Part shown: piece after piece, positions 1 through 64,000 of the stretch | Numbering within the stretch: the first letter of the stretch is position 1 | Layout: each line of letters opens with the position of its first letter | DNA from: an uncultured bacterium | GTDB taxonomy: Bacteria; Electryoneota; Electryoneia; Electryoneales; Electryoneaceae | DNA length: 64,000 nucleotides | Assembly: GCA_964552465.1 (NCBI GenBank) | Contig: CAZKGR010000019.1 | Coordinates: 1,619-65,618 of the forward strand | Reading direction: 5' to 3' | Made by a program: the position numbers and the translations under genes | The notes under the pieces: model-generated | The model's database searches: none | What the model was told of the DNA's origin: nothing | What the model saw: only the letters and a program-made list of their open reading frames with translations

Positions 1-353
1 AACCAGGCACAACATTCTGCACATTTTGCGCAACAACTCTGGTTTCTATTCTCTCTGGCGAGTGCAAATAGCCCGTTAACGATCGAGTCCTCCATTCACG
101 GCTTCTGTAATCCGGCTGATAAACACGAATGCTGGTTGAACAACTGGTTCTGGCCTTGAACTTGCTTTTGCATGATGTGGATACAGGGCAATACTGCGAA
201 CAATACTGGGACTCACGCCCACGTGTCCATGCCCCGCTGGATCTCTCCGGCAGGAGCATGAAGCACAGTATTCCATGTCGGAGGTGGGAGGCCGGCTGGA
301 GTGCAGAAGGGCGTTGATGTCACAGGAATTACCCTGAAAGGAGGGTCGGTTCC

Positions 354-566
354 ATGACACTGCGACCGCAGGAGTATCGACGGCGAATTCGATCAGCCCA
401 TGGTTACGATGGAAACAATCCCGGCACTTGTCTTGAGTGCGGGAACCATTACCGATGGCGCTCCGTCAACAATCGGTGCCGTACATGCGAAGTTGATAGC
501 ATGAAGGAGCGTACACCCATGTGGGTTGAACGCGAGATCCTCATGGCCGCGACGAGTAGCGATTAG
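354..566 (+). CDS. Small zinc-ribbon protein (C-x2-C-x12-C-x2-C), 70 aa
   Basis: ORF with motif CLECGNHYRWRSVNNRCRTCE. A strong SD (aaaggaggg) sits 6-8 nt upstream of the ATG. No recognisable family. Confidence 0.4.
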   Translation: MTLRPQEYRRRIRSAHGYDGNNPGTCLECGNHYRWRSVNNRCRTCEVDSMKERTPMWVEREILMAATSSD

Positions 567-806
567 TTCGTTGGGCGCCATTGTCGATTTCAATATGGCA
601 AACAGCACTTTCCAATATGAGAGCACCCCGGCTGCATAGAACGCGGCAGGGGTGTTTTCTGTCCCACCGAGCTCACACCTTTCAGAGTAGCGCTTGCCTG
701 CGCACATGCTTCTATCGTAAATCAGATCATTCTGATCACACGCTTAACCATTGCTCTGGAAACCAGTGCTCGCAGGACAGCGTGCAACGGGGCAGGAGGC
801 CATATC

Positions 807-1619
807 ATGAGACAATACATCTCGCACCTCGCTATTTCGCTGGCTACTCTGATTCTGATCGTCGCGTGCTCACAAGTAGCAATCACCGGGCGCGACCAAC
901 TGATACTGATTCCATCGTCGCAGTTGAACGCGATGAGCTTCAGCGAATACAACAACCTGCTGAAAGAGTACAGAATAGAAGAAGGTACGGCGGACGCACG
1001 AACCGTCAAGACGGTCGGCGGAAACATCAAGCGGTCAGTCGAAACATATTTTCGCCAGGAAGGGATGAACGACAAGCTGCGTGATTTTGAGTGGGAGGTG
1101 AACCTCCTCGTGGACGATGACATGGTGAATGCGTTCGCCATGCCCGGTGGCAAGGTTGGTGTCTTCACCGGGATGATGGATGTTGCAAAAACTCCCGGTC
1201 AGCTTGCGACAGTGATGGGCCATGAGGTCGCGCACGCCATCGCCAACCACGGCAACGAACGGATGAGCCAGCAACTGTTGACATCATTGGGCGGTGTTGG
1301 GCTGGCTCTCGCCATACGTGACAAGCCGAAGGAAACCCAGGCGCTCGCATTGGCAGCATTCGGTCTCGGCACGCAGATAGGCATCCTGCTGCCATATAGC
1401 AGGACGCATGAGTCTGAAGCCGACCACCTCGGCCTGATCTTTATGGCAATGGGAGGGTATGATCCGCACGAAGCGGTCACCTTCTGGACTAATATGGACA
1501 AGCTTGGCGGACTCGCACCCCCGGAATGGTTAAGTACCCACCCGTCACATCAGACACGTATTGAAAATCTGAACGAATGGATGCCCGAAGCGATGGAGTA
1601 TTATCGCAACAACGGTTAA
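807..1619 (+). CDS. M48-family zinc metallopeptidase, lipoprotein (YcaL/LoiP/BepA-like)
   Basis: HExxH motif HEVAHAIANH with downstream ESEADHLG (M48 signature). The N-terminal signal carries a lipobox (LIVAC|SQ). Confidence 0.85.
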   Translation: MRQYISHLAISLATLILIVACSQVAITGRDQLILIPSSQLNAMSFSEYNNLLKEYRIEEGTADARTVKTVGGNIKRSVETYFRQEGMNDKLRDFEWEVNLLVDDDMVNAFAMPGGKVGVFTGMMDVAKTPGQLATVMGHEVAHAIANHGNERMSQQLLTSLGGVGLALAIRDKPKETQALALAAFGLGTQIGILLPYSRTHESEADHLGLIFMAMGGYDPHEAVTFWTNMDKLGGLAPPEWLSTHPSHQTRIENLNEWMPEAMEYYRNNG

Positions 1620-1635
1620 CAACTTTCGACCAGAC

Positions 1636-1959
1636 TCACCACCCAGAACATGTTAGCTCGACAGAATGCATCATTATTCTCGAGACAACGGAGGCACTTT
1701 TAGTGCCAGAGGAGCTAGACTTTCGAGCCAATATGACCTCTAAGTAACCCTCAATTAACACTTCATGTATTTCCGCAACATCTTGTTTAATCATAAGTAA
1801 CTCGTCACGAAACTTAAAGAACAGCTCACAATGAGAGCCTCCTGAGTCCCAATCCACTTGTTTCAAACAAAAAACACGAAACTCTTGCCCGCGTAAGACG
1901 AATGCATGGAAAACATGTATGAGTTTTGTTAGCTTGTGACGCAATTGGTTCAATGTCAA
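1636..1959 (-). CDS. Hypothetical protein (107 aa) in an AT-rich segment
   Basis: The ORF reads like a protein, but there is no motif and no SD. The local GC is clearly lower than the surroundings. It is convergent with the M48 gene. Confidence 0.25.
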   Translation of the reverse strand: MTLNQLRHKLTKLIHVFHAFVLRGQEFRVFCLKQVDWDSGGSHCELFFKFRDELLMIKQDVAEIHEVLIEGYLEVILARKSSSSGTKSASVVSRIMMHSVELTCSGW

Positions 1960-2045
1960 TCTGGTAGTGCGACTGAACGTAGCGGGGTTGCCAACAATCG
2001 CCGGAAGTATGCCTTGTACATGGATTCAATGGGGTTGAGCTAAAC

Positions 2046-3413
2046 ATGGATCGGTTGAACCTGGCCGTTACAGGAAACGTTAAAGAGTCGATTGCAACCG
2101 TTATCGACGACTTGCTGAAGCAGGGGTGTACGGTTACAGCAATTGACAGCAGCTCCAACACCCCATCGTCCGGTGTGGACGCAGTATTGATCCCGATCTA
2201 CGCCGATGACCCACCTGATGTTTCCGATCACGGTTTCTTCAACGAATACCCTGCACCCCGTGTGCTGCTGGTGACAGAAAATGACCTGATTGGGAAGTAT
2301 GACCCTGTTTCGCTTGATGCGCAGGCGATGGTGTTTCCGCCACTTCACCCGGCCGCAGTACAGAACGCCATTCACACAGCAATTAGAATCTTCTCTCAGC
2401 ACGCTGTCCTTGAAGAGTCTCTGGCACACTATGTAGAAAGCCACCGCCATCTGGGCGAAGGTATTCTTCTCGCAGATAAACAGGGGATTGTTCGATTTGC
2501 GAACGATCTGAGCAAAAATATGCTCGGCCTGAACGAACGTGATATATACGGCCAGTCTATCGGTGATGTATTTCCAATCATAGATAAAGAATCGGAGAAT
2601 CCGCTTCACAGCATTAATGTCCCGTCGAACACGGAAAATGGTCAGCTTGTCAAGCCAAGCAGGACTACGGTCCGCGGAGGCGACGGACAATCAATGGAAG
2701 TGCTGTTCCAGGTGAAAACAGTGGGAGATGGGGACGAGCCGGACGGCATGATGCTCATTTTCCACGAATACAGGCTGCGCCAGAAACCGAAGCAGGTCGT
2801 TGCGTTCAAGGAAACACAAAGCGCTTCGTCTCCGCAGGACACGGAAGCCGACGATGGCTATATCCGGCATACTGTGCGAATTCAGACTTTCGGCGAATTT
2901 CAAATCAGCATAGACGACGAGCTGATAGATATTCACCGCTGGCGGTCCAAAAAGGCATTGGACGCGCTTTGCCTGCTACTTCATTCATATGGAAAACCAG
3001 TTCAGAAGGATATTCTGATTGATTTCCTATGGCCCGAAGTGGATGCGGCAACGGGAAACCGCCGGCTGCTGAATGTTATCAGCGAGTTGCGTAAATATCT
3101 CGAACCGGACGCACGCCGTTACTCCCGCAACAACTTCATCAGGCACGAATCCGGGATGTATCGACTAAGCTTCGAGGACTATGTTTACCTCGATTCTGCC
3201 TTGTTCAGAGACCTCATTCGCCAGGGTGACTATCACTGGGGCGTGGGTGAGTTCCGCATGGCACGGACATATTACCAGGAAGCACTGCAACACAAGAACG
3301 GCTTCTTTATGCCACGCTACATGAACTCGCTTCTGTTTGAAGAGGCTCGTGAACAGTATGAAGAAACTGAGGAGCGCATTCGAGAACGGTTGGGATTTGA
3401 GATGGAAAGCTAG
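2046..3413 (+). CDS. Transcriptional regulator: atypical (pseudo)receiver-like N-domain + PAS + SARP/OmpR-type winged-helix DNA-binding domain + short BTAD-like tail
   Basis: The C-terminal segment IQTFGEFQISIDDELIDIHRWRSKKALDALCLLLHSYGKPVQKDILIDFLWPE...LRKYLEP...GMYRL matches the Trans_reg_C/SARP (AfsR/DnrI-type) pattern. It is followed by a BTAD-like ...YYQEALQHKNGFFMP segment. The middle PAS segment is GILLADKQGIVRFANDL. The N-terminal alpha/beta domain lacks the canonical DD acid pocket of receivers. It is a paralog of 4982..6370. Confidence 0.8.
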   Translation: MDRLNLAVTGNVKESIATVIDDLLKQGCTVTAIDSSSNTPSSGVDAVLIPIYADDPPDVSDHGFFNEYPAPRVLLVTENDLIGKYDPVSLDAQAMVFPPLHPAAVQNAIHTAIRIFSQHAVLEESLAHYVESHRHLGEGILLADKQGIVRFANDLSKNMLGLNERDIYGQSIGDVFPIIDKESENPLHSINVPSNTENGQLVKPSRTTVRGGDGQSMEVLFQVKTVGDGDEPDGMMLIFHEYRLRQKPKQVVAFKETQSASSPQDTEADDGYIRHTVRIQTFGEFQISIDDELIDIHRWRSKKALDALCLLLHSYGKPVQKDILIDFLWPEVDAATGNRRLLNVISELRKYLEPDARRYSRNNFIRHESGMYRLSFEDYVYLDSALFRDLIRQGDYHWGVGEFRMARTYYQEALQHKNGFFMPRYMNSLLFEEAREQYEETEERIRERLGFEMES

Positions 3414-3751
3414 TTGTTTCAAGATATTAGCAGAATACGAGAAGGTACCTGGAATCGGAATGGTGTCACGACTGGGAAGTCATTAACGGCAGGGAGGCAT
3501 GTAATACAACCCTCAAACCGGTCGAGTTAGTTTCTGGTCTGTATGGACGATAAATCTTTGTTTGACAAGGATTTGAGAAGACCGACAGTGTATTTCGAAC
3601 ATTTGGAGCTTAACAGAGAATTAATTCGCAACCGATAATAGTTAGCACGGTTGAGATAAGCTCCGTAAGATAAATACTTGTGACGACGGTTTCAGATGGG
3701 ACAACGGGGGCTTCCCACTGAAATGCGGCAACGACAATCCTCTTAGCAGGA

Positions 3752-4480
3752 ATGAATATGAGGGCGAAAAGCACATCTGAAACACCGGAACTTGTGTCCA
3801 CAACATCGAATGTGAGCAGCGTACTGCAACCATCGCGTAAAGTGGATATTTTGCTGCGACGGATTGACCATATGGCAGAAGCGTGCCTGATTGTTGATCC
3901 TGGCGGCAAGATAGTTACCGCTAATCGCGAAGCAGGACGGCTGTTTCAGACCGATCATGACACACTGCTGGACCAATTGGTAACCGATCATTTGCTGATG
4001 AATGATGATCAGTTGCTGATGCCGGACGAGCAGTTGTTGATGGATGATTACGGTTATCCGTTGATCGTGGCGATGCGGGCTGACCACTCGTTCTTCCTCG
4101 CGCAATTACGCGGGGTCCGCATTATGATCAACGAGGTTGAACGCATCTTCCTGATGGTGTCGGATGCCAGCCTCGCTGCGCAGAAGGATGAGGAACGGGT
4201 TCGCATGATTCAACAGGAATCGGTGAACGTTATCCTCAACACCCTCGCGCACGAGATCAACAACCCGCTCATGATCATCCAGGCTATCGCTGACAGCATG
4301 CGTCTTGGATTCATCAGCGAGAATAGCCGGGACCGCAGCCTGCGTCAGATTATCGAACAGGTTCGCCGGATTAATTCCGCGCTGGAAGAGTTGCGAAAAA
4401 ATCCGGAACTGAAGGAAGTGACCTACCACGGTAAGCAAAACGTGTATCAACTGAAAACCGATCCACCACCGGAGTCATGA
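3752..4480 (+). CDS. PAS + HisKA (DHp) phosphoacceptor-domain protein lacking an HATPase_c domain (HisKA-only)
   Basis: PAS-like N-terminal half (ACLIVDPGGKIVTANREAGRLF). H-box LNTLAHEINNPLMIIQAIADSM. The ORF ends 80 aa later with no N/G1/G2 ATP-binding boxes. A strong terminator follows immediately. Confidence 0.7.
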   Translation: MNMRAKSTSETPELVSTTSNVSSVLQPSRKVDILLRRIDHMAEACLIVDPGGKIVTANREAGRLFQTDHDTLLDQLVTDHLLMNDDQLLMPDEQLLMDDYGYPLIVAMRADHSFFLAQLRGVRIMINEVERIFLMVSDASLAAQKDEERVRMIQQESVNVILNTLAHEINNPLMIIQAIADSMRLGFISENSRDRSLRQIIEQVRRINSALEELRKNPELKEVTYHGKQNVYQLKTDPPPES

Positions 4481-4505
4481 TCACCTTGATACCCTTGAAT
4501 TATAT

Positions 4506-4535
4506 AACCCGACTCAATTGAGTCGGGTTTTTCTT
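4506..4535 (+). terminator. Rho-independent terminator
   Basis: Perfect hairpin acccgactcAATTgagtcgggt followed by TTTTTCTT. Confidence 0.75.
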
Positions 4536-4981
4536 GCGGCATACTCATCTTCTTCCCAGTAGCGTCAGGTCGTTTTCGAACAAATCACACGGCAAGCTTG
4601 TTGCAAACAGCTTTGCACCGACTGTTTTCGTGCAATGGTCGAGGATGTGCCGGACGAACGACGAAAAACGGGTGACGCATCTTCATAACTATCAGCGCGG
4701 GACAGCAGCCACGCCCGCCTCATGCCTGACTCGAGAGAAGCGGTATGTTCCGACATTTCAACCAAATAGAAACATTTGGCAGTTTTATTATTTTGTCAGA
4801 TTGCTTTTTTTTGCTTGACTCCGAAAAATCCTCGACAGTACTTTCCACATCGAATGTGACTTTTATCGTATATTCTGCGATCAATATTTGCGCATGTATC
4901 GATGAATGAGGCTCAATACCCGCGCGCGGAGCAACTTGTTGTTTGACAGTTGTACAGACAAAGGCACCACGGAGGTTTGAT

Positions 4982-6370
4982 ATGGAGTCTTTCCACCTGG
5001 GGCTGGTGGGAGCAAAACATTCGTGCCATCCGCAACTGGTAGCTCAGCTCGAGGACGCCGGCTGTCGTGTCGACTGCTTGCCGGAATCAAAAAAGAAGGC
5101 GCTGGCCAAGCTCAATGAACTGCAACCTGACGTCGCGCTCTACATATACAACAAAGACACTTTCCGCGAAGCCGCAACCATCCTGAACGATGATCAACAG
5201 CACAGCCCCGTACCTTGGGTGCTGATTGTTGAAGATGAAACAGCGGTCAACAAGCTTCCTACCCAGTCTTTACACACGCACGGTATCCTCTTCTATCCAT
5301 TCCAGCCGCAGCAGATATCTGCGATGATTGAGCTCGCCATTCACCTGCACCGTAAAGAACGGTTAAAAGATGTAATATTATCCCATTACGTGGAAAGCCT
5401 GCGCAATGTGAATGAGGCGGTCATCCTGTCCGATCCCGGGGGGCAGGTACTGTTCGTGAACGAAAAAGCGATGCTGTTGACCGGATATGAGGATGCGAAC
5501 AAACGCCAGGTGGATCAAATTTTCCAAATTGAAGGCAACAAGAACTCCGGATCGAAACACCCCGTCTTACACACAATTCAAGAGTCGGATAACGGACACA
5601 GCTCATACCGCACTAGCCTTGCAAAACGAAACAAGGAAGCGTTACCGATTCAGTACCAGGTGAAACGAATCGAGAAAGAGAATGAAGTTCTTGGCGCATG
5701 CGTGCTGTTCCACGAAATCAAGGCACGTGCGACTGACCAATTAAACATCAGTCTGAATGAAACATCCAGCGACGAAGCCGCCAAGGAAGTTGTGGAAAAG
5801 GTCAAGCTGGCCCGTCCGGACGAAAACCGGGAAATGCGGATTCAGGTACGAACTTTTGGCGAATTTTCGTTGATGGTCGAGGGCAACCGCATCGAAACGA
5901 ACAAGTGGCGCTCGAAGAAAGCGCTCGATGTCTTCTCCTACCTGCTGCTTCATTACAGCCAGCCGGTGCACAAGGAAGTGCTGATCGATTTCCTGTGGCC
6001 GAATTTGGACACGCACACCGGCAATCGCCGCTTGCTGAACGCCGTCTCCGAGCTGCGCAAGTACCTCGAACCGGACGCGAAACGTTACGCCCGCAACGCC
6101 TTTGTCCGCCACGAATCAGGCGTCTACCGTCTCGATTTCGGCGAGAACGTGTACATTGACACGTTGGTCTTCCGTGAACTGGTCCGCAATGGCGACTACC
6201 AGTGGGCGACCAACCAGCAACGTATGGCGCGCACCTTTTACCTCGAAGCGTTGCAGCACAAGGACGGTCAGTTCCTCCCGCGCTATCTGTACGAACGTGA
6301 ATTCGAAGAAGCGCGTGAACAGTACGAGATTACCGAAAGTCGGCTCCGCGAACGCTTGGAACAGACCTGA
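4982..6370 (+). CDS. Transcriptional regulator, paralog of 2046..3413 (pseudo-receiver + PAS + SARP-type winged helix + BTAD-like)
   Basis: Same architecture and near-identical C-terminal winged-helix segment (RTFGEFSLMVEGNRIETNKWRSKKALDVFSYLLLHYSQPVHKEVLIDFLWP...LRKYLEP...GVYRL). I moved the start from 4943 to the ATG at 4982 (MESFHLGLVG aligns with MDRLNLAVTG of the paralog). A GGAGG SD sits 8 nt upstream. Confidence 0.8.
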   Translation: MESFHLGLVGAKHSCHPQLVAQLEDAGCRVDCLPESKKKALAKLNELQPDVALYIYNKDTFREAATILNDDQQHSPVPWVLIVEDETAVNKLPTQSLHTHGILFYPFQPQQISAMIELAIHLHRKERLKDVILSHYVESLRNVNEAVILSDPGGQVLFVNEKAMLLTGYEDANKRQVDQIFQIEGNKNSGSKHPVLHTIQESDNGHSSYRTSLAKRNKEALPIQYQVKRIEKENEVLGACVLFHEIKARATDQLNISLNETSSDEAAKEVVEKVKLARPDENREMRIQVRTFGEFSLMVEGNRIETNKWRSKKALDVFSYLLLHYSQPVHKEVLIDFLWPNLDTHTGNRRLLNAVSELRKYLEPDAKRYARNAFVRHESGVYRLDFGENVYIDTLVFRELVRNGDYQWATNQQRMARTFYLEALQHKDGQFLPRYLYEREFEEAREQYEITESRLRERLEQT

Positions 6371-6390
6371 TATTCGAGACTTGAGATGCG

Positions 6391-6430
6391 AGATACTTCG
6401 CGGGGACGCCTTTTTATGAGGGCGTCCCCG
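6391..6430 (+). terminator. Rho-independent terminator
   Basis: cggggacgcc TTTTTATGAG ggcgtccccg followed by TTTCATT. Confidence 0.7.
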
Positions 6431-6502
6431 TTTCATTATACATGCCCGTGTGAATCCATGAAATGATTCGCAGGATGATCAAACGCTTCTACGTTCGTCA
6501 AT

Positions 6503-6533
6503 CCGCGATAGCCGTCTTTGACGGCTATCGCGG
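6503..6533. promoter_or_regulatory. Perfect 13-bp inverted repeat (ccgcgatagccgt-ctttga-cggctatcgcgg) about 150 bp upstream of rmlA
   Basis: Seen directly in the sequence. No U-tract follows, so it may be an operator or an RNA hairpin. Confidence 0.4.
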
Positions 6534-6684
6534 GCACCATGCACTAGAGGCGCCGAACGTATCTCACACCCCTCACCCTAAGAGTTGCCAAGCCACCCGG
6601 ACAAAAGAGAGATCCTTCGCTACGCTCAGGATGACGCATAGAATCCCCTATATTCCACAATCGATCATCAACCCGGACATGCCC

Positions 6685-7569
6685 ATGAAAGGCATCATCC
6701 TCGCTGGCGGCAGCGGATCACGTCTGTTCCCCGCGACACGCAGCATCGTCAAGCAACTCCTGCCCATCTACGACAAGCCGATGATTTACTACCCGTTATC
6801 GGTGCTGATGCTGGCGAATATCCGCGAGGTGTTGATCATCTCGACACCGGAAGACACTGATCGCTTCGAAGCTCTATTCGGGGATGGGTCGCAGTTCGGG
6901 ATGCGCTTCGAATACGTAGTCCAGCCCGCGCCGGAAGGCTTGGCGCAAGCGTTCCTGTTAGGTGAGGATTTCCTCAACGGCGACGACGCGGTGCTGGTCC
7001 TCGGCGACAACATTTTCTATGGGCACGGGCTGGTAGAAACTCTCGTCCGAGCCTGTAGACGGGTTGAACAGGACCGCCGTTCAGTCGTTTTCGGTTATGC
7101 CGTGCAAGATCCGCAACGGTATGGCGTGGTCGAGTTCGATGTGACCGGGCGCGTCCTGTCTATCGAGGAGAAACCGTCCGCGCCGAAGAGCAATTATGCC
7201 GTCGTCGGACTGTATTTCTACACCAATGACGTTGTCGAGATCGCGAAGAACGTGAAACCATCCGAGCGGGGGGAGCTGGAGATCACTACAGTCAACCAAA
7301 CGTATCTCGACATGGACAAGCTGGATGTCGAGCTGTTGGGACGCGGGTACGCGTGGCTGGATACTGGCACACACGAGAGTCTGCTGGAAGCGTCGTTGTT
7401 TGTTCAGACCATCGAAAAACGGCAGGGGATGAAAATTTCGTGTATCGAAGAAATCGCGTACCGAAAGGGGTGGATTGACATTGACCGACTGAAGGCGCTT
7501 GCCGAACCGATGGCAAAGAACGAGTACGGGCAGTATCTGCTTCGTCTCGTGGACGGAAAAACTGTGTAG
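6685..7569 (+). CDS. rfbA: Glucose-1-phosphate thymidylyltransferase (RmlA/RfbA)
   Basis: [39 protein letters not shown]...[10 protein letters not shown] is the canonical RmlA N-terminus. I trimmed the start from the 6463 ORF to the ATG at 6685 (about 295 aa, the typical length). Confidence 0.9.
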
Positions 7570-7637
7570 GCAAATGTCATCGCCCGCGCCGGCATAGCCA
7601 ACACGGGCTAAAGATTCTCCACTATGTGTCCTGAATC

Positions 7638-7835
7638 TTACGCCTGGTCGACCTGATCCTTACAGGTGCTCAATCCGAAAGGCAGATACAATGGGCAGCG
7701 GCTAGTTGCCGCCGTTGCCAATGGAATAATCCCAACCGCACCCCACCAACTTTGGTAGTAAATCCCCACACCAATAATCACAACACCAAGAATCAAGCGG
7801 ATAATCCGATCAGCACCGCCCATATTCACCTTCAT
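7638..7835 (-). CDS. DUF2892 (YgaP-like) small inner-membrane protein
   Basis: Two TM segments and the conserved C-P-L-Y motif (SRCPLYLPFGLSTC) at the C-terminus. Confidence 0.7.
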   Translation of the reverse strand: MKVNMGGADRIIRLILGVVIIGVGIYYQSWWGAVGIIPLATAATSRCPLYLPFGLSTCKDQVDQA

Positions 7836-8071
7836 AATCTATCTCCTGTCGTGCAAAGTTACCCCCAACTGTATGCCATGTTAGATGCGGAACAAGGCGT
7901 GCGTTGTCCCTGAAAGAGTGGCAATATCCCGAATTGGAGACTTGATAGTTATATGACACCTTGGAGTATTCATCCGAACCTCCCTGCTGAAAAAGCCTGC
8001 CTCGGCGGACAAACCCGCAGGGGCACCTGATCGTTGTATCTTCCAGTCCAAACAAGTACACGTGGATTATC

Positions 8072-9178
8072 ATGACCCCGTTCTGGAAAAAGATTCGGCC
8101 CCGCAGCCGCTTGTTGCTGTTCGTGTTTCTCTCGGCGTTCATCGTGACGCAGGTGAGCTGGTGGGCGATCTACCAGACGCGAACTGCCGACCGCATAGCA
8201 TCGTTGCAGGAAGAGGTGTGGGAACGTGAGATCGGAGTCGCGGAACGTCTGATCGCGCAGCATGAATCAGTGATGTCGGACAGCTTGTTTGGAATGATGA
8301 ACGTGCTATTCGACGACTTGCGATTCGACGACGAATCAGCGCGTGTGGTTGTCAGCCACGAAGCGCGCGAACGGCTGGCATCTGAAACGACCGATGTCGC
8401 TCGCATGTTCGCGATGGAAAGCGCCACCTTCCTGATCATCATCCTCGCAGGAATGATTTACATGTACGTCACACTCCGCCGTGAAGTTCAGGTAGAAAGG
8501 CAATACGCAAATTTCCTTTCGGCAGTTACCCACGAATTGCGCAGTCCGGTGGCAGCACTTCGATTGTTGCAGGAAACGCTACATGGCGATCTCGCACCGG
8601 ACCAAAGATCGCAAGTACTAAGCAACATGGAGCGCAGTCTCGATCGGCTGCAAAACCTGATTGACCGCTTGCTGAAAACGCGTGAATTTACTGGCGATCG
8701 CCGCGCAACGAACGATCTGGAGCGTGCTGATCTGGGTGTGCTTTTAAAATCGGTAATACGCGACATCAACACTCATCACCCAATGGCAGGCGGACGGTTG
8801 ACGGTAGTTGCCGAAGATTCGGTGTTTGCTCGCGTTGACATTGAGCACTGGCGCATCATGGTCAGCAACCTGATTGATAATGCGCTGAAATACTCGAAGG
8901 CTGGCCGACCGATTACTATTTCGATGCAAAACGTCGGTAACAAAGCCACACTTGTTGTGAAGGATGACGGGGTTGGGTTTTCGATGGCGGAACGTCAACG
9001 TATCTTCAAACGATTCTATCGCATCGGCGATGAAAACACGCGGACGACTGACGGCAGCGGGCTTGGCTTGTACCTGGTGCGTGAGATAGCGCGGTCATTC
9101 CGTGGTAATGCGTGGGCATTCAGTGAAGGGCCGGGAAAAGGCGCGACATTCACTGTTCAGATCCCGCGGGCGAAATGA
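8072..9178 (+). CDS. Sensor histidine kinase (membrane-anchored, HisKA + HATPase_c)
   Basis: N-terminal TM segment. H-box LSAVTHELRSPVAAL. N-box LIDNALKYS. G boxes DDGVGF and GSGLGLYLV. Confidence 0.85.
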   Translation: MTPFWKKIRPRSRLLLFVFLSAFIVTQVSWWAIYQTRTADRIASLQEEVWEREIGVAERLIAQHESVMSDSLFGMMNVLFDDLRFDDESARVVVSHEARERLASETTDVARMFAMESATFLIIILAGMIYMYVTLRREVQVERQYANFLSAVTHELRSPVAALRLLQETLHGDLAPDQRSQVLSNMERSLDRLQNLIDRLLKTREFTGDRRATNDLERADLGVLLKSVIRDINTHHPMAGGRLTVVAEDSVFARVDIEHWRIMVSNLIDNALKYSKAGRPITISMQNVGNKATLVVKDDGVGFSMAERQRIFKRFYRIGDENTRTTDGSGLGLYLVREIARSFRGNAWAFSEGPGKGATFTVQIPRAK

Positions 9179-9229
9179 GACCTGAGATTCGAGAGACTAG
9201 AGACTAGAGACAAAAGACAAGAGACATTC

Positions 9230-9922
9230 ATGTCCCACCGAATACTGATAGTCGAAGACGACGAAGCGATTGCACTCGGACTGCAGATAAACTTGCAGCA
9301 CGACGGTTACAGCACTGAACTCGCTGTGGACGGCGAGGCCGCGTTGGTAAAAATCAGCGGGTGGAAGCCCGACCTGGTGCTGCTGGACGTTATGCTACCA
9401 AAACTAAGCGGATTCGACGTCTGCGAGCGAGTGCGGGACAGCGGTAATCGTGTTCCGATCCTGTTTCTCACAGCGAGAGATTTGCTCGACGACCGTCTTC
9501 AAGGGCTCGAGTTGGGTGGTGACGACTACATCACCAAACCGTTCTCGATGGATGAGCTGCGTGTTCGGATCAAGGCGATGCTGCGGCGACAAACGTGGTA
9601 CGAGGTCGTTCCGGATGTAGGAAGCAGCATCAACTTCGGCAGTAACACGGTAGACCTGTCTGCGTATCGCGCGACAACGCGCGAAGGTAAGGTTATGCTT
9701 ACCCAAAAAGAGACCATGGTACTCAAGTTACTAGTCGAGAACGAAGGCAAGGTGATTGATCGAGGCACGATTTTGAACAAAGTGTGGGGTGAGGAGATCT
9801 ACCCCAGCGGACGGACGGTTGACAACATCATCCTGAATCTTCGGCGACACTTTGAGGACGATCCGAAGAATCCACAACACATTTTCACCCACTACGGAGC
9901 CGGGTACTCGTTCCAGAGGTGA
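9230..9922 (+). CDS. OmpR/PhoB-family response regulator
   Basis: Receiver ILIVEDDE...LVLLDVMLP...YITKPF plus a C-terminal winged helix (LTQKETMVLKLLVENEGKVIDRGTILNKVWG). It lies 52 bp after the kinase gene. Confidence 0.9.
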   Translation: MSHRILIVEDDEAIALGLQINLQHDGYSTELAVDGEAALVKISGWKPDLVLLDVMLPKLSGFDVCERVRDSGNRVPILFLTARDLLDDRLQGLELGGDDYITKPFSMDELRVRIKAMLRRQTWYEVVPDVGSSINFGSNTVDLSAYRATTREGKVMLTQKETMVLKLLVENEGKVIDRGTILNKVWGEEIYPSGRTVDNIILNLRRHFEDDPKNPQHIFTHYGAGYSFQR

Positions 9923-9973
9923 ACACGGTAGAGATGTCCCTACTGACAACGAATATCCCATATCTTCCCTCCT

Positions 9974-10528
9974 ATGGACTGGCTTGACTCACTCCTGCTT
10001 CCTTTGTACAAGATCACTGGCGATCCAGCGACAGCGTTTTACGTGGGTACGTTTTTACTCGCGCTGATAGCGGCTGTAATCGGCGAGATTACTATTGTTG
10101 GGCTTTATCTCAGTAACAGCGCTGCATTCCAACGTTTGCACACCGAACTGTCCAAAACTCATATCCTGTCCATCGACGCTATCGAGCGAAATGACAAGAT
10201 TGCTTATGAGACTCACCACCGTAGAGCAAACACAGCGTTCACCAAAACAGTCGCATTACAAATGGCGTTAACCTTGGGTTCCTTGTGGCCGGTCTTTTTT
10301 GCTGCGGCATTCCTGAACACCGAGTTCGGCGATGTGCAATATCCTCTGTTCGGGCTAAATGTGCACATACACTACATCTTCATTTTTTTCATCTTCTACG
10401 GTCTGGCACGATTAGTACTTCATCCAGCGAAATATCTGATCCCCGGCATGCACCGCCTGAAGGATTCGTTGGATGACGCTCGGGCAAAGGCAAAAGAACT
10501 CGATTCGTTACTCACGGACGAGTCATAA
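9974..10528 (+). CDS. Hypothetical integral membrane protein (3-4 TM), third gene of the HK-RR unit
   Basis: Hydrophobic segments only, no motif. Same strand, 52 bp after the RR gene. Confidence 0.5.
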   Translation: MDWLDSLLLPLYKITGDPATAFYVGTFLLALIAAVIGEITIVGLYLSNSAAFQRLHTELSKTHILSIDAIERNDKIAYETHHRRANTAFTKTVALQMALTLGSLWPVFFAAAFLNTEFGDVQYPLFGLNVHIHYIFIFFIFYGLARLVLHPAKYLIPGMHRLKDSLDDARAKAKELDSLLTDES

Positions 10529-10559
10529 GCCTGACAAAGTCTAACGAGACACAATCCTA

Positions 10560-12776
10560 ATGCGCCGCCGCCGATCAACACGTCCACGGCATCAAAGACG
10601 CGGTAAATCACGTCCGCACAGCACCAAGTCTACCGCGCGCGGACAGGGTTTGCAGCAAGCGGTAGAATCCTTCTTCGAACAACGTCCGAATATAAGCTTC
10701 CGAACCCGTGACCTCGTGCGCGAATTTGCCTCAACACCTTCGGACGAAAAAGAGGTTCGCCGGATCATCCATGCGCTACATGCGGAAGGGCGATTAAAGC
10801 GAATCAAAGGCGAACGTTTCCAGCAGACAACAGATGAATCACCGCGAGCGGTGGGACGGATCGAACTTACCGAAAACGGCGCCGGTTTTGTCCGCATGTC
10901 TGACGGGGACGGCGACATTTTTGTGCAACCATCACGACTAATGGGTGCGCGGCACGGTGATCGTGTCGAAATCGCAATCACCGGCCGAGGACGTTACGGC
11001 AACCGTTCCGGACGCGTGATCCGTGTCGTCGAGCGGGATGATACTCCGGTTATCGGTCGGTTCATCGCCCTGCCGGGACGTGGCGGATTGGTTTACCCGG
11101 ATAACCCGCGGATTCCCGGTCCGGTACAGATCCTGGAAGGAAATCGGCGCGGTGCGAAGCACGACGACCGTGTGCAGGTGAAAGTCGACCCCCACATTCG
11201 CACTCCGCAGCGCCGGGTTGTGAGAATATTCGGTCATGTGGACGATTCTGACGCCCGATTTGCCGCACTGCTCGCCGAAGCCGGTTTTCCGGAAAACTTC
11301 TCCGCTGACGCACTTGCTGAAGCTGATGACAGCACCCTTGAGATCAACGAGCGCGAACTCGCCTTGAGGACTGATTTTCGTAACGACACTGTGATCACAA
11401 TTGATCCAGCATCGGCGAAGGATTTCGACGATGCGCTGAGTTTGACACGCTTGAAGAACGGTGATTATGAACTAGGCGTACATATCGCCGATGTCAGTTG
11501 GTATGTGAATGAAGGCGGGCTGCTGGACAAGGAAGCGCGCGCACGTGGAACCAGTGTCTACAGCTCGCATGGTACATCGCCTATGCTTCCGCACAGCCTG
11601 TCGTCCGATAAATGCAGCTTGGTAGAGGGTGAAGATCGACGGACCATGTCCGTGGTCATGACCATCACGCCAGACGGCAAAGTGATCAACGCGAAACCGT
11701 GCCGCAGTGTGATCCGATCCGCGCGACGCCTGACATACGCACAGGCGCAGACGATGATCGACGAAGGCCGACAAAAGTGGGGCGACGAACTTCCTACCCT
11801 ACGTAAAAACAGCATCGGCCCGCTCGTTTACCACCTGATGATACTGGCTGATGCCATGCGTAAGCGGCGTTTTCGTGGCGGAGGCCTGAATCTCGAATTG
11901 CCAGAGTACGAGGTAATCCTTGACGGCGCAAATGCTGTCGATTCAATTCAGAAACGCGTTGTACTCGAATCAAACCACCTGGTTGAAGAGTGCATGCTCG
12001 CTGCGAATCGGACGGTGACTGAATTTGTCAACCGGTCGCGTGAGAGTAATCCCCGAACGTTCGTTTTTCGCATCCACGACCGTCCTGAGCCAGATCGGCT
12101 TGAGGATCTTGTTGTCCAACTGGACGCGCTGAACATTGACTGGCCATTCAGCCGGACCAACCTCGAGAACCTGCGTTCAAAACAGCTTAACGACTGGTTG
12201 GAATCGCTGAACGCAAATCCGCTCGCCGAAATTATTCGCTACCTGATCCTGCGCGCGATGGCGAAAGCCGCTTATGACACGGAAAACATCGGTCATTACG
12301 GCCTCGGCTTCGTAAACTACACACACTTCACTAGCCCGATCCGGCGCTACCCGGACCTTATGGTGCATCGCATTCTGAATGCGATCCTGGATCGCAAGAC
12401 AAAATATGGACCAGACATTCGTCAACATCTACAGCGAATTTGCGACCTTGCCAGCGAAAGGGAACGTGCCGCCCAGATTGTCGAACGTAAATCACTGAGC
12501 ATTCGGCAGGCAGAATACTTCGCGCGGCAAGTTGGGGTCGAATTCAGCGGTTTGATCGTCGGCGCTATACCACGCGGCGTATTCGTTGAAATTGCCAATA
12601 CCGGTGCCCAGGGAATGATTCTCGCCGAAGATTTGGGCAATGTCTACTTTGACCGCGAGCTGCTTGGCTTCGTTGAAATAACCGGCGACAAGCTGTTCCG
12701 GCCAGGAATGAAATTGCAGGTTCGTGTCCTTTCGGCTGATCCCGACGCCGGTCGTTTCGAGCTGGAACCCGCCTGA
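10560..12776 (+). CDS. rnr: Ribonuclease R (RNB-family 3'-5' exoribonuclease, VacB)
   Basis: RNB signature HFTSPIRRYPDLMVHRIL. N-terminal HTH/cold-shock-like region and C-terminal S1 domain (GLIVGAIPRGVFVEI). Confidence 0.9.
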   Translation: MRRRRSTRPRHQRRGKSRPHSTKSTARGQGLQQAVESFFEQRPNISFRTRDLVREFASTPSDEKEVRRIIHALHAEGRLKRIKGERFQQTTDESPRAVGRIELTENGAGFVRMSDGDGDIFVQPSRLMGARHGDRVEIAITGRGRYGNRSGRVIRVVERDDTPVIGRFIALPGRGGLVYPDNPRIPGPVQILEGNRRGAKHDDRVQVKVDPHIRTPQRRVVRIFGHVDDSDARFAALLAEAGFPENFSADALAEADDSTLEINERELALRTDFRNDTVITIDPASAKDFDDALSLTRLKNGDYELGVHIADVSWYVNEGGLLDKEARARGTSVYSSHGTSPMLPHSLSSDKCSLVEGEDRRTMSVVMTITPDGKVINAKPCRSVIRSARRLTYAQAQTMIDEGRQKWGDELPTLRKNSIGPLVYHLMILADAMRKRRFRGGGLNLELPEYEVILDGANAVDSIQKRVVLESNHLVEECMLAANRTVTEFVNRSRESNPRTFVFRIHDRPEPDRLEDLVVQLDALNIDWPFSRTNLENLRSKQLNDWLESLNANPLAEIIRYLILRAMAKAAYDTENIGHYGLGFVNYTHFTSPIRRYPDLMVHRILNAILDRKTKYGPDIRQHLQRICDLASERERAAQIVERKSLSIRQAEYFARQVGVEFSGLIVGAIPRGVFVEIANTGAQGMILAEDLGNVYFDRELLGFVEITGDKLFRPGMKLQVRVLSADPDAGRFELEPA

Positions 12777-12901
12777 GTCTCTGGAGCACTCTCGCTGCCA
12801 GACGAGTTTAATCCCCGAAAATCCAAAGCACAAGCCGTTTTTGACCTGACAATTACGTAATATCCGAATCATCAGAAATTTACGAATTTTCTAAAAAAAA
12901 C

Positions 12902-12931
12902 TTGATTTACCCCCCCCTCGCCGTAATTATT
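12902..12931 (+). promoter_or_regulatory. Possible sigma70-like promoter (TTGATT-17-TAATTA) upstream of the small-peptide ORF
   Basis: Sequence pattern only. AT-rich context. Confidence 0.2.
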
Positions 12932-13063
12932 CTATGAATAGTCAGACCTTAAAAGGTACGCTCTCGCACGAGATCCAAAAAATACCGACGCGTGACTGAG
13001 AATTCTCAGCAAAAGAGTTGGATCTCGTTATTTAGTAGTAAGCATGAAACAAGAGGAGTCTGA

Positions 13064-13222
13064 CATGGAAGCCGCATTCAATCTGCTACTCGTCATCCTT
13101 GGGATGGGATTTGTTGGCGGCATAGCTTTCACAATCGCCCGTATACGTAGTGGGCGCACGGTTATGCCAGATTTTCGCGTTCCTTTGAGCGTGAACCCGA
13201 ACCAAACCTCAGAACAGTTCTG
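13064..13222 (+). CDS. Small hydrophobic peptide, 52 aa (paralog 1 of 3)
   Basis: MEAAFNLLLVILGMGFVGGIAFTIARIRSGR... An AAGAGGAG SD sits 8 nt upstream. One TM helix plus a basic tail. Paralogous to 13516..13611 and 62606..62743. Confidence 0.45.
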
Positions 13223-13515
13223 AGAAATCCAGTAAGCGAATATTATCGCCTGGGATTCGATGTAACCCTGGAGGCATGAGAGACATATTCGATGATGTAA
13301 TTCATCCAATCGTTTCTGGATCTCTTAATATCTTCCTCCACTCCGGCTCCCGCATCATCCATTCCCTCAAGTGATATTTTATCTCACACACGCGCTGAAC
13401 TATTGAGCAGGATGTTTGCAGGTTCTCGTCCGTGTCGTATGTTGATACAACTGCCGACAATGACGTGCGTAAGTTATTGAAAATTACTTGTGTGGAGTAA
13501 TCGGCGGAGGGGAAG

Positions 13516-13611
13516 ATGGAACAGGTTTGGATCAACCTCGCTTACATCGCAGGCGGGGTAGGATTTGGTCTGGCAATGGTCGCAGTAGTTCAAAAACTGC
13601 GTCGTTCCTGA
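13516..13611 (+). CDS. Small hydrophobic peptide, 31 aa (paralog 2 of 3)
   Basis: MEQVWINLAYIAGGVGFGLAMVAVVQKLRRS. A GGAGGGGAAG SD lies immediately upstream. A hairpin with a U-tract follows (13665..13697). Confidence 0.4.
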   Translation: MEQVWINLAYIAGGVGFGLAMVAVVQKLRRS

Positions 13612-13664
13612 ATATAGAAACAAAAACGCCTTGGATATGATCAGGTGTGGCGGTGCTTTGTTTT

Positions 13665-13700
13665 GCCCGTGTTCGGCAGTTACCGGACGCGGGTTTTCTC
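13665..13700 (+). terminator. Probable terminator after small peptide 2
   Basis: gcccgtgttcggcagttaccggacgcggg (imperfect stem) followed by TTTTCTCTC. Confidence 0.35.
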
Positions 13701-13932
13701 TCTATATATGCCCCAGACATTTATGCTGGGATGAATCACCACCTGCGTGGCCGAGGGCATGTACATTGTGCCTGTGATAGACCGTGAAACGGCTATAGCG
13801 GATTATCCACAAGCCCAAATGTGTCGGTCATCCCTGCTGGCAGAGCCCGCAGGGGCACCGTACATGCTTCAACCAACAGGAAACCCGGGATTGAAACCCC
13901 GGGCTATACATATCAGAGAATTTGCACGGTTC

Positions 13933-15123
13933 TTAGAACTCAGCGCCGGTATACACCAACCGGATGAACCGCGGGCGGTATATGTCCGCGTAAGTGAAAT
14001 GATCCCAGAAATCCAGGCAATTGACATTGTAACTAATCAGCAATTCACCCGGTTCAGACAAACTCGGATGAGCCTTCGCGTTGTAGCACCAGGCGTCTGC
14101 GTCGGGGAAATCGTCCGGGACGGTGCTGGTATAAATGGGGTGCGTGATGCTCCACGGACCGCGAGGACTGAGCCCAATACGGAAGCCGATGGTACGGGTG
14201 ATCGTGTCTACGGTGAAAATCATGATGTAGCGGTTGTTCGGTAACGGTGTTACACTCATTTCCGATGACACCCGATTTGTCAAGCGCGCCGCCTGGGTGA
14301 AATCCGCCACCCACTGCTGTCCGTCAAAGAAACGCCACTGGTCTAAATCTGTGAACTGTTCTTCGGGCACACGCGCCACCAGCGAGTACTTGTCATACGG
14401 CACTTCTTCCAACCCGTAGATGTAAATGAAACCGTCAGGATTCGGTGCCCCGGCACGCTCAGTGTTCGCCATCAGCCCCGCTGTGAAACTGATTTCACCA
14501 CGATCTCCTTCCGCGGGTGCGTGAAACGGTAGTTCGTATTGCTGGTAATTGTTGAACGGTGGGGATGAGCCCGCCGGAATCCGAATGATAGCAGTGCCTG
14601 TGCGCACGAACCACAATTCCTGATCGCTGCGCATGCGCAACGCCAGGATATAGACAGCGTCCGGCAGCGAGATTCCGTCTCCCAGCCAATACCACTCGCC
14701 GGGCTGGCTGTTCGGTGTGTCGGGCACGAACATGGACGCCGCATTACCACCCTGCTGCCGGTAAATGAAATGGATGCTGTCTGGATCGACAATACCCGGT
14801 GGCAGGTAAGCCATGGTGTTGTTGATCATTGTAGTCCCGCCCAAGCGATTGCCCTGATCATCCACCTCGCCGATGAAAGTGTCGCTGAACACGAACAGAG
14901 TCTGGTTGGTGTTATGGGCACCGAAATGATCGTTGCCATCAACCGGGATGGAATAGATGCCGTCCGCGCCGGACCAGCCGGAATGCTGGTCAAACATCGC
15001 GTCCCATTCCGGTGCTTCCTCCACATACCAGTTCTGGGCGCTGGATACGCCGAAACCCATCAGAAGGAAGACAACGAGCAATAAAGCAGCAATTCGTGGC
15101 ATCTTGAAATCCTCGACAAACAT
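13933..15123 (-). CDS. Secreted protein, uncharacterised family (paralog 1 of 4; no T9SS CTD)
   Basis: Signal peptide then the conserved AQNWYVEEAPEW...SGW.GADGI.SIP...FVFSDTFIGEVD...PDTPNS.PG.WYW..DGI.L...YNAKAHP.LSEPGELL.SYNVN..DFW.HF..ADIYRPRF. The profile is beta-rich; the fold or glycoside-hydrolase affinity was not verified. Confidence 0.8.
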   Translation of the reverse strand: MFVEDFKMPRIAALLLVVFLLMGFGVSSAQNWYVEEAPEWDAMFDQHSGWSGADGIYSIPVDGNDHFGAHNTNQTLFVFSDTFIGEVDDQGNRLGGTTMINNTMAYLPPGIVDPDSIHFIYRQQGGNAASMFVPDTPNSQPGEWYWLGDGISLPDAVYILALRMRSDQELWFVRTGTAIIRIPAGSSPPFNNYQQYELPFHAPAEGDRGEISFTAGLMANTERAGAPNPDGFIYIYGLEEVPYDKYSLVARVPEEQFTDLDQWRFFDGQQWVADFTQAARLTNRVSSEMSVTPLPNNRYIMIFTVDTITRTIGFRIGLSPRGPWSITHPIYTSTVPDDFPDADAWCYNAKAHPSLSEPGELLISYNVNCLDFWDHFTYADIYRPRFIRLVYTGAEF

Positions 15124-15140
15124 GTCAGTTTGCTAACCAG

Positions 15141-16607
15141 CTATTTCACAACGGTAAACTTCTGAGTTGGAATGTTGTCCGCACCGTCAATTTGCAGGAA
15201 ATATGTCCCGGACGAGAACAGGTTTGCATTGAGCGACACGGTTTGTAGACCGGCGGATAGTTCCCCCCGGTGCAGGGTTTCAACCAGCCGTCCCATGATA
15301 TCATACACCGCAATGTTTACATCGGCCGTCATTGGCAGATCAAAGTTTAGCACCGCGGACGCATTAAATGGATTCGGCGCGATCACAGGGGCAGGAGTTA
15401 ACGTGATTTGCGATCCGATTTCGGCTCCTGGATTGTTCAGGATGCCTTGATCAAGAATCAGCTTCACGAACCGCGGGTGGTATATATCCGCATTGCTGAA
15501 ATGCGCCCAAAAATCGCTACAGTTGATGTTGTAACTGACCAGCAGCTCGCCCGGTTCGGACAGATGCGGATGCGCCTTCGCGTTGTAAGTGGTGATCGGG
15601 AGATCTGGCCAGATATCCGGTTCAGGCACCGTGTAGAAGACGTGATAGTCGCCCCACGGCCCCCACGGGGTCGGTGCAAGACGGAAAGCCAGCTCACGCC
15701 CAATCGTTCCGACCTGAAATACAAGGATATAGCGCCCATCCGGCAGTGGCGTGACACTCATTTCATGCGACACTCGATTAGTAACCCTGACAGCATCATT
15801 CATGTCATCCGACCACTGCCCCTGTCCGGCATAGAAACGCCACGCGCTGGGAATGGGGAAATGTTCTTCCGGCACGCGTGCGACTAGCATGTGCTTGTCC
15901 AGCCACGCATCTTCAGCACCGTAGATATAAATGTAGCCATCGGGGAAGTATGCGCCGGCACGTTCTGTGTTCGGCATAATCCCAATCGAGAACCTGCGTG
16001 TCCCGCGGTCGCCATTTTCAGGCAGATGGAACGGCAGATCGTATTGCTGATAATCGTTAAATGGTGGGCGATCGTGGTATGGCATACGAACCATCGCCGT
16101 TCCGTCGAGTGCAAATCCTCCTCCCATCGGCGTCCGCATGCGCCAGACGATAAAATAGACAGCGTCCTCGAGCGCGATTCCGTCACTAGGCCAATACCAC
16201 GTTCCCGGCGGTGCATTGGGAGTGTCGGGGACAAACATCGACTGTGGATTGTTGAACGTGCCCTTGTAGTAGAACTCAGACGTTATCGGATGAGGTCCAT
16301 CAGGCGGCCACCACGCTAAAGTGTTGTTGATCATGTGCGTATTCAGGCGGTTGCCGTTATTGTCGACTTCACCGATGAAGGTGTCGCTGAAAATGACTAG
16401 AGTATTATTCGTGTGATGTGCGCCGAATTGTTCGTTACCGTCCAATGGGACGGTGAAGATGCCGTCAGCGCCAGTCCAGCCATAATCACGGGTGACGACG
16501 CTATTCCAGCCCGGTGCGAGTTCCGTGTGCCAGTTCTGGGCACACACCAATCCGGAGTTGGCCAGGACCACGGTCAGGACGAATGCCGCACAAGTAGTTC
16601 TTTGCAT
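15141..16607 (-). CDS. Secreted protein, same family (paralog 2 of 4) with T9SS C-terminal sorting domain
   Basis: Same conserved core plus a C-terminal about 80 aa APNPFNASAVLNFDLP...GTYFLQIDGADNIPTQKFTVVK (Por/T9SS CTD). Confidence 0.8.
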   Translation of the reverse strand: MQRTTCAAFVLTVVLANSGLVCAQNWHTELAPGWNSVVTRDYGWTGADGIFTVPLDGNEQFGAHHTNNTLVIFSDTFIGEVDNNGNRLNTHMINNTLAWWPPDGPHPITSEFYYKGTFNNPQSMFVPDTPNAPPGTWYWPSDGIALEDAVYFIVWRMRTPMGGGFALDGTAMVRMPYHDRPPFNDYQQYDLPFHLPENGDRGTRRFSIGIMPNTERAGAYFPDGYIYIYGAEDAWLDKHMLVARVPEEHFPIPSAWRFYAGQGQWSDDMNDAVRVTNRVSHEMSVTPLPDGRYILVFQVGTIGRELAFRLAPTPWGPWGDYHVFYTVPEPDIWPDLPITTYNAKAHPHLSEPGELLVSYNINCSDFWAHFSNADIYHPRFVKLILDQGILNNPGAEIGSQITLTPAPVIAPNPFNASAVLNFDLPMTADVNIAVYDIMGRLVETLHRGELSAGLQTVSLNANLFSSGTYFLQIDGADNIPTQKFTVVK

Positions 16608-16703
16608 CTACATCTCCGCTCACTATCGACACAATGGAGAAACGAATTCACAGAATCGGCTTCGCGGTCACCATTGCTATATAGATAATTAACCTGCCTA
16701 TCG

Positions 16704-17876
16704 CTAAAACCGATTCCCCAAATAAATCAGTCGCACAAATCGTGGACGGTAGATTTCGGCGTGGTCGAAATGCGCCCAGAAATCATGAACGCTGACGTTA
16801 TAGCTGACCAGAAGCTCGCCCGGCTCGGACAAGTGTGGGTGTGCTTTGGCGTTGTAACACCACACTGGCATCCCGATATAGTCATCCGGTTCAGGGCAAT
16901 GATAGAATATGTGATACTCACCCCATGGTCCCCATGGAGTTGGACCTATTTTGAACGCGAGATCCCGCCCAATGGTGTCGAGTTGGTAGACCACGATGTA
17001 GCGTCCATCGGGCAGCGGCGTCACACTCATTTCTGGCGAGACGCGTCCCGCAGTGCTGACCGCGTTGCGGAAATCAGATATCCAACCATCCTGTCCGGCC
17101 CAGAATCGCCAGGCGTTGCCGTCTGTAAACTGTTCTTCGGGAACGCGGGCAACCAACAACCGTTTATTCATCGGAACTTCTTCAACCCCGTAGATATAGA
17201 TGTATCCATCCGGGAAAGGAGCGTTCGCACGTTCAGTATTGGGCATGATTCCGACACCGAAACTTATGCTACCACGAGTTTCATTGGCTGGTTCAAACAA
17301 ATCCAGTTCCCACTGCTGGTAGTGGTCAAACGGTGGTCGGGCGGTTGCTGGTAAACGGAGCATCGCGACTCCGTCACGGGCAAAACCAACCTGCTGGTCA
17401 GGTCGCATCCGCCAAGCGAGGAAATAAACCGAACTGTCAAGAGCGATTCCATCACTGGGCCAATACCAATGGTCAGGCTCAGAGTTGGGGGTATCAGGGA
17501 TAAATGTCGTAGCTGGAGAGCCGTCATCTTCAGCGTAATAGAACTGCGCGGTTTCAGGGTCAGGCACCCCAGGCGGCATCCATGCAAGAGTGTTCTTAAC
17601 CATTTGCGTGCCGGGCAAACGGTTCCCAGCGCTATCAACTTCGCCGATGAATGTGTCGCTGAAGACGAACAGCGTGTTCACGTAATTATGCGACCCGATG
17701 GTTTCATCACCGTTCAGTGGGATAGAAAAAATTCCATCGGCCCCGGTCCATCCTGAAGTACGGTGAAACACAGCACTCCACTCAGGGACTTCTTCGACAT
17801 ACCAGTTTTGTGCGTGGGATATGCCGAAGCCCGTCAGAATGAAGACCACGATCAGCGATGTTGCAGTTCTGGACAC
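16704..17876 (-). CDS. Secreted protein, same family (paralog 3 of 4; no CTD)
   Basis: Signal peptide plus the conserved core. Ends ...IYRPRFVRLIYLGNRF. Confidence 0.8.
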   Translation of the reverse strand: MSRTATSLIVVFILTGFGISHAQNWYVEEVPEWSAVFHRTSGWTGADGIFSIPLNGDETIGSHNYVNTLFVFSDTFIGEVDSAGNRLPGTQMVKNTLAWMPPGVPDPETAQFYYAEDDGSPATTFIPDTPNSEPDHWYWPSDGIALDSSVYFLAWRMRPDQQVGFARDGVAMLRLPATARPPFDHYQQWELDLFEPANETRGSISFGVGIMPNTERANAPFPDGYIYIYGVEEVPMNKRLLVARVPEEQFTDGNAWRFWAGQDGWISDFRNAVSTAGRVSPEMSVTPLPDGRYIVVYQLDTIGRDLAFKIGPTPWGPWGEYHIFYHCPEPDDYIGMPVWCYNAKAHPHLSEPGELLVSYNVSVHDFWAHFDHAEIYRPRFVRLIYLGNRF

Positions 17877-17913
17877 GTGTAATCCTCGTTATAACATCGG
17901 TTAGCTGACCAGC

Positions 17914-19380
17914 TTACTTCACGACAGTAAATCTTTGAGTTGGAGTGTTCTCCGCTCCTCTGACTTGCAAGAAATACGTTCCTGACGCGAAACGGCTGCC
18001 GTTCAGCGACAACGCTTGTTGTCCCGCTGGCAGCATTCCGGAATACAGTTGCTGGACCATGCGGCCAGCAATGTTGTAGATCGCGACATCCACTTTCCCT
18101 GCCTGCGGCAAATCGAATGTGATGACGGCGGACGCATTGAACGGGTTGGGCGCGATCAGCGGGGCGGGATGTACGGTCAATGTCATCCCTTCGGCGAATG
18201 TCGCTGGCATCAGAGCCGCGGGATTGTAGACGAGATTGATAAACCGCGGTCGATAGATATCGGGATAATCAAAGTGCGCCCAGAAATCAACATTATTTAC
18301 TGAATAACTCATGAGCAATTCGCCGGGTGCGCTGAGGTGCGGATAAGCCTTGGCGTTGTAAACGAAGGTGCCCGCCAGCGAATCCGGCTGCGGACAAGTG
18401 TAGAGTTCGTAGTATGGTGACCACGGTCCGACCGGACTCGCCCCGACCCGCGCAGCGACACTCCTGCCGACAGTGTTCAATTGAAAGATCATCAGGAAGC
18501 GACCGTCGGGCAGCGGACTCACACTAAGATCCATACCGCACTGCCCAGTCACCGGCACGGCGTCACTGAAATCCGGCACCCAGGCGAACCCATTCCAGAA
18601 GCGCCACGCGCTCAGTGTTGCGATTTCATCCTCGGGCACTCTTGAAACAAGCACGCGCTTGTTCTGTGGATTCACTTCGGCCTTGACGCCGTAGATGTAG
18701 ATATAGCCGTCGGGGAAGGGTGCACCGGAGGTGGTTGTGTTCGGCATTATGCAACCGCCGAAAGACTTTCCCCACATATAGTCGTTCGCCGGTGCCCAGA
18801 ATGGAATCTCATGCTGAATGTGATCTTCGAACGGCGGCAACGATCCGGGCGGAATCTCAAGCACTGCAGAACCAACCAATGTTGGTTCCATGCCTTCGAC
18901 AGTCACACGGTCAGTAAAGAGATATATGGTGCCGTCGGAAATGATTCCGTCTTTAAGCCAGTATTGATCACCGGGATTTGAGTTCGGCGTGTTCGGAATG
19001 AACATCGTTATCGGATTGTCGTTACCGTCAGTTCCCCAGATGAACTCGATTGTCTCAGGATCGGGCGGGCCAGGAGGCATTATGGCAAGCGTGTTGTGGA
19101 CCATTTGCGTGCCCGGTTGACGCTGACCGTTTACGACCTCGCCGATGAATGTATCGCCGAAGGTGAACATCGTGTAATCACTCAGGTAGCCGTTGGGTTG
19201 CTCTAGCCCCGACAACGGAAATCCGAAGGTGATATCCGCTCCCGTCCAGCCTGAAGTCTGGGCGAACAACGCGGTCCACTCCGGCGCTTCCTCGACATAC
19301 CAGTTCTGGGCGTGAGCCGCGTAGAAACCGGTAAATACGAGTACTGTCAATACTATGGAAACCGTTATTTGTCGCATCAT
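17914..19380 (-). CDS. Secreted protein, same family (paralog 4 of 4) with T9SS CTD
   Basis: Conserved core plus APNPFNASAVITFDLPQAGKVDVAIYNIAGRMV...GTYFLQVRGAENTPTQRFTVVK. Confidence 0.8.
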   Translation of the reverse strand: MMRQITVSIVLTVLVFTGFYAAHAQNWYVEEAPEWTALFAQTSGWTGADITFGFPLSGLEQPNGYLSDYTMFTFGDTFIGEVVNGQRQPGTQMVHNTLAIMPPGPPDPETIEFIWGTDGNDNPITMFIPNTPNSNPGDQYWLKDGIISDGTIYLFTDRVTVEGMEPTLVGSAVLEIPPGSLPPFEDHIQHEIPFWAPANDYMWGKSFGGCIMPNTTTSGAPFPDGYIYIYGVKAEVNPQNKRVLVSRVPEDEIATLSAWRFWNGFAWVPDFSDAVPVTGQCGMDLSVSPLPDGRFLMIFQLNTVGRSVAARVGASPVGPWSPYYELYTCPQPDSLAGTFVYNAKAYPHLSAPGELLMSYSVNNVDFWAHFDYPDIYRPRFINLVYNPAALMPATFAEGMTLTVHPAPLIAPNPFNASAVITFDLPQAGKVDVAIYNIAGRMVQQLYSGMLPAGQQALSLNGSRFASGTYFLQVRGAENTPTQRFTVVK

Positions 19381-19388
19381 CCAATCCC

Positions 19389-20942
19389 TTATTTCATCAA
19401 TACCGCCTTTTGCATCTGGGTACCCTGATCCGTGACTGTGGCGGATACGAAATACACACCACTCGCCAGGTTTGATCCATCAAGCACCAGCGAATGCTGA
19501 CCTGCTGTATAGCTGCCCTGAGCGAGGATTGCTGCCTGACGTCCGAGTGCGTCGTAAACAACCACGTTTACATGCGCAGCTTCGGGAAGCGTCAAGGTTA
19601 ACGATGTCGTCGGATTGAACGGGTTTGGATATGCCGTACTCAGCACGAATTCAGACGGCGCAGTGATATTTTCAGCCGCTGATCCAGCCAATTCGTCACC
19701 GAGTTGCGCTAATCCATCGCTGTGCCAGCCGCCAACAGCTATACCGTCTGTTCCTACCGCCAGCTTGCTGAAGCCGAAGCCGTCTTGAGCGATTGGCGTG
19801 GACGGGTCTGGTCCAGCGTACACGTTGAAAATGTAATCGCCTGCCGGTGCGAAGCCGGGAACATCTTGAGTCAGCAACGGCACGAAAATGTTCGCCTGCG
19901 CAGGCAGAATCACCGGAACACTTTCCACGAAGTACTCGAAACCGCTGGGCATGGTAGCTGTCGTCCAAATGCTGCCGAAAAACGGTGTCTGGTAGGTCGA
20001 CGTAATACCCAGGCTCCAGTTGAAGCTCCCGCCCAGCGCCGGTATCTGAATTGGTGGGCTCAGAGGGTTCGCATCAAGAACCAGGGTTTCCGGTGTGTCG
20101 CCGAGATTCATCCTGCGGACGGTTGACGCGGTCGTGAAATTCGGATCGGTTTCCCCAGGATATGAAAGCGCAAATGCGACTTCACCGTATCCCGGCGTAT
20201 ACCACGAATACGCCTTAGATACCGGAACTTCATAAATTCGACCGATTGGAACTTCAATCGGGATGCCAAAGAGATACCAGATCCCGACCGCATCCGCGTA
20301 ACCGCCGACCTGCGAATACACACGGAGAGCATCCACGTTGCCGCCGGGTAGAGTGACCGTACCCCAACCATCGCAGAGATTCTCGCCGCCAATCGTGATT
20401 TCAATTCTAATCTCGTCAAACAAGGGGATTGGATAGGGGATGTCATTCACGTCTATTGTAACCTCATGATAGATATTGATGCCCCAGGAATCGTTGTAGT
20501 CCAATGGCAACGGCATCAAAGGAATTTCAAATGGGAATGGGAACTCACCGCCAAGCTCTTCCACGTACAGAGTTATCCCGAGAACAGTCCATTGGCTGGC
20601 TGTGACCTGGTCATAGCGCCACGACGGTCCTTCGTCCAGGCCGAACGGAACCGGACCATAAGTAGCCCGGTTGGCCGCGGGGAACCACAGGTGCCATGGT
20701 GTATCTGACGGTGTAAAGATCTCTTCGTTTTGGATGGTGAACTGGGAAACTTGTGAGAAATCCCAAGACTGGTTCGCACCAGAAGCGCCGACATTCACCG
20801 CAACATCCGATTCGACCATGTATTCGAAGATCGTACCCGGTGTCATCGGAACATCCTGATCCGTGAAATTGATTTGTGCCAGCGCGTTTGAACCACTTGA
20901 CACAAGCAAAAAGACCAGCAATCCCGTAATTAACGTTTTCAT
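19389..20942 (-). CDS. Hypothetical secreted protein with T9SS C-terminal sorting domain (517 aa)
   Basis: Signal peptide. The C-terminus is AYPNPFNPTTSLTLTLPEAAHVNVVVYDALGRQ...GVYFVSATVTDQGTQMQKAVLMK. It lies 8 bp from the upstream paralog array on the same strand. Confidence 0.75.
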   Translation of the reverse strand: MKTLITGLLVFLLVSSGSNALAQINFTDQDVPMTPGTIFEYMVESDVAVNVGASGANQSWDFSQVSQFTIQNEEIFTPSDTPWHLWFPAANRATYGPVPFGLDEGPSWRYDQVTASQWTVLGITLYVEELGGEFPFPFEIPLMPLPLDYNDSWGINIYHEVTIDVNDIPYPIPLFDEIRIEITIGGENLCDGWGTVTLPGGNVDALRVYSQVGGYADAVGIWYLFGIPIEVPIGRIYEVPVSKAYSWYTPGYGEVAFALSYPGETDPNFTTASTVRRMNLGDTPETLVLDANPLSPPIQIPALGGSFNWSLGITSTYQTPFFGSIWTTATMPSGFEYFVESVPVILPAQANIFVPLLTQDVPGFAPAGDYIFNVYAGPDPSTPIAQDGFGFSKLAVGTDGIAVGGWHSDGLAQLGDELAGSAAENITAPSEFVLSTAYPNPFNPTTSLTLTLPEAAHVNVVVYDALGRQAAILAQGSYTAGQHSLVLDGSNLASGVYFVSATVTDQGTQMQKAVLMK

Positions 20943-21243
20943 CGTTCTTCCCCCTTCTCTATGCCCGGCATACGGCAGCCGTTATCCCCAGCTTTGTATG
21001 ATCAGATTAATCCAACTAGAATAAAACGAAGAACTCCAAAAATCTCTCCAATCAGTGTACGCACCGAAAGTTATCAGTCCAAGGAAAAGCGTGGGACGTC
21101 GCCAATAAGTAGGTCCAAATTGTCTCTCCGCTCCATAATCCAACCATCCGGCTCAGAGCGCGTAACGGTTTGCCTTTTCCATTCGTCGCACGTACGTTCC
21201 AGACCATTCATCAACATTCCAATTTCAGATTCAAGGAGTAACC

Positions 21244-22365
21244 ATGCACGACCCGCGTCACGACAAGCTTGCAAACCTGCTCGTCAACTATTCCTGCGAA
21301 ATTCAGCCCGGTGAAAAGGTGCTGATTGAGTGTTACGATACACCGGTCGAGTTCATCGATTCGATCGTCAAGGCTGTTTATGCGGCGGGCGGCCATCCGC
21401 TGCTCGAACTGAAACACAACAAGCTGATACGTACCATGCTCAACGGCGCATCCAAGGAATCGCTGGCGGCGATCCAGGATAGCGAACTGCATCGAATGAA
21501 GAACATGGACGCGTTCATCGGTGTTCGCGGTGTGTCGAACGCGAAAGAGTTGAGCGATGTGGAGTCTGACAAAAACGCGCTGTGGGGGACCGAGGTTTTC
21601 CAGCCGGTGCACGCGAACGAACGTGTGCCGAATACCAAGTGGGTTGTTCTGCGTTACCCGACTCCGGCGATGGCGATGATGGCAGACATGAGCACCGAAG
21701 CGTTCGAGGACTATTACTTCAAAGTGACCTCCGACGTTGACTACAAGAAAATGTCTGAAGCGATGACCCCGGCAGCTGATTATCTGCGTAACGCCGACCA
21801 GGTCCACATCACCGGCCCCGGCACCGATCTCAAATTCTCGATCAAGGGTATCGGAGCGGTCAAATGCGACGGACAGCGCAACATCCCGGACGGCGAAGTC
21901 TACTCCTGCCCGGTGCGCGACTCGGTGAACGGTACAATTCGTTACAACACACCGTCCAGCTACCATGGGTTCACGTTCAAGGACATCGAACTGACTTTCG
22001 AGAACGGTAAAATCGTCAAGGCGACCGCCAACGACACCAAGCGCATTAACGCGATCCTCGACACGGACGAAGGCGCACGCTACATCGGCGAATTCGCACT
22101 CGGCTGCAACCCGGCGATCGACTTCGCGATGGATGAGATCCTGTTTGACGAAAAGATCGGCGGCAGTTTCCACTTCACGCCGGGCAACGCGTACGACGAC
22201 ACCGATAACGGTAACCGTTCGGCTGTGCACTGGGACCTGGTTCTGATTCAGACGCCGGAATATGGCGGCGGCGAGATTCACATGGACGGCGAACTGATCC
22301 GCAAAGACGGCCTGTTCGTTCATCCGGCGTTCGAAGGATTGAATCCCGACAAGTTGATGGGGTAG
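21244..22365 (+). CDS. Aminopeptidase, M29 family (AmpS/PepS/aminopeptidase T-like)
   Basis: Full-length similarity pattern of thermophilic M29 aminopeptidases (LANLLVNYSCEIQPGEKVLI..., ...YIGEFALGCNP...GGSFHFTPGNAY...). The long antisense ORF 21211..22626 is a shadow. Confidence 0.85.
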   Translation: MHDPRHDKLANLLVNYSCEIQPGEKVLIECYDTPVEFIDSIVKAVYAAGGHPLLELKHNKLIRTMLNGASKESLAAIQDSELHRMKNMDAFIGVRGVSNAKELSDVESDKNALWGTEVFQPVHANERVPNTKWVVLRYPTPAMAMMADMSTEAFEDYYFKVTSDVDYKKMSEAMTPAADYLRNADQVHITGPGTDLKFSIKGIGAVKCDGQRNIPDGEVYSCPVRDSVNGTIRYNTPSSYHGFTFKDIELTFENGKIVKATANDTKRINAILDTDEGARYIGEFALGCNPAIDFAMDEILFDEKIGGSFHFTPGNAYDDTDNGNRSAVHWDLVLIQTPEYGGGEIHMDGELIRKDGLFVHPAFEGLNPDKLMG

Positions 22366-22376
22366 ACTTGATATGC

Positions 22377-22446
22377 CCACGACATTTATGTCGTGGATGA
22401 ATTGACATCGTGAACTTGGGATAATCCCTGACATAAATGTCAGGGG
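22377..22446. promoter_or_regulatory. Pair of related palindromes cccaCGACATTTATGTCGtgg and ccctGACATAAATGTCAggg (candidate operator pair)
   Basis: Seen directly in the sequence. The two are 50 bp apart (centre to centre), between the aminopeptidase and acetyltransferase genes. Confidence 0.45.
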
Positions 22447-22584
22447 CATGTGAGAACCAATATTTACTTGCCACGGGCGTTTGTCCGTGGCATTTTCTTG
22501 TCGGGTTCCCCATCGAAGCCTGATCATTGGATGATCCCTGTTGGCGAAGCCCGCAGGGGCACCATGAAAACTGGAGATCACCAG

Positions 22585-23223
22585 ATGTCGGAAGAAGTAC
22601 GCGTTGTCCCGATGCAAGAGGAACACATCGAAGAGCTGGTCGATGTGTATTTACAGGCATTCCACGATCGCCCCTCAGGTAAGATGGGGCGCCGGTATGT
22701 GCGCGCGTTCTTCCGCTGGTTCATAAGCTACGAGGACGGTATCGCACTGGCAGCCGTCGAGGGCGAGACACCGCTCGGCTTCGGTGTCGGAGCGGTGATG
22801 GGCTACCAGAAGCCGATGAACCGCGACCTGTTCTGGACTGTATTCTGGTCAATTCTCCCCCGCCCACAGCTGTGGCTGAACAAAGATGTCGTAAACAATA
22901 TTACCCTGCGAATCAAGGTTGCGCTGGGCTTGTACCGTAGACCAGCGAACCTGCCATCAATCACCTACCCGCAGCCGTGTGTTTCGTATGTCGGGGCGGG
23001 AGTGTCGGATAAGGCGCGCGGAAAACGGGTCGGCAAGAAGATCTATACCGCCTTCACCGCCGCCTGCGAGAATTCAGACAAGTACCGTGCGATCCGTGGT
23101 ACGGTTCATGAGTCAAACGCACCGGTGAACAAGATACTTGGCGGGCTCGGATGGAAAGAGATCGCGAAAAAGGATGCCGGCTACCTCGAATGGGCGAAAA
23201 TTTTCGATGAAATGGTTGAGTGA
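22585..23223 (+). CDS. Probable GNAT-family N-acetyltransferase
   Basis: N-terminus VRVVPMQEEHIEELVDVYLQAF is typical of GNAT; weak overall. I chose the ATG at 22585 because of a GGAGA SD 7 nt upstream. The ORF track started at 22450. Confidence 0.45.
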   Translation: MSEEVRVVPMQEEHIEELVDVYLQAFHDRPSGKMGRRYVRAFFRWFISYEDGIALAAVEGETPLGFGVGAVMGYQKPMNRDLFWTVFWSILPRPQLWLNKDVVNNITLRIKVALGLYRRPANLPSITYPQPCVSYVGAGVSDKARGKRVGKKIYTAFTAACENSDKYRAIRGTVHESNAPVNKILGGLGWKEIAKKDAGYLEWAKIFDEMVE

Positions 23224-23491
23224 ATAGAGACTGATACCCGGTGGGTCATTCTGAAGCCGGTGGTAGCCGGATGAAGAAGGTCTGACTTCGCTTAAGTTCG
23301 GGAGAACCGTTACCCTTAGATATGCTGGATCTTCTTCCGATGACTGCGTCATCGTCGGAATGACGTACTTGGCGAGAGTATCCTTGATTTCCGACGACGA
23401 ATGGACACATCACGATATCGCCTGATGAAACCTCGCCTTCGGTCAGTTCGTGTGCTAAGTTATGGAATAGCAGCGGACGGGACTTTTTGTT

Positions 23492-26400
23492 ATGAAACAA
23501 CAGCACACCATCATATTGATTGCTTTCCTGGTTGTATTCCTTAACGTTGGAATCGCGCGCGCTGCCGCTCCGAATCAATCACCAGTTCAACATCGAGAAT
23601 CCTCATTCGACTTCGACTTTCGTGCGCAAACGTGGTATGGCCTGAACGAAGCCACATCCGCCCGTTCCAACGAGGAGGCTGCGCGGGAGTATCTGCTACG
23701 TTACCCTGACCGATTCGGCGGAGTCGAATCGATAGAGGAGCTCGAATTTATCAGCGAGAGGACAAGCCCCTCCGGCCACCATCTGCTGTTTCGGCAAATG
23801 GTCAGCAATATCCCCGTATACCGTGGTGAAGTGCGGGTGCACATGGACCAGCAGCGGGTTATAAAAGCCGTGACCAGCACTGTTCTGCCGGTCTCGCAGT
23901 TGGTTGTAACACAACCCGCAATACCCGCAGAAACGGCGATTCAGACTGCGATTGACCGCATCGGAGAACCACGACCAGACTCACAACCTGACACCGATCA
24001 ATTGATTGTAATTGATCATGAATCTGGCGACGGGTACGTTGTGTGGCGAGTACGCCTGTCTTGCATCAATCCTCTCGGCGACTGGGAGTTGCTGATCGAC
24101 GCATTAAACGGCGATGTCCTGTACATCGACAACCGGATGGCGTTCGAAAACGGTGAAGGGTTGGCATTCGATCCGGACCCAATTAGTACCGCTGGGGTTG
24201 AATATGGCGAACCGGGCTACACGGACGACGACGATGCCGACACGCCCGAGTTGAACGTCGAACGCGTCCCCGTGCTGCTGCGCGACATCAGTTTCCATGA
24301 AGGCGCTTATTGGTTAGAAGGGCCGAATGTCGAAATTACTGATTTCGAAGCTCCTGCAATCACGCCTGTTTCTTCAGCAACATTGAACGGATTCACCTAC
24401 ACCCGCAGCGAGTCCGGGTTCGAAGACGTGAACGCGTACTACCACATCGACTCGATGCAGCGCCTGATACAATCACTCGGTTTTACGGACCTTCAGAACG
24501 GACCGATCTCGGCAGATCCCCATGCCTGCAACGGGCAGGACATGTCTTACTATTCGCCGGAGTTCAACCGTCTTGGATTTGGCGAAGGCGGAGTGGATGA
24601 CGCCGAAGATGCCGATGTGCTCCGTCACGAATACGGCCACGCGTTGCACCATGACGCGGTCGGAGGTGAAGTGTGGGGCGTAGACATCCGTTCAATTGCC
24701 GAAGGCATCTGTGACTATTGGGCATCGAGCTTGTCAGATAGAACCGAACCGTTTCACAGTTACTGGGTTTACAACTGGGACGGTCACAATGAGTTCTGGG
24801 ACGGCCGTTTCGTCACGACGGAAGATGTTTACCCAGATGACTGGTCGGCGGACTTATATCGCAACGGGACCATCTGGGCACATGCGCTGTGGTCGTTCAG
24901 CCGAGATGTCAACAATGCGGATGTGGCAGATGCGATCGTCGCGCAATCTCTGTACTACATGGCATCAGGTATTGATCCCGAAGCCGCCGCGCAAGCCCTG
25001 CTGCAGGCTGAGGATGATCTGTATGGCGGGCAGTACCGGATTGATGTCGTGACCGCCCTCGCGGAAAAAGGATTCATGGATGCCTATGGTTCAATGGAAG
25101 GATACATCGGCAACGAGTTGACTGGGAATCCGGTTGAGGGCGCGCAGATCACCGTCGAAGGTGTGTCCGCCTTCTCCGAAGCGAACGGTCATTACCTGCT
25201 TGAGCAAATTCCCATTGGACACTGGGACGCAGAATTTTCTGCCGAGGGATTCCGAAACACTTCACGCAATGTGTATATCGAGACTGAACAAACCCTGCAA
25301 TTCAGCATATTGTTGTCGCCAGTGATTGCAACTGTTGATGTCGATTCGCTGAACCTGCACGCGTACATCGGCGAGAATGCCGATTCCAGTATCACCCTGA
25401 CATCGTTGAACAGTGACATTTATTACATCATGCGGGCTGATCCGGTAGGTTTAGATCCCATACCGCCATATGAAGCACATGCCGCAATTCCGCTCAACCT
25501 TCCCCCGGAAGAAATGCAGGACGTGGTGTTCGTAAACGGCTGTTATTACGTGCTGCACACCGCAGCGCAGGCAGTGTACAGTGTGTATGTGCTGGACCAG
25601 AACGGTTTCCCAGTACGCAGCTTCCTGCAACCTACCGATCTTGGGATACCGTTCCGAGGATTGACCACGGATGGTGAATTCCTCTATTCCATCGTGTCAA
25701 GCACCATAGTTAAATATGACACACTCGGTGTAGTTCATCATCAGTTTGAGGACGTTCATCCAACCTACAGGTGGTTGGCTAAGACTCAGTTCGACGGACA
25801 TTTCTGGTGTGCTCGTGAGGACGGAGTGATCGAACCGTTTGGATTGGGTGTCGGTCACTACTGGGAACCCATTGAGACGGGGTTGCCGATCAATGGGATT
25901 GCCTATGATATAGGGCGAGGGGATCTGGCTTCTGTCGTATTACTAACCGATCCCGAAGGTTCGGCGCCGGAAGTGCATTTCTTCGACACGACTCACCATA
26001 CCCTGGTTGATGAGCATTACACGCTGGCAAACGAATTTGGTGTGCCCCTGGGAGCGGCTGTGTTCACCGGTTTGCAGCAACCGATTGACTACCGCTACCT
26101 GGTGACTCTGATGGACGAGGGTGCCGGCCAGCAGCTGCAACTGTACCGTATTCGTTGGACAATCCCGTATATCTCGTTTGATGGATTGTCTGGCCTGGTG
26201 TATGAAAACGAGTCAGATACAGTCGCTGTCCACGCTGAATCGCAATTCCTGGAAACGGGCTTCTATGAAGCGATGCTGAAGATTTTCTTTCCGCACGGCG
26301 GATCGGCACTGGAAGTGCCGTTTACACTACGAATTACGGCCGTCAATGCACCGCAATTCGCAAATGCCGGACAACCACGCGAGTTCGCCGTGACCGCGCC

Positions 26401-26644
26401 ATCGCCTAATCCGTGCAATGCGGCAACGGTGATGACTGTAACTACACCACGAGCTGGCGAAATCAAGTTGAAAGTTTATGATATCCTCGGACGGCAGGTT
26501 GATCATATACGGTGGCAGCAGGATGCAGGATCGCGACGCATCACATGGACGCCCGCACCTGGAACTGCGAGTGGTTTGTACCTGGTGCGAGTGCAAATTG
26601 AGGAGTACTCACCAATCACGCGCAAAATTGTCGTTGTGAAGTGA
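23492..26644 (+). CDS. Secreted HExxH zinc metalloprotease (M4/M36-like FTP propeptide + catalytic domain + carboxypeptidase-regulatory-like beta domain + T9SS CTD), 1050 aa
   Basis: Signal peptide. FTP-like propeptide motif (HHLLFRQMVSNIPVYRGEVRVHMD). Zinc site VLRHEYGHALHHD. CarbopepD_reg-like GNPVEGAQITVEGV...NGHYLL. C-terminal T9SS domain ...GLYLVRVQIEEYSPITRKIVVVK. Confidence 0.8.
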   Translation: MKQQHTIILIAFLVVFLNVGIARAAAPNQSPVQHRESSFDFDFRAQTWYGLNEATSARSNEEAAREYLLRYPDRFGGVESIEELEFISERTSPSGHHLLFRQMVSNIPVYRGEVRVHMDQQRVIKAVTSTVLPVSQLVVTQPAIPAETAIQTAIDRIGEPRPDSQPDTDQLIVIDHESGDGYVVWRVRLSCINPLGDWELLIDALNGDVLYIDNRMAFENGEGLAFDPDPISTAGVEYGEPGYTDDDDADTPELNVERVPVLLRDISFHEGAYWLEGPNVEITDFEAPAITPVSSATLNGFTYTRSESGFEDVNAYYHIDSMQRLIQSLGFTDLQNGPISADPHACNGQDMSYYSPEFNRLGFGEGGVDDAEDADVLRHEYGHALHHDAVGGEVWGVDIRSIAEGICDYWASSLSDRTEPFHSYWVYNWDGHNEFWDGRFVTTEDVYPDDWSADLYRNGTIWAHALWSFSRDVNNADVADAIVAQSLYYMASGIDPEAAAQALLQAEDDLYGGQYRIDVVTALAEKGFMDAYGSMEGYIGNELTGNPVEGAQITVEGVSAFSEANGHYLLEQIPIGHWDAEFSAEGFRNTSRNVYIETEQTLQFSILLSPVIATVDVDSLNLHAYIGENADSSITLTSLNSDIYYIMRADPVGLDPIPPYEAHAAIPLNLPPEEMQDVVFVNGCYYVLHTAAQAVYSVYVLDQNGFPVRSFLQPTDLGIPFRGLTTDGEFLYSIVSSTIVKYDTLGVVHHQFEDVHPTYRWLAKTQFDGHFWCAREDGVIEPFGLGVGHYWEPIETGLPINGIAYDIGRGDLASVVLLTDPEGSAPEVHFFDTTHHTLVDEHYTLANEFGVPLGAAVFTGLQQPIDYRYLVTLMDEGAGQQLQLYRIRWTIPYISFDGLSGLVYENESDTVAVHAESQFLETGFYEAMLKIFFPHGGSALEVPFTLRITAVNAPQFANAGQPREFAVTAPSPNPCNAATVMTVTTPRAGEIKLKVYDILGRQVDHIRWQQDAGSRRITWTPAPGTASGLYLVRVQIEEYSPITRKIVVVK

Positions 26645-26688
26645 AGCCACAACAACTGCCGGTGTGTCAAACGAAGAGGTACACCCGC

Positions 26689-28491
26689 CTATTTGGGCCC
26701 AAACCGCTTGTTCCACATTTCGTTGATAGCTCTGGGTGGATCATCCCACGGCGTGTCGTAAAAATTCCGCAAATCGTATATGTAACCCTGACGGACCGGT
26801 GGACATCGACGCGTACCTTCGGCCATCATCCAGTATTTGGGAATCTGCAAATCGCCAATTAACCACTGGTTGTTTTCAAAAATTGTGTGGAAATGGTAAT
26901 AGCAACGAGCGATTAATGGATCAACCCCAAACGTGAAGAAGGTGCTCCCTTCATCACCCGTACGGCTGAAAATGTTGTTGTAGTACTGGTTGTTCCACGC
27001 TTGAAAATAGATTGGCTCGCCGTAGGGTTCGATGATCCCATCTTCCATGATGTAATCCACCGAATGAATCAGTACAGGGAATCCAGACTGACTGATGATA
27101 GTCGAGTTCTGGATTATTGCTTCGTCACATGCGCTGATTAACAATGCGCTGGAACGGAAACGATAGATACGGTCGTCGTCAACGGGACGGCTGTTGCGAC
27201 TCATTTGACAATTGTCGATCAGAACCGGACCAAAGCAACGTTCGATAAACAGACCACGGTACTGATTGAACATGAGGGTGCTGTTCATGACAGTTATATC
27301 GCGCCCGTCCTTGTCGAACCACAGGCCGTGACCATGATTGTACCGTCCGGTATAGTTATCAACATAGATTCGACGGGTACGGAAAAACTTGATTCCGCCA
27401 GCGTCATACGCGACCGTGCCAGCATCATAACCACGCCAGTTGTTGAATTCGATAGTACAATTGTTGACGTAGAACGCTTGAGCGTGCGCGATCATCATCC
27501 CGTAAATGCCATTTTCGTAAGCGTTTACGTTTTCAATCACGTTCCAGGGCGGATGCGTGTTCTCCATCAGCACCCAATCAACAGGATTATACGGATCTAG
27601 CGGTATGGTCGGACAGTTTCGGACCGACAGGCCATAAGAACTGCTGTGGTGGAAATCGCAATCACGGATCGTGACTTTAGGTAACCAGGAAAAATCAACC
27701 ATCCCCGTTTTGATAAACGGGCTGCCATAAGCAAACTCGATATTGTGCAGTTCGACACCGCGGCTATTGCGCGCAGACAACAATTTCTGGCAAGCCGAGA
27801 AATAAACCGGGACTACGTTCGGATCCTGGTTGGTGTTGATGCGGACGGTGCCGGTTCCTTCCAGTGGAACACAAAAGCTGTTTTCCTTGACCATCACAAT
27901 TTCAGGCAGGGACACCTGCGTGAGGCGAACATCACCCTGCATCAAGAGTTCACGTCGGAGAATAGTCCGTCCATCACGCCATTCACCTGGAAATGGACTG
28001 GGCTGGAATATGTCAATCAAACAGCCAATCCAGCCATAAAAACCCTCAGCACCACATGTGAACGCGTCAAGACTCAAATAGTAGCCAAAATCGTACGACC
28101 ACGGAGCTTCCCACACACCTCCACCGAGTGACGTCCAGTCCGTGATTGGTGTTTCAGACAGGCCGCTGATCACGGGTTTTTCGTCACCGACACCATTCAG
28201 AATCAAGTAGGGGAAGTCATAACTGGCGACAGACAGGGTTGAGTCGTCGGTCATGTGGTAAGTGCCCGGCATAATATTCAGTGTGACATTCGCGTCACCA
28301 GGAATATCACTGTAGAATTGAATATATGAGAATGCGGTTTGCAGCCCAGGCATGCAGTTCAGGCTGTCAACCCCGTTGAATTCTCCGGACCCTAGAGGGC
28401 TGACCCAATAGCTGTACTGCCCCTTTGCGGTGGGGATAAATAGCTGCAGAGTCACAAACAATAACAATAAAAACGATCTAGCGAACATCAC
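26689..28491 (-). CDS. Secreted right-handed parallel beta-helix (pectate-lyase-fold) protein, paralog A
   Basis: Signal peptide. Repeated beta-helix coils (VELHNIEFAY, VTIRDCDFHHSSSYGLSV, NVNAYENGIYGMMIAH, VNNCTIEFNNWRGY, MNSTLMFNQYRGLFIE, LIDNCQMSRN). No T9SS CTD. Confidence 0.75.
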   Translation of the reverse strand: MMFARSFLLLLFVTLQLFIPTAKGQYSYWVSPLGSGEFNGVDSLNCMPGLQTAFSYIQFYSDIPGDANVTLNIMPGTYHMTDDSTLSVASYDFPYLILNGVGDEKPVISGLSETPITDWTSLGGGVWEAPWSYDFGYYLSLDAFTCGAEGFYGWIGCLIDIFQPSPFPGEWRDGRTILRRELLMQGDVRLTQVSLPEIVMVKENSFCVPLEGTGTVRINTNQDPNVVPVYFSACQKLLSARNSRGVELHNIEFAYGSPFIKTGMVDFSWLPKVTIRDCDFHHSSSYGLSVRNCPTIPLDPYNPVDWVLMENTHPPWNVIENVNAYENGIYGMMIAHAQAFYVNNCTIEFNNWRGYDAGTVAYDAGGIKFFRTRRIYVDNYTGRYNHGHGLWFDKDGRDITVMNSTLMFNQYRGLFIERCFGPVLIDNCQMSRNSRPVDDDRIYRFRSSALLISACDEAIIQNSTIISQSGFPVLIHSVDYIMEDGIIEPYGEPIYFQAWNNQYYNNIFSRTGDEGSTFFTFGVDPLIARCYYHFHTIFENNQWLIGDLQIPKYWMMAEGTRRCPPVRQGYIYDLRNFYDTPWDDPPRAINEMWNKRFGPK

Positions 28492-28719
28492 GGAATCTCA
28501 CGGGATAACACAGGAATACAACAGTTGCCGGTCAATATACTTAAAGCCGTCATGAAGATGCGGAGGATAATCGGATTGCGCAATTATTTCTGAGGCAGGA
28601 ACGTATTTGTAAACAACTAGAATCCAAAGAACTACCAAAGTCCCTGAGAGACACAAGCCCCAAACGAGATGGGGCTTGTCATGTTGGTTCAATGTGATTT
28701 CATGTCTAATGGGGATCGG

Positions 28720-29295
28720 CACAGCAACACTGTTACCCGGCGTGGAGCGATGGAAACGGATGTTTTTTGTTTGACCGCTCTCGCACCACGCGCGGGTCAT
28801 AACTTCTTGCCAGCGGTTGAGATTAGTCAACGTCGGCACACTTTTGCCTGGCGTAGCGCAGCGGATTCGGACGTTATGTTTGTTTGACCGTCCCCACGCC
28901 ACGCACAGGCCTGATTTCTCGCCAAACGTCGAACTTTCAACGTCGGCACACTTTTGCCTGGCGTAGCGCGGCGGATACGGACGTTGTGTTTGTTTGACCG
29001 TCCCCGCGCCACGCACAGGCCTATACTTATCGCTTGTCAAGCGAAGCGTCTTCTGATGATGACCGGATTCAAGCGATTGACTCAAAAGTTGCCTGGCGTG
29101 AACCGATGGAAACGGGGTCCAGTCGCCGAGTGTTGACCGTCCACGATCCACGCTCAGGCCTGAGATCTCTCTCCAGTCGAACTATATCCTGTCAAACAAC
29201 AGAACTGCTAAACTTTTGCCCGGTGCGGCGCGACGGTTACGGACCGTTGTTAGTGTTTGACCGACCCCGCACCACACACGGGCCAATTCCAATCC
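28720..29295. repeat. Tandem array of about five degenerate 110-140-bp palindromic units (core ...cttttgcctggcgtagcgc-N-cggac-N-tgtttgaccgtcc-ccgcgccacgcacaggcc)
   Basis: Unit cores (ttgaccg) sit at 28771, 28884, 28994, 29133 and 29257. The 5' arm gcctggcgtagcgcgg pairs with the 3' arm ccgcgccacgcacaggc in each unit. The array is intergenic between the two beta-helix paralogs. Confidence 0.75.
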
Positions 29296-29329
29296 TTCCA
29301 GATTACGCCTGGAAGGAGTTATTTCTTGA

Positions 29330-31159
29330 TCAAGGTTCCCAATACGGGCTGTCGTAAATGTCTCGCAGATCGTAGTTGTTGCCATATTCGATTGGCGGAC
29401 AGAAGCGTACCAGTTCAGCAACAGCTTCCCACTGGTGATTGTCTTGTCCTTGAGACACGAAGTAGACTTGATTGAAATCGGTGTGGAACATGTAGTAGCA
29501 ACGGAACATGATTGCTTCCACCACAAACCACATCCACTGTAAGTCATGGTCTGAACGAACTATCGTGCAGTGTTCGAATTTATTGTTTGCCGTCTGCAAG
29601 TATTCTTCCTCGCCATATGGGGCAAACAAACCCGGCTCAAGCAGGAAGTCAGGTGAATGCAACATGACCGGATACCGATATGGATCGCTGATCGTACAGG
29701 AACGCACAGTCATGGTGTCCGTAGCGCTGATGCCGATGGCGGACGGTCGAATCCGGTGCATGGACGTATCAATCGGTTGATTATTGTTCTGAACGGTTAC
29801 GTATTCCAGCAAAATCGGACCAGGGCTGCGTTCCACGTAGAAACCACGGTAGTAGTTATTTTCGAGAACGCTACTGCGCAGGGTTAAATCGCGGCCGTCA
29901 AGATCAAACCAGATCCCGGCACCGTAGTTATACTCGGCAAGCACATTGCGAACTTCACTGTTTCGACAACGGAACAGCTTCATCCCACCAGTATCATACT
30001 CCATCGTACCAGATTCGTAGCCGCGCAAATTGTTGTGGCGAATGATGTTTCCGTCATGCAACAGGCCCTTGGAATGTGCTATCAACATGCCGTAGAAGCC
30101 GTTGTCGCTCGCCGTACAATTCTTAACCTCCCACCAACCTGGGGAATCGGCCTCATCGATGTAGATGAATTCTGATCCTGGATCGTTGACATTCTCTGGA
30201 CGCATCGGCATGCGGCGGATCGATAATCCATCAGCGTTACTATGATGGAATGTGCAATTCTCGACAATCGCGGTTTCCGAGGTGCTGATGTCGAGCAAAC
30301 CACCCTTGATGTATGGATTGCCGTACGCGAAATCGATGTTGCGAACTTCGACACCGCGTGTGTCGCGAATTGCCAGTAAATACTCCGCATTCGCTGCGTA
30401 AACAGGATGGTCGTTCGGGTCGAGGGTGCTGTTGATGCGGATGACGCCGGTACCTTCCAGCGGAGTATTGAACGTCTGGTCCATGATGTCGACGAATTCC
30501 GGCATCGTCACCTGTGTGAACCGTTTGCCGTTCTGAACGATGTATTCACGACGAATCATCGTGTGACCATCACGCCACTGATTAGTCCCAAGGTTCGGGA
30601 CCCAGTTTTCAATCTGACACCCGATCCAACCGTTGAAGCTGGGGCCGCAGACGTAGTCATCAAGCTCACCGCCAAACCAACCGAAATCATGATCCCAGGA
30701 CGCAGCCCAAACATTCCCGCCGAGGTTAGTCCACGGACCTAACGGCTCGCGTTCGAGGCCGGATATCAACGGACGATATTCTCCGGCCGCTCCAATTCCA
30801 CCCAGCCCTTCAAACACCACATACGGCTTATCCCACCCCTGCCAACGCAAAAGTGAGTCGTCGCTTGTGTGATATGTGCCAGGCAAAATCATGAAGGTTA
30901 CGTGATCGTCGCCGGTTATGTCTTCGTTCATGCGTACTTCCTGGGTAGCTTCAAACAGCCCGGGCATCGAGTTCCCAGGGTCTGAACCACTGAAATCGCC
31001 CGCACCAGACGGACTTACATAGTAGATGTAGTCCACCGCGTACCCGCTGAAAGGAACCAGCAACAGCAACAATAGTATTTTGACAATTCCCTTCATGACG
31101 ACCTCGTGCAGCATGTTTCGCGTTTCCGTAAATTGAGACACGGAAATTGTTATTAACAC
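29330..31159 (-). CDS. Secreted right-handed parallel beta-helix protein, paralog B
   Basis: Collinear with 26689..28491 (for example VEVRNIDFAYGNPYIKGGLLD, VENCTFHHSNADGLSI, NCTASDNGFYGMLIAH, RHNNLRGYESG, ENNYYRGFYVE). Signal peptide present. Confidence 0.75.
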   Translation of the reverse strand: MLITISVSQFTETRNMLHEVVMKGIVKILLLLLLVPFSGYAVDYIYYVSPSGAGDFSGSDPGNSMPGLFEATQEVRMNEDITGDDHVTFMILPGTYHTSDDSLLRWQGWDKPYVVFEGLGGIGAAGEYRPLISGLEREPLGPWTNLGGNVWAASWDHDFGWFGGELDDYVCGPSFNGWIGCQIENWVPNLGTNQWRDGHTMIRREYIVQNGKRFTQVTMPEFVDIMDQTFNTPLEGTGVIRINSTLDPNDHPVYAANAEYLLAIRDTRGVEVRNIDFAYGNPYIKGGLLDISTSETAIVENCTFHHSNADGLSIRRMPMRPENVNDPGSEFIYIDEADSPGWWEVKNCTASDNGFYGMLIAHSKGLLHDGNIIRHNNLRGYESGTMEYDTGGMKLFRCRNSEVRNVLAEYNYGAGIWFDLDGRDLTLRSSVLENNYYRGFYVERSPGPILLEYVTVQNNNQPIDTSMHRIRPSAIGISATDTMTVRSCTISDPYRYPVMLHSPDFLLEPGLFAPYGEEEYLQTANNKFEHCTIVRSDHDLQWMWFVVEAIMFRCYYMFHTDFNQVYFVSQGQDNHQWEAVAELVRFCPPIEYGNNYDLRDIYDSPYWEP

Positions 31160-31341
31160 GAATTCTTACTTTCGTTGGTAGAAGTATCTGAATAATATTT
31201 CCCGAAAGCAATAGCTCTCGGAGAATATTATAACGAAAGTAAAACTGTTATAAGTTTTGTGAAACTACAGAGTATGACAGGGGATGCTACATAAATACGG
31301 AGAAAAGAGCGGAAAAAAGAACTCCAAACTGAGTGGTGCAC

Positions 31342-32142
31342 TCACAATTTTGCTAACAACTCTCGCGCCTTTTGCTGTGCAGCTTCGTCGTGTTCGTCCC
31401 GCAAGGGTAAAGCGAGGGCTGCTTCAAGCTCTTTCCGACCGGTAATCGGATCGTCTTTTTCCAGGATCAGGTGCTCGCCATATTCGACATGAGCCTGAAT
31501 CATCTTTCCGTTTGCTTCGTCTAACGCCGCTTCAAAGTAGAATGCAATGGAGTCGTCCGCGGCGAATGTGAGGCCGGCGATTACTCGAGCGAGGCCCGAT
31601 TTGGCCATCAGAGTGCGGTGTGTGCGGCCGAGGATGTAGAAAGCGACTGGCATCGAATCGGCTTCGACAGCGGCAAGGTGAGCGTGGCGGTAAGTGTCCT
31701 TGACCAGGCCGGCAGCAGAGAACGGGCCCTTCTGTAGAGCTATCCGACCGCTGGCGGTTGCGATACGGATGTGACCTTCTGGATTCTGCGGCTCAAGTTC
31801 GAGCACCGTTTCGGCTTCGTCAACGGCGAGCTCATAATAAGGAAGAGCCAGTTTCTGATCTTCCATACGTTCGCCGATGTTGATTCTCGCACGCGAAAGA
31901 CGCCAGAGCACGTCAGGCTGCGTAGTGTCGGCATGGAGTTCGAGCACACGGATCGCGTCGACATAACGCCATCCTTCATCAAGAGCATCAGCAGTAGCGA
32001 ATGGGTCAGAGGCGCCCAGTGAATCAATCAATGCCGCCGCATCGGTATCGCTCATCCGTGTTTTTGCATCAACCATGGCAGTGCCAGCTGTGAAGAAGCC
32101 GACCACAATCAACAACAAGACTATTCGCGCACTCGTATTCAT
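31342..32142 (-). CDS. Hypothetical secreted helical (TPR-like) protein
   Basis: Signal peptide then an Ala/Leu/Glu-rich helical repeat composition. No catalytic motif. Confidence 0.5.
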   Translation of the reverse strand: MNTSARIVLLLIVVGFFTAGTAMVDAKTRMSDTDAAALIDSLGASDPFATADALDEGWRYVDAIRVLELHADTTQPDVLWRLSRARINIGERMEDQKLALPYYELAVDEAETVLELEPQNPEGHIRIATASGRIALQKGPFSAAGLVKDTYRHAHLAAVEADSMPVAFYILGRTHRTLMAKSGLARVIAGLTFAADDSIAFYFEAALDEANGKMIQAHVEYGEHLILEKDDPITGRKELEAALALPLRDEHDEAAQQKARELLAKL

Positions 32143-32145
32143 CGT

Positions 32146-33882
32146 TTACACCTTTCCGCCGTTTACATCCGCAGTATCACCAGCATAAAGGAAACGCTTG
32201 ATCTTCTTCGTTGATGTCTTCTGGAATTCTTCGTCAACGATGCGGAACGTGCGGATTCGCTTGTAGTCTGCAAGTTCCTTCTGAAACTTCTGAATCTCGG
32301 ATTTGATCAGGTTGTGCACGTCATCCGGTTCAGCTTTGACACCTTTTTCTTCGAAGTGCACGTCTATCTGTTCAAAATCCGGGAAAATGAGCGCCATGAT
32401 ATCTTCGCCCATTCCCTTTTCACGTGGTACACCCAGGACCAGCGACTCACTGATGAACTCGCTGTGGTTGATGTGATGCTCGATCTCTTCGGGGTACACG
32501 TTTTTGCCGCCACCGGTGACGAGCATGTTCTTCTTTCGTCCGGTGATTTGCAGGTAACCGTCTTTGTCGATGACACCGAGGTCGCCAGTCAGGAACCAGC
32601 CATCGTCGGTGAATGTTTCAGCGGTTGCCTTCTCGTTCTTGAAGTAGCCTTTGAAAACATTCGGTCCTTTGAGGCAAACTTCGCCTACTCCGGCAGCGTT
32701 CGTGTCGAGGAGCTTGCATTCCACGCCGGGTACAGTCGGACCGACACAATGGTGCTTCACTTTCCACGGGAGATTGGCGTGAGATACGGGTGATGTTTCA
32801 GTGAGGCCGTATCCCTGGAACAGGCGCAAGCCGAGAGAGTTGAAGAAGATTGCAACAGCCGGATCCAACGGGCCGCCGCCACTGACGAAGAGACGAATCT
32901 TGTCCAGGCCTGCTTTTTCACGAAGGCCGCGAAATAGAGGATTGGCCAGGTTCAGCCCAACGGCGCGACCGGTTTTTACGATTCCTATCAAAGTGTTGAC
33001 CAGCTTGTCTTTTCCCGCTTGCTTCATCTTGCGTTGCATGCCGATCATCATCTTTTCGAACAATAACGGCACGCCGACCATGAAGGTGACGCCAGTGTTT
33101 TTGATATCCTCAACGATCTCGTTGCTTTTCAGGCTGCGCGCATATGTGATGCTTGCGCCGCTGTAAACAGGCAACAGAAATCCGGCCGTCGCCTCAAAAC
33201 TGTGATGTACTGGCAACACGCTGAGGAAGGTGTCTTCTGGACCGATACCGAACAGTGTATAGACAGTGGCAACATTGCTCATGATGTTGCGGTGTGTCAG
33301 CATTACGCCTTTGCTATGGCCGGTCGTACCAGAGGTATATAGAATGGAGGCGACATCATCCATTTCACGACCCGGTAGCGCAACATCACTAGTCTTGCCA
33401 TCAGTTATCACCTCACTCAGCTCAAGGGTCGCTGGTGGGGTCAAGGCGTCAAAGGACACAATCTTGTCAAGGGTGCGGATCGGTTCCATTTCTTCAATCA
33501 TCTCGAGGAACTTGTTGTCCACAAACAGGATTCTGGCTTCAGAATCAGAGATGATGTGTCGGACACCCGAAGATGGCATCAGGCTGTCAACAGGCACACA
33601 TACAGCGCCAGCCGACTGGATGCCAAGATAGCATGTCGCCCAGTCCGGGCTGTTCGAACCGAGCACTGCGACGCGATCACCAATTTCAACGCCTTGGCCA
33701 ATTAACCAGCGCGCCACAGCTTCCACACGAATATGTAACTCTGTGTAGTTGATTTCGCTGTATCCGCTTCCATCCCAGATGCGCATGACCGGCATATCGC
33801 CAAAATCCTCTGCGCTTTTCTTTGCCAGATCGCTGAGTGGAAAGACACCTCTGTCTTCACGAATCTGCTTGAACCCGCTCAT
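32146..33882 (-). CDS. Long-chain fatty-acid--CoA ligase (AMP-dependent synthetase/ligase family)
   Basis: AMP-binding box ILYTSGTTGHSKGVMLTHRNI. GYGLTETSP motif. C-terminal GWFLTGDLG...TGRKKN. Confidence 0.9.
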   Translation of the reverse strand: MSGFKQIREDRGVFPLSDLAKKSAEDFGDMPVMRIWDGSGYSEINYTELHIRVEAVARWLIGQGVEIGDRVAVLGSNSPDWATCYLGIQSAGAVCVPVDSLMPSSGVRHIISDSEARILFVDNKFLEMIEEMEPIRTLDKIVSFDALTPPATLELSEVITDGKTSDVALPGREMDDVASILYTSGTTGHSKGVMLTHRNIMSNVATVYTLFGIGPEDTFLSVLPVHHSFEATAGFLLPVYSGASITYARSLKSNEIVEDIKNTGVTFMVGVPLLFEKMMIGMQRKMKQAGKDKLVNTLIGIVKTGRAVGLNLANPLFRGLREKAGLDKIRLFVSGGGPLDPAVAIFFNSLGLRLFQGYGLTETSPVSHANLPWKVKHHCVGPTVPGVECKLLDTNAAGVGEVCLKGPNVFKGYFKNEKATAETFTDDGWFLTGDLGVIDKDGYLQITGRKKNMLVTGGGKNVYPEEIEHHINHSEFISESLVLGVPREKGMGEDIMALIFPDFEQIDVHFEEKGVKAEPDDVHNLIKSEIQKFQKELADYKRIRTFRIVDEEFQKTSTKKIKRFLYAGDTADVNGGKV

Positions 33883-34087
33883 GTCTCACGCCCTCGGCAC
33901 CCGAGATCGGTCTCGGTTGCGCCCTTTATGGTGATCTCTGATCTTTGAATACTGGTTGGAATCATTGAAGTTGGTCCCCCGAACCCCCGTTCGCAACTCA
34001 TGGAGTAAACACCAAAACCGAACCCGGAGTCAACGGTTTTCAGTTAATTGTTTTTTTTTATGAGGCTCTTAACCCGGAGAGTCCTGA

Positions 34088-35284
34088 GTGGGACACAAAG
34101 ACAGCGTATACACGCCCACATTTTATCTTAGCCTTCTGTTCAATTTTCTGGTCGGGATGAACTTCACCAACAGCGCTGTATTGCCCTTGTATGTCAACGA
34201 ATTGGGCGGATCGGCAGCTACAGTTGGTTTGTTCATGGGTACCGCTGCCGTGGCAGCTGTTGTCGTGCGCCCTCTGGTAGGAACAGTACTGGACCGCTTC
34301 GGCACAAAACCCGTATTAGTCACCGGCGCCTTGCTGATTTCACTGCCTCCCCTTGGATACTGGGCGCTACTGGACGCTGGCGAGTTGACAACATGGGTGT
34401 ATGTGTTGCGCGTGTTTCATGGCTTCGGATTTGGAGCACATTTCTCTGCATTCTTTTCGCTGGCAGCCTCAATGTCACCACCAGGCCGTAGAAATGAATC
34501 CATCGCCATGTATGGAATCTCCGGGCTCGCAGCCCAACTGATCGGACCTCACCTCGGCGAAACTATTCTCGGATCACACGGCCTGCCGGGCTTTTTCCTG
34601 TTTATCACCGTGTTCGGTATGCTGGGTGTGCTGACCGCTTTGTTCATTCATCCTCCGAAACCAGAAGTGAATGGTACCGATTCACCATCTATTCTGACGA
34701 GCACGTTGAAGCTGTTGTCCTGTCGACCAATGCTGCTGCCATTCACCCTGGCACTACTCTTGAGCGTATGCTTTTCATCAGCACAATTCTTCCTGGGTCC
34801 GCTGGCTCGCGATCGAGGTATCGAAGACTTTGGGCTCTTTTTCAGCGGCTATGCAGTGGCTGGAATCACTGTTCGCCTGATTAGCCGCAAGTGGGGAGAT
34901 CGGTTCGGTGTGCGACGGGTGATGATTCCTGCTTTTCTCTTCTACGCGGCAGGAATGGCCACCATCGTCTTCAGCCAATCCACGGCGATGGTTATCCTCG
35001 GCGGAGTTTTCAGCGGAATGGCGCACGGCATCGTCTTCCCTGCGGTAAACAGTTTGGGTTACAATGCTGCTCCAAGCGAATATGCGGGTAGTGCGGTGGC
35101 ATTAATGACTGGGATGTTTGACTTGGGTAGCATACTGACAGCCTTTCTCTTCGGCGCGATCGCAGAACAAACGAACTACGGTTCGGTGTTTCTGCTGGCG
35201 GCTGTAGCGGGAATCATGGCCGCGGCGCTTGCTGTTGCATCAATCATTCGACGACCAGAACTGATCCAAACACACCACTCCTGA
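34088..35284 (+). CDS. MFS transporter (12 TM)
   Basis: Repeated hydrophobic helices. MFS loop motif VRPLVGTVLDRFGTKP (G-x3-D-R/K-x-G-R/K). Confidence 0.85.
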   Translation: MGHKDSVYTPTFYLSLLFNFLVGMNFTNSAVLPLYVNELGGSAATVGLFMGTAAVAAVVVRPLVGTVLDRFGTKPVLVTGALLISLPPLGYWALLDAGELTTWVYVLRVFHGFGFGAHFSAFFSLAASMSPPGRRNESIAMYGISGLAAQLIGPHLGETILGSHGLPGFFLFITVFGMLGVLTALFIHPPKPEVNGTDSPSILTSTLKLLSCRPMLLPFTLALLLSVCFSSAQFFLGPLARDRGIEDFGLFFSGYAVAGITVRLISRKWGDRFGVRRVMIPAFLFYAAGMATIVFSQSTAMVILGGVFSGMAHGIVFPAVNSLGYNAAPSEYAGSAVALMTGMFDLGSILTAFLFGAIAEQTNYGSVFLLAAVAGIMAAALAVASIIRRPELIQTHHS

Positions 35285-35396
35285 CCAAGATCAGAAAAAG
35301 AGAGCTCTCTTTATACGAGATTTGGGGTTTTACTCGTCAGTATTCCTCCTTTACCTTGCCGGCGAAAAGTAATTTGATTGCCACTCGGGAGAGATT

Positions 35397-36134
35397 GTGA
35401 GCGAAAAAGAAGTCGAGCCAGTTGAGATGAGCAAACCTGTAGTTGAAGGAAAAGTTCTCGTCGTTGAAGAGAGTGTTCTGCTCTGTGAGATGATGCGCGG
35501 GTTGCTCGTCGCAGCCGGATATGACGTGGATGCCGTACACGATGCCCAGGAGGCAATCGACAATATCGCCACGTTGAAACCCGACCTCATATTTGTCGAC
35601 ACGCGAATCCCGAAGGTCGATGCGATTATGGCGGCCAAGGTGATGCGGGCAATGTTATCTGACGCTGCCTTGCAGATCATATTCCTCGTGCGACAGAGTG
35701 ATTTGCTTGATTTCCGCGATCTGTTTGACGAGGGTATTGATGATTACGTTCTGATGCCGTTTGGACACGATGAATTGGTGGCGCGTGTGAAGCGCAAATT
35801 CGAAATACGTTCTGGACTGCGCAAGGAAAAAAACCAGGTGCGGCTGGACACAATGTCGCAGGTGATGATTACCATCGCACATCACATTAACAACGCGATC
35901 ACTTCTCTCGGCGCTCGGGCGCATATTACCAAGAAGGACGACCCTGAAGATGTTCAGGTTCTGGTGGATTTAACACGAAAGCAGACGAAGAGAATTGCTG
36001 GTGTAGTAGACAGCCTGGTGGAAATGGCACGCAACCGCGAGTTGGATTCAACTCAGTATATCGAAGGCGGGTCACAGATGTTTGATATTGCCCGCCGCCT
36101 TGAGGACAAGATTGGCGAGCCAGTGAAACCCTGA
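35397..36134 (+). CDS. Receiver domain + HisKA(DHp)-like domain protein without an ATPase domain
   Basis: Receiver KVLVVEES...DLIFVDTRIP...VLMPF (non-canonical EES acid pocket). H-box-like MITIAHHINNAITSL. No HATPase_c motifs. The ORF ends at 245 aa. Confidence 0.7.
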   Translation: MSEKEVEPVEMSKPVVEGKVLVVEESVLLCEMMRGLLVAAGYDVDAVHDAQEAIDNIATLKPDLIFVDTRIPKVDAIMAAKVMRAMLSDAALQIIFLVRQSDLLDFRDLFDEGIDDYVLMPFGHDELVARVKRKFEIRSGLRKEKNQVRLDTMSQVMITIAHHINNAITSLGARAHITKKDDPEDVQVLVDLTRKQTKRIAGVVDSLVEMARNRELDSTQYIEGGSQMFDIARRLEDKIGEPVKP

Positions 36135-36170
36135 ACTGGCAAGCTGTATTACGAACGAAGTTGCTCTTTC

Positions 36171-36203
36171 CGCCCGCATTGGCTTTGCCAGCGCGGGTTT
36201 TCA
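36171..36203. terminator. Probable bidirectional terminator between convergent genes
   Basis: cgcccgcattggc/gccagcgcggg imperfect hairpin followed by TTTTCATT. Confidence 0.45.
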
Positions 36204-36224
36204 TTGGGTCCATCTGGTGCTATG

Positions 36225-37406
36225 CTACGCGTCGAGTTCGATGGACATGTGATTCTCGCCGGAAAAGTCAATCATCTTCGGTTTGATTGCATTACCAATA
36301 GAATTGTGAGTGAGAATGATTGTGGGTTTGCTCTGATCTTCCAGGTTTGATTTTGTGACAACACCCTTGTATCCAACATAGCTTTTGCTGGCATTGTCCT
36401 TGATGCTAACCGTGGCTCCAACCGGATACCATTGGACGACTTTTACAAGCGCCGCGAGTACTGTAGGATTCCACTTCCCCGCTTCCCCGTTTACGAGCTT
36501 GGTAATTGCCTGATCAGCTGGATAAACGAAGCCATCATGAGCACCGCTGACCAGATTATCATAGACATTTGCAACACTGAGAATTTCAGCATGTCGGTGA
36601 ATGTAACCAGAGTCTTTTCCACGATCTTTAGTCGGCGCTTTTCCGAAACTCTTTAGTCCTTGAGGATAACCACTTCCGTCGTATTGTTCGTGATGTTGCA
36701 ACACAACAGCCTGTTCGACAAACGCCTCCGGCTCGCTGGACTCGAGAATGATCTTGGTGTAAATGGGATGTTCGCGGAGGATCATTTTTTCGTCCGCCGT
36801 CATCAGTTCAGCCGGTTTGTCGCGTAATTCCTTGAACGCCATTTTGCCGATATCGTGGACAAGAGCAGCAGCTCCGAGTTGTTTCATCTCCGCGTAATTA
36901 TAACGGAATTGCCGACTGATCAGGATGGACAACACGGTCGTATCGACAGCGTGCTCGTAATCTCTACCATCTTCTGACCGCATCTGCAATCCGCTGAACA
37001 TCTTCGTCTGCCGTTCAACAACATCTTCAAGAACCTGCCCGACAACTTTCCGCACAGCAGGCATGTTCACGATCTTCTTCAGTTTGCGGTTTTCTTCAAG
37101 ACGCTTCTTGATATTATCCGAGGCGAATGCTTCAAAAGCGAGGTTATTCTCAACGTTCTTGAATGTTTCAGCCATCTTTTCATTGGCGATCTGGCGGACG
37201 GTAGAGCTGATTACTTCTTCAGGGTTGACATCCTTGGTGAGATCGTTCATGATGTAGACAAAGCGAATGCCTTTGCTGTTCATCATCGCGATCATATCTT
37301 CGGTGAGTTCATAGCCAGAGGAGAGAAGCAGCTCTGAATTTTTGTTAAACAGAGACTTGCCTAGAATATCACCCGGCTTGACCTTGTCAATCTTGACAAT
37401 CTGCAT
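36225..37406 (-). CDS. HD-GYP domain c-di-GMP phosphodiesterase (with N-terminal DUF3391-like and C-terminal extension)
   Basis: HD motif AALVHDIGK. GYP motif HHEQYDGSGYPQGL. Confidence 0.85.
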   Translation of the reverse strand: MQIVKIDKVKPGDILGKSLFNKNSELLLSSGYELTEDMIAMMNSKGIRFVYIMNDLTKDVNPEEVISSTVRQIANEKMAETFKNVENNLAFEAFASDNIKKRLEENRKLKKIVNMPAVRKVVGQVLEDVVERQTKMFSGLQMRSEDGRDYEHAVDTTVLSILISRQFRYNYAEMKQLGAAALVHDIGKMAFKELRDKPAELMTADEKMILREHPIYTKIILESSEPEAFVEQAVVLQHHEQYDGSGYPQGLKSFGKAPTKDRGKDSGYIHRHAEILSVANVYDNLVSGAHDGFVYPADQAITKLVNGEAGKWNPTVLAALVKVVQWYPVGATVSIKDNASKSYVGYKGVVTKSNLEDQSKPTIILTHNSIGNAIKPKMIDFSGENHMSIELDA

Positions 37407-37957
37407 GGAGACCGTTGTTTCTGGTAGTTTTTATGGGCTCCAGCAAGGTCGCGGATTTTCAATTCAGATGCAAACCGAAAGTTCAACATCAAAGAGAGCG
37501 AGGAAAGGAGTTGCTGCTATTTCATTTTGGAATTGTCCAATTCGCCTGTTCTATTAATAACCAAGAGGTAACGTTCATCTTTAGTGCCAGCTCAGATCAA
37601 ATGAAGGATTGCCAACATCCATCCCATCAACAAATTGCCGATCGAAGGTGCCTGAACAAGAGAGGTGTTGAGCGTCCGTGTGGCCACACAACTGTAACCG
37701 GAGGTATTCTGTTTCAGTCCCAGAGATGGCGGGAGGGATTTTGGACGACGCCAGTTATTTGCTGAGTCGAAAGGCGAACACGCGCTTCAGCATTCCCTGA
37801 CGAGACGAGGCGCGCGACCCTCATCGGGTGTTTCCATATACTACATTAATAGACTGTTAACAGCTCAGCCCTGGTGGGGGGATGACCTCGTGACGGTTCG
37901 ACATGACAACCGGCGGAAAGACTTCCGGCCGGGGGCAAACGAAGGAGGTTTAAGGAC

Positions 37958-40042
37958 ATGGCCTTATTGAAACGGTTGTTTTTACTTTTGGTTATTGCGC
38001 TTCTGTTTTCCAGCAGCGCGCTAGCAGATCCATTTGACACACGGGCGCGTGAAGATTTCACTGCTGGTGATTTTCCGTTGCCGAACGAATTGGACGAGTT
38101 CATTGACTCGATCGCGTATTTCGATCCAATGGGTTCGCTCTGGTACTTTACAGGGCAGGGCGGATTGTATGCTATTGTTCGATATACAGCGCCAGTCGAG
38201 TTTGAACTGCAGGGTCTTGGAATGACCTGTAGAGATGTTGCTGGGGTAACATCGTTTTCCGTGTTCGTTATGGACGACAACAATGGGGCGCCTGGCAATA
38301 CTCTGCAATTCGTATTCGTCGGTACGCCGGGGCTGTACCCGCAGGGAAATAACCTGACATATGTTCTCGCCGAATTCGATGAATGGAACTTCGAGACATT
38401 CGCTGGTGGTGAAGATTTCTGGGTTGCGGTGCAAGTGCCAAATATCGCAAACTGGATGCCCTATTTCGACGAAGAGGCGACCGGTGATCGTAACTGGTAC
38501 GGTAATACACCCTCCAACCCAACGGAACCAATTCCTGGTGACTGGTACATTGCGGCTGGGGGAGAGTTCGCCGGAACCTTTTATGATGTCGAAACACAGT
38601 TCCTCGCTAACGATGTGTACAAGTATCACCTGCTCCAGGGTGAATCCACGTCTTTCCTGACGGAACTGGTCAACAACGGTAACGAGATTTCACCAGCCGG
38701 GACGCTAACCTTCACGGTGGAAGACACCAACGGCGTGGATATCTGGACGTCCAGCGCAGAAGTTCCCGCGTTGAATCCAGGCCAAACCTACCCGGTGTCA
38801 TCTCCCGATACATGGGTTGCACCGACAGAAGAAATGCGCTACATCGCCTGGGCCGACTTCCCACTTCTTGACGATGGGCTGCCAGACAACAACAGCTTCC
38901 CGTTGATGCAGGAGGTGATGGAATATGGTGTCTCGTACCCGACCTATGACGATGGCGAATCTGAGTCAAACGTCGTAGTTAATCAAGGTTCGGGATCGGG
39001 CAACATCTTCTATCCACCGTCGTATCCAGCAGCGCTATCCCAGGCTGTGTTCTTCATGAACGATGACAACACAAACGCGCGTTTGGCAGTGTTTGAATTC
39101 GATGATGCTACCGGCGCAATTACCGAGGTCTGGTCGCGCCTCGGGGCGGATCCGGGTCTGAACATCTACCCAATAGTACCGCCAGTTGAGATTACAAGCG
39201 GTGGTTGGTTTATCGCGGTGATCGGAAATAGCGGAACTGTTACGATACCGCAAGACAACACACCGCCGGTATCAGCGACCAACAACCTGTTGCTGCATCC
39301 GCTGGCGATGCCGTTTGCGTCCGGAACATACTTGGCTCAAGACCCCGGGAACTTGTATATCAACACATCTGGCAACTGGTTGATCCGGGCTATGATTGAC
39401 GGAGAAGTTCCACCAGATCCACCAGCGTTGGTATTCCCTGACGGGATTATCACAATGGAGGGTGCGATTGTTGGTGAACCGCTGTCGATTATCGTTCCCA
39501 TCCCGAACAACGGTATCGGTGTAGGTGAGCTGTCTGAAATCACCAACTTCGTTCCAGACCAGATGTTCATTCCAGATGCGGACAACCTGCCGATTATCAT
39601 CGAGCCGGGCACAACCTACGATATGGAATTTATCTGGACTCCGATCAACACGAACCTGACCAACATCGGTATTCAGGTGACGCATAACGATCCGAATCTG
39701 GACACTAACCCCGTGTTGTTGCCGTTCCAGGGAACAGCAGCAGAGAATGCTGTCGAAGACGGTATCGCGGCAATCCCGGCCGAGTACTTCCTCGACCAGA
39801 ACCGCCCGAATCCGTTCAACCCGGAAACTTCAATCAAGTTTGGTTTGAAGGCTCCAGGCTTGGCGCAACTGCATGTGTTCAACGTGATGGGCCAGGAAGT
39901 TGCAACCGTGCTCAACACTGAGCTGGCTGCTGGCGAACACACCGTCAGCTTTAACGGTTCAGAGCTACCGAGCGGCGTCTACTTCTACAGCCTCGAGGTA
40001 AACGGCTACCAGTCGATCCAGAAGATGGTACTGATGAAGTGA
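37958..40042 (+). CDS. Hypothetical secreted protein with T9SS C-terminal sorting domain (694 aa)
   Basis: Signal peptide. C-terminus NRPNPFNPETSIKFGLKAPGLAQLHVFNVMGQEV...GVYFYSLEVNGYQSIQKMVLMK. Confidence 0.75.
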   Translation: MALLKRLFLLLVIALLFSSSALADPFDTRAREDFTAGDFPLPNELDEFIDSIAYFDPMGSLWYFTGQGGLYAIVRYTAPVEFELQGLGMTCRDVAGVTSFSVFVMDDNNGAPGNTLQFVFVGTPGLYPQGNNLTYVLAEFDEWNFETFAGGEDFWVAVQVPNIANWMPYFDEEATGDRNWYGNTPSNPTEPIPGDWYIAAGGEFAGTFYDVETQFLANDVYKYHLLQGESTSFLTELVNNGNEISPAGTLTFTVEDTNGVDIWTSSAEVPALNPGQTYPVSSPDTWVAPTEEMRYIAWADFPLLDDGLPDNNSFPLMQEVMEYGVSYPTYDDGESESNVVVNQGSGSGNIFYPPSYPAALSQAVFFMNDDNTNARLAVFEFDDATGAITEVWSRLGADPGLNIYPIVPPVEITSGGWFIAVIGNSGTVTIPQDNTPPVSATNNLLLHPLAMPFASGTYLAQDPGNLYINTSGNWLIRAMIDGEVPPDPPALVFPDGIITMEGAIVGEPLSIIVPIPNNGIGVGELSEITNFVPDQMFIPDADNLPIIIEPGTTYDMEFIWTPINTNLTNIGIQVTHNDPNLDTNPVLLPFQGTAAENAVEDGIAAIPAEYFLDQNRPNPFNPETSIKFGLKAPGLAQLHVFNVMGQEVATVLNTELAAGEHTVSFNGSELPSGVYFYSLEVNGYQSIQKMVLMK

Positions 40043-40089
40043 TAAAAGCAGCTTTGAGCAATGAGCTGTGAGCTTTGAGCAAAAACAAC

Positions 40090-40120
40090 GGGGACACTTA
40101 CAGAAGTAAGTGTCCCCGGT
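40090..40120 (+). terminator. Probable terminator hairpin
   Basis: ggggacacttac-AGAA-gtaagtgtcccc. The U-tract is weak (GGTCTTATCC). Confidence 0.45.
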
Positions 40121-40151
40121 CTTATCCTAATCATATTTCGCACCTGAAGCG

Positions 40152-40446
40152 CTACCCACCCTCACGACTGGCTACGCGACCGAAATACAACTGCGCGAGC
40201 TTGTGCGTTTCCTCGTCAACCTCATGATGATGTTTATCGAGAAATGCCGTCAGCTCTTCTTCGCCAATGGCGATGTCTTTGTCCTCAAGGACCATTTCCA
40301 GCAAGGTCAAACGTCTGAGGAAAACTTCGGTGGCTGCGGCCAATGGCTCTAAACGACCCGTACTGAACAGTTGATTCAGTACCCTGAAGGCCCGGCTCTG
40401 ACCGTAAGCGTTCTCGCCAACCAAATCAGACAAGGGATCGTGCATT
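40152..40446 (-). CDS. Hypothetical protein, translationally coupled to the DUF59 gene
   Basis: The start ATG overlaps the upstream TAA (TAATG). No recognised motif. I trimmed the start from the 40499 ORF. Confidence 0.45.
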
Positions 40447-40753
40447 ATCCAATCCCCAGAGCGTCTTTGGCGAAGTCGCTCATCATGTTCATGTTCCACG
40501 GGGGTTCAAAGGTGACTTCGACCAGCACGTCTTTCACACCTTCAACGCCAAGCACAGTTTGTTCAACATCTTTGGCGATCGACTGGCCCATTGGGCAGCC
40601 CATCGAGGTCAGAGTCATGATGACATGAGCTTCGTTCTTTTCGTCAATCTTAACGTCGTAAATCAGCCCGAGATCAACGATGTTCAGATTAAGTTCAGGG
40701 TCTATGACGGCTGTCAGCGCGTCGTAAATCGTTTCTGATGAGGGGGTTGCCAT
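40445..40753 (-). CDS. DUF59/MIP18-family Fe-S cluster assembly protein (SufT/PaaD-like)
   Basis: IYDALTAVIDPELNLNIVDLGLIY...TLTSMGCPMGQSI is the DUF59 signature. Confidence 0.8.
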   Translation of the reverse strand: MATPSSETIYDALTAVIDPELNLNIVDLGLIYDVKIDEKNEAHVIMTLTSMGCPMGQSIAKDVEQTVLGVEGVKDVLVEVTFEPPWNMNMMSDFAKDALGIG

Positions 40754-40761
40754 GAATTACC

Positions 40762-41829
40762 TCAATGCATCACAGGTTCGTTAACACTTGTCCACACAGA
40801 TTCGGCGAGTTTACGGAACACATCGCCGACAGGATTGTCTTGAGCAGCGGCCGGTTTGCCGGCATCAGATCCTTCACGGATCTCAGGTTGCAACGGGATT
40901 TCACCAAGGAATGGTACCCGTTGACGCAGGGCTTCCCGTCTCGCACCTCCGCTGGAAAATATATCGTAGCGCTTCCCGGTATCCGGCGCAAGGAAATAAC
41001 TCATATTTTCGATAAGACCCAACACCGGTACTCCAACTTTCTGGAACATGCCGATCCCCTTGCGGGCATCAATCAACGCCAATTCCTGCGGTGTGGTTAC
41101 CATGACCGCGCCGGTCAACTTCACTTTCTGGGAAACGGTTAGCTGAATGTCGCCGGTTCCCGGAGGCATGTCGAGAATCAGCACATCCAACTCGCCCCAG
41201 GTAACATCACGCAACAACTGCTCCACAGCGCTGGAAACCATCGGTCCACGCCAGACGAGCGGAGTATCGCTGTCCACCAGAACGCCCATGGTCATTGCTT
41301 TAACGCCGTACGCTTCCATCGGCTTCAGCTTGTTCTCACCCTGAGCGGGTTCAGGATCACTGTCGAGGCCGAGCAACATCTGGATTGATGGGCCGTAAAT
41401 ATCGGCGTCCATCAAACCAACATTCAGCCCGAGCTTCGCGAGCCCAATGGCGAGATTGGCTGCGACGGTAGATTTACCCACCCCACCCTTTCCTGAAGCT
41501 ACGGCGATGACATGCTTCACTGAGGGAAGCAGGTCGGGCGCGTCGCTGGTTTCACCTTGAGCGGTGTTCGCCTGAGGATTATGCTGACTGACTTGAATGT
41601 CTACATTCTCAACACCAGCCGCACTCAGGGTTTTGCCAACCTGTTCAGCGACCGCCTGGCTGATGGTTTCGTCGGACGTTGAAAACTCGAGGGATATAGT
41701 TACCTGCGGGCCTTCAGCTTCAATGCCCCGGACAATCCCGAAGCGGACAATATCCCGAGTGTAGCCGGGATATGGAATCTGCTTGAGCAGATCTTCAATC
41801 TCTTTAGCGTTCAGTTGCTTGTTTGGCAT
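40762..41829 (-). CDS. apbC: Fe-S cluster carrier ATPase ApbC/Mrp (NBP35 family) with N-terminal DUF59 domain
   Basis: Walker A/Mrp signature VIAVASGKGGVGKSTVAANLA. Conserved CxxC region absent or replaced. The ORF track started at a GTG (41838). The ATG at 41829 is 3 codons in. Confidence 0.85.
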   Translation of the reverse strand: MPNKQLNAKEIEDLLKQIPYPGYTRDIVRFGIVRGIEAEGPQVTISLEFSTSDETISQAVAEQVGKTLSAAGVENVDIQVSQHNPQANTAQGETSDAPDLLPSVKHVIAVASGKGGVGKSTVAANLAIGLAKLGLNVGLMDADIYGPSIQMLLGLDSDPEPAQGENKLKPMEAYGVKAMTMGVLVDSDTPLVWRGPMVSSAVEQLLRDVTWGELDVLILDMPPGTGDIQLTVSQKVKLTGAVMVTTPQELALIDARKGIGMFQKVGVPVLGLIENMSYFLAPDTGKRYDIFSSGGARREALRQRVPFLGEIPLQPEIREGSDAGKPAAAQDNPVGDVFRKLAESVWTSVNEPVMH

Positions 41830-42310
41830 GTGTCTCACGTGAAAATTGAATTCTGACGGACTTTATCTTCTTTAACGAACGTGCCTCTTTTCAGAACGGG
41901 CAAGGTAAGCTCGGATGGTCAGAGTTGAAACCCGTCGCTCCTGAAATCAATGCTTGATGCGTACGGAAAAACAGCAGTTGACCCATCTTGAACCCGTATA
42001 TTTATCTGTCATCCACGACTCGCATGGCATGATGTTTGTACCCATCTGCAGCAGCCATGATGATGTGAAACGAAATGCTGAAAAGAGTCAATTCCCCAGA
42101 CTCCGACCAAACTTTCGTTCGCTCGTCTTTCAAGGTTTGAACCTGAGGAAGCGCTGGGACGTTCCCTGCGCGTGCTCCATGGCAACCAAATCGACTATGA
42201 CGTATTTAAACAGCGTGGTTATCGTATAATAACTGTGGAGACTTCTCTACTCTGACGCATAACTATCGTAAGGCTGGAAGAAATCCGCACACACCTGACA
42301 CAGGTATTTA

Positions 42311-42769
42311 ATGAACGCCATTAAGCAAGAACGTTTCGATTTCACACTCGCGATACTACTGACAACACTCGTTGTTGTCAGCGCGATCATGGTCACCAAA
42401 GTCATGTTCGCACCGAGTGACCGTGACGCCGTCATCGCCGCCTTGAGTGAAACCGGCGAAGAAATTCTTGCAGCAGCCAAAACGTATCCCGACCGGGCAC
42501 ACCTCTTCAATTCTCCATCTCAGAATGATTCGGCGACCATCACGCAGACATCCGAGGGATCATCTCCTGAATCCGGTCCGTTCACAGGCCTGCGTTTTGA
42601 TCGCATCGGATATTTTGATCGGTTGAGTCCTGATGCCCGTACCTACCACACTGAAACGGGTCGGTTTTCTCTGCAAGTTTCGCCTGACGGACAATCCTTC
42701 ACACTGACCGCCTATGGTCCGGAAGAAGTATCGATCCAGTGGCACGGGCGGGTGGAAGAAATAGAATAG
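42311..42769 (+). CDS. Hypothetical membrane-anchored protein
   Basis: Single N-terminal TM segment then a soluble domain. No motif. Confidence 0.45.
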   Translation: MNAIKQERFDFTLAILLTTLVVVSAIMVTKVMFAPSDRDAVIAALSETGEEILAAAKTYPDRAHLFNSPSQNDSATITQTSEGSSPESGPFTGLRFDRIGYFDRLSPDARTYHTETGRFSLQVSPDGQSFTLTAYGPEEVSIQWHGRVEEIE

Positions 42770-42827
42770 CTAGATTACTGTTTATAGGTTTTATCTTGGG
42801 ATATCCTTCGAACCGAAGGGGCAACAC

Positions 42828-43718
42828 ATGTGCCGTGCACTCCTTGTAGCAACTCTCCCCTTATTGTTGATTGTTTTGTCATGCAGCGAAACTCACGAAA
42901 CCGTATCCAAAGACATCGCCAACCCTGATTATTACCTGCCGCAGAGCAAAACATCCGATCCTGGTGAATTCGCCCGGCTGTACGAGGATCTGCCTCAAGA
43001 CAACGACTCGCTGGTTGATCTGATCAAGAGCCAGTTGATTCACCCTCTCGAAGTTGGCCGATATGGGGATGCCATCCCTGAAGAACGAAGCTACGAAGAT
43101 ACCCTGTATACTTCCGCCGAGCAGATGCTGAATGGCCTGGTCGGGTACGATTCCTTGGGCTTAACCTTTTCCAGAGAACTCAGAAACCGGCTGGTTGTGG
43201 CTTGTTTTCATCACAGCCTGCTCTTCGCTTCAATCGTTCGTGAGCGAGGGACTCCGGTGAGGATGCGCTTCGGATTCGCTCCGTACATCGGCGAAATGGT
43301 GGGTATGGATGTCAATATATCGCATGTGGTTTGCGAGGTCTGGAACGATGACGAATCGCGCTGGATGTATATCGATCCTGATCGCAACATGGTCGACTTT
43401 GACAGCGCAGATTTTCTTACAGGAGCGGAAGCGTGGCAGATGATGCGAGATGGCAGCCTTGACATGAATAAAACCCGTTCCGCATTCTACAATGCTGAAC
43501 GGGCGGTTCTCGACATGTTGCGCCTGGATCTGCACTACGCTCTGCGTAGCGAAATCATGTACTGGTCTGAAGACGGTCCACCAGATGTTCCAGAGTTCAC
43601 CGATCTCACGGACGCAGATCTTCAGATCCTTGATCATATCGCCCAGCTGATGAAACACGCGGGCGGGCATGTCGATGAACTCGAGATCTTGAGAAGGGAC
43701 GTAGAATTCTTGAAATAG
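42828..43718 (+). CDS. Transglutaminase-like cysteine-protease-fold lipoprotein
   Basis: Lipobox LIVLSC|SE. The Cys-His-Asp triad lies in conserved contexts (VVACFHHSLLFASIVRERGTPVRMRFGF ... NISHVVCEVW ... RWMYIDPD), as in transglutaminase-core proteins. Confidence 0.65.
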   Translation: MCRALLVATLPLLLIVLSCSETHETVSKDIANPDYYLPQSKTSDPGEFARLYEDLPQDNDSLVDLIKSQLIHPLEVGRYGDAIPEERSYEDTLYTSAEQMLNGLVGYDSLGLTFSRELRNRLVVACFHHSLLFASIVRERGTPVRMRFGFAPYIGEMVGMDVNISHVVCEVWNDDESRWMYIDPDRNMVDFDSADFLTGAEAWQMMRDGSLDMNKTRSAFYNAERAVLDMLRLDLHYALRSEIMYWSEDGPPDVPEFTDLTDADLQILDHIAQLMKHAGGHVDELEILRRDVEFLK

Positions 43719-43859
43719 GCATTGTAAGCGTCAGACGGTACTACCAACGACTCATCCTTCCGAGCCCAATTCCCTCATCTCTGGACGAAGACAAAATCCC
43801 GTTGTACTTTGCGCGGCACGACTATCCCACGAACTGTGATTACAACTCTAGAGGAACTC

Positions 43860-45545
43860 ATGGCCAAGGTTGTCGAGTGCGTGCCAAACATCTCTGAAGG
43901 CCGCGATAAAAACATAATTGACGCGTGCGCGAATGCCGCCGCCGCGGTGGACGGCTGCACCCTGCTCGACGTCGATCCGGGCGCGGACACCAACCGCACC
44001 GTGATCACGCTCGCCGGTGAGCCGGAAGCCGTACTTGAAGGCGCGTTCCAGCTGATCGCGATGAGCCACAAGCTGATTGATATGAGCAAGCAGACCGGCG
44101 CCCACCCACGTGCGGGCGCGACCGATGTCTGCCCGTTTGTCCCTGTGTCTAACATGACGATGGACGAGTGCGTTGAACTCGCCAAGCGTTTGGGAAAACG
44201 TGTCGGTAACGAGCTCGATGTCCCCGTTTACCTGTACGAGTTCGCGGCCTCAAAACCCGAGTGGGCGAACCTCGCCGTTGTTCGGAAGGGCGAGTACGAA
44301 GCCTTGCCGCGCAAGATGTCCGACCCAGAGTGGAAGCCGGATTTCGGTCCGCATGAGTTCCGTCCGAAGTTCGGCGCGATGCACATCTCGGCCCGCAAGT
44401 TCCTGATCGCGTACAACATCAACCTGAACTCGACCTTCGCCCGCTTGGCGAAAGACATTGCGCTCAAGATTCGTGAACAAGGTGCGCTGTTGCGTGACGA
44501 AAAGCGTCAGATTGTTCGCAACGAAAAGGGTAAAGGCAAGAAGGTGCCTGGCCTGTTCAAAGCGTGCAAGGCGGCTGGCTGGTATCTCGCCGATTACCAC
44601 GTCGCCCAGGTGACGATGAACCTCACCGATCCGGATGTAACGCTCGCCCACCACGTATTCGAGAAAGTTCGTGAGCTGGCGCAGGATCAGGGAACGCGGG
44701 TCACCGGTTCGGAAATCGTCGGCCTGGTCCCGTTGGAAGCGATGCTCGAAGCCGGACGTTACTACCTGAAGAAGCAGAAGCGCTCGGTCGCGTTGCATGA
44801 ACGGGAAATCGTCCAAATAGCAATACAGTCCATGGGACTCAACGAGATTTCAGAGTTCGACATGGACAAGAAGATCGTCGAATACGCGATCCGGGAAGGT
44901 GACGGCGGCGAGCTGGCGAACATGACCCTGGTCGAGTTCAACGATGAACTGGCATCCGAATCCCCCGCCCCGGGCGGCGGTTCGGTGGCGGCGCTGGTTG
45001 GTTCGCTGGGCGCTTCGTTGGCCGCGATGGTCGGCAACCTGACGCATGGCAAGTTTGAATACGAAGAAGCATGGGACGAAGTCGAAGCTGCCGGTGTGAC
45101 CGGGCAGGCGTTGAAGGCAAACCTGTTGCACGCGATTGATGCTGACACGGACGCGTTCAACGCCGTCATGGCTGCCAATCGCCTGCCGGACAAGACCGAT
45201 GAGCAGGCCGCAGCCAAGGCGAAAGCCGTTGATGACGCGAACAAGACCGCAACCCTGATCCCGTTCAGCGTGTGCGAAGATTCGTTGGCGACATTCGACC
45301 TGATCGATGTAGTCGCCGCAAAGGGTAATCCGAACAGTGTCAGCGACGCCGGTGTAGCCGCGTTCTGCGCGCATACGGCCGTGCATGGTGCGGCGCTGAA
45401 TGTCCGCATCAATTTGCCGGGCATCGAGGACAGTGCATGGGCGGACGAGAAACGCGCTCAAGTCAAGGCGATAACAGACGAAGCCGACAAACGATTGCAG
45501 CAGGTTCGTGACCAGGTTGACAAGGTGCTCGCGTCACAGCAGTAG
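43860..45545 (+). CDS. Bifunctional glutamate formiminotransferase / formimidoyltetrahydrofolate cyclodeaminase (FTCD-like)
   Basis: N-terminus MAKVVECVPNISEGRD...CPFVP (formiminotransferase). C-terminal about 200-aa Ala-rich helical cyclodeaminase domain. I trimmed the start to the ATG at 43860 with an AGAGGAA SD. Confidence 0.8.
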   Translation: MAKVVECVPNISEGRDKNIIDACANAAAAVDGCTLLDVDPGADTNRTVITLAGEPEAVLEGAFQLIAMSHKLIDMSKQTGAHPRAGATDVCPFVPVSNMTMDECVELAKRLGKRVGNELDVPVYLYEFAASKPEWANLAVVRKGEYEALPRKMSDPEWKPDFGPHEFRPKFGAMHISARKFLIAYNINLNSTFARLAKDIALKIREQGALLRDEKRQIVRNEKGKGKKVPGLFKACKAAGWYLADYHVAQVTMNLTDPDVTLAHHVFEKVRELAQDQGTRVTGSEIVGLVPLEAMLEAGRYYLKKQKRSVALHEREIVQIAIQSMGLNEISEFDMDKKIVEYAIREGDGGELANMTLVEFNDELASESPAPGGGSVAALVGSLGASLAAMVGNLTHGKFEYEEAWDEVEAAGVTGQALKANLLHAIDADTDAFNAVMAANRLPDKTDEQAAAKAKAVDDANKTATLIPFSVCEDSLATFDLIDVVAAKGNPNSVSDAGVAAFCAHTAVHGAALNVRINLPGIEDSAWADEKRAQVKAITDEADKRLQQVRDQVDKVLASQQ

Positions 45546-45576
45546 GAATGTGCAGTTTATTGATTGTTGAGATAAT

Positions 45577-45606
45577 GCCGCGCTGTTACTGCGCGGCTTT
45601 TTCTTT
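45577..45606 (+). terminator. Rho-independent terminator
   Basis: gccgcgctgttactgcgcggc followed by TTTTTCTTT. Confidence 0.7.
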
Positions 45607-45807
45607 ACAGCTCGGATTTTGGATCATGAACCGCGGGTACTTAAGGCCGTTGTAGACGCAAGGAGAGCGGAGAGTCAAGCGAGCGAAAAATGAGAGACAA
45701 ACTCCTGAAAAGCTTGTAAACAGACACTTACGGGTAGTAGTATTATTTCCGACAGCCACTGGTGTAGAAGGCCAGGGCACCTAGCTCTACGGGAAGTGAA
45801 TAGAATC

Positions 45808-46014
45808 ATGCCGCAAGGTACCGTGAAGTGGTTCAATGAAGCCAAGGGATTTGGTTTCATTGAGATGGAAGATGGCCAGGATGTGTTCGTTCACTTCAGT
45901 GCCATTGAAGGCTCCGGTTTCAAAACCCTCAAAGAGGGCGAACCGGTAGAATTCGAACTGCAGCAAGGACAAAAGGGCCCGGCCGCAGGTAACGTGAGGC
46001 GGCTGAGCGACTAA
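45808..46014 (+). CDS. csp: Cold-shock protein (CspA family), copy 1
   Basis: [18 protein letters not shown]...VFVHFSAI carries RNP1/RNP2 motifs. Confidence 0.9.
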
Positions 46015-46037
46015 TCACATATCGCTTTTCCGGCTTA

Positions 46038-46069
46038 GGGGTTGACCGGTCAGGTCAGCCTCTTTTTGT
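46038..46069 (+). terminator. Probable terminator after csp copy 1
   Basis: gggttgacc-ggtcag-gtcagcctc imperfect hairpin plus TTTTTG. Confidence 0.4.
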
Positions 46070-46280
46070 TGGATAACGGTGTTAAGGCTTACCCGTTGAT
46101 CAATCTAATTCCTAGTTATAAATGATAATTAGGTAGGTGTGCTGCGGGATAGCGGGCCGGTCGAGAGCCAAAAGGGATATATATTTGGAAATTCCGTCTA
46201 ATTGGTCGTACTATTACGACTGATAGCCTCGGCTAGTCTGTCGGGGCGCTTTTTTCGTTTTACAGGAAGTGAAAAGAATC

Positions 46281-46487
46281 ATGCAGCAAGGTAAAGTGAA
46301 GTGGTTTAATGAAGCCAAGGGATTTGGTTTCATCGAGATGGAAGATGGCCAGGATGTGTTTGTGCATTTCAGCGCCATTGAAGGCAACGGCTTCAAGACT
46401 CTGAAAGAGGATGAGCCAGTTGAGTTCGAACTGCAGCAAGGACAAAAGGGCCCGGCCGCAGGTAACGTGAGGCGGCTGAGCGAGTAG
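46281..46487 (+). CDS. csp: Cold-shock protein (CspA family), copy 2 (tandem duplicate)
   Basis: [41 protein letters not shown]. About 90% nucleotide identity to copy 1, extending into the 5' leader. Confidence 0.9.
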
Positions 46488-46507
46488 TTATAGAGCGCTT
46501 TTCCGTG

Positions 46508-46547
46508 AAGAGGCTGTTCCGTAAGGAACAGCCTCTTTTGGTTTATG
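46508..46547 (+). terminator. Rho-independent terminator
   Basis: aagaggctgttcc-GTAA-ggaacagcctctt followed by TTGGTTT. Confidence 0.7.
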
Positions 46548-46592
46548 ATCATCTATCACAAGTATAACTGAATGATTCCCCATTGATCCCGG

Positions 46593-47993
46593 CTACAGAT
46601 GGGAACGATTCATGAGGATCGTATCATAGTCTACGGCTCCACCAATGGGATGAAACTCGCCGTGTGATATTTCTTCCTCATATCTTAATGCAAGATTCCC
46701 GCGAGCGATCTGATCTAACGCGCTAAGTGCGCGATCCACATCCTCTTCGCTGGTGTACAATCCGAATGACGCGCGCACAGCACCTGGAATGAGCGATTTG
46801 CTGCCATTACGGACACGTTCCGAGAACGCTCGAGCTTCAGCTTCGCCGACCTCCATCATCGAGAGCACAAATGGGTGAGCGCAGAAGCAGCCGTTACGCA
46901 CACCGATTCCATGCTCGTACGCTAGCGCCGCCGCAACCAGCGCATGCGGAATGTCGCCGAGGTTGAACGCGATTACGCCCAGCCGACGTTCGAGCTGGTC
47001 CGAGCCGAGACCGTACAGTTTCGCGTCATCGATCTGAAGCAGACCGTCAACAAAGCGCTTGCTCAGGCGCCGTTCAGCCTCTTCCAGAACATCCCAACCG
47101 ATCTCCTGCAGCTCACGCATCGCCGCTGCCATTGAAACCATGCCGACGACATTCGGGCTGCCAGCTTCGTCCCGATCCGGCGGATCAGCCCAGAAAACGG
47201 CGTCCGGCTCAACAGCTTTGACTGCCCCGCCGCCGCGCACGGATGGTTCAGTATTCGCGAAGAATTCATGTGACCCAATCAACGCACCGCCACCCATCGG
47301 CGCGTACATCTTGTGTGCGCTGAGCATCAGGAAATCAATCCGATCATCCTCGCCAGATCCCGCCATACGGATCGGGAGGTGTGGGGCCAGCTGGGCAGCA
47401 TCGATCGCGATGGGGATACCGTACTTGTGCGCGACACGCGCGAGTTCGTGAATTGGCTGCACAGTGCCAGTAACATTTGACGCCCCGGTCACACTGACCA
47501 GGCGAGCGCGCCCGGCCTCCTTGTCTAACGTGCGATCAAGATCGTCCGGATCGATCTCGCCCGCCGAGCTGACCGGAACGCGCGCAACCTGGCCACGGTT
47601 TCGCCACGGCAGGTCGTTGGCGTGATGCTCGGCGTGGCTGATGACCACGCTCTTGTCGTTATCAAACGGGAATTTCGCCGCGAGACGATTAATCGCATCA
47701 GTGGTGTTGTGGGTCAGTACGACGCAATGATAGTCAGAATCCGCGCCAACAAATTGCATCGTTTGCTTGCGGGCGAGTTCATACCAAGCGGACGCGAGCT
47801 GACTCTTGTATCCAGCGCCGCGGTGGATGCTGGCGTACCAGTCGAGCATGTGGTTGGTTTCTTCGCGAGCGGAAACCAGCGCAGGCGTGGACGCGGCGTT
47901 ATCCAGGTTAAGATAAGGGACATGTGATCCATCGTGAATCGGGGTCAGTGTGTCTGCCCCGACTATCCGTTTCCGCAGTTCCGCTGTTGTCAT
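46593..47993 (-). CDS. Class V PLP-dependent aminotransferase / cysteine desulfurase-like enzyme
   Basis: PLP-lysine motif LMLSAHKMYAPMGGGALIG. N-terminal NLDNAASTP. I trimmed the start to the ATG at 47993. Confidence 0.8.
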   Translation of the reverse strand: MTTAELRKRIVGADTLTPIHDGSHVPYLNLDNAASTPALVSAREETNHMLDWYASIHRGAGYKSQLASAWYELARKQTMQFVGADSDYHCVVLTHNTTDAINRLAAKFPFDNDKSVVISHAEHHANDLPWRNRGQVARVPVSSAGEIDPDDLDRTLDKEAGRARLVSVTGASNVTGTVQPIHELARVAHKYGIPIAIDAAQLAPHLPIRMAGSGEDDRIDFLMLSAHKMYAPMGGGALIGSHEFFANTEPSVRGGGAVKAVEPDAVFWADPPDRDEAGSPNVVGMVSMAAAMRELQEIGWDVLEEAERRLSKRFVDGLLQIDDAKLYGLGSDQLERRLGVIAFNLGDIPHALVAAALAYEHGIGVRNGCFCAHPFVLSMMEVGEAEARAFSERVRNGSKSLIPGAVRASFGLYTSEEDVDRALSALDQIARGNLALRYEEEISHGEFHPIGGAVDYDTILMNRSHL

Positions 47994-48213
47994 CAAAACT
48001 CCGCAAGGTGCTGGATAGAAAATTTGAAGAATACGTATGAGATGTGCAGACGGTAAGATCGACGCACATAGCTTGGGATGGTGGAGCCATGAGCCGTGCA
48101 GAGTCAAGAGGGACGAGGTTGATAGCAGAAAAACAGGAGGTAATATCGATCAAAGGGACACATTCAGGAGAATGTATCCCCGGTGTATTTGAAAATCTGA
48201 GGGGATGATCCCA

Positions 48214-48600
48214 TTATCCCGGTATTATCGTGTTGGGAGAATCGAGGTTTACCGTCAGACGCTCAGCCCGTTCGACCACACCGGCGTGCGGGACGACCGG
48301 GAATCTATTGGCGACGCCGAGCTGATGGAAACGCATCTGCACAAACCACGGCACTTCTGCGAGAATCAAATCGCCGCCCTGCTCATGTAACAAACGTTGG
48401 ACGCTGAGCAGTGTGGCAAACAGAGTGTAGTGCAGGAATTTCATGTCGCCGAGGGTAAGCACAATACGTTTCGCCCCTTGACCAATCAATTCTTCCAGCA
48501 CTTGTTCCAGCCCGCCACCGAGGTCCATATCGAGAGCTTTGCCGCCGTGCACAAATGCCGTGCGACCATGAATTCGCCGTGCGTAACTGAGAAACGTCAT
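48214..48600 (-). CDS. STAS-domain protein (anti-sigma-factor antagonist, SpoIIAA-like)
   Basis: KRIVLTLGDMKFLHYTLFATLLSVQRLLHEQGGDLILAEVPWFVQ resembles the STAS core. The start was chosen at MTFLSYARR. Confidence 0.6.
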   Translation of the reverse strand: MTFLSYARRIHGRTAFVHGGKALDMDLGGGLEQVLEELIGQGAKRIVLTLGDMKFLHYTLFATLLSVQRLLHEQGGDLILAEVPWFVQMRFHQLGVANRFPVVPHAGVVERAERLTVNLDSPNTIIPG

Positions 48601-48927
48601 TAAATCTCCAAGGTTGTTTCTCAGTTTACAAGGCAAGCTGTATGCCGAAGCGCATCTTGTTAATAATCATATATTTACAAAACCACGTAATCTGACAGTG
48701 GGAACAAGTTTATCTGCGCGGGCGGTGAATCTTGCCGCAACAAATTTTCTGATCGGCAGAAATTCAATGTTTTCAAGCAAAACAATCCCGGTAAACCGTT
48801 AATGGTCCACACTGCTTTTTGTACCAATTGTTGATTGATTGCAGGTGCTCAAACGGAACTGGAACAGACATTAAAAGGACGCACAGAGGCTTGAACACTC
48901 ATATCTTTTGTTAACAGAGAAGCAGGT

Positions 48928-49944
48928 TTGCATAACCAATTCGAGTATCGATCACTTACCAATGTTTACGCCATGAGAGAGTCTTTTGAAACCTTGTCTG
49001 CGCCAGTCAGCGATTTCAGGCTGAGCAACTGGTTGGCAACAACAGAATCGAGTGATTACCAGGAAGCATTGGCTCCGTGGGGAGTGGACGTTGCAGCCTT
49101 GCGAATTGCCCGGTTGCTGGGTGGAGCGCAAGGCGAAGTCGGAGTCATGGAAAAGGACGGCGAACTTGAAGCGATTCTGCGCACTCAAAATCTTGATTGG
49201 GATGAAGCCGTTCTCGGCATGCCCGTAATTCGTGTCGGAGGTATGGCCGGTGGCGACATTGAAGAACGTCGACAACTGTTGAGCCGGGTGGTGGTGACCT
49301 TACGTCCGGGACGAGGATTGCTGACCGCACGTGTCCGTGGTGACGACTATACATCCATGCATGCGCTTGAAGGAGCGGGGTTCCGAGTCGCGGACAGTAT
49401 GAACATCTTCCTCAAAGATCTGAACAAAAGAGATTCGTCGTCCGACATCATCGAGCCGAGCGTTGGCGAGATCGTTGAGTACGATCGTGATGATGAACGA
49501 ACACGTGCCGAGCTTGCACGTCTCGGCGCCGAATCTTTCAGGCATAGCCGAATTTACAATGATCCGCGCATGCCGCGTGAACGAGCTGATTACTTCTATA
49601 AGGCGCTGACAGAACGCTTCCTTGACGATCAGGGTTCTACTGTTTTTGTGGCGAAAGTTGATGATAAACCCGTTGGCTTTGTCATCGGAAAGGAAGACGA
49701 AGGCTTGAGTGAGGCGGGAGGGCTGCAGCTTGGTTATCTGTGGCTGATTACCGTAGATGAACAATACTCAGGCCATAGTCTGGGTGTTGCGCTATACCAG
49801 GCGTTTGAACACAAGATGCGAGATCGAGTGCGCCTGCTTGAGGTCGGCACGCAAACTCATAACTATTCAGCTCTGAACATTTACACTCGGGCTGGTCTCA
49901 AGCTGGTATCGTCAATTGTAACGTTCCACGCTTGGATCGAGTAA
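48928..49944 (+). CDS. Tandem-GNAT N-acetyltransferase (WecD/TDP-fucosamine acetyltransferase-like architecture)
   Basis: Two GNAT-like halves; the second carries VGFVIG...HSLGVALYQAFEHKMRD...LNIYTRAGLK. It lies immediately upstream of a DegT sugar aminotransferase. No ortholog was established. Confidence 0.55.
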   Translation: MHNQFEYRSLTNVYAMRESFETLSAPVSDFRLSNWLATTESSDYQEALAPWGVDVAALRIARLLGGAQGEVGVMEKDGELEAILRTQNLDWDEAVLGMPVIRVGGMAGGDIEERRQLLSRVVVTLRPGRGLLTARVRGDDYTSMHALEGAGFRVADSMNIFLKDLNKRDSSSDIIEPSVGEIVEYDRDDERTRAELARLGAESFRHSRIYNDPRMPRERADYFYKALTERFLDDQGSTVFVAKVDDKPVGFVIGKEDEGLSEAGGLQLGYLWLITVDEQYSGHSLGVALYQAFEHKMRDRVRLLEVGTQTHNYSALNIYTRAGLKLVSSIVTFHAWIE

Positions 49945-50115
49945 CGAACAAAGATCAACGAAACAAATCGGACACGGATGTCCGAATATTGATCTTGAGC
50001 TTTGTCGTAGATAGGCTACACCACAATTTGTAGCACCAGGTAATGACCAAGGCTCATAGATGAACTCAGACAATGACCACAGTTTGCAAACAAATTCCTC
50101 CCGTTATTGTGATCG

Positions 50116-52755
50116 TTGTGCAAGGACTCGCTTACTAAACAGGGACACAAACCACCGGTGAATCTCAACAAAAAACGCATGGGCTGGATCGATCAGCCTG
50201 CTATTCTCGGTGGAGTGCCATTCGTTGTGAAAGAATGGCCTGAATACAACACGATCGGTGAACGGGAAAAGAAAGCTGTTATCGACGTGCTGGAGAGTGG
50301 TGTCCTGTCAGGGTTTACCGCGTCTGCTGATGCCAGTTTTCTCGGTGGCCCGGCCGTGCTGAAGCTTGAGACAGAATGGTCAGACGCATTCCAGGTAAAG
50401 CATGCCGTCGCAATGAACTCAGCAACCTCCGCTTTGTTTGCTGCGGTGTCAGCTTGTGAAATTAGTGCCGGAGACGAAGTAATCCTCGATCCTCTGGCAA
50501 TGTCTGGAGCTGCTGCCGCGATTCTGGGCAACGTTGCAATCCCAGTTTTCGCAGATGTGAATCCTCACAGCATGAACTTGGACCCGGAAACACTGGAAAA
50601 TTGCATCAGTCCTCGAACCAAAGTGATCATAGTAATTCATCATGCTGGTTTTCCCGCCGAAATGAATCAAATCCTGATGGTAGCAAAAAAGTATGGCTTG
50701 GCTGTCATAGAGGATAACGCGCAGGCACCAGGTGCAACGTATCACGGCCAGTTCACAGGCACCATCGGGCATATCGGCGTATTCAGCCTTAATAGCAACA
50801 AAATTATCCAGGCCGGTGAGGGCGGAATCGCGGTGACGGATGACGATCAACTCGCGCAGCGTTTGCGATTAATCCGCAATCACGGAGAAAAAGTTGTTCC
50901 GGAAATGGATACGCAACAGTCACAGAATCTACTTGGGTTCAACTTGCGGATGACTGAGTTGACGGCGGCTGTGGCAGCGGTACAACTCGACCGCCTGAAC
51001 GATTTGAAAGCATGGCAAATTCGACTGGCAAACCATCTGACGCAACGTATCCGCAGGGATTATGAGTTCATCGCAGCGCCAGAAATACCTGAGGATTGTA
51101 CGCATGTGTATTCAGGCTATCGCCTGGAGTTTGATGCTGAAGTTGCTGGAATAAACCTCGCCTTGTTTGCCGAGGCGATACAGGCTGAAGGGGTTCCGGT
51201 TCGGATTGGTCCGTCTGATGTTCTCTATCATCAACCCATTTACCGTGACAGATCCATTCGTGGAAATAGCGGATTCCCGTTTGGGAAGAAATGGTATGAC
51301 GGTTATGTATCCTACGACGAAGGAATCTGTCCACAGGCTGAAAGTCTGGTAAACAATTCACTGTTCATTGATACGCTGATTCGCTATCCAATTTCGACCG
51401 AAGACATGGATCGAGTGTTGGACGCATTCTCAAAAGTCATAATGTTCAAGGAAGAAATCGTGGCGTGGGACGAGGCAGGACGACCAGAAAGGAGCTCCAA
51501 ATTTACATCCGGGAGTGAGACGAACAACGATGAACACAAACAACCCACAGAGATCGAACAACCCAAACTGACTGAGGCAGAAATCGTGACGCCTGAGAGC
51601 ATTTCCCAGGCTGAACATGGCGAATCGGTGGTTATTGCGCTTGGGTCAGAAGCGTATGGAAGCGCATATACACTTGCACCGGTTGCCGAAGTGCTGATGG
51701 AGAGGTTGGATGTTGAGTTGCATGTCGCGGTTAGCGGATCTGCGATGGATGTTTTCGGCGAACGTTTTCGTACCAGGCTGAAACACTTCGACGAGCCAGA
51801 TAAAACTAAGCAGAACTTAGACACGATGGTTGAAGAATGGATCGTTGAGATCAAGCCGGATGTTGTGCTGTCAGGATTAACTGGTCCGCTTGATCGATTG
51901 GATTTCGCCATGCAGCGGGCTGCGAAAAAACGTGGGATTAAAACGGTCGCAGTACTTGACTCCTGGACGCGATTAAGTGAACGTCTTTCCGATCCAGATC
52001 GGGACTCGCCGCAGGCGTATCTGCCTGATAAATACGGTATTCCGGACTTCACCACCGCGCTCGAATACGCCAATCTAGGCGTTGATAAATCGCACTTGCA
52101 GCTTGTTGGACATCCATTGCACAACGATCTCAAAAGGATGATTCAACAATGGCGATTGATCCGTGACAGATCTCGACGTTGGATGGAAGTGGATCCAAAC
52201 ATGGATCTCGTTGTCTTCTTCAGCGAACCGCTTGCTGATCAAATTGAGGATGGAATAATTCCCAATCCCGGCTATAATGAGTTTGACGCGTTGAATACGA
52301 CGGCTTCCGGACTGGCACGGCTCTATCGCAAGCACGCATGTGTTCTGGCGGTGAAGGAACAAGCCGAGCAACGATCATTTGGAGACCGGTTGCAGGGTGG
52401 CGAACTAGGGGGTGTGCGAGTCATTGACATAACTGACAGTCCGTTGAATGAATTTGAATGGTTGCTGGCCGCGGATGTGATAGTTGGCATGTCGAGCCCG
52501 ATGCTCGTTCACAGTGCATGCGTGGGAATGCACACCATAGTGATGCAACCGAATCTGATCCGAAGGAATGATCGTAATCCGTTAACTCGTCGCGGCCTGC
52601 TATCAAACCATGAAACACCCGATGATCTGGCGAACGAGATCAACAAGCACGATGATCAGGACAAACGAACACTCGCCCGAATACGGAAAGAGTTTCGTTG
52701 GAATGAGGACGCTGCGGCGAATGTTGCCAAGATGGTTGTTGAATTGTGCAATTGA
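50116..52755 (+). CDS. Fusion protein: DegT/DnrJ/EryC1-family sugar aminotransferase (N-terminal, about 440 aa) + C-terminal about 400-aa two-Rossmann (GT-B-like) domain
   Basis: The N-terminal domain has the PLP sugar-aminotransferase pattern (AVAMNSATSALFAAV, NSNKIIQAGEGGIAVTDD, IRNHG). A low-complexity linker follows. The C-terminal part has two alpha/beta halves (VVIALGSEAYGSAY...; DLVVFF...ADVIVGMSSPMLVHSACVGMHTIV) resembling the MurG/PseG-type GT-B fold. Confidence 0.75.
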   Translation: MCKDSLTKQGHKPPVNLNKKRMGWIDQPAILGGVPFVVKEWPEYNTIGEREKKAVIDVLESGVLSGFTASADASFLGGPAVLKLETEWSDAFQVKHAVAMNSATSALFAAVSACEISAGDEVILDPLAMSGAAAAILGNVAIPVFADVNPHSMNLDPETLENCISPRTKVIIVIHHAGFPAEMNQILMVAKKYGLAVIEDNAQAPGATYHGQFTGTIGHIGVFSLNSNKIIQAGEGGIAVTDDDQLAQRLRLIRNHGEKVVPEMDTQQSQNLLGFNLRMTELTAAVAAVQLDRLNDLKAWQIRLANHLTQRIRRDYEFIAAPEIPEDCTHVYSGYRLEFDAEVAGINLALFAEAIQAEGVPVRIGPSDVLYHQPIYRDRSIRGNSGFPFGKKWYDGYVSYDEGICPQAESLVNNSLFIDTLIRYPISTEDMDRVLDAFSKVIMFKEEIVAWDEAGRPERSSKFTSGSETNNDEHKQPTEIEQPKLTEAEIVTPESISQAEHGESVVIALGSEAYGSAYTLAPVAEVLMERLDVELHVAVSGSAMDVFGERFRTRLKHFDEPDKTKQNLDTMVEEWIVEIKPDVVLSGLTGPLDRLDFAMQRAAKKRGIKTVAVLDSWTRLSERLSDPDRDSPQAYLPDKYGIPDFTTALEYANLGVDKSHLQLVGHPLHNDLKRMIQQWRLIRDRSRRWMEVDPNMDLVVFFSEPLADQIEDGIIPNPGYNEFDALNTTASGLARLYRKHACVLAVKEQAEQRSFGDRLQGGELGGVRVIDITDSPLNEFEWLLAADVIVGMSSPMLVHSACVGMHTIVMQPNLIRRNDRNPLTRRGLLSNHETPDDLANEINKHDDQDKRTLARIRKEFRWNEDAAANVAKMVVELCN

Positions 52756-52897
52756 TTCTTGAATAGAAACGAATGACGTTGTGATCAGGTTCTGGCGGCC
52801 CCTTCATCTTCTCTCCAGAACCACTAAGCAACTTGAGAAAACTGGACATAGCGCAGAAAGAATGCTACGCTGTGACATGCTGATCATTGCATGAGGA

Positions 52898-54145
52898 TTG
52901 TTCGATTTCATGGCTAACCAACCGTTCTTTTTTGTAACCGGTATGTTCCGTTCAGGAACGACGCTGCTTGCCCGTTTGCTGAATGCGCACCCGGAACTGG
53001 CTGTTGCATCTGATCCGTACGCTCCCTTGTTCAAAGCTTTTCGTAATCAGGTGGTCAGCACAACCGAGCTCGGGCAAGCGTTCGACCCGGAAGCTCCGTT
53101 GAGCGACTACTACTTCAGCCTGCGCGAACAAGTCTTTTATCACTCGATTCAACAAACGCCCCTGAATCGACCCTTTTCATCAATGAAACAGTTCACGCTT
53201 CAGGAACAGGTTCGCCAGGCGTCGATGACCACCGCCCCGAAGATTCATCCGTTTCTGGAAACACTGAACGGAAATACATATGCCGATCTGATCAGGTCTG
53301 GAATCAACATAATTGGTGAGGCATATGGTGACGATCAAACGAAAATGATCGGTTTCAAAGAGCTGTGGGCCAGTGAGTTTGTTCCGCATTTACTGGAGGA
53401 GTTTTCAGATGCACGAGCGATTATCGTGCAGAGAGATCCGCGCGCGGTTGCGGCATCTCAGAACTCGACGCATGAAAAGTACCCGTGGATCTTCATCGCA
53501 CGGCAATGGAGAAAACTGAGTGCGATAGCATGGGCGTTGAGACAAAGCGGTTTCCCACACCGGGACCGAGTAAAGTTGGTGAAGTACGAAGCGCTGATCC
53601 GGCGGCCGAAAAGAACTACAGAAGAGATTTGCGACTTTCTGGGTATTCAATTCCACGAAAACATGCTCGATTTCGATCACTTCGTTGATGGATCAGGAAA
53701 CGCCTGGTCACAGAATTCCAGTTATGTTCGAGGCGTTCAGGCATTCAATCCAGATTCAATCAACAAATGGAAAGAAGTGTTGAGCGTGCGTTATTGTGAT
53801 TTCATTGAGCGACTCTGCTGGCCGGAAATGGGCTTATTTCAATATGAACCATTGGTAATGAAAAACTGGGTGCTGCCAGAAGAGGTGATCAATCACCCGC
53901 CGTTGATTCCAGAGAACGAGCTCGCGGACGCGATCAAGTCGTATTCCATAAACAGCAAGCACGCGTATGTTGAGGAGTTGCGGAAAGAACGTCGCCGATG
54001 GAATGCTCTTACAGACGAGAAGATCGTGGAAGAGGAACAACAGTCGTCATATTGCCTGAGTACAAACGTCTACAGGGAGCTGCGCGCGATAGTCAGCAAG
54101 CCAAAAGCAGGACTACAGGCTCCAGTCATTGATGATGGCGAGTGA
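52898..54145 (+). CDS. Sulfotransferase (PAPS-dependent, 5'-PSB motif FRSGTTLL)
   Basis: N-terminal FFFVTGMFRSGTTLLARLL P-loop-like 5'-PSB motif. RDPRAVAAS (3'-PB-like). 415 aa with a C-terminal extension. Confidence 0.7.
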   Translation: MFDFMANQPFFFVTGMFRSGTTLLARLLNAHPELAVASDPYAPLFKAFRNQVVSTTELGQAFDPEAPLSDYYFSLREQVFYHSIQQTPLNRPFSSMKQFTLQEQVRQASMTTAPKIHPFLETLNGNTYADLIRSGINIIGEAYGDDQTKMIGFKELWASEFVPHLLEEFSDARAIIVQRDPRAVAASQNSTHEKYPWIFIARQWRKLSAIAWALRQSGFPHRDRVKLVKYEALIRRPKRTTEEICDFLGIQFHENMLDFDHFVDGSGNAWSQNSSYVRGVQAFNPDSINKWKEVLSVRYCDFIERLCWPEMGLFQYEPLVMKNWVLPEEVINHPPLIPENELADAIKSYSINSKHAYVEELRKERRRWNALTDEKIVEEEQQSSYCLSTNVYRELRAIVSKPKAGLQAPVIDDGE

Positions 54146-54835
54146 TCATGCCAAAACAACAGAATCAATTTGCTTCTTAAATGCGGCGATGTTGGTTTCG
54201 ACATCGCCTTTGTAAATAGCCGAGCCCGCAACCAGCTCGTCCACGCCATTGCGAACCAAATCGGCAGCATTGTCAGGTGTTACACCGCCGTCAACCTGCA
54301 AACGTGCGGTTGATTCATGAGCTAATAACAAACGCGCAACCTTGTGCACCTTATCCAATCCTTCCGGGATGAACGATTGCCCGCCCCAGCCTGGATTGAC
54401 GGTCATGATCAAAACGCGGTCAACCAGGGGTAGCACATATTTCAATGATTCGGTTACCGGCGTTGCCGGGTTCAACGACACCCCTGCTTCACAACCAGCG
54501 TCCCGAATCATTCCCAACACACGATGCAAATGCGCGGTCGCTTCCACGTGAACCGTAATCGACTTCGCGCCCGCATCCGCGAACGCCTGGATCTGTTTTT
54601 CCGGCTCAACGATCATCAGGTGAGCGTCCACATGTGCGCTGGTTTCATCAACAATTGCCTTGACAACATCCGCTCCGAATGTGATCGGGGGAACGAACTG
54701 TCCGTCCATCACATCAGCGTGTAGCCCGTGAGCGCCAGCAGCTAGAGCGCGTTGCGAGTCACGACCCAGGTTGGCGAAGTCGGCGGCAAGGATTGATGGG
54801 AGAATGCGAACAGGATTTCGCGAAATGGTATCCAT
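54146..54835 (-). CDS. rpe: Ribulose-phosphate 3-epimerase
   Basis: ILPSILAADFANLG...HADVMDGQFVPPITFG...MTVNPGWGGQSF is the canonical Rpe pattern. Its stop abuts the sulfotransferase stop (TGATCA). Confidence 0.9.
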   Translation of the reverse strand: MDTISRNPVRILPSILAADFANLGRDSQRALAAGAHGLHADVMDGQFVPPITFGADVVKAIVDETSAHVDAHLMIVEPEKQIQAFADAGAKSITVHVEATAHLHRVLGMIRDAGCEAGVSLNPATPVTESLKYVLPLVDRVLIMTVNPGWGGQSFIPEGLDKVHKVARLLLAHESTARLQVDGGVTPDNAADLVRNGVDELVAGSAIYKGDVETNIAAFKKQIDSVVLA

Positions 54836-54873
54836 GATCGTCGTGTGTTTAGTTAATCGGACACAGATGTCGT

Positions 54874-55701
54874 TTATTCGCCGGATGCTGTTTCATCATC
54901 ACCCGTGGCCAGCGAATCCGAATGGATCGTGCTAATGTCAGGATCAATCCAGTCTTCTGGAAAGTTGACTTCAAGGTGGACCGGATCATTACGCTCCATA
55001 ACCCGACGCGGTGGTGGATCCTGGTTCATCACCGCTCCTTTACGCCGGCCAATGTAACGGTCATATTCGACAGATCCAATGGTCAATCCAGCTTTCAAGA
55101 TCAGATAACGGGCTTGTTCGTGCGGCAAATCCATAACATCTGGAACTATTACGCGTCGCGGTTCCTGCCCCAGACTGACAATCAATTCTACCACGGACTC
55201 ACGCTCGAGAACGGTTCCAGAATCCGGAAGTTGTGCTATCACCTGATTCTCGAACACGGAGTCGCTGAACGCATAGCCCGGGGTAACGACAACCAAACCA
55301 GCAGCTTCTATATCGTGAACGGCTTCTTCACTGCTAAGACCAATAACGAATGGGACATGCGTCATCGGTACTCCGGCAGCGACAATCACGTGAACTCGCC
55401 TTCCAGGCTTGGCGGTTCCGTTTGGTGCCGGGAATTGATCGAGGATGATACCTTGTTCAACATCGGCAAGGAACTGTTCGTCAGTAACAACGATTTCTAC
55501 GTGTTCTTTCTTCGCAACTTCAGCGGCTTCTTCCTGACTTAAACCGCGAAGATCTGGCACCTTAATTTCGCTCCAATTTCTGATATAGACGGGCATTACG
55601 ATATAATTCATCAACAGAACAAACAGTACCCAGACACCGAGAATAATTCCGATGCGAACGATCCACGCCTGAGCTGTTCTGAACCTGTCCATGAAGCTCA
55701 T
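54874..55701 (-). CDS. PASTA-domain membrane protein (no kinase or transpeptidase domain)
   Basis: N-terminal TM segment then three about 65-aa repeats with the PASTA pattern (VPDLRGLSQEEA..., VPFVIGLSSEEA..., VPDVMDLPHEQA...). The start ATG overlaps the rsmB stop (ATGA). Confidence 0.65.
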   Translation of the reverse strand: MSFMDRFRTAQAWIVRIGIILGVWVLFVLLMNYIVMPVYIRNWSEIKVPDLRGLSQEEAAEVAKKEHVEIVVTDEQFLADVEQGIILDQFPAPNGTAKPGRRVHVIVAAGVPMTHVPFVIGLSSEEAVHDIEAAGLVVVTPGYAFSDSVFENQVIAQLPDSGTVLERESVVELIVSLGQEPRRVIVPDVMDLPHEQARYLILKAGLTIGSVEYDRYIGRRKGAVMNQDPPPRRVMERNDPVHLEVNFPEDWIDPDISTIHSDSLATGDDETASGE

Positions 55702-57014
55702 TTTATTCGTTTCCAACGAGTGACAAAAGCGCCATCTACCTTATCTCGAGGTGGCCAGGTTGCGGCAATTCCATTTCCGCCGCGCAAGCTGGACGGAATA
55801 CTTTCCGGTAATTTATCACGGATAAGCTCTTCACTCGCCCGTTTGTCGAACAATCGGACCCGTTTTTCATTCTCTGCCGGTTCGAGGCTGCACGTGCTGT
55901 AAACGAGTATGCCGCCACGTTTTACAAGTGACGCAGCCTTGTTCAATAACTGCCGTTGTACTTTCGCGATCTGATCAACTTGCAATGGCGAACGGTTTAC
56001 CAATAAGTCCGCCCTGCGATGTGCTACACCGGTTCCCGAGCAAGGTACATCAAGCAGCACGCGATCAAACGGTTGCGATTCGTAAGCGAGTAGATCTTCG
56101 GTGATAACCTCAACTGAAGTGTGTCCCAATCGTTCGAGCGTTTCACGGGTCTGGTGATTGCGTTTCATGTTCTTGTCGAGCGCAATCAATTGGCCATCAC
56201 CAGCCATCATTTCCCAGATAAGTGCAGACTTCCCGCCCGGTGCACAACATAGATCGAGAACTCGTTCGCCCGGCTGCGGGTCCAGTGCTCGTACAGCCAT
56301 GGACGGGGCCGGGTCTTGAACTGTTGTAAGTCCTTGCTGGAAAGAAGGTAGTTCGGCAGGACGAATTTCGCGAGCGTATACAAACCCCGGCCAGTCAGGC
56401 AACGGCTCAAATTTCACACCTTCGTCACGCAGTATTTGCTGCCATTGATCGTCAGATTCGGTGCGCAACAAATTGCGCCGCAATCCAATCGAAGGGATAC
56501 TTTTGAAAAATTGGATAAGCGTGTCGGTTTTTTCTTCACCCCACTGCTGAGACCAGAAATTGCGCCATCTGTTGAACGGAGTGCCGGGTGTTGTGAACGC
56601 GTCGACTGGACGATCTGGAGGAGTTTGGCGCAAGGCGGACCTCAGAACAGCGTTAACCAACCCGCCTCCATTGTTGCCGGCGAGATGACGTGCGTGATTG
56701 ACAGCTTCATTGACCACGGCGTGATCGGGAACTCGATCGAGATGCCGTAGCTGATACAACGCGACCTCAAGGATTTCGAGCAGGCCGGGTTTCAATTTCT
56801 TTAGTGGAGGTTTGACCAGCTTCGACAACTCAATGTCAAGCACGGACTTGTGCCGGACCACGCCGTACACAATTTCGGTTAACAACGCACGATCGCGATC
56901 ATCCCACTCGCCCTCGGCCAGGTGTTTGTCACGGATAGCGTCCACTTTTCGGCTGGAAGTAGCCCAATCAGTGATGATTTCAGCCGCAGCGCGGCGTGGA
57001 TTGGGGCGGCTCAT
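55698..57014 (-). CDS. rsmB: 16S rRNA (cytosine967-C5)-methyltransferase RsmB/Sun
   Basis: NusB-like N-domain. SAM motif VLDLCAAPGGKS. Catalytic DVPCSGTG and TCS motifs. Confidence 0.85.
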   Translation of the reverse strand: MSRPNPRRAAAEIITDWATSSRKVDAIRDKHLAEGEWDDRDRALLTEIVYGVVRHKSVLDIELSKLVKPPLKKLKPGLLEILEVALYQLRHLDRVPDHAVVNEAVNHARHLAGNNGGGLVNAVLRSALRQTPPDRPVDAFTTPGTPFNRWRNFWSQQWGEEKTDTLIQFFKSIPSIGLRRNLLRTESDDQWQQILRDEGVKFEPLPDWPGFVYAREIRPAELPSFQQGLTTVQDPAPSMAVRALDPQPGERVLDLCCAPGGKSALIWEMMAGDGQLIALDKNMKRNHQTRETLERLGHTSVEVITEDLLAYESQPFDRVLLDVPCSGTGVAHRRADLLVNRSPLQVDQIAKVQRQLLNKAASLVKRGGILVYSTCSLEPAENEKRVRLFDKRASEELIRDKLPESIPSSLRGGNGIAATWPPRDKVDGAFVTRWKRIK

Positions 57015-57958
57015 CCGGCTTCTCCAACACGTTCGCCGACCTCGACAGGATAACCGCGAAGAAAATCGGACACACGCATCAGTTTTTTACCCTGGAGCTG
57101 AACTTCGTTAATCTTCAAAGCACCTTGACCGCATCCGATGACAAATCGACCAGAGTTTGCATCCGCTTCAACAACGACGCCAGGATCACTGAACAGGTCG
57201 TCCTGAGGTGCGGTTGAAAACACCTTGAGCTGCTTTCCATGCAGGGTTGTCTGTGCACCCGGCCAAGGAGTCACCCCCCGTGCCCGATTGTGCACTTGTA
57301 ATGCAGTCTGCGACCAGTCAAGCACACCGTCTTCTTTGCCAAGTTTGGGAGCTTTTGTAACCAGCGTTTCATCCTGCGGGATTGGAGTCAAACCACCTTT
57401 TTCCAGCGCGGCGATTGCTTCGAGAATCATCTTGCCACCGACTGGCGCAAGCCGAACCGCCAAGTCGCGGGATGTTTCGTACTGATCGATTGGATGACGG
57501 GTTTGCAGCAACACGCCGCCAGCATCTACCTGCTTTGTGATGCGAATAACGCTGACGCCGGTTTCCGTATCACCGTTGATTAACGCCCAGTTGAGTGGCG
57601 CGGGCCCACGGTAGCGGGGCAGCAGGCTGGGGTGCACGTTCAAAACGCCATGCTTCGGCATGTCGAAGATTGCCGGTGGGAGAATCTTGAATGCGACCAC
57701 AACGGCAACATCCGGCTCCAACGCACGGAATTGCTCATGAAACGCCGGGTCTTTCAGCCGCTCCGGCATCAACACAGGCACATTGGACTCATTGTCGGCA
57801 ACAAATTTACGAACTGGTGTCGGTTGCATTTTTCGGCCACGACCAGCGAGCTTGTCCGGTCCGGTGACCACTCCCACGAGCTCGTGATTGTCACTGGCGA
57901 GCAACTGTTCGAGAGTGGGAATTCCGAAACGATCTGTACCTAGAAAAACGACACGCAT
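57011..57958 (-). CDS. fmt: Methionyl-tRNA formyltransferase
   Basis: MRVVFLGT..FG...L, and HPSLLPRYRGPAPLNWALINGDTETGVS. ATGA overlap with rsmB. Confidence 0.9.
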   Translation of the reverse strand: MRVVFLGTDRFGIPTLEQLLASDNHELVGVVTGPDKLAGRGRKMQPTPVRKFVADNESNVPVLMPERLKDPAFHEQFRALEPDVAVVVAFKILPPAIFDMPKHGVLNVHPSLLPRYRGPAPLNWALINGDTETGVSVIRITKQVDAGGVLLQTRHPIDQYETSRDLAVRLAPVGGKMILEAIAALEKGGLTPIPQDETLVTKAPKLGKEDGVLDWSQTALQVHNRARGVTPWPGAQTTLHGKQLKVFSTAPQDDLFSDPGVVVEADANSGRFVIGCGQGALKINEVQLQGKKLMRVSDFLRGYPVEVGERVGEAG

Positions 57959-57985
57959 GGGTATTCTTCTCTGTGTCGAGGGGGG

Positions 57986-58504
57986 CTAGTTTTCTTCGCT
58001 TAAACGCTTGAGTTTGCCACGCATCAGGGTTCGCTGCAGCACTGGGAGATAGTCGGTGATCAACACACCGTCCAAATGATCCATCTCGTGCTGAACCACT
58101 ACCGCGAGCATGTCATCTGCTTCCAGAACCTGCTTATTGCCTTGTAAATCCTGGTATTCGATGGTGACAGCCTCTGGTCGCTCAACTTGAACATTAATTT
58201 CGGGCAACGAAAGGCAGCCTTCTTCGCAGGTTGCTATCTCTTCGCTTTCGGCGACGATTTCCGGGTTTGCCAGGGTGAAAGTGCGCAACTTCTGGACACC
58301 ATCCTCTTCCATCGGCAATCCGATCACGAGGAAACGGATGCTCAGACCGACCTGCGGCGCTGCGAGGCCGACGCCGTCACCCTTTTCCATCGTTTCCAGC
58401 ATATCAGCAGCGAGCTGCTCGAGCTTTGGACCAAACTCGGTGACCGGTTCCGCGATTTTGCGCAGAACCGGATCGCCATATACCAGTATTTTCATCTCCG
58501 CCAT
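57986..58504 (-). CDS. def: Peptide deformylase
   Basis: GVGLAAPQVG, EGCLSLP and QHEMDHLDG motifs. Confidence 0.9.
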   Translation of the reverse strand: MAEMKILVYGDPVLRKIAEPVTEFGPKLEQLAADMLETMEKGDGVGLAAPQVGLSIRFLVIGLPMEEDGVQKLRTFTLANPEIVAESEEIATCEEGCLSLPEINVQVERPEAVTIEYQDLQGNKQVLEADDMLAVVVQHEMDHLDGVLITDYLPVLQRTLMRGKLKRLSEEN

Positions 58505-58532
58505 GTAACCGTCTCCGTGGGCACGCAGCTGA

Positions 58533-58868
58533 TCAGCTGGCGTCCGTCTTCCGGTTCACGGCCGAGCGATCGACAATGATCTTGTTTCCCTCATTGATCT
58601 TGATGATCAACGTGTTGTCCTGCTCACGGACCCCAGATACGGTGCCGTGAATCCCGCCAATTGTGACAACATTATCGCCCTGCTTGATCTCGGCGATCAT
58701 CTTCTGCTGTTCTTTTTGCTTCTTGGCTTGCGGACGGATCATCAGGAAGTAAATGATCACAAAAATCAGGATAAACGGCAGGAATCCGATCAAACCGCCA
58801 CCACCACCCTCCGCGCCTTCGCCGGCGGGTGCCATCATCAAGACAAAGTCCAATGGAATGAAATGCAT
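58533..58868 (-). CDS. yajC: Preprotein translocase subunit YajC
   Basis: Gly-rich N-terminus. TM segment FLPFILIFVIIYFLMIRPQAKKQKE then ...GDNVVTIGGIHGTV. I trimmed the start to the ATG at 58868 (111 aa). Confidence 0.8.
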   Translation of the reverse strand: MHFIPLDFVLMMAPAGEGAEGGGGGLIGFLPFILIFVIIYFLMIRPQAKKQKEQQKMIAEIKQGDNVVTIGGIHGTVSGVREQDNTLIIKINEGNKIIVDRSAVNRKTDAS

Positions 58869-59384
58869 CGTGTTCTCTCTCGCCTTCGTTTGAATGAGTA
58901 TCAGCTCGGCAATATACACGGAGGATACGGTCTTTGCTGAGTCACGAGCAGAGCGCGTGAGCCGTTCCACGAGACGAGATGTGAGAGGCGAGACGGTAGA
59001 GATGTACATGCCTGTGTTAATCCACATCGTGGTTCACAGGGATTAGGTACCAGGTAGGACAAAGGGGACACCTACGTCCCATTCCGCCGAGCTTCTTTGT
59101 GGCACCACTCTCCAATGCTTCAAGTCTGATGACCATTTTCACCGACAGTTCTGGGACGAAGATGTCCCCGATTCGACCATCCCGGCTGGCACAGCCCGCC
59201 AGAGGCACACTCTGACAAACATCATGAAATCCGACTTGGCGGAGACCAAGTCGGGCCACCTATTACAGGCAGCATCCGTTGACCACAAGGCCGAGAAACG
59301 GTGTGTGAGCCCGTTGACACTCGCAACAACACCGGGATACATTTCTGATTCTCGTTTAGCGCGCATTCACATTGCAAATACCCG

Positions 59385-60470
59385 ATGACAGATCGTCCAC
59401 TCAGCCGACCGTGGTTCCGTGCCAAGGGATTCGCTCTCTACGCACGGCTGGCGATCTCCCGCAAGGACGATGTCAGCGCTGACCCAATCCCACGCGATGT
59501 GAAACGCATACTCGTGCTCGCACCCGTGTTGCGCGGCGATTACCTGGTCGCGACGCCGCTGTTTGCCGCATTGAAGGAAGCACGTCCGAACGCAGAGATT
59601 GCGGTGTTGGTGAAAAGTCCTGGTCGTGAACTGGCGGCGCATGATCCGAATGTGGATCGGGTGCTGATATACGAGTCACTACCGAAGTGGTTCGCATCGA
59701 TGCAGGAAGTATACTGGTACCATCCGGATGTTGTAGTGCTGCCAAAGGGTCACCCGGCGTTCACCGAGAGTTTGTTGATGATGGTCAGCAGGGCGAGGTA
59801 CCGCGTGGGCTTGTCGCATCCGCATCACAACCCGCTCCTGACACATCCGATAGAGCACGATTGGGACAATGAACATCGGACGGTGGCATACGTTCGACTG
59901 TTGAAACCGTTCGGTGCAGATCCAGCATCGGCGAGTCGGCGGTTACATATCGGCAGCATCCCGGAAGCGGAGCGATGGGCCGGACGAATCTGGGCGTCGA
60001 ATGAGGGAAATCCGCTTTTTTCGGTTAACTTGTCGGCCAGTCGTGAATCCCGGATGTGGACTCTGGATGCGTGGCGAGATTTAATCACAGAGTTGATTGA
60101 ATACCGTCCGCATGCGCGGTTTATCGTGCTGAGCATGCCAATTGACAGGCCTATGTGTGATACGTTGGCCAGCGAATTTGAAGCAGTTACAACGGTACCT
60201 ACGCGGAGCCTGTTGGAAGCGGTTGCGTTGACCGCGCGAACAGACATGCTTATCACTGTTGACACTGGAATTGTTCAGGCCGCGGCGGCACGAGGAGTGC
60301 CGATGGTTGTGCTGTACAATGGCGACCACGAAGTCTATTTGCGCTTTGCGCCGCAATCAGTGCCGCATCGCGCGATTCTGGCCCCACGAAACGAACCGGT
60401 GGCAGTCATCAAGCCTACCGATGTTTCTCATGAAGTAGTCCATCTCCTCGCTGAACTGGAGAAGTTATAA
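59385..60470 (+). CDS. Glycosyltransferase family 9 (heptosyltransferase-like)
   Basis: ILVLAPVLRGDYLVATPLFAALKEARPNAEIAVLV...ITVDTGIVQAAAARGVPMVVLY fits the GT9 pattern. Confidence 0.7.
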   Translation: MTDRPLSRPWFRAKGFALYARLAISRKDDVSADPIPRDVKRILVLAPVLRGDYLVATPLFAALKEARPNAEIAVLVKSPGRELAAHDPNVDRVLIYESLPKWFASMQEVYWYHPDVVVLPKGHPAFTESLLMMVSRARYRVGLSHPHHNPLLTHPIEHDWDNEHRTVAYVRLLKPFGADPASASRRLHIGSIPEAERWAGRIWASNEGNPLFSVNLSASRESRMWTLDAWRDLITELIEYRPHARFIVLSMPIDRPMCDTLASEFEAVTTVPTRSLLEAVALTARTDMLITVDTGIVQAAAARGVPMVVLYNGDHEVYLRFAPQSVPHRAILAPRNEPVAVIKPTDVSHEVVHLLAELEKL

Positions 60471-62404
60471 TGATCGGATTGACACGTTTCCGGAAACGGT
60501 CCGAGTCAAAGAAGAAGCATAGACGTAAGCGTCGCAGTCGCTCGCGTGTCACGCAACAGCAGACACCTGCGCTTATCGTCGATATTCAACAACCGGAAGT
60601 GAAAGTAATCTGGTCGCTTCTCGGCCTGATCCTGACAACCGGTCAGACGATCCTCTGTTTTTCATATCCAAGGGGTCCGGAACCATGGTTCGGGATCGGG
60701 ATCGCAGCGCTACTTGTATTGATTGGAGTAGTTACCAACAGCCTTCCGACACCACGACCGCACCCGGCTTTTCTGCCCGGGATACTGATTGTCCTCGCAA
60801 TGCCAATATTGCGCATCATCACCGGGGCAGAATTCCTGAAAGCTTTCTCTGAACCCTTTATTTATGCGATAACACTCATCTGGATGTTTGCGTGGTTTGT
60901 TCGTGGACGTTGGGCAGTTGGTGTGTCAGCCCTGATGTTAATACTGTTAATTGAGTACTTCCTCTCCGTTCATCTACCCGGAGGTTCGTGGGATACAACC
61001 CCGCTGTTGAGCCATACTGAGGGAATTATTTCGCTGCTGTGGCAAGGTGGGCTGAAGTATCGTCTGCTGCTACTGCTGGTACTGGTTTGTTTGATTGCAT
61101 TAGTATCGCGAGCTAGACGGGAACGGGGACGTTGGGCAAAGCAACGTTTCCTGCGCTTCATGATGAACTCGTCTCTGTCCCTCGGAATCCTCGGGCTGGC
61201 CGCAGCTACGGTCTTTCCGAGATATGTACCGGTTGATGCGATATCACTGCTCGGGTTTAGCTTTGGCGTGTCCATCGCAGCACGACAGCGGCTGATTTCG
61301 GAAGATCCAACCCGTCACCCCGCAAGCCAGCTAACGCCAATCCGGGGCTATATCGAAGAAATTGTCATCGGATTGGAAACGATACTCCGCTCGATTACCG
61401 GCGGCGGTTCCCTGAGCACTGGAACGCCGGATGACCGTCGTAGTCGGCTGATCGATTCGAACAGCGAAATAATCTATAACCCATACGGCAACAAAAATCC
61501 AAACTGGGTTCCGGTTGTGTTGCACGCGCACACGAACCGCTGGGAAGGTAAATTCAAGCCAGAAGTTGTGGTGGATCATTTCACACGGTTGGGCGCGAAA
61601 TCGGTCATCCTGACCGACCACAATCGTATCACCAAAACGAAGAATCCATATCAGAACATTGATGCGTACGAACAAGGCTGGGGTTCGCACAACAACCATG
61701 TTCTGGTGGTGGGCGCACACAAGCGAATTCCAGACTCACACATGTTCGGCGGAAGCGTTCGGGACCGGAGCAAGAACCTGAAACGGTTGCGCGGCGTGAG
61801 TGAGTTTACCGTATTAGCGCATCCACGGAACAAAGGGGCGTGGTCATCGGACGACGTGGTCCGCCACGATTATGACGCGCTGGAAATCTTCAACAAATCC
61901 ATCGACAGCTATCGCCGTTGGGATGAAGCACTAAGCTCTGGATTGCTAGTCTGGGCAACCGCTGGCGACGACTGTCATGATATCCGGAGTCGGCACCAGA
62001 CAGGAAAGCGATTCCTGCTGGTTGATCTTGGTGATATGGCTCCTCATCCAGGCGAACCCGCAGACAGCCAGCTCGTTCTCGAAGCGCTGAAGGCCGGACG
62101 GTTCATCTCAGTGCGCCACATGAGCCGAAATGTCACCCGTGAAATACCGCATCCAAACCTGCCGGTTGTGGAAGAATTCAGTTTTGACGGAAGTTCTCTG
62201 CGGATCAAGTTCAACAAACGGATTGATACGATCAAAGTTTACGGTCCCTTCCGGACCAAAAAAGCGACCTACACACGCGAAGAAGAGGTGGTAGTCGGAC
62301 CACGTGAGAACGAAGGGTTTGTTCGGATCGTTGCCGAACACGGACCGTTCCTGATCGTGTTCAATCCGATTGCACGCGTCAGCGGACTGGAATACGGAGT
62401 GTGA
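60470..62404 (+). CDS. Polytopic membrane protein with C-terminal PHP-like metal-dependent phosphoesterase domain
   Basis: Six or more TM helices in the N-terminal 300 aa. The C-terminal domain has VVLHAHTNRWEGK...VILTDHN...VLAHP...TAGDDCHD (PHP-type His/Asp ligands). The ATG overlaps the GT9 stop (TAATG). Confidence 0.6.
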   Translation: MIGLTRFRKRSESKKKHRRKRRSRSRVTQQQTPALIVDIQQPEVKVIWSLLGLILTTGQTILCFSYPRGPEPWFGIGIAALLVLIGVVTNSLPTPRPHPAFLPGILIVLAMPILRIITGAEFLKAFSEPFIYAITLIWMFAWFVRGRWAVGVSALMLILLIEYFLSVHLPGGSWDTTPLLSHTEGIISLLWQGGLKYRLLLLLVLVCLIALVSRARRERGRWAKQRFLRFMMNSSLSLGILGLAAATVFPRYVPVDAISLLGFSFGVSIAARQRLISEDPTRHPASQLTPIRGYIEEIVIGLETILRSITGGGSLSTGTPDDRRSRLIDSNSEIIYNPYGNKNPNWVPVVLHAHTNRWEGKFKPEVVVDHFTRLGAKSVILTDHNRITKTKNPYQNIDAYEQGWGSHNNHVLVVGAHKRIPDSHMFGGSVRDRSKNLKRLRGVSEFTVLAHPRNKGAWSSDDVVRHDYDALEIFNKSIDSYRRWDEALSSGLLVWATAGDDCHDIRSRHQTGKRFLLVDLGDMAPHPGEPADSQLVLEALKAGRFISVRHMSRNVTREIPHPNLPVVEEFSFDGSSLRIKFNKRIDTIKVYGPFRTKKATYTREEEVVVGPRENEGFVRIVAEHGPFLIVFNPIARVSGLEYGV

Positions 62405-62485
62405 TTAAAAGCAGGTATGAGCTGTGAGGCGTGAGGTCTGAGGAAAAGACAGGAACAGACAGTAAGAGAAAGTCAAAACAATTCT

Positions 62486-62515
62486 GCCACGGACTTCAGT
62501 CCGTGGCATTTCTCT
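62486..62515 (+). terminator. Rho-independent terminator
   Basis: gccacggactTCAgtccgtggc followed by ATTTCTCT. Confidence 0.65.
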
Positions 62516-62545
62516 GTGCCGAAATTGGAAATCAGGAAAAGAGAA

Positions 62546-62578
62546 AACGCCTGGTGGCTCAGACCAGGCGTTTTCCGG
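62546..62578. terminator. Bidirectional terminator hairpin
   Basis: aacgcctggtGGCTCAGaccaggcgtt has U-tracts on both strands. It lies just downstream of the minus-strand small peptide gene. Confidence 0.5.
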
Positions 62579-62605
62579 GGAAATTGGAGGCAATCGTAAA
62601 ACGAT

Positions 62606-62743
62606 TCAGCCAACAAATGTTTCGTTAGGGATTACTACATCTGAGCGATTTCCACCGCTCTGCCTTGCGAAGAACACACCAATAAAAATTGCCGCACCAA
62701 CCAAGCCAATCGCCAAGACTGCATACGCTAACAAGTTTTCCAT
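62606..62743 (-). CDS. Small hydrophobic peptide, 45 aa (paralog 3 of 3)
   Basis: MENLLAYAVLAIGLVGAAIFIGVFFARQSGGNRSDVVIPNETFVG. An AGGAGG SD sits 5 nt upstream of the ATG. The upstream part of the 77-aa track ORF is probably not translated. Confidence 0.45.
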   Translation of the reverse strand: MENLLAYAVLAIGLVGAAIFIGVFFARQSGGNRSDVVIPNETFVG

Positions 62744-63226
62744 CTCATCCTCCTCGCCCCGCGGGGCTGGTTCTGTTTTTTCTACCCTCGCGGGATATGG
62801 TACGCTGGGCGCGCCACCCAATGCTGTGTTCCTCGTCACGGCGTGACGTGTATCACACTGTTATTACTGCAGGTTAGCTAAAAGGTCAGCCAAAACCCGC
62901 ACCGTTGTTTGTTCGCACAAAAACAAACTGGGAGAGCCCGTAACCCCATTTCTGACCGGGATCACAACGATCTCGCACACGCTTGTCAAACTTGATGCGG
63001 ACAATAAAACCGAGAAAGATAAATTTTTCTCCGAAAATACGAGGAAGGCCCGAGGCGTAACTCTCTAAAAAACTAAATACTCAGATTTCTAGCTGAAATT
63101 CCGAGATAATGGTTAGGGAATGACGGCGTTTTTACCAGAGATTGTGGGTGTGACGCACCTCACTGGCAAAAACGGATCGGGCCAGGAAAGGTTAGGTTGC
63201 AGGTTGTTGCGAGTTACGAAAGAGGA

Positions 63227-64000
63227 TTACGGCCCCATCTTATCGAAGTCGAAGGACTGCTCTGCAACGGGCTGATTCTGGTAGAACAGCTTGCCGATAA
63301 ATCTGTAATCGCCCGGCGGGGCATTGGCAGGCACATCCAGCGTCAGATCCTGGAAGGCCATGCTCTGAAATGGTGCCAAGGTGAAGTTGTAGTTGATGAC
63401 TGGGCCAAGCATCCAAATCTCAGGGCCGATAATCCACACCCGATACCACACACCAGCGAAGTTGTATCCCAGTTCATTGAATAGTTGTGCGTCGTAGTAT
63501 ACAGTTCCTCCGGTTGCAGGAAGAACCGTGTTGTGTCCCGTCAGGACGTAAGTAACCGGTTGCCAGTTCGTGGTATCCGGGACTGATACGATGGATTCGC
63601 CTTCAGGTTCATAATAAGCAGTGACACGGTAGATATACTCGCCGTATGCTTGTAGCTGGTCGATGAAATACGTCGTGTCGGAGGACCCGATGAACTCGCC
63701 GTCTCGATAGATCCGATACTCGACGAACTCGTCCAGTTCGTCAATTGTGGCCCGGCTTGATGTAGTTTCAAGCCGGGTTTCCTGGTTTTGACGGGTTGTG
63801 AAATCCGGGTCTGAAGACCCGGGCCACCCAGCAACGTCACGATACCGTGTGTTCCTCGTCTCGACGAACTGTTCCGATCCCACAAACGGGGGAGGATTGT
63901 CAGTAGGTTGCCCGGTTTCATCCAGCTGAACTTCAACTCGTTCGCCGTGCTGTGGTTCAACATCACGCGGCATCAGTAAAGCGTTGTTGCTACAATTAAT
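63227..64000 (-). CDS. Hypothetical protein, C-terminal part (ORF runs off the window end)
   Basis: Open frame with no stop between 63973 and 64000. Beta-rich, no motif. Confidence 0.5.
   Translation of the reverse strand: MNCSNNALLMPRDVEPQHGERVEVQLDETGQPTDNPPPFVGSEQFVETRNTRYRDVAGWPGSSDPDFTTRQNQETRLETTSSRATIDELDEFVEYRIYRDGEFIGSSDTTYFIDQLQAYGEYIYRVTAYYEPEGESIVSVPDTTNWQPVTYVLTGHNTVLPATGGTVYYDAQLFNELGYNFAGVWYRVWIIGPEIWMLGPVINYNFTLAPFQSMAFQDLTLDVPANAPPGDYRFIGKLFYQNQPVAEQSFDFDKMGP

Follow-up and report, generated by a model that had tools for sequence, protein, structure and literature searches.

Aspartate-less receivers make up about 4% of all REC domains, and the atypical OmpR/PhoB-class regulators ChxR, HP1043, RitR and CmrT, in which a receiver fold without catalytic residues is joined to a winged-helix output, act without phosphorylation (PMC12632262, PMC4395418, PMC3960148). 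At its N terminus AmiR of P. aeruginosa (PDB 1qo0) carries a pseudo-receiver, likewise unphosphorylated, whose alpha5 forms a long coiled coil. Among known structures it is the closest match to the modelled N-terminal domain of regA (see below), and AmiC, a separate ligand-sensing protein, controls it through sequestration. DivL-DivK offers a further precedent: there the docking of a receiver-type domain on a DHp bundle serves regulation, not phosphotransfer. In ShkA, a pseudo-receiver binds the HisKA domain, and again the docking on the DHp bundle is a regulatory contact without phosphotransfer; kinases can also activate regulators allosterically, and a WhiI/BldM pseudo-receiver heterodimer is known (PMC12632262). 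Split histidine kinases, or kinases without the catalytic ATPase (CA) domain, have been described as well (PMC3591291, PMC7656254). CheA3/CheA4 of R. sphaeroides, Hik36-Hik43 of Synechocystis and HisKA-only proteins have a DHp domain with the His and the HExxN motif and no ATPase domain. On the output side, the SARPs AfsR, EmbR, DnrI and ActII-ORF4 combine an OmpR-type winged helix with a BTAD helical domain directly after it (PMC10936776).

Here we describe a trio of genes on the + strand of a 64-kb window (the whole stretch of DNA that was analysed). Two DNA-binding paralogues with dead phospho-acceptor sites, regA (2046..3413, 455 aa) and regB (4982..6370, 462 aa), flank mid (3752..4480, 242 aa), a strongly conserved, sensor-like PAS-DHp protein. 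All three ORFs, first pointed out in a sequence-only reading of this DNA, are present.

Two paralogous regulators with pseudo-receivers

regA and regB align end to end with 37% identity (E = 3e-104), in agreement with the paralogy proposed earlier. ORF analysis, profile searches and alignment give both the same architecture of pseudo-receiver, PAS domain, SARP-type winged helix and half BTAD domain. Orthologues of regA in 5 MAGs are 65-78% identical and those of regB 67-81%; the regB start at ATG 4982 has a conserved GGAGG 7 nt upstream.

The regA pseudo-receiver (aa 1-123, 2046..2414) was delimited with an AF2 model, Foldseek, alignment and hhalign (E = 2.2e-4), and that of regB (aa 1-130, 4982..5371) with alignments and hhalign. 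The modelled regA domain folds as a receiver (pLDDT 81, pTM 0.79). Against the PDB it matches the pseudo-receiver AmiR best (Foldseek, E = 3.5e-7, TM 0.71), with dozens of true receivers next in the list. Alignment also puts it in register with the receivers of those family members whose PF00072 scores are 70-77 bits. Response_reg (PF00072) itself gave no match in regA or regB in the Pfam profile search. In both paralogue groups other residues stand in place of the acidic pair, the phospho-Asp and the Lys: regA has TGN for the acidic pair and Pro at the two other positions, where regB has Ile and Tyr, respectively. The alignment contains no conserved alternative Asp near the beta3 end (DD in regA and N-K/E-D/N in regB vary among orthologues), and both pseudo-receivers are without a Mg-binding pocket. 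The sequence-only reading, which had seen a receiver-like domain without the acidic pocket, was right on this point.

The PAS domain that it assigned to both regulators was also recovered. In regA (aa 134-240, 2445..2765) it scores 27.1 bits with Pfam PAS, above the cut-off, and the top 29 Foldseek matches of the full-length model are all PAS/LOV-containing structures (best E about 2e-6). In regB (aa 135-246, 5384..5719) the scores are 24.2 bits with PAS_9, below the 27-bit cut-off, 20.7 bits with Pfam PAS and 23.1 bits with TIGR00229.

The C-terminal module comprises an OmpR/SARP-type winged helix (regA aa 281-375, 2886..3170) and a half BTAD domain (aa 376-450, 3171..3395); the regB equivalents, aa 291-385 and 386-459, span 5852..6358. 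Trans_reg_C scores of 20.9 bits (regA) and 20.3 bits (regB) lie below the cut-off of 26.2 bits. The best PDB profile match of the regA winged helix is a weak one to EmbR (E = 0.076), and weak NCBIfam matches of the two proteins are to the SARPs BagI/FevR and AfsR. Alignment with full-BTAD proteins places the regA half BTAD at about positions 1-70 of the 146-position profile, with a TPR_2 match at aa 390-416; the family members P0030 and P0028 match positions 2-70 and 1-59. Cluster representatives include 2,919 relatives of the module at E <= 1e-3, and 26 of the 30 nearest distant ones carry Trans_reg_C + BTAD (phmmer, 1e-17 to 1e-10). These relatives uphold the earlier assignment of a winged helix with a short BTAD-like tail and answer the doubt attached to it, that the domains might be something else. 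Given their number, a winged helix with BTAD is not remarkable in this genome. The earlier remark that a SARP module is unusual outside actinobacteria thus goes too far; the rare feature is the fusion of REC (or pseudo-REC), PAS and SARP-type module.

Between the paralogues the winged helix is 62% and the half BTAD 60% identical, and the sensor half 20-25%. The recognition helices read TGNRRLLNVISELRKYL in regA and TGNRRLLNAVSELRKYL in regB.

A conserved PAS-DHp protein without a catalytic domain

mid is a soluble protein whose start is perhaps ATG 3758, to judge from 240-aa orthologues. Its PAS domain (aa 36-132, 3857..4147) was identified by Pfam PAS (24.0 bits), PAS_9 and alignment, and contains an invariant internal repeat, DDQLLMPDEQLLMDD. 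The DHp four-helix-bundle domain (aa 150-216, 4199..4399) scores 27.2 bits with Pfam HisKA, just above the cut-off of 26.9 bits. It carries the H-box LAHEINNPL, with His167 encoded at 4250..4252, and an intact HExxN phosphatase/transfer motif (as defined in PMC3591291). Just 26 residues follow DHp helix 2. Pfam profile search gave no HATPase_c match in mid, no remnant of a CA domain occurs downstream in any frame, and the 64-kb window holds no stand-alone CA/ATPase ORF. mid is thus the PAS + DHp protein without an ATP-binding domain that had been recognised from the letters, and without a CA domain it cannot autophosphorylate.

All 8 aligned mid sequences (7 orthologues and the window copy) are 240-252 aa long, with a mean column identity of 85% and orthologues 81-95% identical. 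Identities to two orthologues are 88/82% for mid, 77/67% for regA, 81/72% for regB and 88/90% for RmlA. By this comparison mid is about as conserved as RmlA and more so than either regulator, and the alignment indicates a functional, full-length protein under very strong purifying selection. The H-box His is present in 7/8 sequences. The remaining orthologue, a single metagenome contig that could be in error, has Leu at this position, a hint on His167.

Non-coding elements of the trio

Intergenic gaps of 338 bp (regA-mid) and 501 bp (mid-regB) separate the genes. Because the first contains conserved blocks, regA and mid may not be co-transcribed. More specifically, alignment and motif searches revealed a 30-nt block upstream of mid, GGAGnCGTGTAATACAnCnGTCnAACCG (3492..3521, + strand as are all elements here), that is conserved in 5 genomes; with its palindromic core TGTAATACA, it is a candidate operator or promoter element. 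An inverted repeat in the mid leader (TTTCAG...CTGAAA, 3690..3723) may form a hairpin, weakly indicated by RNAalifold on 5 genomes (11 pairs, 4 with compensatory changes). The intrinsic terminator 3' of mid (4506..4536) is as perfect as first described: 10 bp of stem around a 4-nt loop (4506..4529, AACCCGACTC-AATT-GAGTCGGGTT) and a T run after it. A hairpin resembling it is conserved in the related locus L001. Upstream of regB, a putative promoter-like block, CTTGACTnCGAAAAnnnCTCGACnGTAnTTTCC (4814..4846), is near-invariant in the alignment of 5 genomes and repeats CGA at 11-bp spacing. regB is followed by an intrinsic terminator of 14 pairs (6400..6431).

Intact sister systems and gene neighbourhoods

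The regulator family is rare: 1.84 billion representatives yield 7 clusters at E <= 1e-30. In four sister-lineage members (P0009, P0021, P0027 and P0028), those scoring 70-77 bits on PF00072, the receiver is still canonical (ED/D/T/K), and a complete HisKA_2/HATPase_c kinase is encoded directly upstream of each; the sister-lineage regulators are translationally coupled to this complete PAS/HisKA_2/HATPase kinase. The window's clade has two regulator paralogues, both with acidic pair, phospho-Asp and Lys lost, and no adjacent full kinase. There the CA-less mid is always just downstream of regA, in every genome seen (the window, L001, L006, L005, L004/L015 and L016), and mid-like proteins were seen only in genomes with pseudo-receiver paralogues. 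The adjacency persists over about 35% protein divergence while surrounding genes change. regB is loosely linked and lies apart from regA-mid in BMS3Bbin04 and the DRR093004 MAG. The locus is a lineage-specific derivative of a rare REC-PAS-SARP-type winged helix-half BTAD family, in which phosphorylation chemistry has been lost.

At four loci, spread over three lineages (L002/L006, L007, L003/L010 and L019), the regulator has a four-gene secretin cluster beside it, a recurrence that makes this cluster a likely target; neither the 64-kb window nor L001 contains it, nor do the flanks of L008 and L009. The L006 layout, regulator/kinase-like/cluster/regulator, mirrors the intact HK-RR1-cluster-RR2 layout of L019. 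The sequence-only reading had missed the intact systems of the sister lineages, with their full HisKA_2 kinases, the recurring cluster, and the tight linkage of regA to mid as against the loose one of regB.

That reading had named the nearby kinase 8072..9178 as a phosphodonor to be tried on the trio. Nothing links it to these genes: the kinase is complete and has a conserved partner of its own, the OmpR-type regulator 9230..9922, and in related genomes other genes stand between this pair and the trio.

Proposed mechanism and alternatives

Our preferred reading, to which as a whole we give about an even chance, is that the trio derives from a two-component system but has become independent of phosphorylation and switches by binding, without phosphotransfer. 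regA and regB would be transcription activators with identical or closely similar DNA sites, as their almost identical recognition helices suggest, and answer to different inputs, since their pseudo-receiver and PAS halves are so dissimilar. What sets their activity would be the PAS domain of each and contact with other proteins, without Asp phosphorylation. mid, as a PAS-regulated dimeric helix bundle, would, we infer, dock on the regA pseudo-receiver (alpha1/alpha5 face) and perhaps also on that of regB. The old kinase-receiver interface would be reused as a switch that works by binding alone, either sequestering the regulator or activating it allosterically. The regulators' own promoters and the secretin cluster flanking regulators in related genomes would be likely targets. 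Since the mid H-box is of HisKA type and the kinases of the intact relatives are of HisKA_2 type, mid does not descend directly from the ancestral partner kinase, nor would it have inherited from there the ability to dock to these receivers. This counts against our reading, as do the thin statistical support of the shared cis-motifs, the gap between regA and mid with its conserved blocks, and the lack of a secretin cluster in the window.

With phospho-acceptor residues lost and mid CA-less, the earlier proposal of something other than a classical kinase/regulator pair stands. The phosphorelay proposed alongside it is disfavoured locally because neither neighbour of mid can accept a phosphoryl group; this favours a binding-only partner, or a role of mid with proteins encoded elsewhere. 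It is possible, if not very probable, that mid still does phosphoryl chemistry with such proteins, and that regA and regB work independently, as one-component regulators under PAS control. mid could then supply the DHp half of a split kinase, with phosphate coming in trans from a CA-only protein or through a heterodimer with a full kinase; it could also be a phosphatase dedicated to this task, or serve a canonical response regulator as its His-phosphotransfer protein. The H-E-x-x-N motif, intact with His167 in 7/8 sequences, is compatible with this and weighs against our preferred reading. The H-E-I-N-N of mid fits the HE/DxxN/T phosphatase motif, and HATPase-less HisKA proteins are 3.66% of HisKA in SMART, with 1.7% keeping the motif (PMC3591291). 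Moreover, split kinases such as CheA3/CheA4 and Hik36-Hik43 are on record, and mid has its own conserved upstream blocks and terminator. However, the window contains no CA-only ORF, its sole nearby kinase is complete and paired with its own OmpR-type regulator, mid sits strictly beside regA in all genomes and occurs in the pseudo-receiver clade alone, and one orthologue is without the His. The retained His167 and HExxN motif would also suit a cryptic phosphorelay from mid to the regulators through a non-canonical residue or route, as the sequence-only reading suggested. The replacement of acidic pair, Asp and Lys in both paralogue groups, without a conserved alternative Asp near the beta3 end or a Mg-binding pocket, and a mid that cannot autophosphorylate make this highly improbable.

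The three genes might, alternatively, be neighbours by descent and shared regulation only, with mid in an unrelated pathway and regA and regB as constitutively dimeric or ligand-controlled atypical regulators. Long intergenic gaps and the unlinked regB of BMS3Bbin04 and the DRR093004 MAG are consistent with such independence, and most characterised pseudo-receiver regulators are orphans acting alone (PMC12632262). We consider it improbable in view of the regA-mid adjacency held through changing surroundings, the L006 layout mirroring that of L019, and the conservation of mid beyond that of either regulator. That mid is a decaying kinase fragment, frameshifted or truncated, is scarcely conceivable: the missing catalytic domain would fit, but in every related genome mid has the same length range and high identity, so it is not a frameshifted kinase, a concern raised with the first description. 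The terminator directly 3' of mid is conserved as well, with no CA-like sequence downstream in any frame. On length and sequence conservation across orthologues, a pseudogene or broken kinase was rejected.

Comparison with known systems

The contacts in ShkA and DivL-DivK occur inside or on catalytically competent kinase pathways, whereas in the trio neither side seems capable of phosphotransfer. mid differs from CheA3/CheA4 and Hik36-Hik43 in that no partner CA protein was found near it and both flanking regulators are without an acceptor Asp. AmiR has no PAS domain and its output is an ANTAR RNA-binding domain, where regA has a winged helix; AmiC has a periplasmic-binding-protein fold, and mid is a PAS-DHp protein. 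With SARPs the regulators share a C-terminal module whose sequence relatives are overwhelmingly Trans_reg_C + BTAD proteins. They keep, however, only about the first 70 of 146 BTAD positions, carry the module C-terminal to the sensor domains instead of N-terminally, and come from a host that is not actinobacterial, with no biosynthetic gene cluster. Like regA, CmrT is among the few pseudo-receiver regulators encoded beside two-component partners. Compared with the class of ChxR, HP1043, RitR and CmrT, the kinase-like neighbour mid is itself without a catalytic domain, and regA and regB, two paralogues, have a PAS domain between pseudo-receiver and output and a SARP-type output with half a BTAD domain.

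Gene organization of the regulator locus

The sequence-only reading had proposed three genes at this locus, and all three open reading frames (ORFs) were found where it had placed them. Two paralogous regulators, regA (2046..3413, 455 aa) and regB (4982..6370, 462 aa), align end to end with 37% identity (E = 3e-104), and mid (3752..4480, 242 aa), a protein with a PAS domain and a His-bearing helix bundle (DHp), is encoded between them. Judging from those orthologues of mid that are 240 aa long, its start may lie at ATG 3758. The regB ORF has a formal alternative start (TTG 4943); 4982 is the likely start since GGAGG, invariant in five genomes, stands 7 nt ahead of this ATG. The terminator described downstream of mid was recovered at 4506..4529, where a perfect 10-bp stem closes a 4-nt loop and a T run is present, and a second terminator follows regB (6400..6431). 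An Rfam scan of the window gave no match.

Downstream lie an RmlA homologue (glucose-1-phosphate thymidylyltransferase, NTP_transferase; 6463-7569) and a classical pair, conserved in syntenic genomes, of a HisKA/HATPase kinase (8072..9178) and an OmpR-type regulator (9230..9922). The RmlA ORF, listed at 368 aa, probably reaches too far in the 5' direction: orthologues are called at 294 aa, which would place the start near 6685. A link between this kinase and the trio was rejected, as the kinase has its own regulator and RmlA intervenes; in the related locus L001, genes for a TonB-dependent receptor and HmuY are inserted between RmlA and the pair. Elsewhere in the window, a 110-bp tandem repeat (28752-29033; 2.5 copies, 81% matches) contains TTGTTTGACC in each copy. 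The minus-strand ORF that encloses it (28498..29151) was called mechanically and may not represent a genuine gene.

regA and regB carry pseudo-receivers

Only about 10 full-length relatives of the regulators were found among 5.8 billion clusters searched. They fall into orthologues of regA, at 65-78% identity, orthologues of regB, at 67-81% identity, and a more distant group at about 30% identity (P0009, P0021, P0027 and P0028). Members of the distant group match the receiver (REC) family PF00072 at 70-77 bits and have the canonical EDE acidic pair, PDLIxMDIML, LTA and LKPF. All four of these REC-bearing members are encoded directly downstream of a complete HisKA_2/HATPase_c kinase, and in L003 and L009 the kinase and regulator genes share one overlapping base.

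PF00072 gave zero matches to regA or regB at E <= 1, so no score rises above the gathering threshold. The receiver fold is nevertheless recognizable. An AF2 model of regA residues 1-125 (pLDDT 81, pTM 0.79) has the (beta-alpha)5 flavodoxin-like architecture, and a Foldseek search with it returned the AmiR pseudo-receiver as best PDB match (E = 3.5e-7, TM 0.71), together with more than 40 REC domains (E from 3.5e-7 to 4e-4). Profile-profile comparison with the REC domains of family members placed 100 columns in register (E = 2.2e-4). In the model, helices alpha2-alpha4 are degenerate and only alpha1 and alpha5 are well formed.

Alignment with the REC-bearing relatives bears out the earlier claim that the N-terminal domains lack the canonical acidic pocket: all key positions are substituted in both paralogue groups. 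The acidic pair at the end of beta1, EDE in the relatives, reads TGN/SGS in regA and VGA/FGM in regB. At the end of beta3, where the relatives have the phospho-Asp in MDIML, regA has IPIYA (Pro/Ala) and regB has YIYNK (Ile/Leu/Met). The Lys at the end of beta5 (LKPF) is replaced in FPPL/FAPF (Pro/Ala) of regA and FYPF/FHPF (Tyr/His) of regB, and the LTA segment with the beta4 Thr has been either deleted or realigned. Asp-less receivers account for about 4% of REC domains (PMC4395418).

Because all four REC-bearing members follow a complete HisKA_2/HATPase_c kinase, we conclude that the ancestral state was a classical kinase/regulator pair; the clade of the window is a derived, phospho-dead form.

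The second domain of both regulators is matched by PAS families in Pfam, and a PAS fold is supported in all three proteins of the trio by Pfam and TIGR00229 matches. The full-length regA model (pLDDT 65) matched PAS structures at E ~1e-6, with all of the top 29 Foldseek matches being PAS/LOV-containing structures.

The C-terminal module is a SARP-type winged helix followed by half a BTAD

Direct scores of the C-terminal module fell short of the Trans_reg_C cut-off of 26.2 bits (20.9 bits for regA and 20.3 bits for regB). NCBIfam models of the SARPs BagI/FevR and AfsR gave weak matches that span the winged helix and run into the start of the BTAD. The best PDB profile matches (EmbR, ToxR and CadC) were all weak, and a PDB search with the single sequence of the module returned noise only. 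We searched 1.84 billion cluster representatives exhaustively by phmmer, taking the last 181 aa of regA as query, and obtained 2,919 matches at E <= 1e-3. The REC/pseudo-REC-PAS-SARP fusion itself is rare, accounting for 7 clusters at E <= 1e-30. The next 30 matches (1e-17 to 1e-10) include 26 that carry both Trans_reg_C and BTAD; the sub-threshold scores and these relatives together identify the OmpR/PhoB-type winged helix of a SARP in regA and regB. The earlier suggestion that such a module is unusual outside actinobacteria was overstated, as it has thousands of relatives among cluster representatives.

PF03704 (BTAD) has no match in regA or regB. Aligned with full-length BTAD proteins, both regulators and all close relatives run out near position 70 of a BTAD profile that has 146 positions; the positions matched are 2-70 in P0030 and 1-59 in P0028. 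Because the proteins stop there, we interpret the C-terminus as a SARP-type winged helix with half a BTAD, short of the complete BTAD of a SARP.

mid is a conserved HisKA protein without a catalytic domain

The mid protein matches PAS at 24.0 bits and HisKA at 27.2 bits, just above the cut-off of 26.9, with the DHp H-box LAHEINNPL. The protein ends just 26 residues beyond DHp helix 2. HATPase_c, the catalytic ATPase (CA) domain, has no match in mid or in any of its orthologues. No HATPase-like sequence was found downstream in any frame, and the 64-kb window encodes neither a separate CA-domain protein nor a stand-alone HATPase ORF besides the complete kinase at 8072..9178. CA-less HisKA proteins make up 3.66% of HisKA proteins in SMART, and 1.7% retain the HE/DxxN/T phosphatase motif (PMC3591291). 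This motif, as defined there, is present in mid as H167-E-I-N-N171, and H-E-x-x-N is intact in seven of eight mid sequences. The exception, P0016 (92% identical), comes from a 3.5-kb contig of JGI sample 3300072015 that also encodes a 462-aa regB; here Leu replaces the H-box His (LALEINNPL), which could be a true variant or a sequencing error.

Orthologues of mid are uniformly 240-252 aa long and 81-95% identical. Toward the two best-sampled related genomes, L001 and L002, identity is 88% and 82% for mid, 88% and 90% for the core enzyme RmlA, 77% and 67% for regA, 81% and 72% for regB, and 74% and 66% for the nearby classical kinase. By this comparison mid is a full-length gene under selection. 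The possibility that it is a frameshifted full-length kinase, which the sequence-only reading had raised against itself, is ruled out by the uniform length and identity of the orthologues and by the absence of an ATPase remnant downstream. CA-less HisKA proteins can thus be selected as strongly as core enzymes, and annotation should not dismiss them as broken kinases. Since the H-box of mid is of the HisKA type and the kinases of the intact relatives are HisKA_2, mid is a non-orthologous replacement and not a truncated ancestral kinase.

Within the PAS domain of mid, an internal peptide repeat, DDQLLMPDEQLLMDD (window 4004-4048, aa 85-99), is almost invariant across orthologues. It sits where the PAS helical/ligand pocket usually forms.

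Genomic linkage and an associated secretin cluster

Each of the genomes seen has regA and mid side by side (the window, L001, L006, L005, L004/L015 and L016, the last being BMS3Bbin04). Linkage of regB is looser: it adjoins regA-mid or mid in the window, L001 and the P0016 contig, and is unlinked in BMS3Bbin04 and L008. A cluster of four genes on the opposite strand stands between mid and regB in L002/L006. The same cluster lies immediately upstream of regB at a contig edge in L007 (MAG87), the regA-mid pair being on another contig (L005).

One gene of this cluster encodes a GspD/MshL/PilQ-like secretin with N-terminal TPR. Two others encode paralogous proteins of about 215-230 aa that have no family match and whose N-termini resemble signal peptides by sequence appearance, and the remaining product, 544 aa long, shows weak WxLIP_PGBD/Fn3 signals. 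Genes for an ATPase or a pilin were not seen with the cluster. It was located at L002 2065-7224 (-), L006 12856-18054, L007 231-5576 (-), L003 771-6055 (+) and L019 6485-10604 (+), and it accompanies the regulator family at four loci in three lineages. In L003/L010 and L019 the homologous cluster, with a secretin 35-44% identical, adjoins intact kinase/regulator pairs. The order in L019 is kinase (HK), regulator (RR1), cluster and a second REC-PAS gene, the counterpart of regA, mid, cluster and regB in L006. Because the two orders mirror each other, two regulators flanking the cluster may be an old arrangement. The cluster is absent from the entire 64-kb window; the window and L001 have lost it from the regulator locus.

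In full, L019 113-11607 encodes the HK (REC-PAS-HisKA_2-HATPase), RR1, a 307-aa His/Asp/Gly-rich protein, proteins of 145, 211 and 544 aa, the secretin and then the REC-PAS gene. The latter has a canonical receiver and is cut by the contig end.

Candidate cis-elements

Five candidate cis-elements were noted, all below statistical weight and to be taken as no more than leads. Upstream of mid, a 30-nt block (3492..3521) that is conserved in five genomes has the palindromic core TGTAATACA. The perfect palindrome TTGTAcTACAA occurs once each in the divergent secretin-regB intergenic regions of L002/L006 (L006 18234-18244) and L007 (5604-5614); the case for TGTAnTACA as a shared cis-motif is suggestive but thin. 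Upstream of regB, a promoter-like block (4814..4846) shows hardly any variation among five genomes. SARP sites are direct repeats at 11/22-bp spacing that end 8 bp from the -10 element (PMC10936776). In the regB block CGA recurs at 11 bp, and the other conserved blocks are palindromic; SARP-type repeats find no statistical support. The 10-mer TTGTTTGACA has exactly three copies in 64 kb, two of them upstream of mid (3558-3567) and regB (4939-4948), and is only partially conserved in orthologous regions. Its third exact copy is at 29190-29199 (-), and a copy with one mismatch lies within the palindrome TTGTTTCAAACAA upstream of regA (1861-1870 (-)). Finally, a putative conserved hairpin in the mid leader (3690-3723, TTTCAG...CTGAAA) is predicted to form 11 pairs, of which 4 show compensatory changes across five genomes.

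A functional model and its alternatives

The two regulators have diverged unevenly, with identities of 20% in the pseudo-receiver, 25% in PAS, 62% in the winged helix and 60% in the half BTAD, and their presumed recognition helices are near-identical (TGNRRLLNVISELRKYL in regA versus TGNRRLLNAVSELRKYL in regB). Because the sensor halves diverged while the winged helix and recognition helix stayed so similar, we read regA and regB as putatively two sensors with one DNA specificity. As neither is phosphorylatable at the canonical site, control must act via PAS, dimerization or a partner. We propose mid as this partner, its DHp bundle presumably docking on the pseudo-receiver, because it always adjoins regA, is restricted to the pseudo-receiver clade and is unusually well conserved, and because the pseudo-receiver has an AmiR-like fold. 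In HK853-RR468-type complexes, alpha1 and alpha5 of the receiver are the elements that contact the DHp. Precedents include the ShkA pseudo-receiver, which binds a HisKA domain, kinases that activate regulators allosterically, and the WhiI/BldM pseudo-receiver heterodimer (PMC12632262).

Tentatively, then, the locus could be a "ghost" two-component system, in which the kinase side has shed its ATPase and the regulator side its Asp while DHp-receiver docking is kept and serves purely as a switch between proteins. Two paralogous pseudo-receiver activators would compete for the same promoters, with a PAS-gated DHp dimer partitioning between them, and together they would control a surface or secretion apparatus that depends on a secretin and has not been described before, in a marine lineage still uncultured. 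We consider this full picture possible but rather doubtful.

The main rival to mid as a binding partner holds that mid still handles phosphoryl groups: it would be one half of a split kinase, a phosphatase or a phosphotransferase, and would work with partners encoded at other loci. Retention of the HExxN motif speaks for such a role, whereas the lack of a CA-only ORF nearby in the 64-kb window, the tight linkage to regA and the Leu variant at the H-box His speak against it. Cryptic phosphorylation of regA and regB is very unlikely; no alternative Asp near the end of beta3 is conserved in the alignment of either group. That mid is a decaying pseudogene is excluded, with its orthologues as similar and as uniform in length as they are.

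Taken individually, pseudo-receiver regulators, CA-less HisKA proteins and SARP-type modules are already known. As far as our searches and knowledge go, three features are undescribed: the combination of REC or pseudo-REC and PAS with a SARP-type module that stops halfway through the BTAD; the pairing of phospho-dead regulators with a strongly selected phospho-dead kinase relic; and the link to an uncharacterized secretin cluster, which is a candidate regulon. How pseudo-receivers switch on and off has been described as an open question, nearly all studied examples being orphans (PMC12632262). At the trio locus a kinase-like neighbour always accompanies a conserved pseudo-receiver regulator, and the intact sister lineages and the clade of the window form a natural before-and-after pair for the passage from phosphotransfer to binding. 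The host is an uncultured marine bacterium known from MAGs and metagenomes alone, and the trio is known from its sequence.

Comparison with known systems

Histidine phosphotransferases of the Spo0B/ChpT type join a DHp-like bundle to a degenerate CA-like domain and are flanked by Asp-containing receivers. In contrast, mid has no CA-like domain and both neighbouring receivers are without the Asp, which places it outside this class. Typical SARPs are actinobacterial and are encoded within a biosynthetic gene cluster, whereas the trio comes from marine MAGs of uncultured organisms, whose labels read "bacterium" or "Bacteroidetes bacterium"; Por_Secre_tail genes lie nearby, and the neighbours of trio-type regulators are an M48 peptidase, RmlA and the secretin cluster.

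Follow-up and report, generated by a model that had tools for sequence, protein, structure and literature searches.

Genome annotation systematically overlooks small membrane proteins or leaves them without a name, and this is true above all of uncultured lineages. In Enterobacteria, AcrZ, KdpF, CydX, MgrB, and MgtS are small proteins of the inner membrane with accessory or regulatory roles; the members of this class have 30–50 amino acids, one transmembrane (TM) helix and a Shine–Dalgarno (SD) sequence of their own, are overlooked by annotation, and pack on a larger membrane protein. Proteins of similar appearance occur in type I systems, none of which, to our knowledge, has been characterized in the FCB group. 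A membrane-associated type I toxin is described as a hydrophobic peptide that stays below about 60 aa and has a predicted TM helix (PMC8309996), and toxins of this kind whose 5′ UTR is long and structured include those of tisB/istR-1, zorO/orzO, aapA1/isoA1, and hok/sok (PMC8309996, PMC3919570, PMC6733600).

Here, we consider three small genes, P1, P2, and P3, in a 64-kb stretch of DNA (the window, meaning the whole stretch analyzed) from an FCB-group bacterium without a cultured representative. All three are well-supported small membrane-protein genes with clear selection signatures. With moderate confidence, we read them as three separate, lineage-restricted families of small inner-membrane proteins, of which P1 and P2 would form an operon and P3 would be controlled by its leader.

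The P1–P2 island and the P3 gene

The RNase R gene (10560..12776, plus strand; 738 aa, with RNB, CSD2, and OB_RNB domains) is followed, directly after its stop codon, by an island at 12777..13932 that is bordered on its other side by the end of a DUF4185 gene (13933..15123, minus strand). As the initial annotation had it, the island is AT-rich, with a GC content of 0.40–0.48 against 0.52–0.62 in the flanking genes. It had also been called gene-free, which holds insofar as no convincing long gene lies in 12777..13932 (the sole long ORF, 13747..14244 on the plus strand with 165 aa, lies antisense to the DUF4185 gene, and Pfam gives no match for it), but in two relatives, L001 and L002, the corresponding island has a further small TM ORF, the third. 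Neither tRNA nor tmRNA genes were found in the window, and Rfam 15 at gathering scores gave zero matches in its 64 kb; with E-values up to 10, Rfam returned noise alone for the P3 leader and the P1–P2 island, and likewise nothing consistent for the orthologous loci. The three short ORFs that had been claimed (52, 31, and 45 aa) are all present, each with a strong SD sequence. The features of the island are as follows.

12902..12929, plus strand: weak promoter-like TTGATT-16-TAATTA upstream of P1, read from the sequence, a putative promoter
13053..13058, plus strand: P1 SD sequence GAGGAG, 6 nt before the ATG, with GAGG/GAGGAG kept in L001–L003
13065..13223, plus strand: P1 gene, encoding a 52-aa single-TM protein (MEAAFNLLLVILGMGFVGGIAFTIARIRSGR...), ORF confirmed and orthologs found
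13270..13371, plus strand: conserved motifs of the P1–P2 spacer, namely GGAGGCATGAGAGAC (13270–13284), TCCTCCACTC (13334–13343), and ATCATCCATTCCCTCAAG (13354–13371)
13493..13515, plus strand: deletion junction seen in alignments, with the SD sequence TGGAGT (13493–13498) of a lost middle ORF just before the P2 SD sequence
13516..13611, plus strand: P2 gene, encoding a 31-aa single-TM protein (MEQVWINLAYIAGGVGFGLAMVAVVQKLRRS), with the SD sequence GGAGGGG at 13506–13512
13665..13704, plus strand: terminator-like hairpin (13665–13694) and T run after P2, from a hairpin scan

An RNase R scan of species-representative genomes yielded five related loci from metagenome-assembled genomes (MAGs), with 56–79% identity, one of which is labelled Calditrichaeota. 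Orthologs of P1 lie directly 3′ of the RNase R gene in L001, L002, and L003 and are 62–67% identical to it. Nei–Gojobori estimates for the divergent genomes give pS of 0.66–0.95 vs pN of 0.16–0.23, differences fall 67/18/132 on the three codon positions, and even the near-identical pair L001/L002 shows synonymous and non-synonymous changes in a ratio of 5:1. In L001, reading from the ATG at 13044, an alternative P1 start, is either shifted out of frame or interrupted by a stop, and the Met-Glu start is therefore the conserved one. For P2, orthologs with 55–61% identity are present in L001, L002, L003, and L005; here pS is 0.39–0.87 vs pN of 0.17–0.31, the codon-position counts are 79/67/159, and L001 and L002 differ by seven synonymous changes to one non-synonymous change.

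The arrangement of these genes is that of an island with changing content. The gene order of a 184-aa gene, the RNase R gene, P1, and P2 is syntenic in L001–L003 and partly so in L005, and a cold-shock protein gene lies 3′ of P2 in L001, L002, and L005. In L001 and L002, a third SD-led Met-Glu TM ORF is situated between P1 and P2 (in L001, positions 13005–13106 encode MEAVASIGVILFVIVSVVKMCRTCARVANAQRR); this middle ORF is degenerate in L003 and deleted from the window. L005 retains P2, with P1 replaced by an unrelated ORF of the same design (MDSVLQLVTIVIGGWCVVGLALALLRARARNARW...), and L004, whose RNase R is 56% identical, has neither P1 nor P2. In the islands of the relatives, only these plus-strand ORFs pass the search for an SD sequence and a TM segment described below. 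A histidine kinase and response regulator upstream offer no link, as this two-component system is not syntenic in the relatives.

Terminators had been placed after each of the three ORFs; P2 and P3 do have hairpins, but P1 has no terminator, for the hairpin found there spans the stop codon, has no T run, and is not conserved. At the position of the P2 terminator, L001 and L002 have a different, unrelated hairpin plus T7. The promoter that had been proposed as TTGATT-17-TAATTA has both of its hexamers, but their spacing is 16 nt and the site lies under the scan threshold; in the equivalent AT-rich stretch, L001 and L002 have TTGATA-18-TATAAT. Because no terminator follows P1, the P1–(middle ORF)–P2 array is most likely to be read as one small-membrane-protein operon 3′ of the RNase R gene whose membership turns over, and P1 and P2 would be co-transcribed, beside stress and cold-shock genes, from the AT-rich promoter region to the terminator after P2. 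The locus beside the RNase R gene is a place where small membrane-protein genes come and go.

The spacer motifs between P1 and P2 are kept in the window and in L001–L003. The spacer does not conceal an ORF, since indels break the frame on both strands, and its consensus RNA fold is not significant (z −1 to −2); the P1 leader has no significant RNA structure either. The CCUCCAC of the spacer (in TCCTCCACTC) is complementary to the P2 SD region GUGGAGG in L001, which may point to pairing between the two.

P3 lies on the other strand near the far end of the window.

62606..62743, minus strand: P3 gene, encoding a 45-aa single-TM protein (MENLLAYAVLAIGLVGAAIFIGVFFARQSGGNRSDVVIPNETFVG), with the SD sequence GAGGAGG at 62749–62755 and with orthologs
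62533..62576, minus strand: P3 terminator hairpin (GCCTGGTCTGAGCCACCAGGC and T run; also read as 62576–62542), with both stem and loop conserved

Its orthologs were reached by way of the contigs that carry homologs of a neighboring 644-aa protein, followed by a search with a P3 alignment. They are found in L016, L017, L024/L025, L026, L027, and P0020, with 48–82% identity, pS of 0.54–0.80 vs pN of 0.12–0.21, and codon-position counts of 88/48/217. In the loci P0012, P0013, P0014, and P0015, P3 is absent or the contig ends too early, and anchoring by the 644-aa gene in JGI metagenomes gave relatives of 25–27% alone, without P3. One P3 homolog comes from 'bacterium BMS3Bbin04', an unclassified FCB-group bacterium (PMC7495880). 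P3 lies 3′ of the same 835-aa gene with a T9SS tail in L016, L017, and L024, and adjoins the 644-aa gene in the window, L016, L017, and L026; because it is syntenic with one or both of these conserved neighbors, a mobile cassette is ruled out. An apparent difference in neighbors at the window end arises from a 489-aa gene that is cut by the window edge. The longer form of P3 that is called in L016 (77 aa, from GTG 62839) was rejected because L017 and other loci interrupt the upstream frame, and the similarity upstream of P3 therefore lies at the DNA level. The grouping of P3 with a 385-aa aminotransferase-like protein in one 90% cluster is an artefact of clustering.

Across P1–P3, pS is ~0.4–0.95 and pN ~0.12–0.31 per site, and changes are concentrated at third codon positions. 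From this synonymous excess and these codon-position counts, it follows that P1, P2, and P3 are protein-coding genes under purifying selection. The proposal that they are real genes rather than chance ORFs is thereby confirmed, amino acids being conserved in relatives while synonymous sites are near saturation; the reading frames are kept in related genomes, and the synonymous excess fits coding. The exact sequences of all three are also called as genes in public collections.

The region upstream of P3

In six loci, the conserved P3 block begins abruptly ~300 nt 5′ of the ATG (at ~63042) and ends past the terminator. Three features lie in or near its upstream part.

62744..63042, minus strand: P3 leader or control region of ~300 nt, conserved and non-coding, from alignments, fold, and divergence
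62835..62857, minus strand: tripartite element TGTGAT-ACAC-GTCAC-GCC-GTGAC, with arms invariant in six loci and spacers variable
63149..63163, plus strand: second TGTGA-N6-TCAC box, ~100 nt 5′ of the conserved P3 block

The 3′ half of the leader has 0.14–0.31 differences per site, which is below the pS of the P3 ORF, and shows no 3-periodicity; no hidden ORF was found in it on either strand, as the open frames vary from locus to locus. For the leader of the window, the folding energy is −109.9 kcal/mol (z −3.74). The consensus fold reaches −43.4 kcal/mol on the sense strand and −31.1 on the antisense strand, against −18.4 ± 3.9 for column shuffles that do not preserve dinucleotides (sense z −6.4). 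The structure derived from the window is kept in 72.7% of cells vs 41–45% when the partners are slid, and 18 pairs show a compensatory change vs 11.4 ± 2.4 in shuffles, although both comparisons are biased because the structure was taken from one of the sequences compared. Constraint and a fold signal are thus both present in the leader. A long-range helix, in which the 5′ stretch UUUAUCUUU(CUC) pairs with GAGGAGGAUGAGAU, covers the SD sequence and AUG; it occurs in the consensus fold and in four of the six minimum-energy folds (window, L027, L016, and L026). The duplex is no stronger than those of other leader windows or shuffles (a fraction of 0.01–0.25 of the shuffles reaches the observed energy or a lower one), and this helix (helix 2) shows zero covariation.

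In the reading that we prefer, P3 would be a separate unit that has a leader of ~300 nt under constraint, a conserved terminator of its own, and, at the 5′ end, the pyrimidine stretch UUUAUCUUUCUC. Because UUUAUCUUUCUC can pair with the P3 SD sequence and start codon, mRNA structure would probably block translation until it is opened by some signal, the SD sequence probably being occluded by the leader. The P3 leader is accordingly a concrete candidate for a new cis-regulatory RNA.

The alternative that survives best, which we regard as possible but not probable, is that the ~300 bp 5′ of P3 are conserved mainly as DNA, forming a compound promoter/operator with CRP/FNR-type boxes (TGTGA-N6-TCAC). 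The 5′ UTR would then be ~45 nt long, following a TACCAT −10-like hexamer at 62802–62797, and P3 would be ordinarily regulated. The tripartite GTGAT-N4-RTCAC-N3-GTGAC is suited to both readings, as it could represent either two mutually exclusive hairpins or a CRP/FNR-like box. Invariant half-sites with variable spacers in the six P3 loci are what an operator would show, the center of the box lies ~61 bp 5′ of the start that TACCAT would predict, and the RNAalifold covariation term, which is unfavorable (+2.89), speaks for the same view. The tripartite element also recurs in L005, at 6118–6141 just 3′ of the RNase R gene, and this rnr island contains a perfect TGTGATCCACATCACA. The window has two TGTGA-N6-TCAC matches, both 5′ of P3 (the second also being present in contigs identical to the window), but the expectation is 0.85 and 21/100 shuffles reach two, so that this count is not significant alone. 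Nor is any Crp/Fnr-family regulator found among the window proteins scanned against Pfam. A CRP/FNR-type operator would call for a palindrome like TGTGA-N6-TCACA at a set distance from a promoter and for a cognate regulator. The promoter rules of this lineage may differ, and TTGACA-17-TGTGAT upstream of P3 is invariant and yet is without the key −10 adenine. If transcription were to start downstream of this TTGACA...TGTGAT, the 5′ pyrimidine stretch would be absent from the P3 RNA. Against conservation as DNA, the sense strand of the leader folds clearly better than the antisense strand and shuffles, and both compensatory and G-U-preserving changes are in excess. It is because the fold signal differs between the strands that we lean toward an RNA leader.

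A more far-reaching version of the RNA leader, which we think unlikely, is that the ~510-nt P3 unit constitutes a new self-contained RNA-plus-peptide module in the FCB group, whose leader gates a membrane-active 45-aa peptide. It would combine the long-range helix from the 5′ end to the SD sequence with a switch of alternative hairpins formed by the three arms GUGAU/RUCAC/GUGAC, and the leader would sense temperature, a ligand, or an unseen small RNA. The presence of the switch element in the rnr-downstream island of L005 hints at shared control of the peptide genes. If such a module were real, it would count either as an orphan leader resembling a riboswitch or as the first system akin to type I toxins to be described in the FCB superphylum.

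Lineage, possible toxicity, and relatedness of the three families

A search of 5.8 billion proteins with P1 found itself alone, and the same collection contains seven close homologs of P3, which has three clusters among 1.84 billion representatives. Each family has a single copy in the window, and the P1, P2, and P3 families are restricted to one uncultured marine FCB-group lineage, in which they are largely syntenic and would have been inherited vertically.

This distribution bears on the proposal that the peptides are type I toxins or small membrane-regulatory peptides. That they are encoded by small hydrophobic protein genes was right; the toxin part has synteny, vertical inheritance, and the lack of conserved antisense signals against it. 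According to this explanation, one or more of the peptides, with P3 as the best candidate, would be a toxin whose 5′ UTR hides the SD sequence and whose partner is an unseen antisense or divergent small RNA. We hold this to be improbable, although several features would suit it. P3 has a conserved terminator of its own and a long leader that is both constrained and structured, and the 5′ end of this leader is able to pair with the SD sequence and AUG; known type I toxins likewise look like small hydrophobic proteins with structured leaders. The turnover of the rnr island, in which loci keep the middle ORF, have it in degenerate form, or have lost it by deletion and in which L005 has a different P1-like ORF, would also be in keeping with toxins. 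However, within the units, no antisense promoter-plus-terminator pair is conserved in position, and the sole conserved antisense sigma70-like match is directed away from P3 toward DNA that is not conserved. At the ends of the P3 unit, conservation breaks off sharply, and a conserved divergent small RNA gene would therefore not be expected. The P1 leader and the P1–P2 spacer are without significant structure, and the helix that pairs with the P3 SD sequence is not statistically distinctive. Finally, each family is single in the window, and synteny and vertical inheritance of the loci extend over genomes with RNase R proteins of 65–79% identity. It is this single-copy, syntenic, vertical inheritance that disfavors toxins, and we lean toward inherited small membrane proteins as a better fit to lineage-confined syntenic families than mobile toxin–antitoxin modules would be.

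The initial annotation had further taken the three ORFs for paralogs, a claim that BLASTP, profile–profile, and permutation tests did not uphold, as none of them gives significant three-way similarity. That P1, P2, and P3 are diverged paralogs of one small-protein family seems to us quite doubtful, even though they share a design of Met-Glu start, Gly-rich helix, and basic tail, and even though P1 and P3 both show the pattern G.G..G...R..GG..RS....IP. Pairwise BLASTP among the three gives E-values of 0.05–14. In hhalign, the probability is 30% for P1/P3 (P 5e-4), 2% for P2/P3, and 0.8% for P1/P2, and when the helix and tail columns were shuffled consistently across each family, the permutation p-values were 0.05–0.07, 0.36, and 0.12, respectively, so that P2 and P3 are alike in composition alone. 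In nhmmer comparisons, the P1 and P2 leaders are unrelated to the P3 leader, which has the short element in L005 as its sole match. The likeness of P1 and P3 would therefore appear marginal and P2 unrelated, and the three are not demonstrable paralogs.

Both strands of the 64-kb window were also filtered for ORFs of 20–90 aa with an ATG start, an SD sequence, and a hydrophobic 17-mer. Five passed, namely P1, P2, P3, a YgaP-like TM protein, and one internal start inside a long gene. Such a small yield from the whole window is a further reason not to take P1–P3 for chance ORFs. Chance reading frames in non-coding DNA, which could be imagined for ORFs that are very short and have no family match, are already refuted for practical purposes by the strong synonymous excess and third-position bias in all three, by conserved starts, stops, and SD sequences, by the rarity of the combined SD and TM signature in the window, and by flanking DNA that is barely alignable among relatives around P1 and P2 whereas the ORFs align.

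Comparison with known small membrane proteins

Each of P1–P3 has a predicted TM helix, with best 17-residue Kyte–Doolittle means of 2.0–2.7. Their common design comprises an acidic Met-Glu/Asp N-terminus, one glycine-rich helix of the small-xxx-small type, and a basic stretch next to the membrane, from which the positive-inside rule predicts an N-out/C-in topology. The helices would most likely pack on a larger membrane protein or on each other, as happens in small subunits with an accessory or regulatory role; the neighborhood points to no partner protein.

The three belong to no known family: against Pfam-A and NCBIfam, none reaches a cut-off, the best E-value being 0.11 and the best scores 12–13 bits compared with cut-offs of 27–28 bits. 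The nearest match is CcoS/FixS (TIGR00847), the small assembly protein of cbb3 oxidase, whose N-terminal TM helix is matched by residues 1–22 of P1 (E 0.11, 12.2 bits). CcoS/FixS is similar in size and has an Arg/Ser/Gly stretch after the helix. However, 12.2 bits is far under the cut-off of 28.35 bits, the hydrophobic helix alone is matched, and cco genes are absent near P1, and we consequently rejected a CcoS identity as helix-level noise. The C-terminus of P2 (GG, a hydrophobic stretch, and RRS) bears a resemblance to a GlyGly-CTERM sorting signal; this candidate was also rejected, as NCBIfam did not report that model and 31 aa leave no passenger domain. The YgaP-like protein (PF11127; 7638..7835, minus strand), which is likewise a small membrane ORF of the window that passes the filter, belongs to a known family and has two helices, and P1–P3 are unrelated to it; it shows that small SD-led membrane genes are normal content of this genome.

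With type I toxins of the tisB, zorO, aapA1, and hok kind, P1 (52 aa), P2 (31 aa), and P3 (45 aa) have in common that they are hydrophobic, shorter than 60 aa, and endowed with one TM helix, and thus all three fall within the size and TM definition given above. P3 additionally resembles these toxins in having a long structured leader that may hide the SD sequence and in being a self-contained unit with its own terminator. Unlike these toxins, however, P1–P3 are single syntenic copies, have no family-level similarity to them, and are accompanied by no antitoxin RNA, the component that defines a type I system, detectable from the sequence. Should P3 prove toxic, type I toxin-like systems would be extended to the FCB superphylum; should it not, what is described here would represent ordinary genome content.

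The class of AcrZ, KdpF, CydX, MgrB, and MgtS differs from P1–P3 in several respects, for there is zero sequence similarity in Pfam and NCBIfam, no partner gene is adjacent to P1–P3, two or three of the small genes are clustered in one operon, and a constrained leader of 300 nt such as that of P3 is absent from the enterobacterial genes. Nevertheless, it is this class of small accessory and regulatory membrane proteins that P1–P3 fit, by virtue of a glycine-rich helix of the small-xxx-small type and conservation in one lineage.

Small membrane ORFs and the cold-shock gene downstream of rnr

In related MAG loci, the segment downstream of the RNase R gene (rnr), which in the window carries the small single-TM protein genes P1 and P2, contains several further features:

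L001 13005..13106 and L002 13214..13315: an extra small TM ORF beginning with Met-Glu, between P1 and P2
L005 6508..6651: a 47-aa ORF built like P1 (MDSVLQLVTIVIGGWCVVGLALALLRARARNARW...), at the P1 position
L001 about 13560-13760, L002 about 13770-13970 and L005 about 7030-7200: csp, encoding a cold-shock protein, directly 3' of the P2 ortholog

The gene order in three relatives (L001, L002, and L005) therefore runs from rnr through the small peptides to csp; no csp gene occupies the post-P2 position in the window or in L003. The middle ORF is represented in L003 by a degenerate copy (about 8290-8375) and has been deleted from the window, where the junction lies at 13493-13515. Homology between the 47-aa ORF of L005 and P1 was not detectable.

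Genes flanking the rnr block

On either side of this block, the window contains the following:

7638..7835 (-): SD-led gene for a 65-aa YgaP-like TM domain protein (PF11127, E 4.7e-23)
8072..9922 (+): histidine kinase and OmpR-type response regulator, upstream of the block
13747..14244 (+): 165-aa ORF antisense to a DUF4185 gene
13933..17876 (-): three DUF4185/DUF5005 paralogs in tandem (396, 488, and 390 aa)

The YgaP-like gene is a fourth small membrane ORF with a Shine-Dalgarno sequence, and it is located in a gap between genes. The histidine kinase and response regulator show no synteny with the rnr block in relatives. The middle DUF4185/DUF5005 paralog has a T9SS Por_Secre_tail sorting domain. 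The likeliest reading of the 165-aa ORF, for which a family search returned no match, is a spurious shadow ORF.

P3, its surroundings and a CRP-type palindrome

Around the 45-aa single-TM protein gene P3 and its conserved leader, two features of the (+) strand are considered:

60470..62404 (+): gene for a 644-aa protein
about 63000..63035 (+): sigma70-like CGGACA-16-TAAAAT match, antisense to the P3 leader

The 644-aa protein, which has no Pfam domain, is kept in several uncultured lineages at 34-80% identity, and its gene is translationally coupled with a Glyco_transf_9 gene. The position of the antisense match is kept in four of the six P3 orthologs; it is directed away from P3, toward non-conserved DNA, and the AT-richness of the motif could have produced it by chance. 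The apparent 248-aa ORF at 63227..64000 (-) belongs to a gene of 489 aa that runs past the end of the window, which includes its C-terminal portion. Contig L007 is 100% identical to window 62301-64000.

In a public 90%-identity clustering, P3 falls into a cluster (P0004-P0008) represented by a 385-aa AT-rich aminotransferase-like protein. The two proteins are unrelated, and the grouping is a clustering artefact.

L005 6118..6141: perfect palindrome of the CRP type (TGTGATCCACATCACA), then CTGTGAC, just 3' of the RNase R gene

This site and the P3 leader have the three-arm element (GTGAT/RTCAC/GTGAC) in common.

Follow-up and report, generated by a model that had tools for sequence, protein, structure and literature searches.

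Within the 64-kb stretch of bacterial DNA analyzed here (the window), four paralogous genes follow one another and alternate in lacking and carrying a C-terminal sorting domain of the type IX secretion system (T9SS). Such a locus raises the questions of what these proteins do, whether one activity is being sent to two compartments, and how the alternating array came about. The answer that we hold to be probable, albeit by no means certain, is that the four copies (c1–c4) are paralogues that split long ago, that each of them has been maintained since, and that they encode retaining glycoside hydrolases of the GH183-like (DUF4185/DUF5005) propeller type.

Organization of the gene array

The four genes are consecutive and lie on the same strand (Table 1), with spacers of 17, 96, and 37 bp, confirming both the coordinates and the arrangement given in an earlier note on this DNA. 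The start of c1 is more likely to be at position 15102, the site chosen by gene callers, yielding a protein of 389 aa. Located 8 bp upstream of c4, and probably co-transcribed with it, is a gene for a 517-aa protein, the AF2 model of which (pLDDT 85) produced no informative match in a fold search. This gene is kept at the same position in L003, L004, and L167, the three relatives discussed below, and is present in L169 and L171 without any DUF4185 gene. The hairpin at the opposite end (fold of -20.4 kcal/mol, z = -2.0), judged by its resemblance to consensus terminators, likely marks the end of a five-gene transcription unit. The array is flanked by housekeeping genes, encoding RNase R and an M29 aminopeptidase, and no transporter, TonB-dependent receptor, or other glycan-utilization gene adjoins the c1–c4 locus. 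The strict alternation of tailed and untailed genes is by itself statistically unremarkable, because two of the six possible orders of two tailed and two untailed genes alternate.

Table 1 Features of the c1–c4 array (positions are those of the window)
Feature	Position	Strand	Description
Terminator-like GC hairpin, then U-rich tail	13875..13903	(-)	~30 nt past the c1 stop codon
c1	13933..15123	(-)	396 aa ORF; signal peptide, no sorting domain
c2	15141..16607	(-)	488 aa; core + linker + T9SS type A sorting domain
c2 sorting domain	about 15144-15383	(-)	TIGR04183 match at residues 409-486
c3	16704..17876	(-)	390 aa, GTG start; signal peptide, no sorting domain
c4	17914..19380	(-)	488 aa; divergent core subtype + T9SS type A sorting domain
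c4 sorting domain	about 17917-18156	(-)	
517-aa all-beta protein gene	19389..20942	(-)	Function unassigned; own T9SS sorting domain (PF18962 35.5 bits)

Export signals and sorting domains

An N-terminal hydrophobic signal is present in all four proteins, with a core of 22–24 aa ending in SSA, VCA, SHA, or AHA and followed by Q; an A-x-A signal sequence and the subsequent Q are read in each, as expected for the exported paralogues that had been proposed. The c2 and c4 proteins run ~100 aa beyond the ends of c1 and c3, this extension comprising a ~20-aa linker and the sorting domain, which is matched by both TIGR04183 (42.1 bits in c2 and 42.7 in c4; cutoff 23) and PF18962 (37.0 and 36.6 bits; cutoff 27). 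The two profiles match at the C-terminus of c2 and c4 only, as the earlier note had claimed for copies 2 and 4, and searches with both gave no match in c1 or c3; nor did tblastn find a sorting-domain remnant downstream of c1 or c3. The 64-kb window encodes five sorting-domain proteins, an indirect hint that the genome may also encode the T9SS machinery, of which no component was found in the window itself. The c4 sorting domain is cut short by a nonsense mutation in an assembly of 99.9% identity.

As far as localization can be read from sequence signals, each protein would be exported by Sec and cleaved by signal peptidase I. The type A C-terminal domain would then route c2 and c4 through the type IX system across the outer membrane, where they would be surface-attached or released, and c1 and c3, without the tail, would reside in the periplasm. 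The tailed enzymes might begin the breakdown of an external polysaccharide by endo-cleavage, and the untailed ones might process the oligosaccharides that are imported.

The shared core is a DUF4185/DUF5005 propeller

Over ~365 residues, the cores of c1–c4 are 47–62% identical, far above chance, and the four-way alignment, with a mean column identity of 64%, displays the long conserved core noted previously (AQNWYVEE.PEW and YNAKAHP.LSEPGELL.SYNV..DFW.HF...IYRPRF). All four exceed the gathering cutoff (39.5) of PF13810, that is, DUF4185, the domain on which CAZy GH183 was founded, with 56.5, 51.7, 53.1, and 58.2 bits for c1 to c4, respectively, the match being partial in c2 and c4 and covering blades 3–4 only. 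The scores for PF16396 (DUF5005; gathering score 29.6) are 41.1 for c3, 33.8 for c2, 25.0 for c1, and 19.6 for c4, with the match confined to the C-terminal 50–160 residues. The AF2 model of c3, the copy that was modelled, is a five-bladed propeller (pLDDT 94.7), for which the best Foldseek match is the DUF5005 structure 4hbs (E 2e-21, TM 0.68), followed by the GH183 enzyme EndoMA1 (8ic1_A; E 5e-17, TM 0.59). At the sequence level, there is a full-length profile match to 4HBS (E 7e-21; ~20% identity), and hhalign against a profile of eight EndoMA1 relatives gives a probability of 99.2% (E 9e-19); the window proteins are about 17–20% identical to EndoMA1, and no assayed member is closer than ~20%.

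The guess of a beta-propeller, glycoside-hydrolase-like DUF was therefore right, and the family, described as one that could not be assigned by eye, is Pfam DUF4185 of the GH183 superfamily, with the catalytic residues conserved. Novelty had been made to depend on the core not belonging to a well-known family with routine tailed and untailed members; this expectation largely fails, since the core does belong to a known family, in which tailed and untailed members are both common.

Catalytic residues and possible substrate

In EndoMA1, D33 is the nucleophile, D51 the acid/base, and E243 is essential (PMC10509167); the equivalents of the catalytic pair in DgGH4185b are D170 and D188 (PMC10115798). 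With c3 numbering, hhalign pairs D47, D74, and E282 with the TDLG, FGDTY, and ELSV motifs of the EndoMA1 relatives, and E243 of EndoMA1 is also aligned directly to position 282 in the profile alignment. D47 lies within GWTGAD and D74 within FSDTF; both are kept in c1–c4 and are invariant across 64 homologues. By this correspondence, D47 would serve as the nucleophile and D74 as the acid/base, with E282 in a supporting role.

The DUF4185 match, a fold like that of GH183, and conservation of the catalytic triad could suggest that c1–c4 are true GH183 endo-alpha-D-arabinofuranases acting on Mycobacteriales arabinogalactan/lipoarabinomannan or on environmental D-arabinan glycans, especially as every DUF4185 enzyme assayed so far, including those from Bacteroidota, Myxococcus, and phage, is an endo-D-arabinanase (PMC10115798). 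We consider this unlikely in view of the low identity to EndoMA1, of a nearest structure (4HBS) that is an uncharacterized DUF5005 protein, and of the spacing of the catalytic Asp pair, which is 27 residues in c1–c4 but 18 in the EndoMA1 relatives and 4HBS (17–18 being the GH183 signature), so that the intervening loop exceeds that of GH183 by 9 residues. The neighborhood of the family also argues against it. At about 160 family loci, the recurrent neighbors are GH38, GH92, a mannose-6-phosphate-isomerase-like protein, and sugar kinases, whereas GH172/DUF2961 and GH116 are found neither among the 20 most recurrent neighbor families of these loci nor in the window.

At E <= 1e-30, the clade intermediate between DUF4185 and DUF5005 amounts to ~900 clusters (50% identity). 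The GH38/GH92 mannosidases adjoin its more distant members and are absent from the loci of the window's clade; likewise, neighbors of the TonB-dependent receptor and regulator type occur only beside more distant family members. In Ignavibacteria, the operon order is TonB-dependent receptor, PorV/Q-family gene, tailed member, and GH38, together with an untailed DUF4185 paralogue. Because the clade repeatedly adjoins GH38/GH92, the isomerase-like protein, and sugar kinases, we put forward, as a tentative possibility, that it is a distinct GH (sub)family acting on a mannose-containing glycan, not on D-arabinan, and that the array records swaps and losses of a sorting-domain cassette. If so, such swaps and losses may be a routine means of re-addressing the enzyme between the periplasm and the cell surface.

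Divergence of c4 and maintenance of the copies

The c4 protein departs from 12 of the 88 family-conserved positions, including G48I, R278Q, S280G, H346Y, and E282D, the last placing an Asp at the position of the essential Glu of GH183. Most of these deviations (of those named, all but R278Q) are common to P0012, its orthologue in the sister genome L003. Given the altered residues around the active site, c4-type enzymes probably differ in specificity from c1–c3. A more radical interpretation is that some copies, c4 above all, bind glycans without catalysis or are pseudoenzymes, or that the untailed copies are what is left of tailed genes in decay; c4 and P0012 are off consensus at 12–14 of 88 conserved positions, beside D47 and at E282, and the nonsense variant of the sister assembly would fit as well. 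We regard this as very unlikely, since D47 and D74 are present in all four copies, the change from E to D is conservative, and dN/dS is low, ranging from 0.05 to 0.18 among orthologues (~0.14 for c1/P0005), with purifying selection judged to be strongest in the c4/P0012 pair (~0.09). Relics are also not what one would expect from the untailed c1 type, which is the member of the locus most widely retained and for which conservation between L004 and L167 amounts to 95%, nor from the clean ends of c1 and c3. The low dN/dS, the invariance of D47 and D74, and the lack of tail remnants after c1 and c3 thus indicate that all copies are functional.

History of the array and of related loci

Relationships were assessed by neighbor-joining and small parsimony counts. 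For c1, c2, and c4, the sister-genome orthologue is nearer in sequence than the other copies of the window: c4 shares 86% identity with P0012 of L003 and about 47% with c2; c1 is 73%, 69%, and 74% identical to its orthologues P0005, P0003, and the L167 gene, respectively, and 60% to c3; and the derived features common to c2 and P0007 of L004 are NWH.EL at the N-terminus and LILDxGILNNPGAE in the linker. No orthologue of c3 was found in the available sister genomes. The proposal of the earlier note that a two-gene unit had been duplicated is refuted in its recent form by the identities of c4 (86% versus 47%) and c1 (73% versus 60%) and by the bootstraps, which favor c2+c3 (84–95%) and are 0% for both c1+c3 and c2+c4.

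More generally, an en-bloc duplication of an ancestral tailed plus untailed unit, giving rise to c4–c3 and c2–c1, would account for the alternating gene order, for the two sister genomes in which this locus has a single tailed gene and a single untailed one, and for the sorting domains of c2 and c4 forming one clade (61–73% identity, versus ~35% for the others of the genome); the basal position of c4 is possibly an artefact of its accelerated branch (48–49% identity to the outgroups P0004/P0006, versus 59–62% for c1 and c3). Such an origin is nonetheless improbable, not only by the bootstraps but also because quartet parsimony supports the grouping (c1,c3 | c2,c4) with 1 site and the two other groupings with 6 and 8, synonymous sites are saturated among the paralogues, and the sister genomes keep different tailed types (c4-type in L003, c2-type in L004). 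From the latter, it follows that all duplications predate these species. An ancient, rapid 2x2 event may have taken place, because the paralogue tree is nearly a star and the c4 branch is accelerated.

Under the reading that we prefer, that of anciently diverged and individually maintained paralogues, the array would result from birth-and-death evolution of a tandem cluster, with no recent en-bloc duplication and with the sorting-domain cassette exchanged or lost among paralogues. Between c2 and c4, the core is 48% identical (dN 0.50) and the sorting domain 63% (dN 0.28), and in the c4/P0012 orthologue pair the sorting domain evolves about twice as fast as the core. That c2 and c4 resemble each other more in the sorting domain than in the core suggests that the tail moves from one paralogue to another.

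Syntenic loci of relatives contain 0, 1, or 2 copies, and closely related genomes overall have 0, 1, 2, or 4. The one-tailed plus one-untailed pairs of two relatives, along with the Ignavibacteria loci, favor the idea of one activity in two compartments, which is plausible by analogy. Obligate pairing of the two forms is weakened by two close relatives, one keeping the untailed gene only (L167) and the other none.

Implications

Tandem paralogues of secreted glycosidases, some of them T9SS-tailed, are normal in FCB-group bacteria, and the window alone thus carries little weight. Of broader significance is a sizeable, cross-phylum GH183/DUF5005 subclade that has all GH183 catalytic residues, is uncharacterized, and occurs in a context pointing away from D-arabinan; its enzymology could define a new specificity, and the annotation 'DUF4185 = endo-D-arabinanase' should not be carried over to it. 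Furthermore, close genomes with 0, 1, 2, or 4 copies, differing tailed types, and one nonsense variant constitute a natural series suited to studying gain and loss of T9SS targeting.

Comparison with known systems

The endo-alpha-D-arabinofuranases of GH183/DUF4185, namely EndoMA1 (PDB 8HHV/8IC1), DgGH4185a/b, and Rv3707c, have in common with the window proteins the five-bladed beta-propeller, a PF13810 score above threshold, secretion, the catalytic Asp pair (xxD-G ... F[GS]DT[YF]), and the S-E-[LM]-S-V glutamate; GH183 loci are often multi-paralogue, too, with four copies in Microbacterium and two in Dysgonomonas. However, the C-terminal blade signature is YNAKAHPxLSxPGELLxSYN in the window and YGGYFHPW in GH183, and the GH172/GH116 partners seen in the D-arabinan loci of Dysgonomonas and Microbacterium do not occur at the window locus. 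The substrate of the window family probably differs from that of GH183. 4HBS, which ranks first in sequence as well as structure comparisons, is BACOVA_04882 of Bacteroides ovatus, a DUF5005 protein labeled 'putative hydrolase' by structural genomics. It has the GW.G.DG and F.D[ST]F motifs as well as the C-terminal HP.LS..GEL..S.N...FW..F and YRP.F, but differs in Asp spacing (18, versus 27 here), and the PF16396 threshold is passed by c2 and c3 only.

With a Sec signal and a ~80-aa terminal beta-sandwich, c2, c4, and the 517-aa protein resemble T9SS type A cargo (TIGR04183/PF18962) of the FCB group, although the host is of an FCB-group lineage whose nearest named relatives are Calditrichota MAGs and not a studied Bacteroidota, and their sorting and fate, attached or released, are predictions. 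Of the marks of Sus-like polysaccharide utilization loci, no adjacent SusC/SusD pair, TonB-dependent receptor, or regulator was found at the window locus. The closest case is that of the Ignavibacteria/Calditrichia operons (e.g., L038 and L104), which combine a tailed surface member with an untailed DUF4185-superfamily paralogue and add, unlike the window locus, a TonB-dependent receptor, a PorV/PorQ-family protein, GH38, and often an ABC transporter. We see in the c1–c4 array no novel type of system but a commonplace expansion within a superfamily of enzymes that is already known.

Organization of the array

The four tandem paralogs c1–c4 are separated by intergenic spacers of 17, 96 and 37 bp, and a fifth gene on the same strand, encoding a 517-aa protein, ends 8 bp upstream of c4. 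The earlier of the two candidate starts of c1 shown in the table is the longer reading; position 15102 is the choice of gene callers on a public metagenome contig to which the window is identical. Downstream of c1, a GC hairpin runs into a U-rich tail. Given the common strand, the spacing of 8–96 bp and the hairpin after c1, the five genes probably form one transcription unit, flanked by a divergent M29 aminopeptidase gene on one side and a convergent RNase R gene on the other. A scan for sigma-70 promoters and terminators returned fewer matches than in shuffled sequence and is thus uninformative, and an Rfam scan of 12500–21500, which includes the RNase R–c1 gap, produced zero matches. Small genes of 52 and 31 aa are called in the equivalent gap of the public contig.

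The 517-aa protein yielded a confident all-beta model (pLDDT 85), for which comparison with PDB folds retrieved only generic Ig-like beta-sandwiches (TM < 0.2) and gave no hint of its function. Its C-terminal ~45% (~230 residues, sorting domain included) recurs at 35–42% identity across numerous unrelated T9SS cargoes of the lineage.

Features of the array and other secreted-protein genes of the window
Feature	Position	Strand	Description
RNase R–c1 gap	12777-13932		1.15 kb; the RNase R gene is convergent with c1
Small ORF	13044-13223	+	59 aa, hydrophobic
Small ORF	13516-13611	+	31 aa, hydrophobic
c1	13933-15123	-	ORF, 396 aa; 389 aa if start is at 15102
c2	15141-16607	-	ORF, 488 aa
c3	16704-17876	-	ORF, 390 aa
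c4	17914-19380	-	ORF, 488 aa
517-aa gene	19389-20942	-	fifth same-strand gene
Secreted-protein genes	23492-31159		further secreted proteins: a 1050-aa CarboxypepD_reg protein with sorting domain and two ~600-aa proteins with right-handed beta-helix (NosD-like) domains
Sorting-domain protein	37958-40042		fifth window protein with a sorting domain

Family, fold and catalytic residues

Whole-core alignment (64% mean column identity; 47–62% pairwise core identity) bears out the earlier note in that the four paralogs share a long core with the motifs listed there, and in that the sorting domain is confined to c2 and c4, where a ~100-residue extension passes the curated TIGR04183 and PF18962 cutoffs. 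The suspicion that the core is a glycoside-hydrolase-like beta-propeller was also correct: all four proteins pass Pfam DUF4185 (51.7–58.2 bits vs gathering score of 39.5), and the model is five-bladed. DUF5005 is matched over the C-terminal part of c1–c4, above the cutoff in c2 and c3 only. The CAZy family GH183 was founded on DUF4185 and comprises retaining endo-alpha-D-arabinofuranases from Dysgonomonas, mycobacteria and Microbacterium (PMC10115798, PMC10509167). The AlphaFold2 model of c3, built from 64 homologs (pLDDT 94.7, pTM 0.91), has as its best PDB fold match 4HBS, the DUF5005 structure of BACOVA_04882 (E 2e-21, TM 0.68), followed by the GH183 endo-D-arabinanase EndoMA1 (8IC1/8HHV; E 5e-17, TM 0.59); matches to further propellers with five or six blades (GH68, GH43, sialidases) were weaker by ten orders of magnitude. 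Consistently, an HMM search of PDB sequences matched 4HBS over the full length (E 7e-21) and EndoMA1 over blades 3–4 (E 2e-13), 4HBS being the sole match when c3 alone was the query.

EndoMA1 has D33 as its nucleophile and D51 as its acid/base, and E243 is essential to it (PMC10509167); mutation of D170 or D188 in DgGH4185b abolishes activity (PMC10115798). A profile search with the N-terminal 128 residues failed to reach GH183, leaving the catalytic aspartates unmappable that way, and alignment to 8IC1 by way of a canonical DUF4185 paralog from locus L039 likewise began no earlier than residue 119. Because direct HMM alignment stopped short of the N-terminus, we took a profile–profile route through eight full-length EndoMA1 relatives, retrieved with a fragment rebuilt from alignments and then aligned, all of which carry TDLG, 18 residues, then FGDTY. 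In hhalign comparison of their profile with the 64-sequence family profile (probability 99.2%, E 9e-19), D47 (GWTGAD; c3 numbering throughout) aligned with the GH183 nucleophile, D74 (FSDTF) with the acid/base, and E282 (SPEMSV) with E243, the last pairing also being obtained directly against 8HHV in the HMM search. D47 and D74 are invariant in the 64 homologs, and conservation of E282 exceeds 90%. Between the two aspartates lies a loop of 27 residues in c1–c4, compared with 18 in GH183 and 4HBS.

Copy c4 and its ortholog P0012 deviate from the family at 12–14 of 88 conserved positions, most substitutions being common to both. The changes include G48I, immediately after D47, S280G, E282D and H346Y, as well as position 49 (I49T in c4, I49A in P0012) and R278Q, present in c4 only. 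The c4/P0012 pair nevertheless shows the strongest purifying selection of any measured (dN/dS ~0.09), a pattern that fits altered specificity rather than decay.

History of the array

The earlier note read the array as the product of duplicating a two-gene unit made up of one tailed and one untailed form. The alternation itself corresponds to two of the six possible orders and alone is not significant, and the sister genomes refute any recent duplication of this kind. Synteny of the M29 and 517-aa protein genes is common to three sister genomes (M29 90–91% and RNase R 82% identical), which contain closer orthologs of individual copies, with copy number at loci syntenic to 13933–22365 ranging from 0 to 4 among close relatives. 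The two-copy genomes retain different tailed types, c4-type in L003 and c2-type in L004; c2 and P0007 share a derived N-terminus (NWH.EL) and linker (LILDxGILNNPGAE). Therefore, of the four lineages, at least three predate these species.

Family members at the equivalent locus of close relatives
Locus	Content
Window locus	c4 (tailed), c3, c2 (tailed), c1
L003	c4-type tailed P0012 (86% to c4) and c1-type untailed P0003 (69%)
L004 (L004/L007)	c2-type tailed P0007 and c1-type P0005 (73%)
L167	c1-type gene only, 95% to P0005
L169	517-aa gene present, family member absent

Neighbor-joining under three distance corrections recovered c4 with P0012 (bootstrap 100%), c1 with P0005 and P0003 (94–99%) and c2 with c3 (84–95%), whereas the pairings expected from the two-gene-unit model, c1 with c3 and c2 with c4, received 0%. 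In quartet parsimony, the 2x2 topology was favored by 1 site and the alternatives by 6 and 8; once orthologs were substituted, the counts became nearly equal, with too few informative sites for the deep order, so that the deep part of the tree approaches a star. An ancient, rapid duplication of the unit gains no support from the cores, but with so star-like a tree it may still have taken place. Since the c4-type genes are 10–13 identity points further than c1 and c3 from the outgroups, their basal placing may be a rate artefact. We also rejected c3 as a simple chimera of c1 and c2: its N-terminus is more c1-like and its C-terminus more c2-like, but the sites that distinguish the two sources are intermingled.

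The sorting domain, a possibly exchangeable tail

Across the family, tailed forms are common in T9SS-bearing phyla, whereas untailed forms predominate elsewhere. The sorting domains of the homologs P0004, P0013/P0015 and P0060 share only ~30–40% identity with the c2 and c4 domains, and their junctions with the core lie elsewhere, so the tail was acquired several times within the family. Copies c1 and c3 end in RLxYxGxxF, the very point at which P0004 runs on into its own sorting domain. Downstream of c1 and of c3, tblastn detected no sorting-domain remnant; on this basis, and because all types are under purifying selection, we rejected an origin of the untailed copies as truncated pseudogenes.

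The sorting domains of c2, c4, P0007 and P0012 constitute one group (61–73% identity), compared with ~35% identity to others of the same genome. In the orthologous pair of c4 and P0012, the rate of change in the sorting domain is about double that in the core (dN 0.165 vs 0.088). For c2 and c4, the reverse holds (dN 0.28 and 63% identity in the sorting domain vs 0.50 and 48% in the core), and the sorting domains of c2 and P0012 are 73% identical, their cores 45%. The simplest explanation would be exchange of a linker-plus-domain cassette between tandem paralogs or, alternatively, a phase of rapid early change in the core of c4. Tail loss looks easy as well. A 99.9%-identical sister-sample assembly carries one C-to-T change that converts codon 471 of c4 (~17968–17970; L002:9910) from CAG to TAG, and the resulting Q471* removes the last 17 residues of the sorting domain. 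This may be a real population variant, with tail loss under way, or an assembly error. Shuffling of sorting-domain cassettes might be a way of re-targeting enzymes.

Export and possible division of labor

All four copies carry a Sec/SPI signal peptide with Gln as the first mature residue, as read from the sequence, recalling the Q-rule of Bacteroidetes (PMC5837995). Predicted SPI sites followed by Gln (SSA, VCA, SHA, AHA and ALA before Q) occur in c1–c4, the 517-aa protein and the product of 26689–28491; two other secreted proteins of the window break the pattern, and the lineage is not a classified Bacteroidota. We infer that c2 and c4 would be exported by the T9SS to the surface or the medium, cutting polymer outside the cell, and that c1 and c3 would be retained in the periplasm, acting on imported fragments.

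The best support for such a putative division of labor comes from distant members (~40% identity) in Ignavibacteria and Calditrichia. These are encoded in compact operons whose genes, all on one strand, run from a TonB-dependent receptor through a 620-aa protein, a PorV/PorQ-family protein and a family member with DUF4961 and sorting domain to GH38, with or without an ABC transporter (L038 being the locus on which Pfam confirmed the DUF4961-type N-terminal domain). Beyond them, the loci contain an untailed canonical DUF4185 gene. The operons (L038:1456–16080, L104:533–14526 and ~20 similar loci) look like a T9SS-linked, SusD-less type of glycan utilization locus; their 620-aa protein has a weak T9SS-like C-terminus.

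Genomic neighborhoods and substrate

Clustering of neighbor genes across ~160 loci (L008–L166) identified as recurrent GH38 (30 loci), TonB-dependent receptors (26 loci) and a ~590-aa mannose-6-phosphate-isomerase-like (PMI-like) protein (25 loci; PDB 1QWR, E 8e-12), in addition to ABC sugar transporters, ROK/BadF kinases, GH92, GntR regulators, SusD and hybrid two-component regulators. GH172 and GH116 were absent from the recurrent neighbors at these loci. Members 29–45% identical to c1 frequently adjoin GH38 or GH92 alpha-mannosidases, the PMI-like protein, ROK/BadF kinases and GntR regulators, in Firmicutes/Mollicutes-like MAGs and FCB phyla alike. This suggests that the substrate of the wider DUF4185/DUF5005 clade, whose annotation consists of DUF numbers alone, is mannoside-related rather than D-arabinan. 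A GH38, GH92 or PMI-like gene lies within 5 kb at 28 of 50 loci whose member is 38–45% identical to c1, at 20 of 44 below 38%, and at only 1 of 19 at 45% or above. Because genes of the subclade to which the window copies belong stand alone, the hint is unsafe to transfer to c1–c4, for which mannose-containing glycans are slightly favored over D-arabinan. The clade might have a specificity of its own.

Comparison with characterized relatives

Among 1.84 billion representatives, the family profile retrieved 4826 clusters (50% identity) at E ≤ 1e-3, of which 903 reach E ≤ 1e-30. Among the named sources of the family are Calditrichota, Planctomycetota, Gemmatimonadota, Krumholzibacteriia, Rhodothermales, Ignavibacteria, Bacteroidota, Verrucomicrobiota, Acholeplasmataceae/Izemoplasma and Paenibacillus. 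In a scan of JGI metagenome contigs, the best relative was 51% identical and the tree gained no close relatives. Our literature search found no paper on DUF5005 function, and the DUF4185 papers listed there are, by their titles and abstracts, not about this clade.

The closest relative of c1–c4 is the functionally uncharacterized DUF5005 structure 4HBS. The four proteins agree with GH183 in sequence, fold and active site and would be expected to act in the manner of GH183 enzymes, but are remote from its assayed members (about 17–20% identity), have a different active-site loop and occur without the partner enzymes of D-arabinan degradation. Collectively, c1–c4 belong to an uncharacterized subclade of a known, GH183-like kind, and their tandem paralogy and tailed and untailed variants are common in the family.

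Follow-up and report, generated by a model that had tools for sequence, protein, structure and literature searches.

Palindromic repeats in DNA of an uncultured marine bacterium are very probably REPs of a REP/REPIN–RAYT system

The recurrent GACAT-NN-ATGTC palindromes examined here are very probably REPs, with the pair at 22371–22451 forming a REPIN-type doublet, and they are best understood as parts of a REP/REPIN–RAYT system and not as an operator. The window, which is the whole 64,000-nt stretch of DNA that was analysed, comes from an uncultured marine lineage outside the Proteobacteria. The system is of a known kind, without the classical GTAG tag. The first-pass annotation had left two readings of these sites side by side, i.e. 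an operator for a dimeric regulator or a small palindromic repeat family, and it is the second that was borne out, in that the repeat is present in high copy number in related genomes, is mostly intergenic there and flanks a gene for a REP-associated tyrosine transposase (RAYT). For the annotation of the window, a misleading lead is thereby cleared away, with no support for a hidden regulon operator and with the site at the response-regulator gene (9223) probably coincidental.

Within the window, two extended palindromes occupy one intergenic region, as the annotation had described, with a core-to-core distance of 49 nt. They read cccaCGACATTTATGTCGtgg at 22377–22397 (arms CCCACGACAT-TT-ATGTCGTGG) and ccctGACATAAATGTCAggg at 22426–22446 (arms CCCTGACAT-AA-ATGTCAGGG). 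The core GACATNNATGTC has exact matches at 9223, 22381 and 22430. In 100 shuffles of the window, 0.15 matches were expected and three or more were never seen (0/100), so the earlier estimate that such a core is rarer by chance than once per 64 kb holds. The one-base-deleted copy reported at 13710–13729 is likewise present. Approximately ten more bases on each side are conserved in both of the local sites and in the 13706 site (ATATGCCC... / ...GGATGAAT); indeed, ATATGCCCnnGACATTTATG has exact matches at 13706 and 22371 and a one-mismatch copy on the opposite strand at 22432–22451. Since the second site is the reverse complement of the first, with shared flanks, the three sites are copies of one asymmetric unit of ~32 nt (family A) rather than bare palindromes. 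The fourth site, at 9223, was also claimed for the group. It does match the core exactly and does overlap the ATG of the response regulator; however, the site (aagaGACATTCATGTCccac) has a stem of only 5 bp and none of the flanks of the unit, and thus its membership in the repeat family did not stand. With 0.15 matches expected per window, and a probability of ~0.14 for one chance hit, this site is kept apart from the others as what is, judging from its sequence, probably a chance match.

Altogether, the window, i.e. 64 kb of its own genome, holds three family-A copies and at least two copies of a second family, B, all of them intergenic (Table 1). The stem of the first family-A unit begins 12 nt past the stop codon of an aminopeptidase gene; its sequence matches exactly the unit variant (CCCACGACATTTATGTCGTGG) that is most frequent in a related genome, MAG87 (JAHLLB01). 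When folded as single-stranded DNA, the doublet forms one long hairpin (−18.9 kcal/mol, z = −5.0). The whole window gave no Rfam match at gathering thresholds, and permissive E-values applied to 22300–22650 returned only spurious miRNA-precursor models, reflecting the long hairpin.

Table 1. Coordinates of repeat units and associated features in the window, and of the two RAYT genes of a related genome (loci L110 and L088).
Feature	Coordinates	Strand	Sequence and remarks
Family-A REP unit 1	22371..22402	-	+ strand = ATATGCCCACGACATTTATGTCGTGGATGAAT; 9-bp stem, 22377–22385 pairs with 22388–22396
Family-A REP unit 2	22420..22451	+	Inverted relative to unit 1; GATAATCC-CTGACATAAATGTCAG-GGGCATGT; stem variant CT..AG
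Convergent REP doublet (REPIN-like)	22371..22451	.	Cores 49 nt apart; spacer not conserved; one long hairpin
Family-A REP singlet, decayed	13706..13737	-	3' stem arm shortened by a 1-nt deletion; ATATGCCCCAGACATTTATG-CTGGGATGAATC
Family-B REP unit	22530..22563	+	GATGATCC-CTGTTGGC-GAA-GCCCGCAG-GGGCACC; between the terminator and the GNAT ATG (22585)
Family-B REP unit	13826..13859	+	GGTCATCC-CTGCTGGC-AGA-GCCCGCAG-GGGCACC
12-bp-stem hairpin with the same outer frame	6501..6538	+	ATCC-GCGATAGCCGTC-TTT-GACGGCTATCGC-GGGCACC; one copy seen
B-like element with a long loop, divergent or degenerate (tentative)	7982..8027	+	CCCTGCTG...CCCGCAGGGGCACC
Degenerate B'-like unit (tentative)	59179..59208	+	ATCCCGGCTGGCACAGCCCGCCAGAGGCAC; orthologous intergenic regions in MAG87 and bin.59 hold other REP units
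Core match, probably by chance	9223..9234	.	GACATTCATGTC; over the response-regulator ATG; without the CCC/GGG clamp and without the ATGC / GGATnATCC flanks
Intrinsic terminator of the aminopeptidase gene	22469..22502	+	GCCACGGGCGTTTGTCCGTGGC + T-run; context, outside the repeat; kept in relatives without REPs
RAYT-A	L110, ~5036–5605	+	NF047646 83 bits; transpos_IS200 23 bits; 3 family-A units upstream and 2 inverted downstream
RAYT-B	L088, within the 6191–6802 ORF	-	NF047646 88 bits; transpos_IS200 21 bits; flanked by 6 family-B units and, across the gene, by 10 inverted ones

A scan of 185,579 species, with one genome per species and both strands read (596 Gb), returned at least 114 stretches with the pattern GCCCNNGACATTTATGTCNNGG, and, among the matches listed, 107 of the 114 fall in only three unclassified MAGs, namely CAJVXH01 (DRR093004_bin.59, here bin.59), JAHLLB01 (MAG87) and CAXXKJ01. 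By our own arithmetic, approximately 17 matches to an 18-base pattern are expected by chance in a search of that size. The seven matches listed from unrelated genomes fit chance, with the free NN stem positions mostly unpaired. The three MAGs are relatives of the genome sampled by the window, sharing 70–80 % nucleotide identity with it across syntenic genes, and the aminopeptidases of all four fall within one 90 %-identity cluster. When one mismatch in the core is allowed, ~750 kb of the three MAGs yields 283 family-A copies on many contigs. Conservation among these copies extends over ~32 nt and drops sharply to background on both sides, giving the consensus c[A/G]TGCCC[AC|CA]GACATTTATGTC[GT|TG]GGATnATCC; with the CT..AG variant of the window included, the unit reads cATGCCC[AC/CA/CT]GACATTTATGTC[GT/TG/AG]GGATnATCC. 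Thus, the unit has the size and stem-loop structure of a REP, with a 9-bp stem and a 2–4-nt loop within ~32 nt. There are three stem variants (AC..GT, CA..TG and CT..AG), all of which keep the pairing; in ~96 % of copies, the variable positions 3 and 4 are Watson–Crick paired (C-G or A-T), although the search pattern left both free. That the variants preserve pairing suggests that selection acts on the hairpin, as opposed to an invariant sequence contacted by a protein. Neither GTAG nor CGTC is conserved as a tag in the flanks of the consensus (c[A/G]TGC and ATnATCC); the GTAG at 22362–22365 belongs to the context of the stop codon and is not conserved in other copies. Three copies, L027 ~111 and L038 ~5914 (both in MAG87) and L008 ~5449 (in CAXXKJ01), have the left flank gaaagtaaataactgac in common. 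L027 and L008 share the right flank too, and two species therefore seem to have kept a REP at the same ancestral site, whereas L027 and L038 share the left flank only.

The pattern search and the check for intergenic position that the first-pass annotation had proposed were thus run on related genomes, where the high copy number is joined by a marked bias in location. Based on crude longest-ORF gene calls that cover ~85 % of bases, 84 of the 107 clusters (~79 %) lie outside of coding sequence and 23 within it, and the repeats are therefore predominantly extragenic. The genes flanking the clusters have near-random orientations, with divergent genes on either side of many copies, and with respect to transcription the units are oriented without bias (19 vs 27). 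Nor is there a preference for promoter-proximal positions, and units are found as often at the 3' as at the 5' ends of genes. The median distance from a cluster is 116 nt to a gene 3' end vs 194 nt to a 5' end. Stop codons in particular are not favoured, the distance from cluster to stop codon being at most 20 nt in 9 of 127 cases.

Family A is arranged as 86 singlets, 39 direct tandem arrays, nine clean convergent doublets and eight mixed clusters. Doublets do not predominate over singlets as expected of REPINs (nine clean doublets vs 86 singlets), in a count based on loci picked by a fixed, near-exact core, by which decayed partners would be missed. Where neighbouring units are inverted, however, the arrangement is strikingly uniform; 18 pairs are convergent vs one divergent, and 17 of the 18 convergent pairs have cores 47–52 nt apart (16 at 47–49 nt, with a mode of 48), the remaining one being at 72 nt. 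The doublet of the window, at 49 nt, has the typical spacing. The spacer sequence differs between doublets. Hence, as in a REPIN, there is an inverted pair of REPs with a characteristic spacing and a predicted single hairpin. The tandem arrays, some of them with 5–10 units, reiterate the unit together with an array-specific spacer at periods of 47–130 nt. Since the spacers within one array are near-identical and not unique, the arrays are tandem duplications, and a CRISPR-like nature was rejected. A separate short repeat family, GAGATCCTTCGC[NN]CGCTCAGGATGAC, occurs once in the window (6609–6635) and also lies within the spacers of bin.59 arrays of family A (L036 7012–7443; L056 5347–5373).

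Another major facet of the system is its association with transposase genes. An ORF search of the examined MAG DNA revealed two proteins resembling Y1 transposases, both in bin.59, which are designated RAYT-A (L110) and RAYT-B (L088). Both match Pfam Y1_Tnp ('Transposase IS200 like') and exceed the 80-bit cutoff of the NCBIfam equivalog model NF047646 (REP_Tyr_transpos), while falling short of the 55-bit cutoff of transpos_IS200. The HUH motif and the catalytic tyrosine are conserved in the two, H61, H63 and Y139 (YIHRNP) being invariant, and the best match among solved structures is TnpA_REP of E. coli (4ER8; E = 2e-9, over partial stretches). Each gene is flanked by inverted copies of its own REP, family A in the case of RAYT-A and family B in the case of RAYT-B. 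The RAYT-B orthologue of MAG87 (P0003, L165) is similarly situated, with three reversed and five forward family-B units around the gene, and the RAYT-B gene of a further genome, DRDN01 (L166), is likewise flanked by family-B units. RAYTs have been identified by an over-represented flanking 16-mer (Bertels et al., PMC5581495), and the 16-mer flanking RAYT-A occurs 143 times in the examined bin.59 DNA vs a median of one for random 200-nt windows. RAYT-B lies between cdaA and yfhO in both MAG87 and bin.59 and, on the short DRDN01 contig, directly downstream of cdaA. This conserved position in three genomes would fit a single-copy, vertically inherited RAYT, as RAYTs are described to be (PMC5581495).

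RAYT-A has been seen only in bin.59 in the examined data. MAG87 has family-A units whose stems are identical to that of unit 1 of the window, yet its examined DNA holds only the RAYT-B orthologue. The window itself lacks a RAYT gene, as judged by a search with a probe sequence and then with the actual RAYTs; across the window and all of the examined MAG DNA, only L110 and L088 matched. No close RAYT of the window's own population appeared in the protein collection or in a metagenome scan. That scan, done with an alignment of the RAYTs, returned 45 loci with at most 38 % identity, except for two fragments of ~30 residues, and none of the loci has family-A or family-B units. A protein search with RAYT-A alone found only itself. 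Given that no RAYT was found in the window or from its own population, an active partner in this genome is putative.

Family B has a different hairpin within a familiar setting. Its module at 13826–13859 and 22530–22563 is (G)ATnATCC-CTGYTGGC-RRA-GCCCGCAG-GGGCACC, in short form ATCC-CTGCTGGCRRAGCCCGCAG-GGGCACC, and the same repeat flanks RAYT-B. When family A is read on its other strand, it becomes GATnATCC-CAGACATAAATGTCTG-GGGCA, indicating that an outer frame is common to both families and that it is the hairpin that differs. A third hairpin class, C (CCCGACnAGCAAGCTnGTCGGG), has the same frame, which is also seen in the repeats that surround a more distant RAYT (L168). The single-copy hairpin at 6501–6538 is, tentatively and on the strength of its sequence, probably another class of the same superfamily. 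Matches to ATCCC-N8-30-GGGGCA number five in the window vs 0.51 expected. A single element of ~150–190 bp joining A and B was considered from the comparison of 13706–13859 with 22371–22563; it was rejected because conservation of the A unit ends ~10 nt past the stem and because the A and B modules occur independently in relatives. The upper stem and the loop vary between classes and the frame is common to at least three well-populated ones (A, B and C). Furthermore, two RAYT paralogues in one genome, each with a different hairpin class, suggest that recognition may combine the shared frame, as a cleavage tag, with a paralogue-specific hairpin. Described REP superfamilies are defined by unpaired GTAG or CGTC tags (PMC3733652). 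The repeats studied here may form a superfamily with a tag of its own, in which the constant frame 5'-GATnATCC ... GGGCA(C/T)-3' with its CCC/GGG clamp would be a third tag beside those two, a proposal that we make tentatively and with the balance lying somewhat against it. If true, an uncultured marine lineage that is not proteobacterial would have a REP superfamily with its own tag, and with it would come a natural system for dissecting RAYT specificity.

The locus of the doublet allows for a direct comparison with relatives. On one side of the doublet is the stop codon (TAG, 22363–22365) of a gene for a Peptidase_M29 aminopeptidase, and on the other an intrinsic terminator (22469–22492 plus a T-run), so that the aminopeptidase transcript very probably includes the doublet in its 3' UTR. 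A terminator scan of the locus called only 22469–22492; the REP units are followed by GGATnATCC and no T-run, and so they do not qualify as intrinsic terminators. A promoter in the doublet spacer (TTGACA ... TGGGATAAT) was considered and rejected, the gap between −35 and −10 being ~12 nt and the spacer not being conserved among doublets. In CAXXKJ01 (L169), MAG87 (L170, L171) and the bin.59 lineage (L172–L174), the orthologous aminopeptidase loci keep the coding end and stop codon, and those of CAXXKJ01 and bin.59 also keep the terminator of the window (GCCACGG...CCGTGGCATTTT). None of these loci (L169–L174) has the family-A doublet of the window, which would be a gain at this locus. The bin.59 locus lacks the family-B unit too and has ATGCCGGAAGAAGTA ~25 nt past the terminator, a layout that places the start of the downstream GNAT gene of the window at the ATG at 22585. 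The start of this GNAT-like gene varies between gene callers (230 aa vs 212 aa), with the longest ORF running from 22450; the longer gene models run through the family-B REP. At the position matching the family-B unit of the window, CAXXKJ01 has a diverged B-like hairpin, which suggests an older, vertically inherited copy. REP content also varies in the intergenic region at 59.0–59.4 kb, where the sets differ among the window, MAG87 and bin.59. The aminopeptidase locus is invariant in the population to which the window belongs, with five identical contigs. In two shorter contigs from this population, the sequence breaks off within a unit (at 22399 and 22445 of the window), which is typical of repeats and explains the assembly breaks at these positions.

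Three other explanations of the palindromes deserve consideration. That a dimeric factor, e.g. one of the neighbouring OmpR-type or SARP-like proteins, binds the GACAT-NN-ATGTC duplex to control adjacent genes was the proposal of the first-pass annotation, and it draws on a perfect inverted repeat with the length usual for sites of dimeric helix-turn-helix proteins, on the two copies in one intergenic region and on the exact core over the response-regulator start codon. Yet that last copy, the sole one near a regulator start codon, is the one without the family flanks. The local doublet is located in a 3' UTR, ahead of the terminator, and not at a promoter, and it is missing from orthologous loci with the same genes. 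Across the relatives, there are hundreds of copies, with tandem arrays of up to ten units and copies at contig ends; gene 3' ends are as frequent as 5' ends, without promoter preference, and units are unbiased in orientation among flanking genes of near-random orientation. The stem positions co-vary, and units flank transposase genes. The operator proposal is thus unsupported, and we consider it extremely unlikely. A different role, in RNA, has a precedent, in that E. coli REPs are reported to protect upstream mRNA from 3'–5' exonucleases or modulate translation termination. A reading of the repeats as primarily host-kept RNA elements of this type, acting as 3'-UTR stem-loops with their spread being secondary, would find support in the window doublet, which is very probably transcribed, lies between stop codon and terminator with the stem of unit 1 only 12 nt past the stop codon, and folds strongly as RNA (−59.7 kcal/mol together with the terminator, z = −5.3); moreover, clusters are somewhat nearer to 3' than to 5' ends. 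On the other hand, the units have no orientation bias with respect to transcription, only nine of 127 distances to a stop codon do not exceed 20 nt, divergent genes flank many of the copies, the same gene pair in relatives does without the doublet, and the association with RAYTs is left unexplained. As a main function this is very improbable, and such effects are compatible with the REP/REPIN–RAYT reading as a side effect; the doublet may influence the stability of the aminopeptidase mRNA, which would be a by-product.

The remaining alternative, that the units are ends of IS200/IS605 elements or their miniature derivatives (PATE/MITE), moved by a classical TnpA(IS200) and not by a RAYT, is scarcely credible. 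The flanked proteins do match Y1_Tnp, and the ends of such elements also have subterminal hairpins. However, both proteins pass the REP_Tyr_transpos model and fail transpos_IS200 (23 and 21 bits vs 55), their best relative in the PDB is TnpA_REP and not the TnpA of IS608 or ISDra2, and the gene for RAYT-B, instead of being multi-copy, is single and has a conserved place on the chromosome of three genomes. No tnpB was seen beside the genes, and the 32-nt repeat is without IS-like left and right ends.

The favoured REP/REPIN–RAYT reading would operate as follows. Each unit, with its 9-bp stem-loop, a CCC/GGG clamp at the base and the frame 5'-GATnATCC[stem-loop]GGGCA(C/T)-3', would form a hairpin in single-stranded DNA, by analogy with the REP/RAYT systems of E. 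coli and Pseudomonas. A dedicated HUH/Y1 RAYT, for which each genome would have one gene with inverted REPs around it, would recognize, cut and rejoin the hairpin, with the outcome that units, fixed-spacing doublets and tandem arrays would spread through intergenic DNA. We infer that the RAYT is the mobilizing enzyme, that the conserved ATCC / GGCA frame functions in place of a classical GTAG tag and that the genome of the window carries a RAYT outside the window.

Besides the REPs, the window has several other repeats. Four tandem non-coding units of ~110–135 nt at 28732–29296, sharing the blocks TTGCCYGGYG...GGAWACGG and TGTTTGACCG..CCCGCRCCACGC..GGNC, have no Rfam match even at E <= 1 and might represent small-RNA genes or promoter regions present in several copies. 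A 245-nt direct repeat with 88 % identity corresponds to two paralogous 72-aa ORFs (45796–46014 and 46269–46487) for putative cold-shock proteins, which would explain the unusually high nucleotide identity to the locus L050. Most of the long direct repeats in the window stem from four tandem paralogous minus-strand genes at 13933–19380, the last of which (17914–19380) has DUF5005, DUF4185 and Por_Secre_tail domains.

The repeats described here document a REP/RAYT system in an uncultured marine lineage, with a non-GTAG frame and several hairpin classes. They should be of modest use for work on REPIN–RAYT evolution and on target recognition by RAYTs, and leave the current understanding unchanged. 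As in the REP/RAYT systems of E. coli (REP/BIME-YafM) and of Pseudomonas and Stenotrophomonas (PMC3733652, PMC3479197), there is an imperfect palindrome of ~30 nt in hundreds of mostly extragenic copies, together with a Y1/HUH transposase gene flanked by inverted REPs and several REP classes per genome, each with its own RAYT. The clusters also resemble those of Di Nocera et al. (PMC3733652), comprising singlets, inverted dimers and tandem units reiterated with flanking DNA. Unlike classical REPs, these have no GTAG or CGTC, their conserved unpaired ends being GATnATCC and GGGCA(C/T), and the RAYTs have little sequence similarity to TnpA_REP of E. coli. The hosts differ as well, since, unlike E. 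coli and Pseudomonas, they are uncultured marine bacteria outside the Proteobacteria, having proteins with type IX secretion sorting domains (Por_Secre_tail), and related MAGs carry the label 'Bacteroidetes bacterium' in two sources. With IS200/IS605 elements and their palindrome-associated miniature derivatives, the system shares the Y1 HUH fold and a DNA hairpin as the recognized structure, and it departs from them in its failure to match the IS200 equivalog, in a single-copy gene at a conserved locus and in the lack of left and right IS ends. In relation to the REPINs of Pseudomonas, singlets and direct arrays outnumber inverted doublets here, whereas most clade-I REPs are in doublets (PMC3116915). 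Nonetheless, the likeness to the SBW25 REPINs (Bertels and Rainey 2011, PMC3116915) is extensive, encompassing two inverted REPs at a fixed spacing (47–49 nt here; 71 or 110 nt in SBW25), a spacer less conserved than the REPs, a doublet predicted to form a long hairpin in single-stranded DNA or RNA, ordered tandem clusters, and a RAYT flanked by the same repeats, with an over-represented, abundant flanking 16-mer (PMC5581495).
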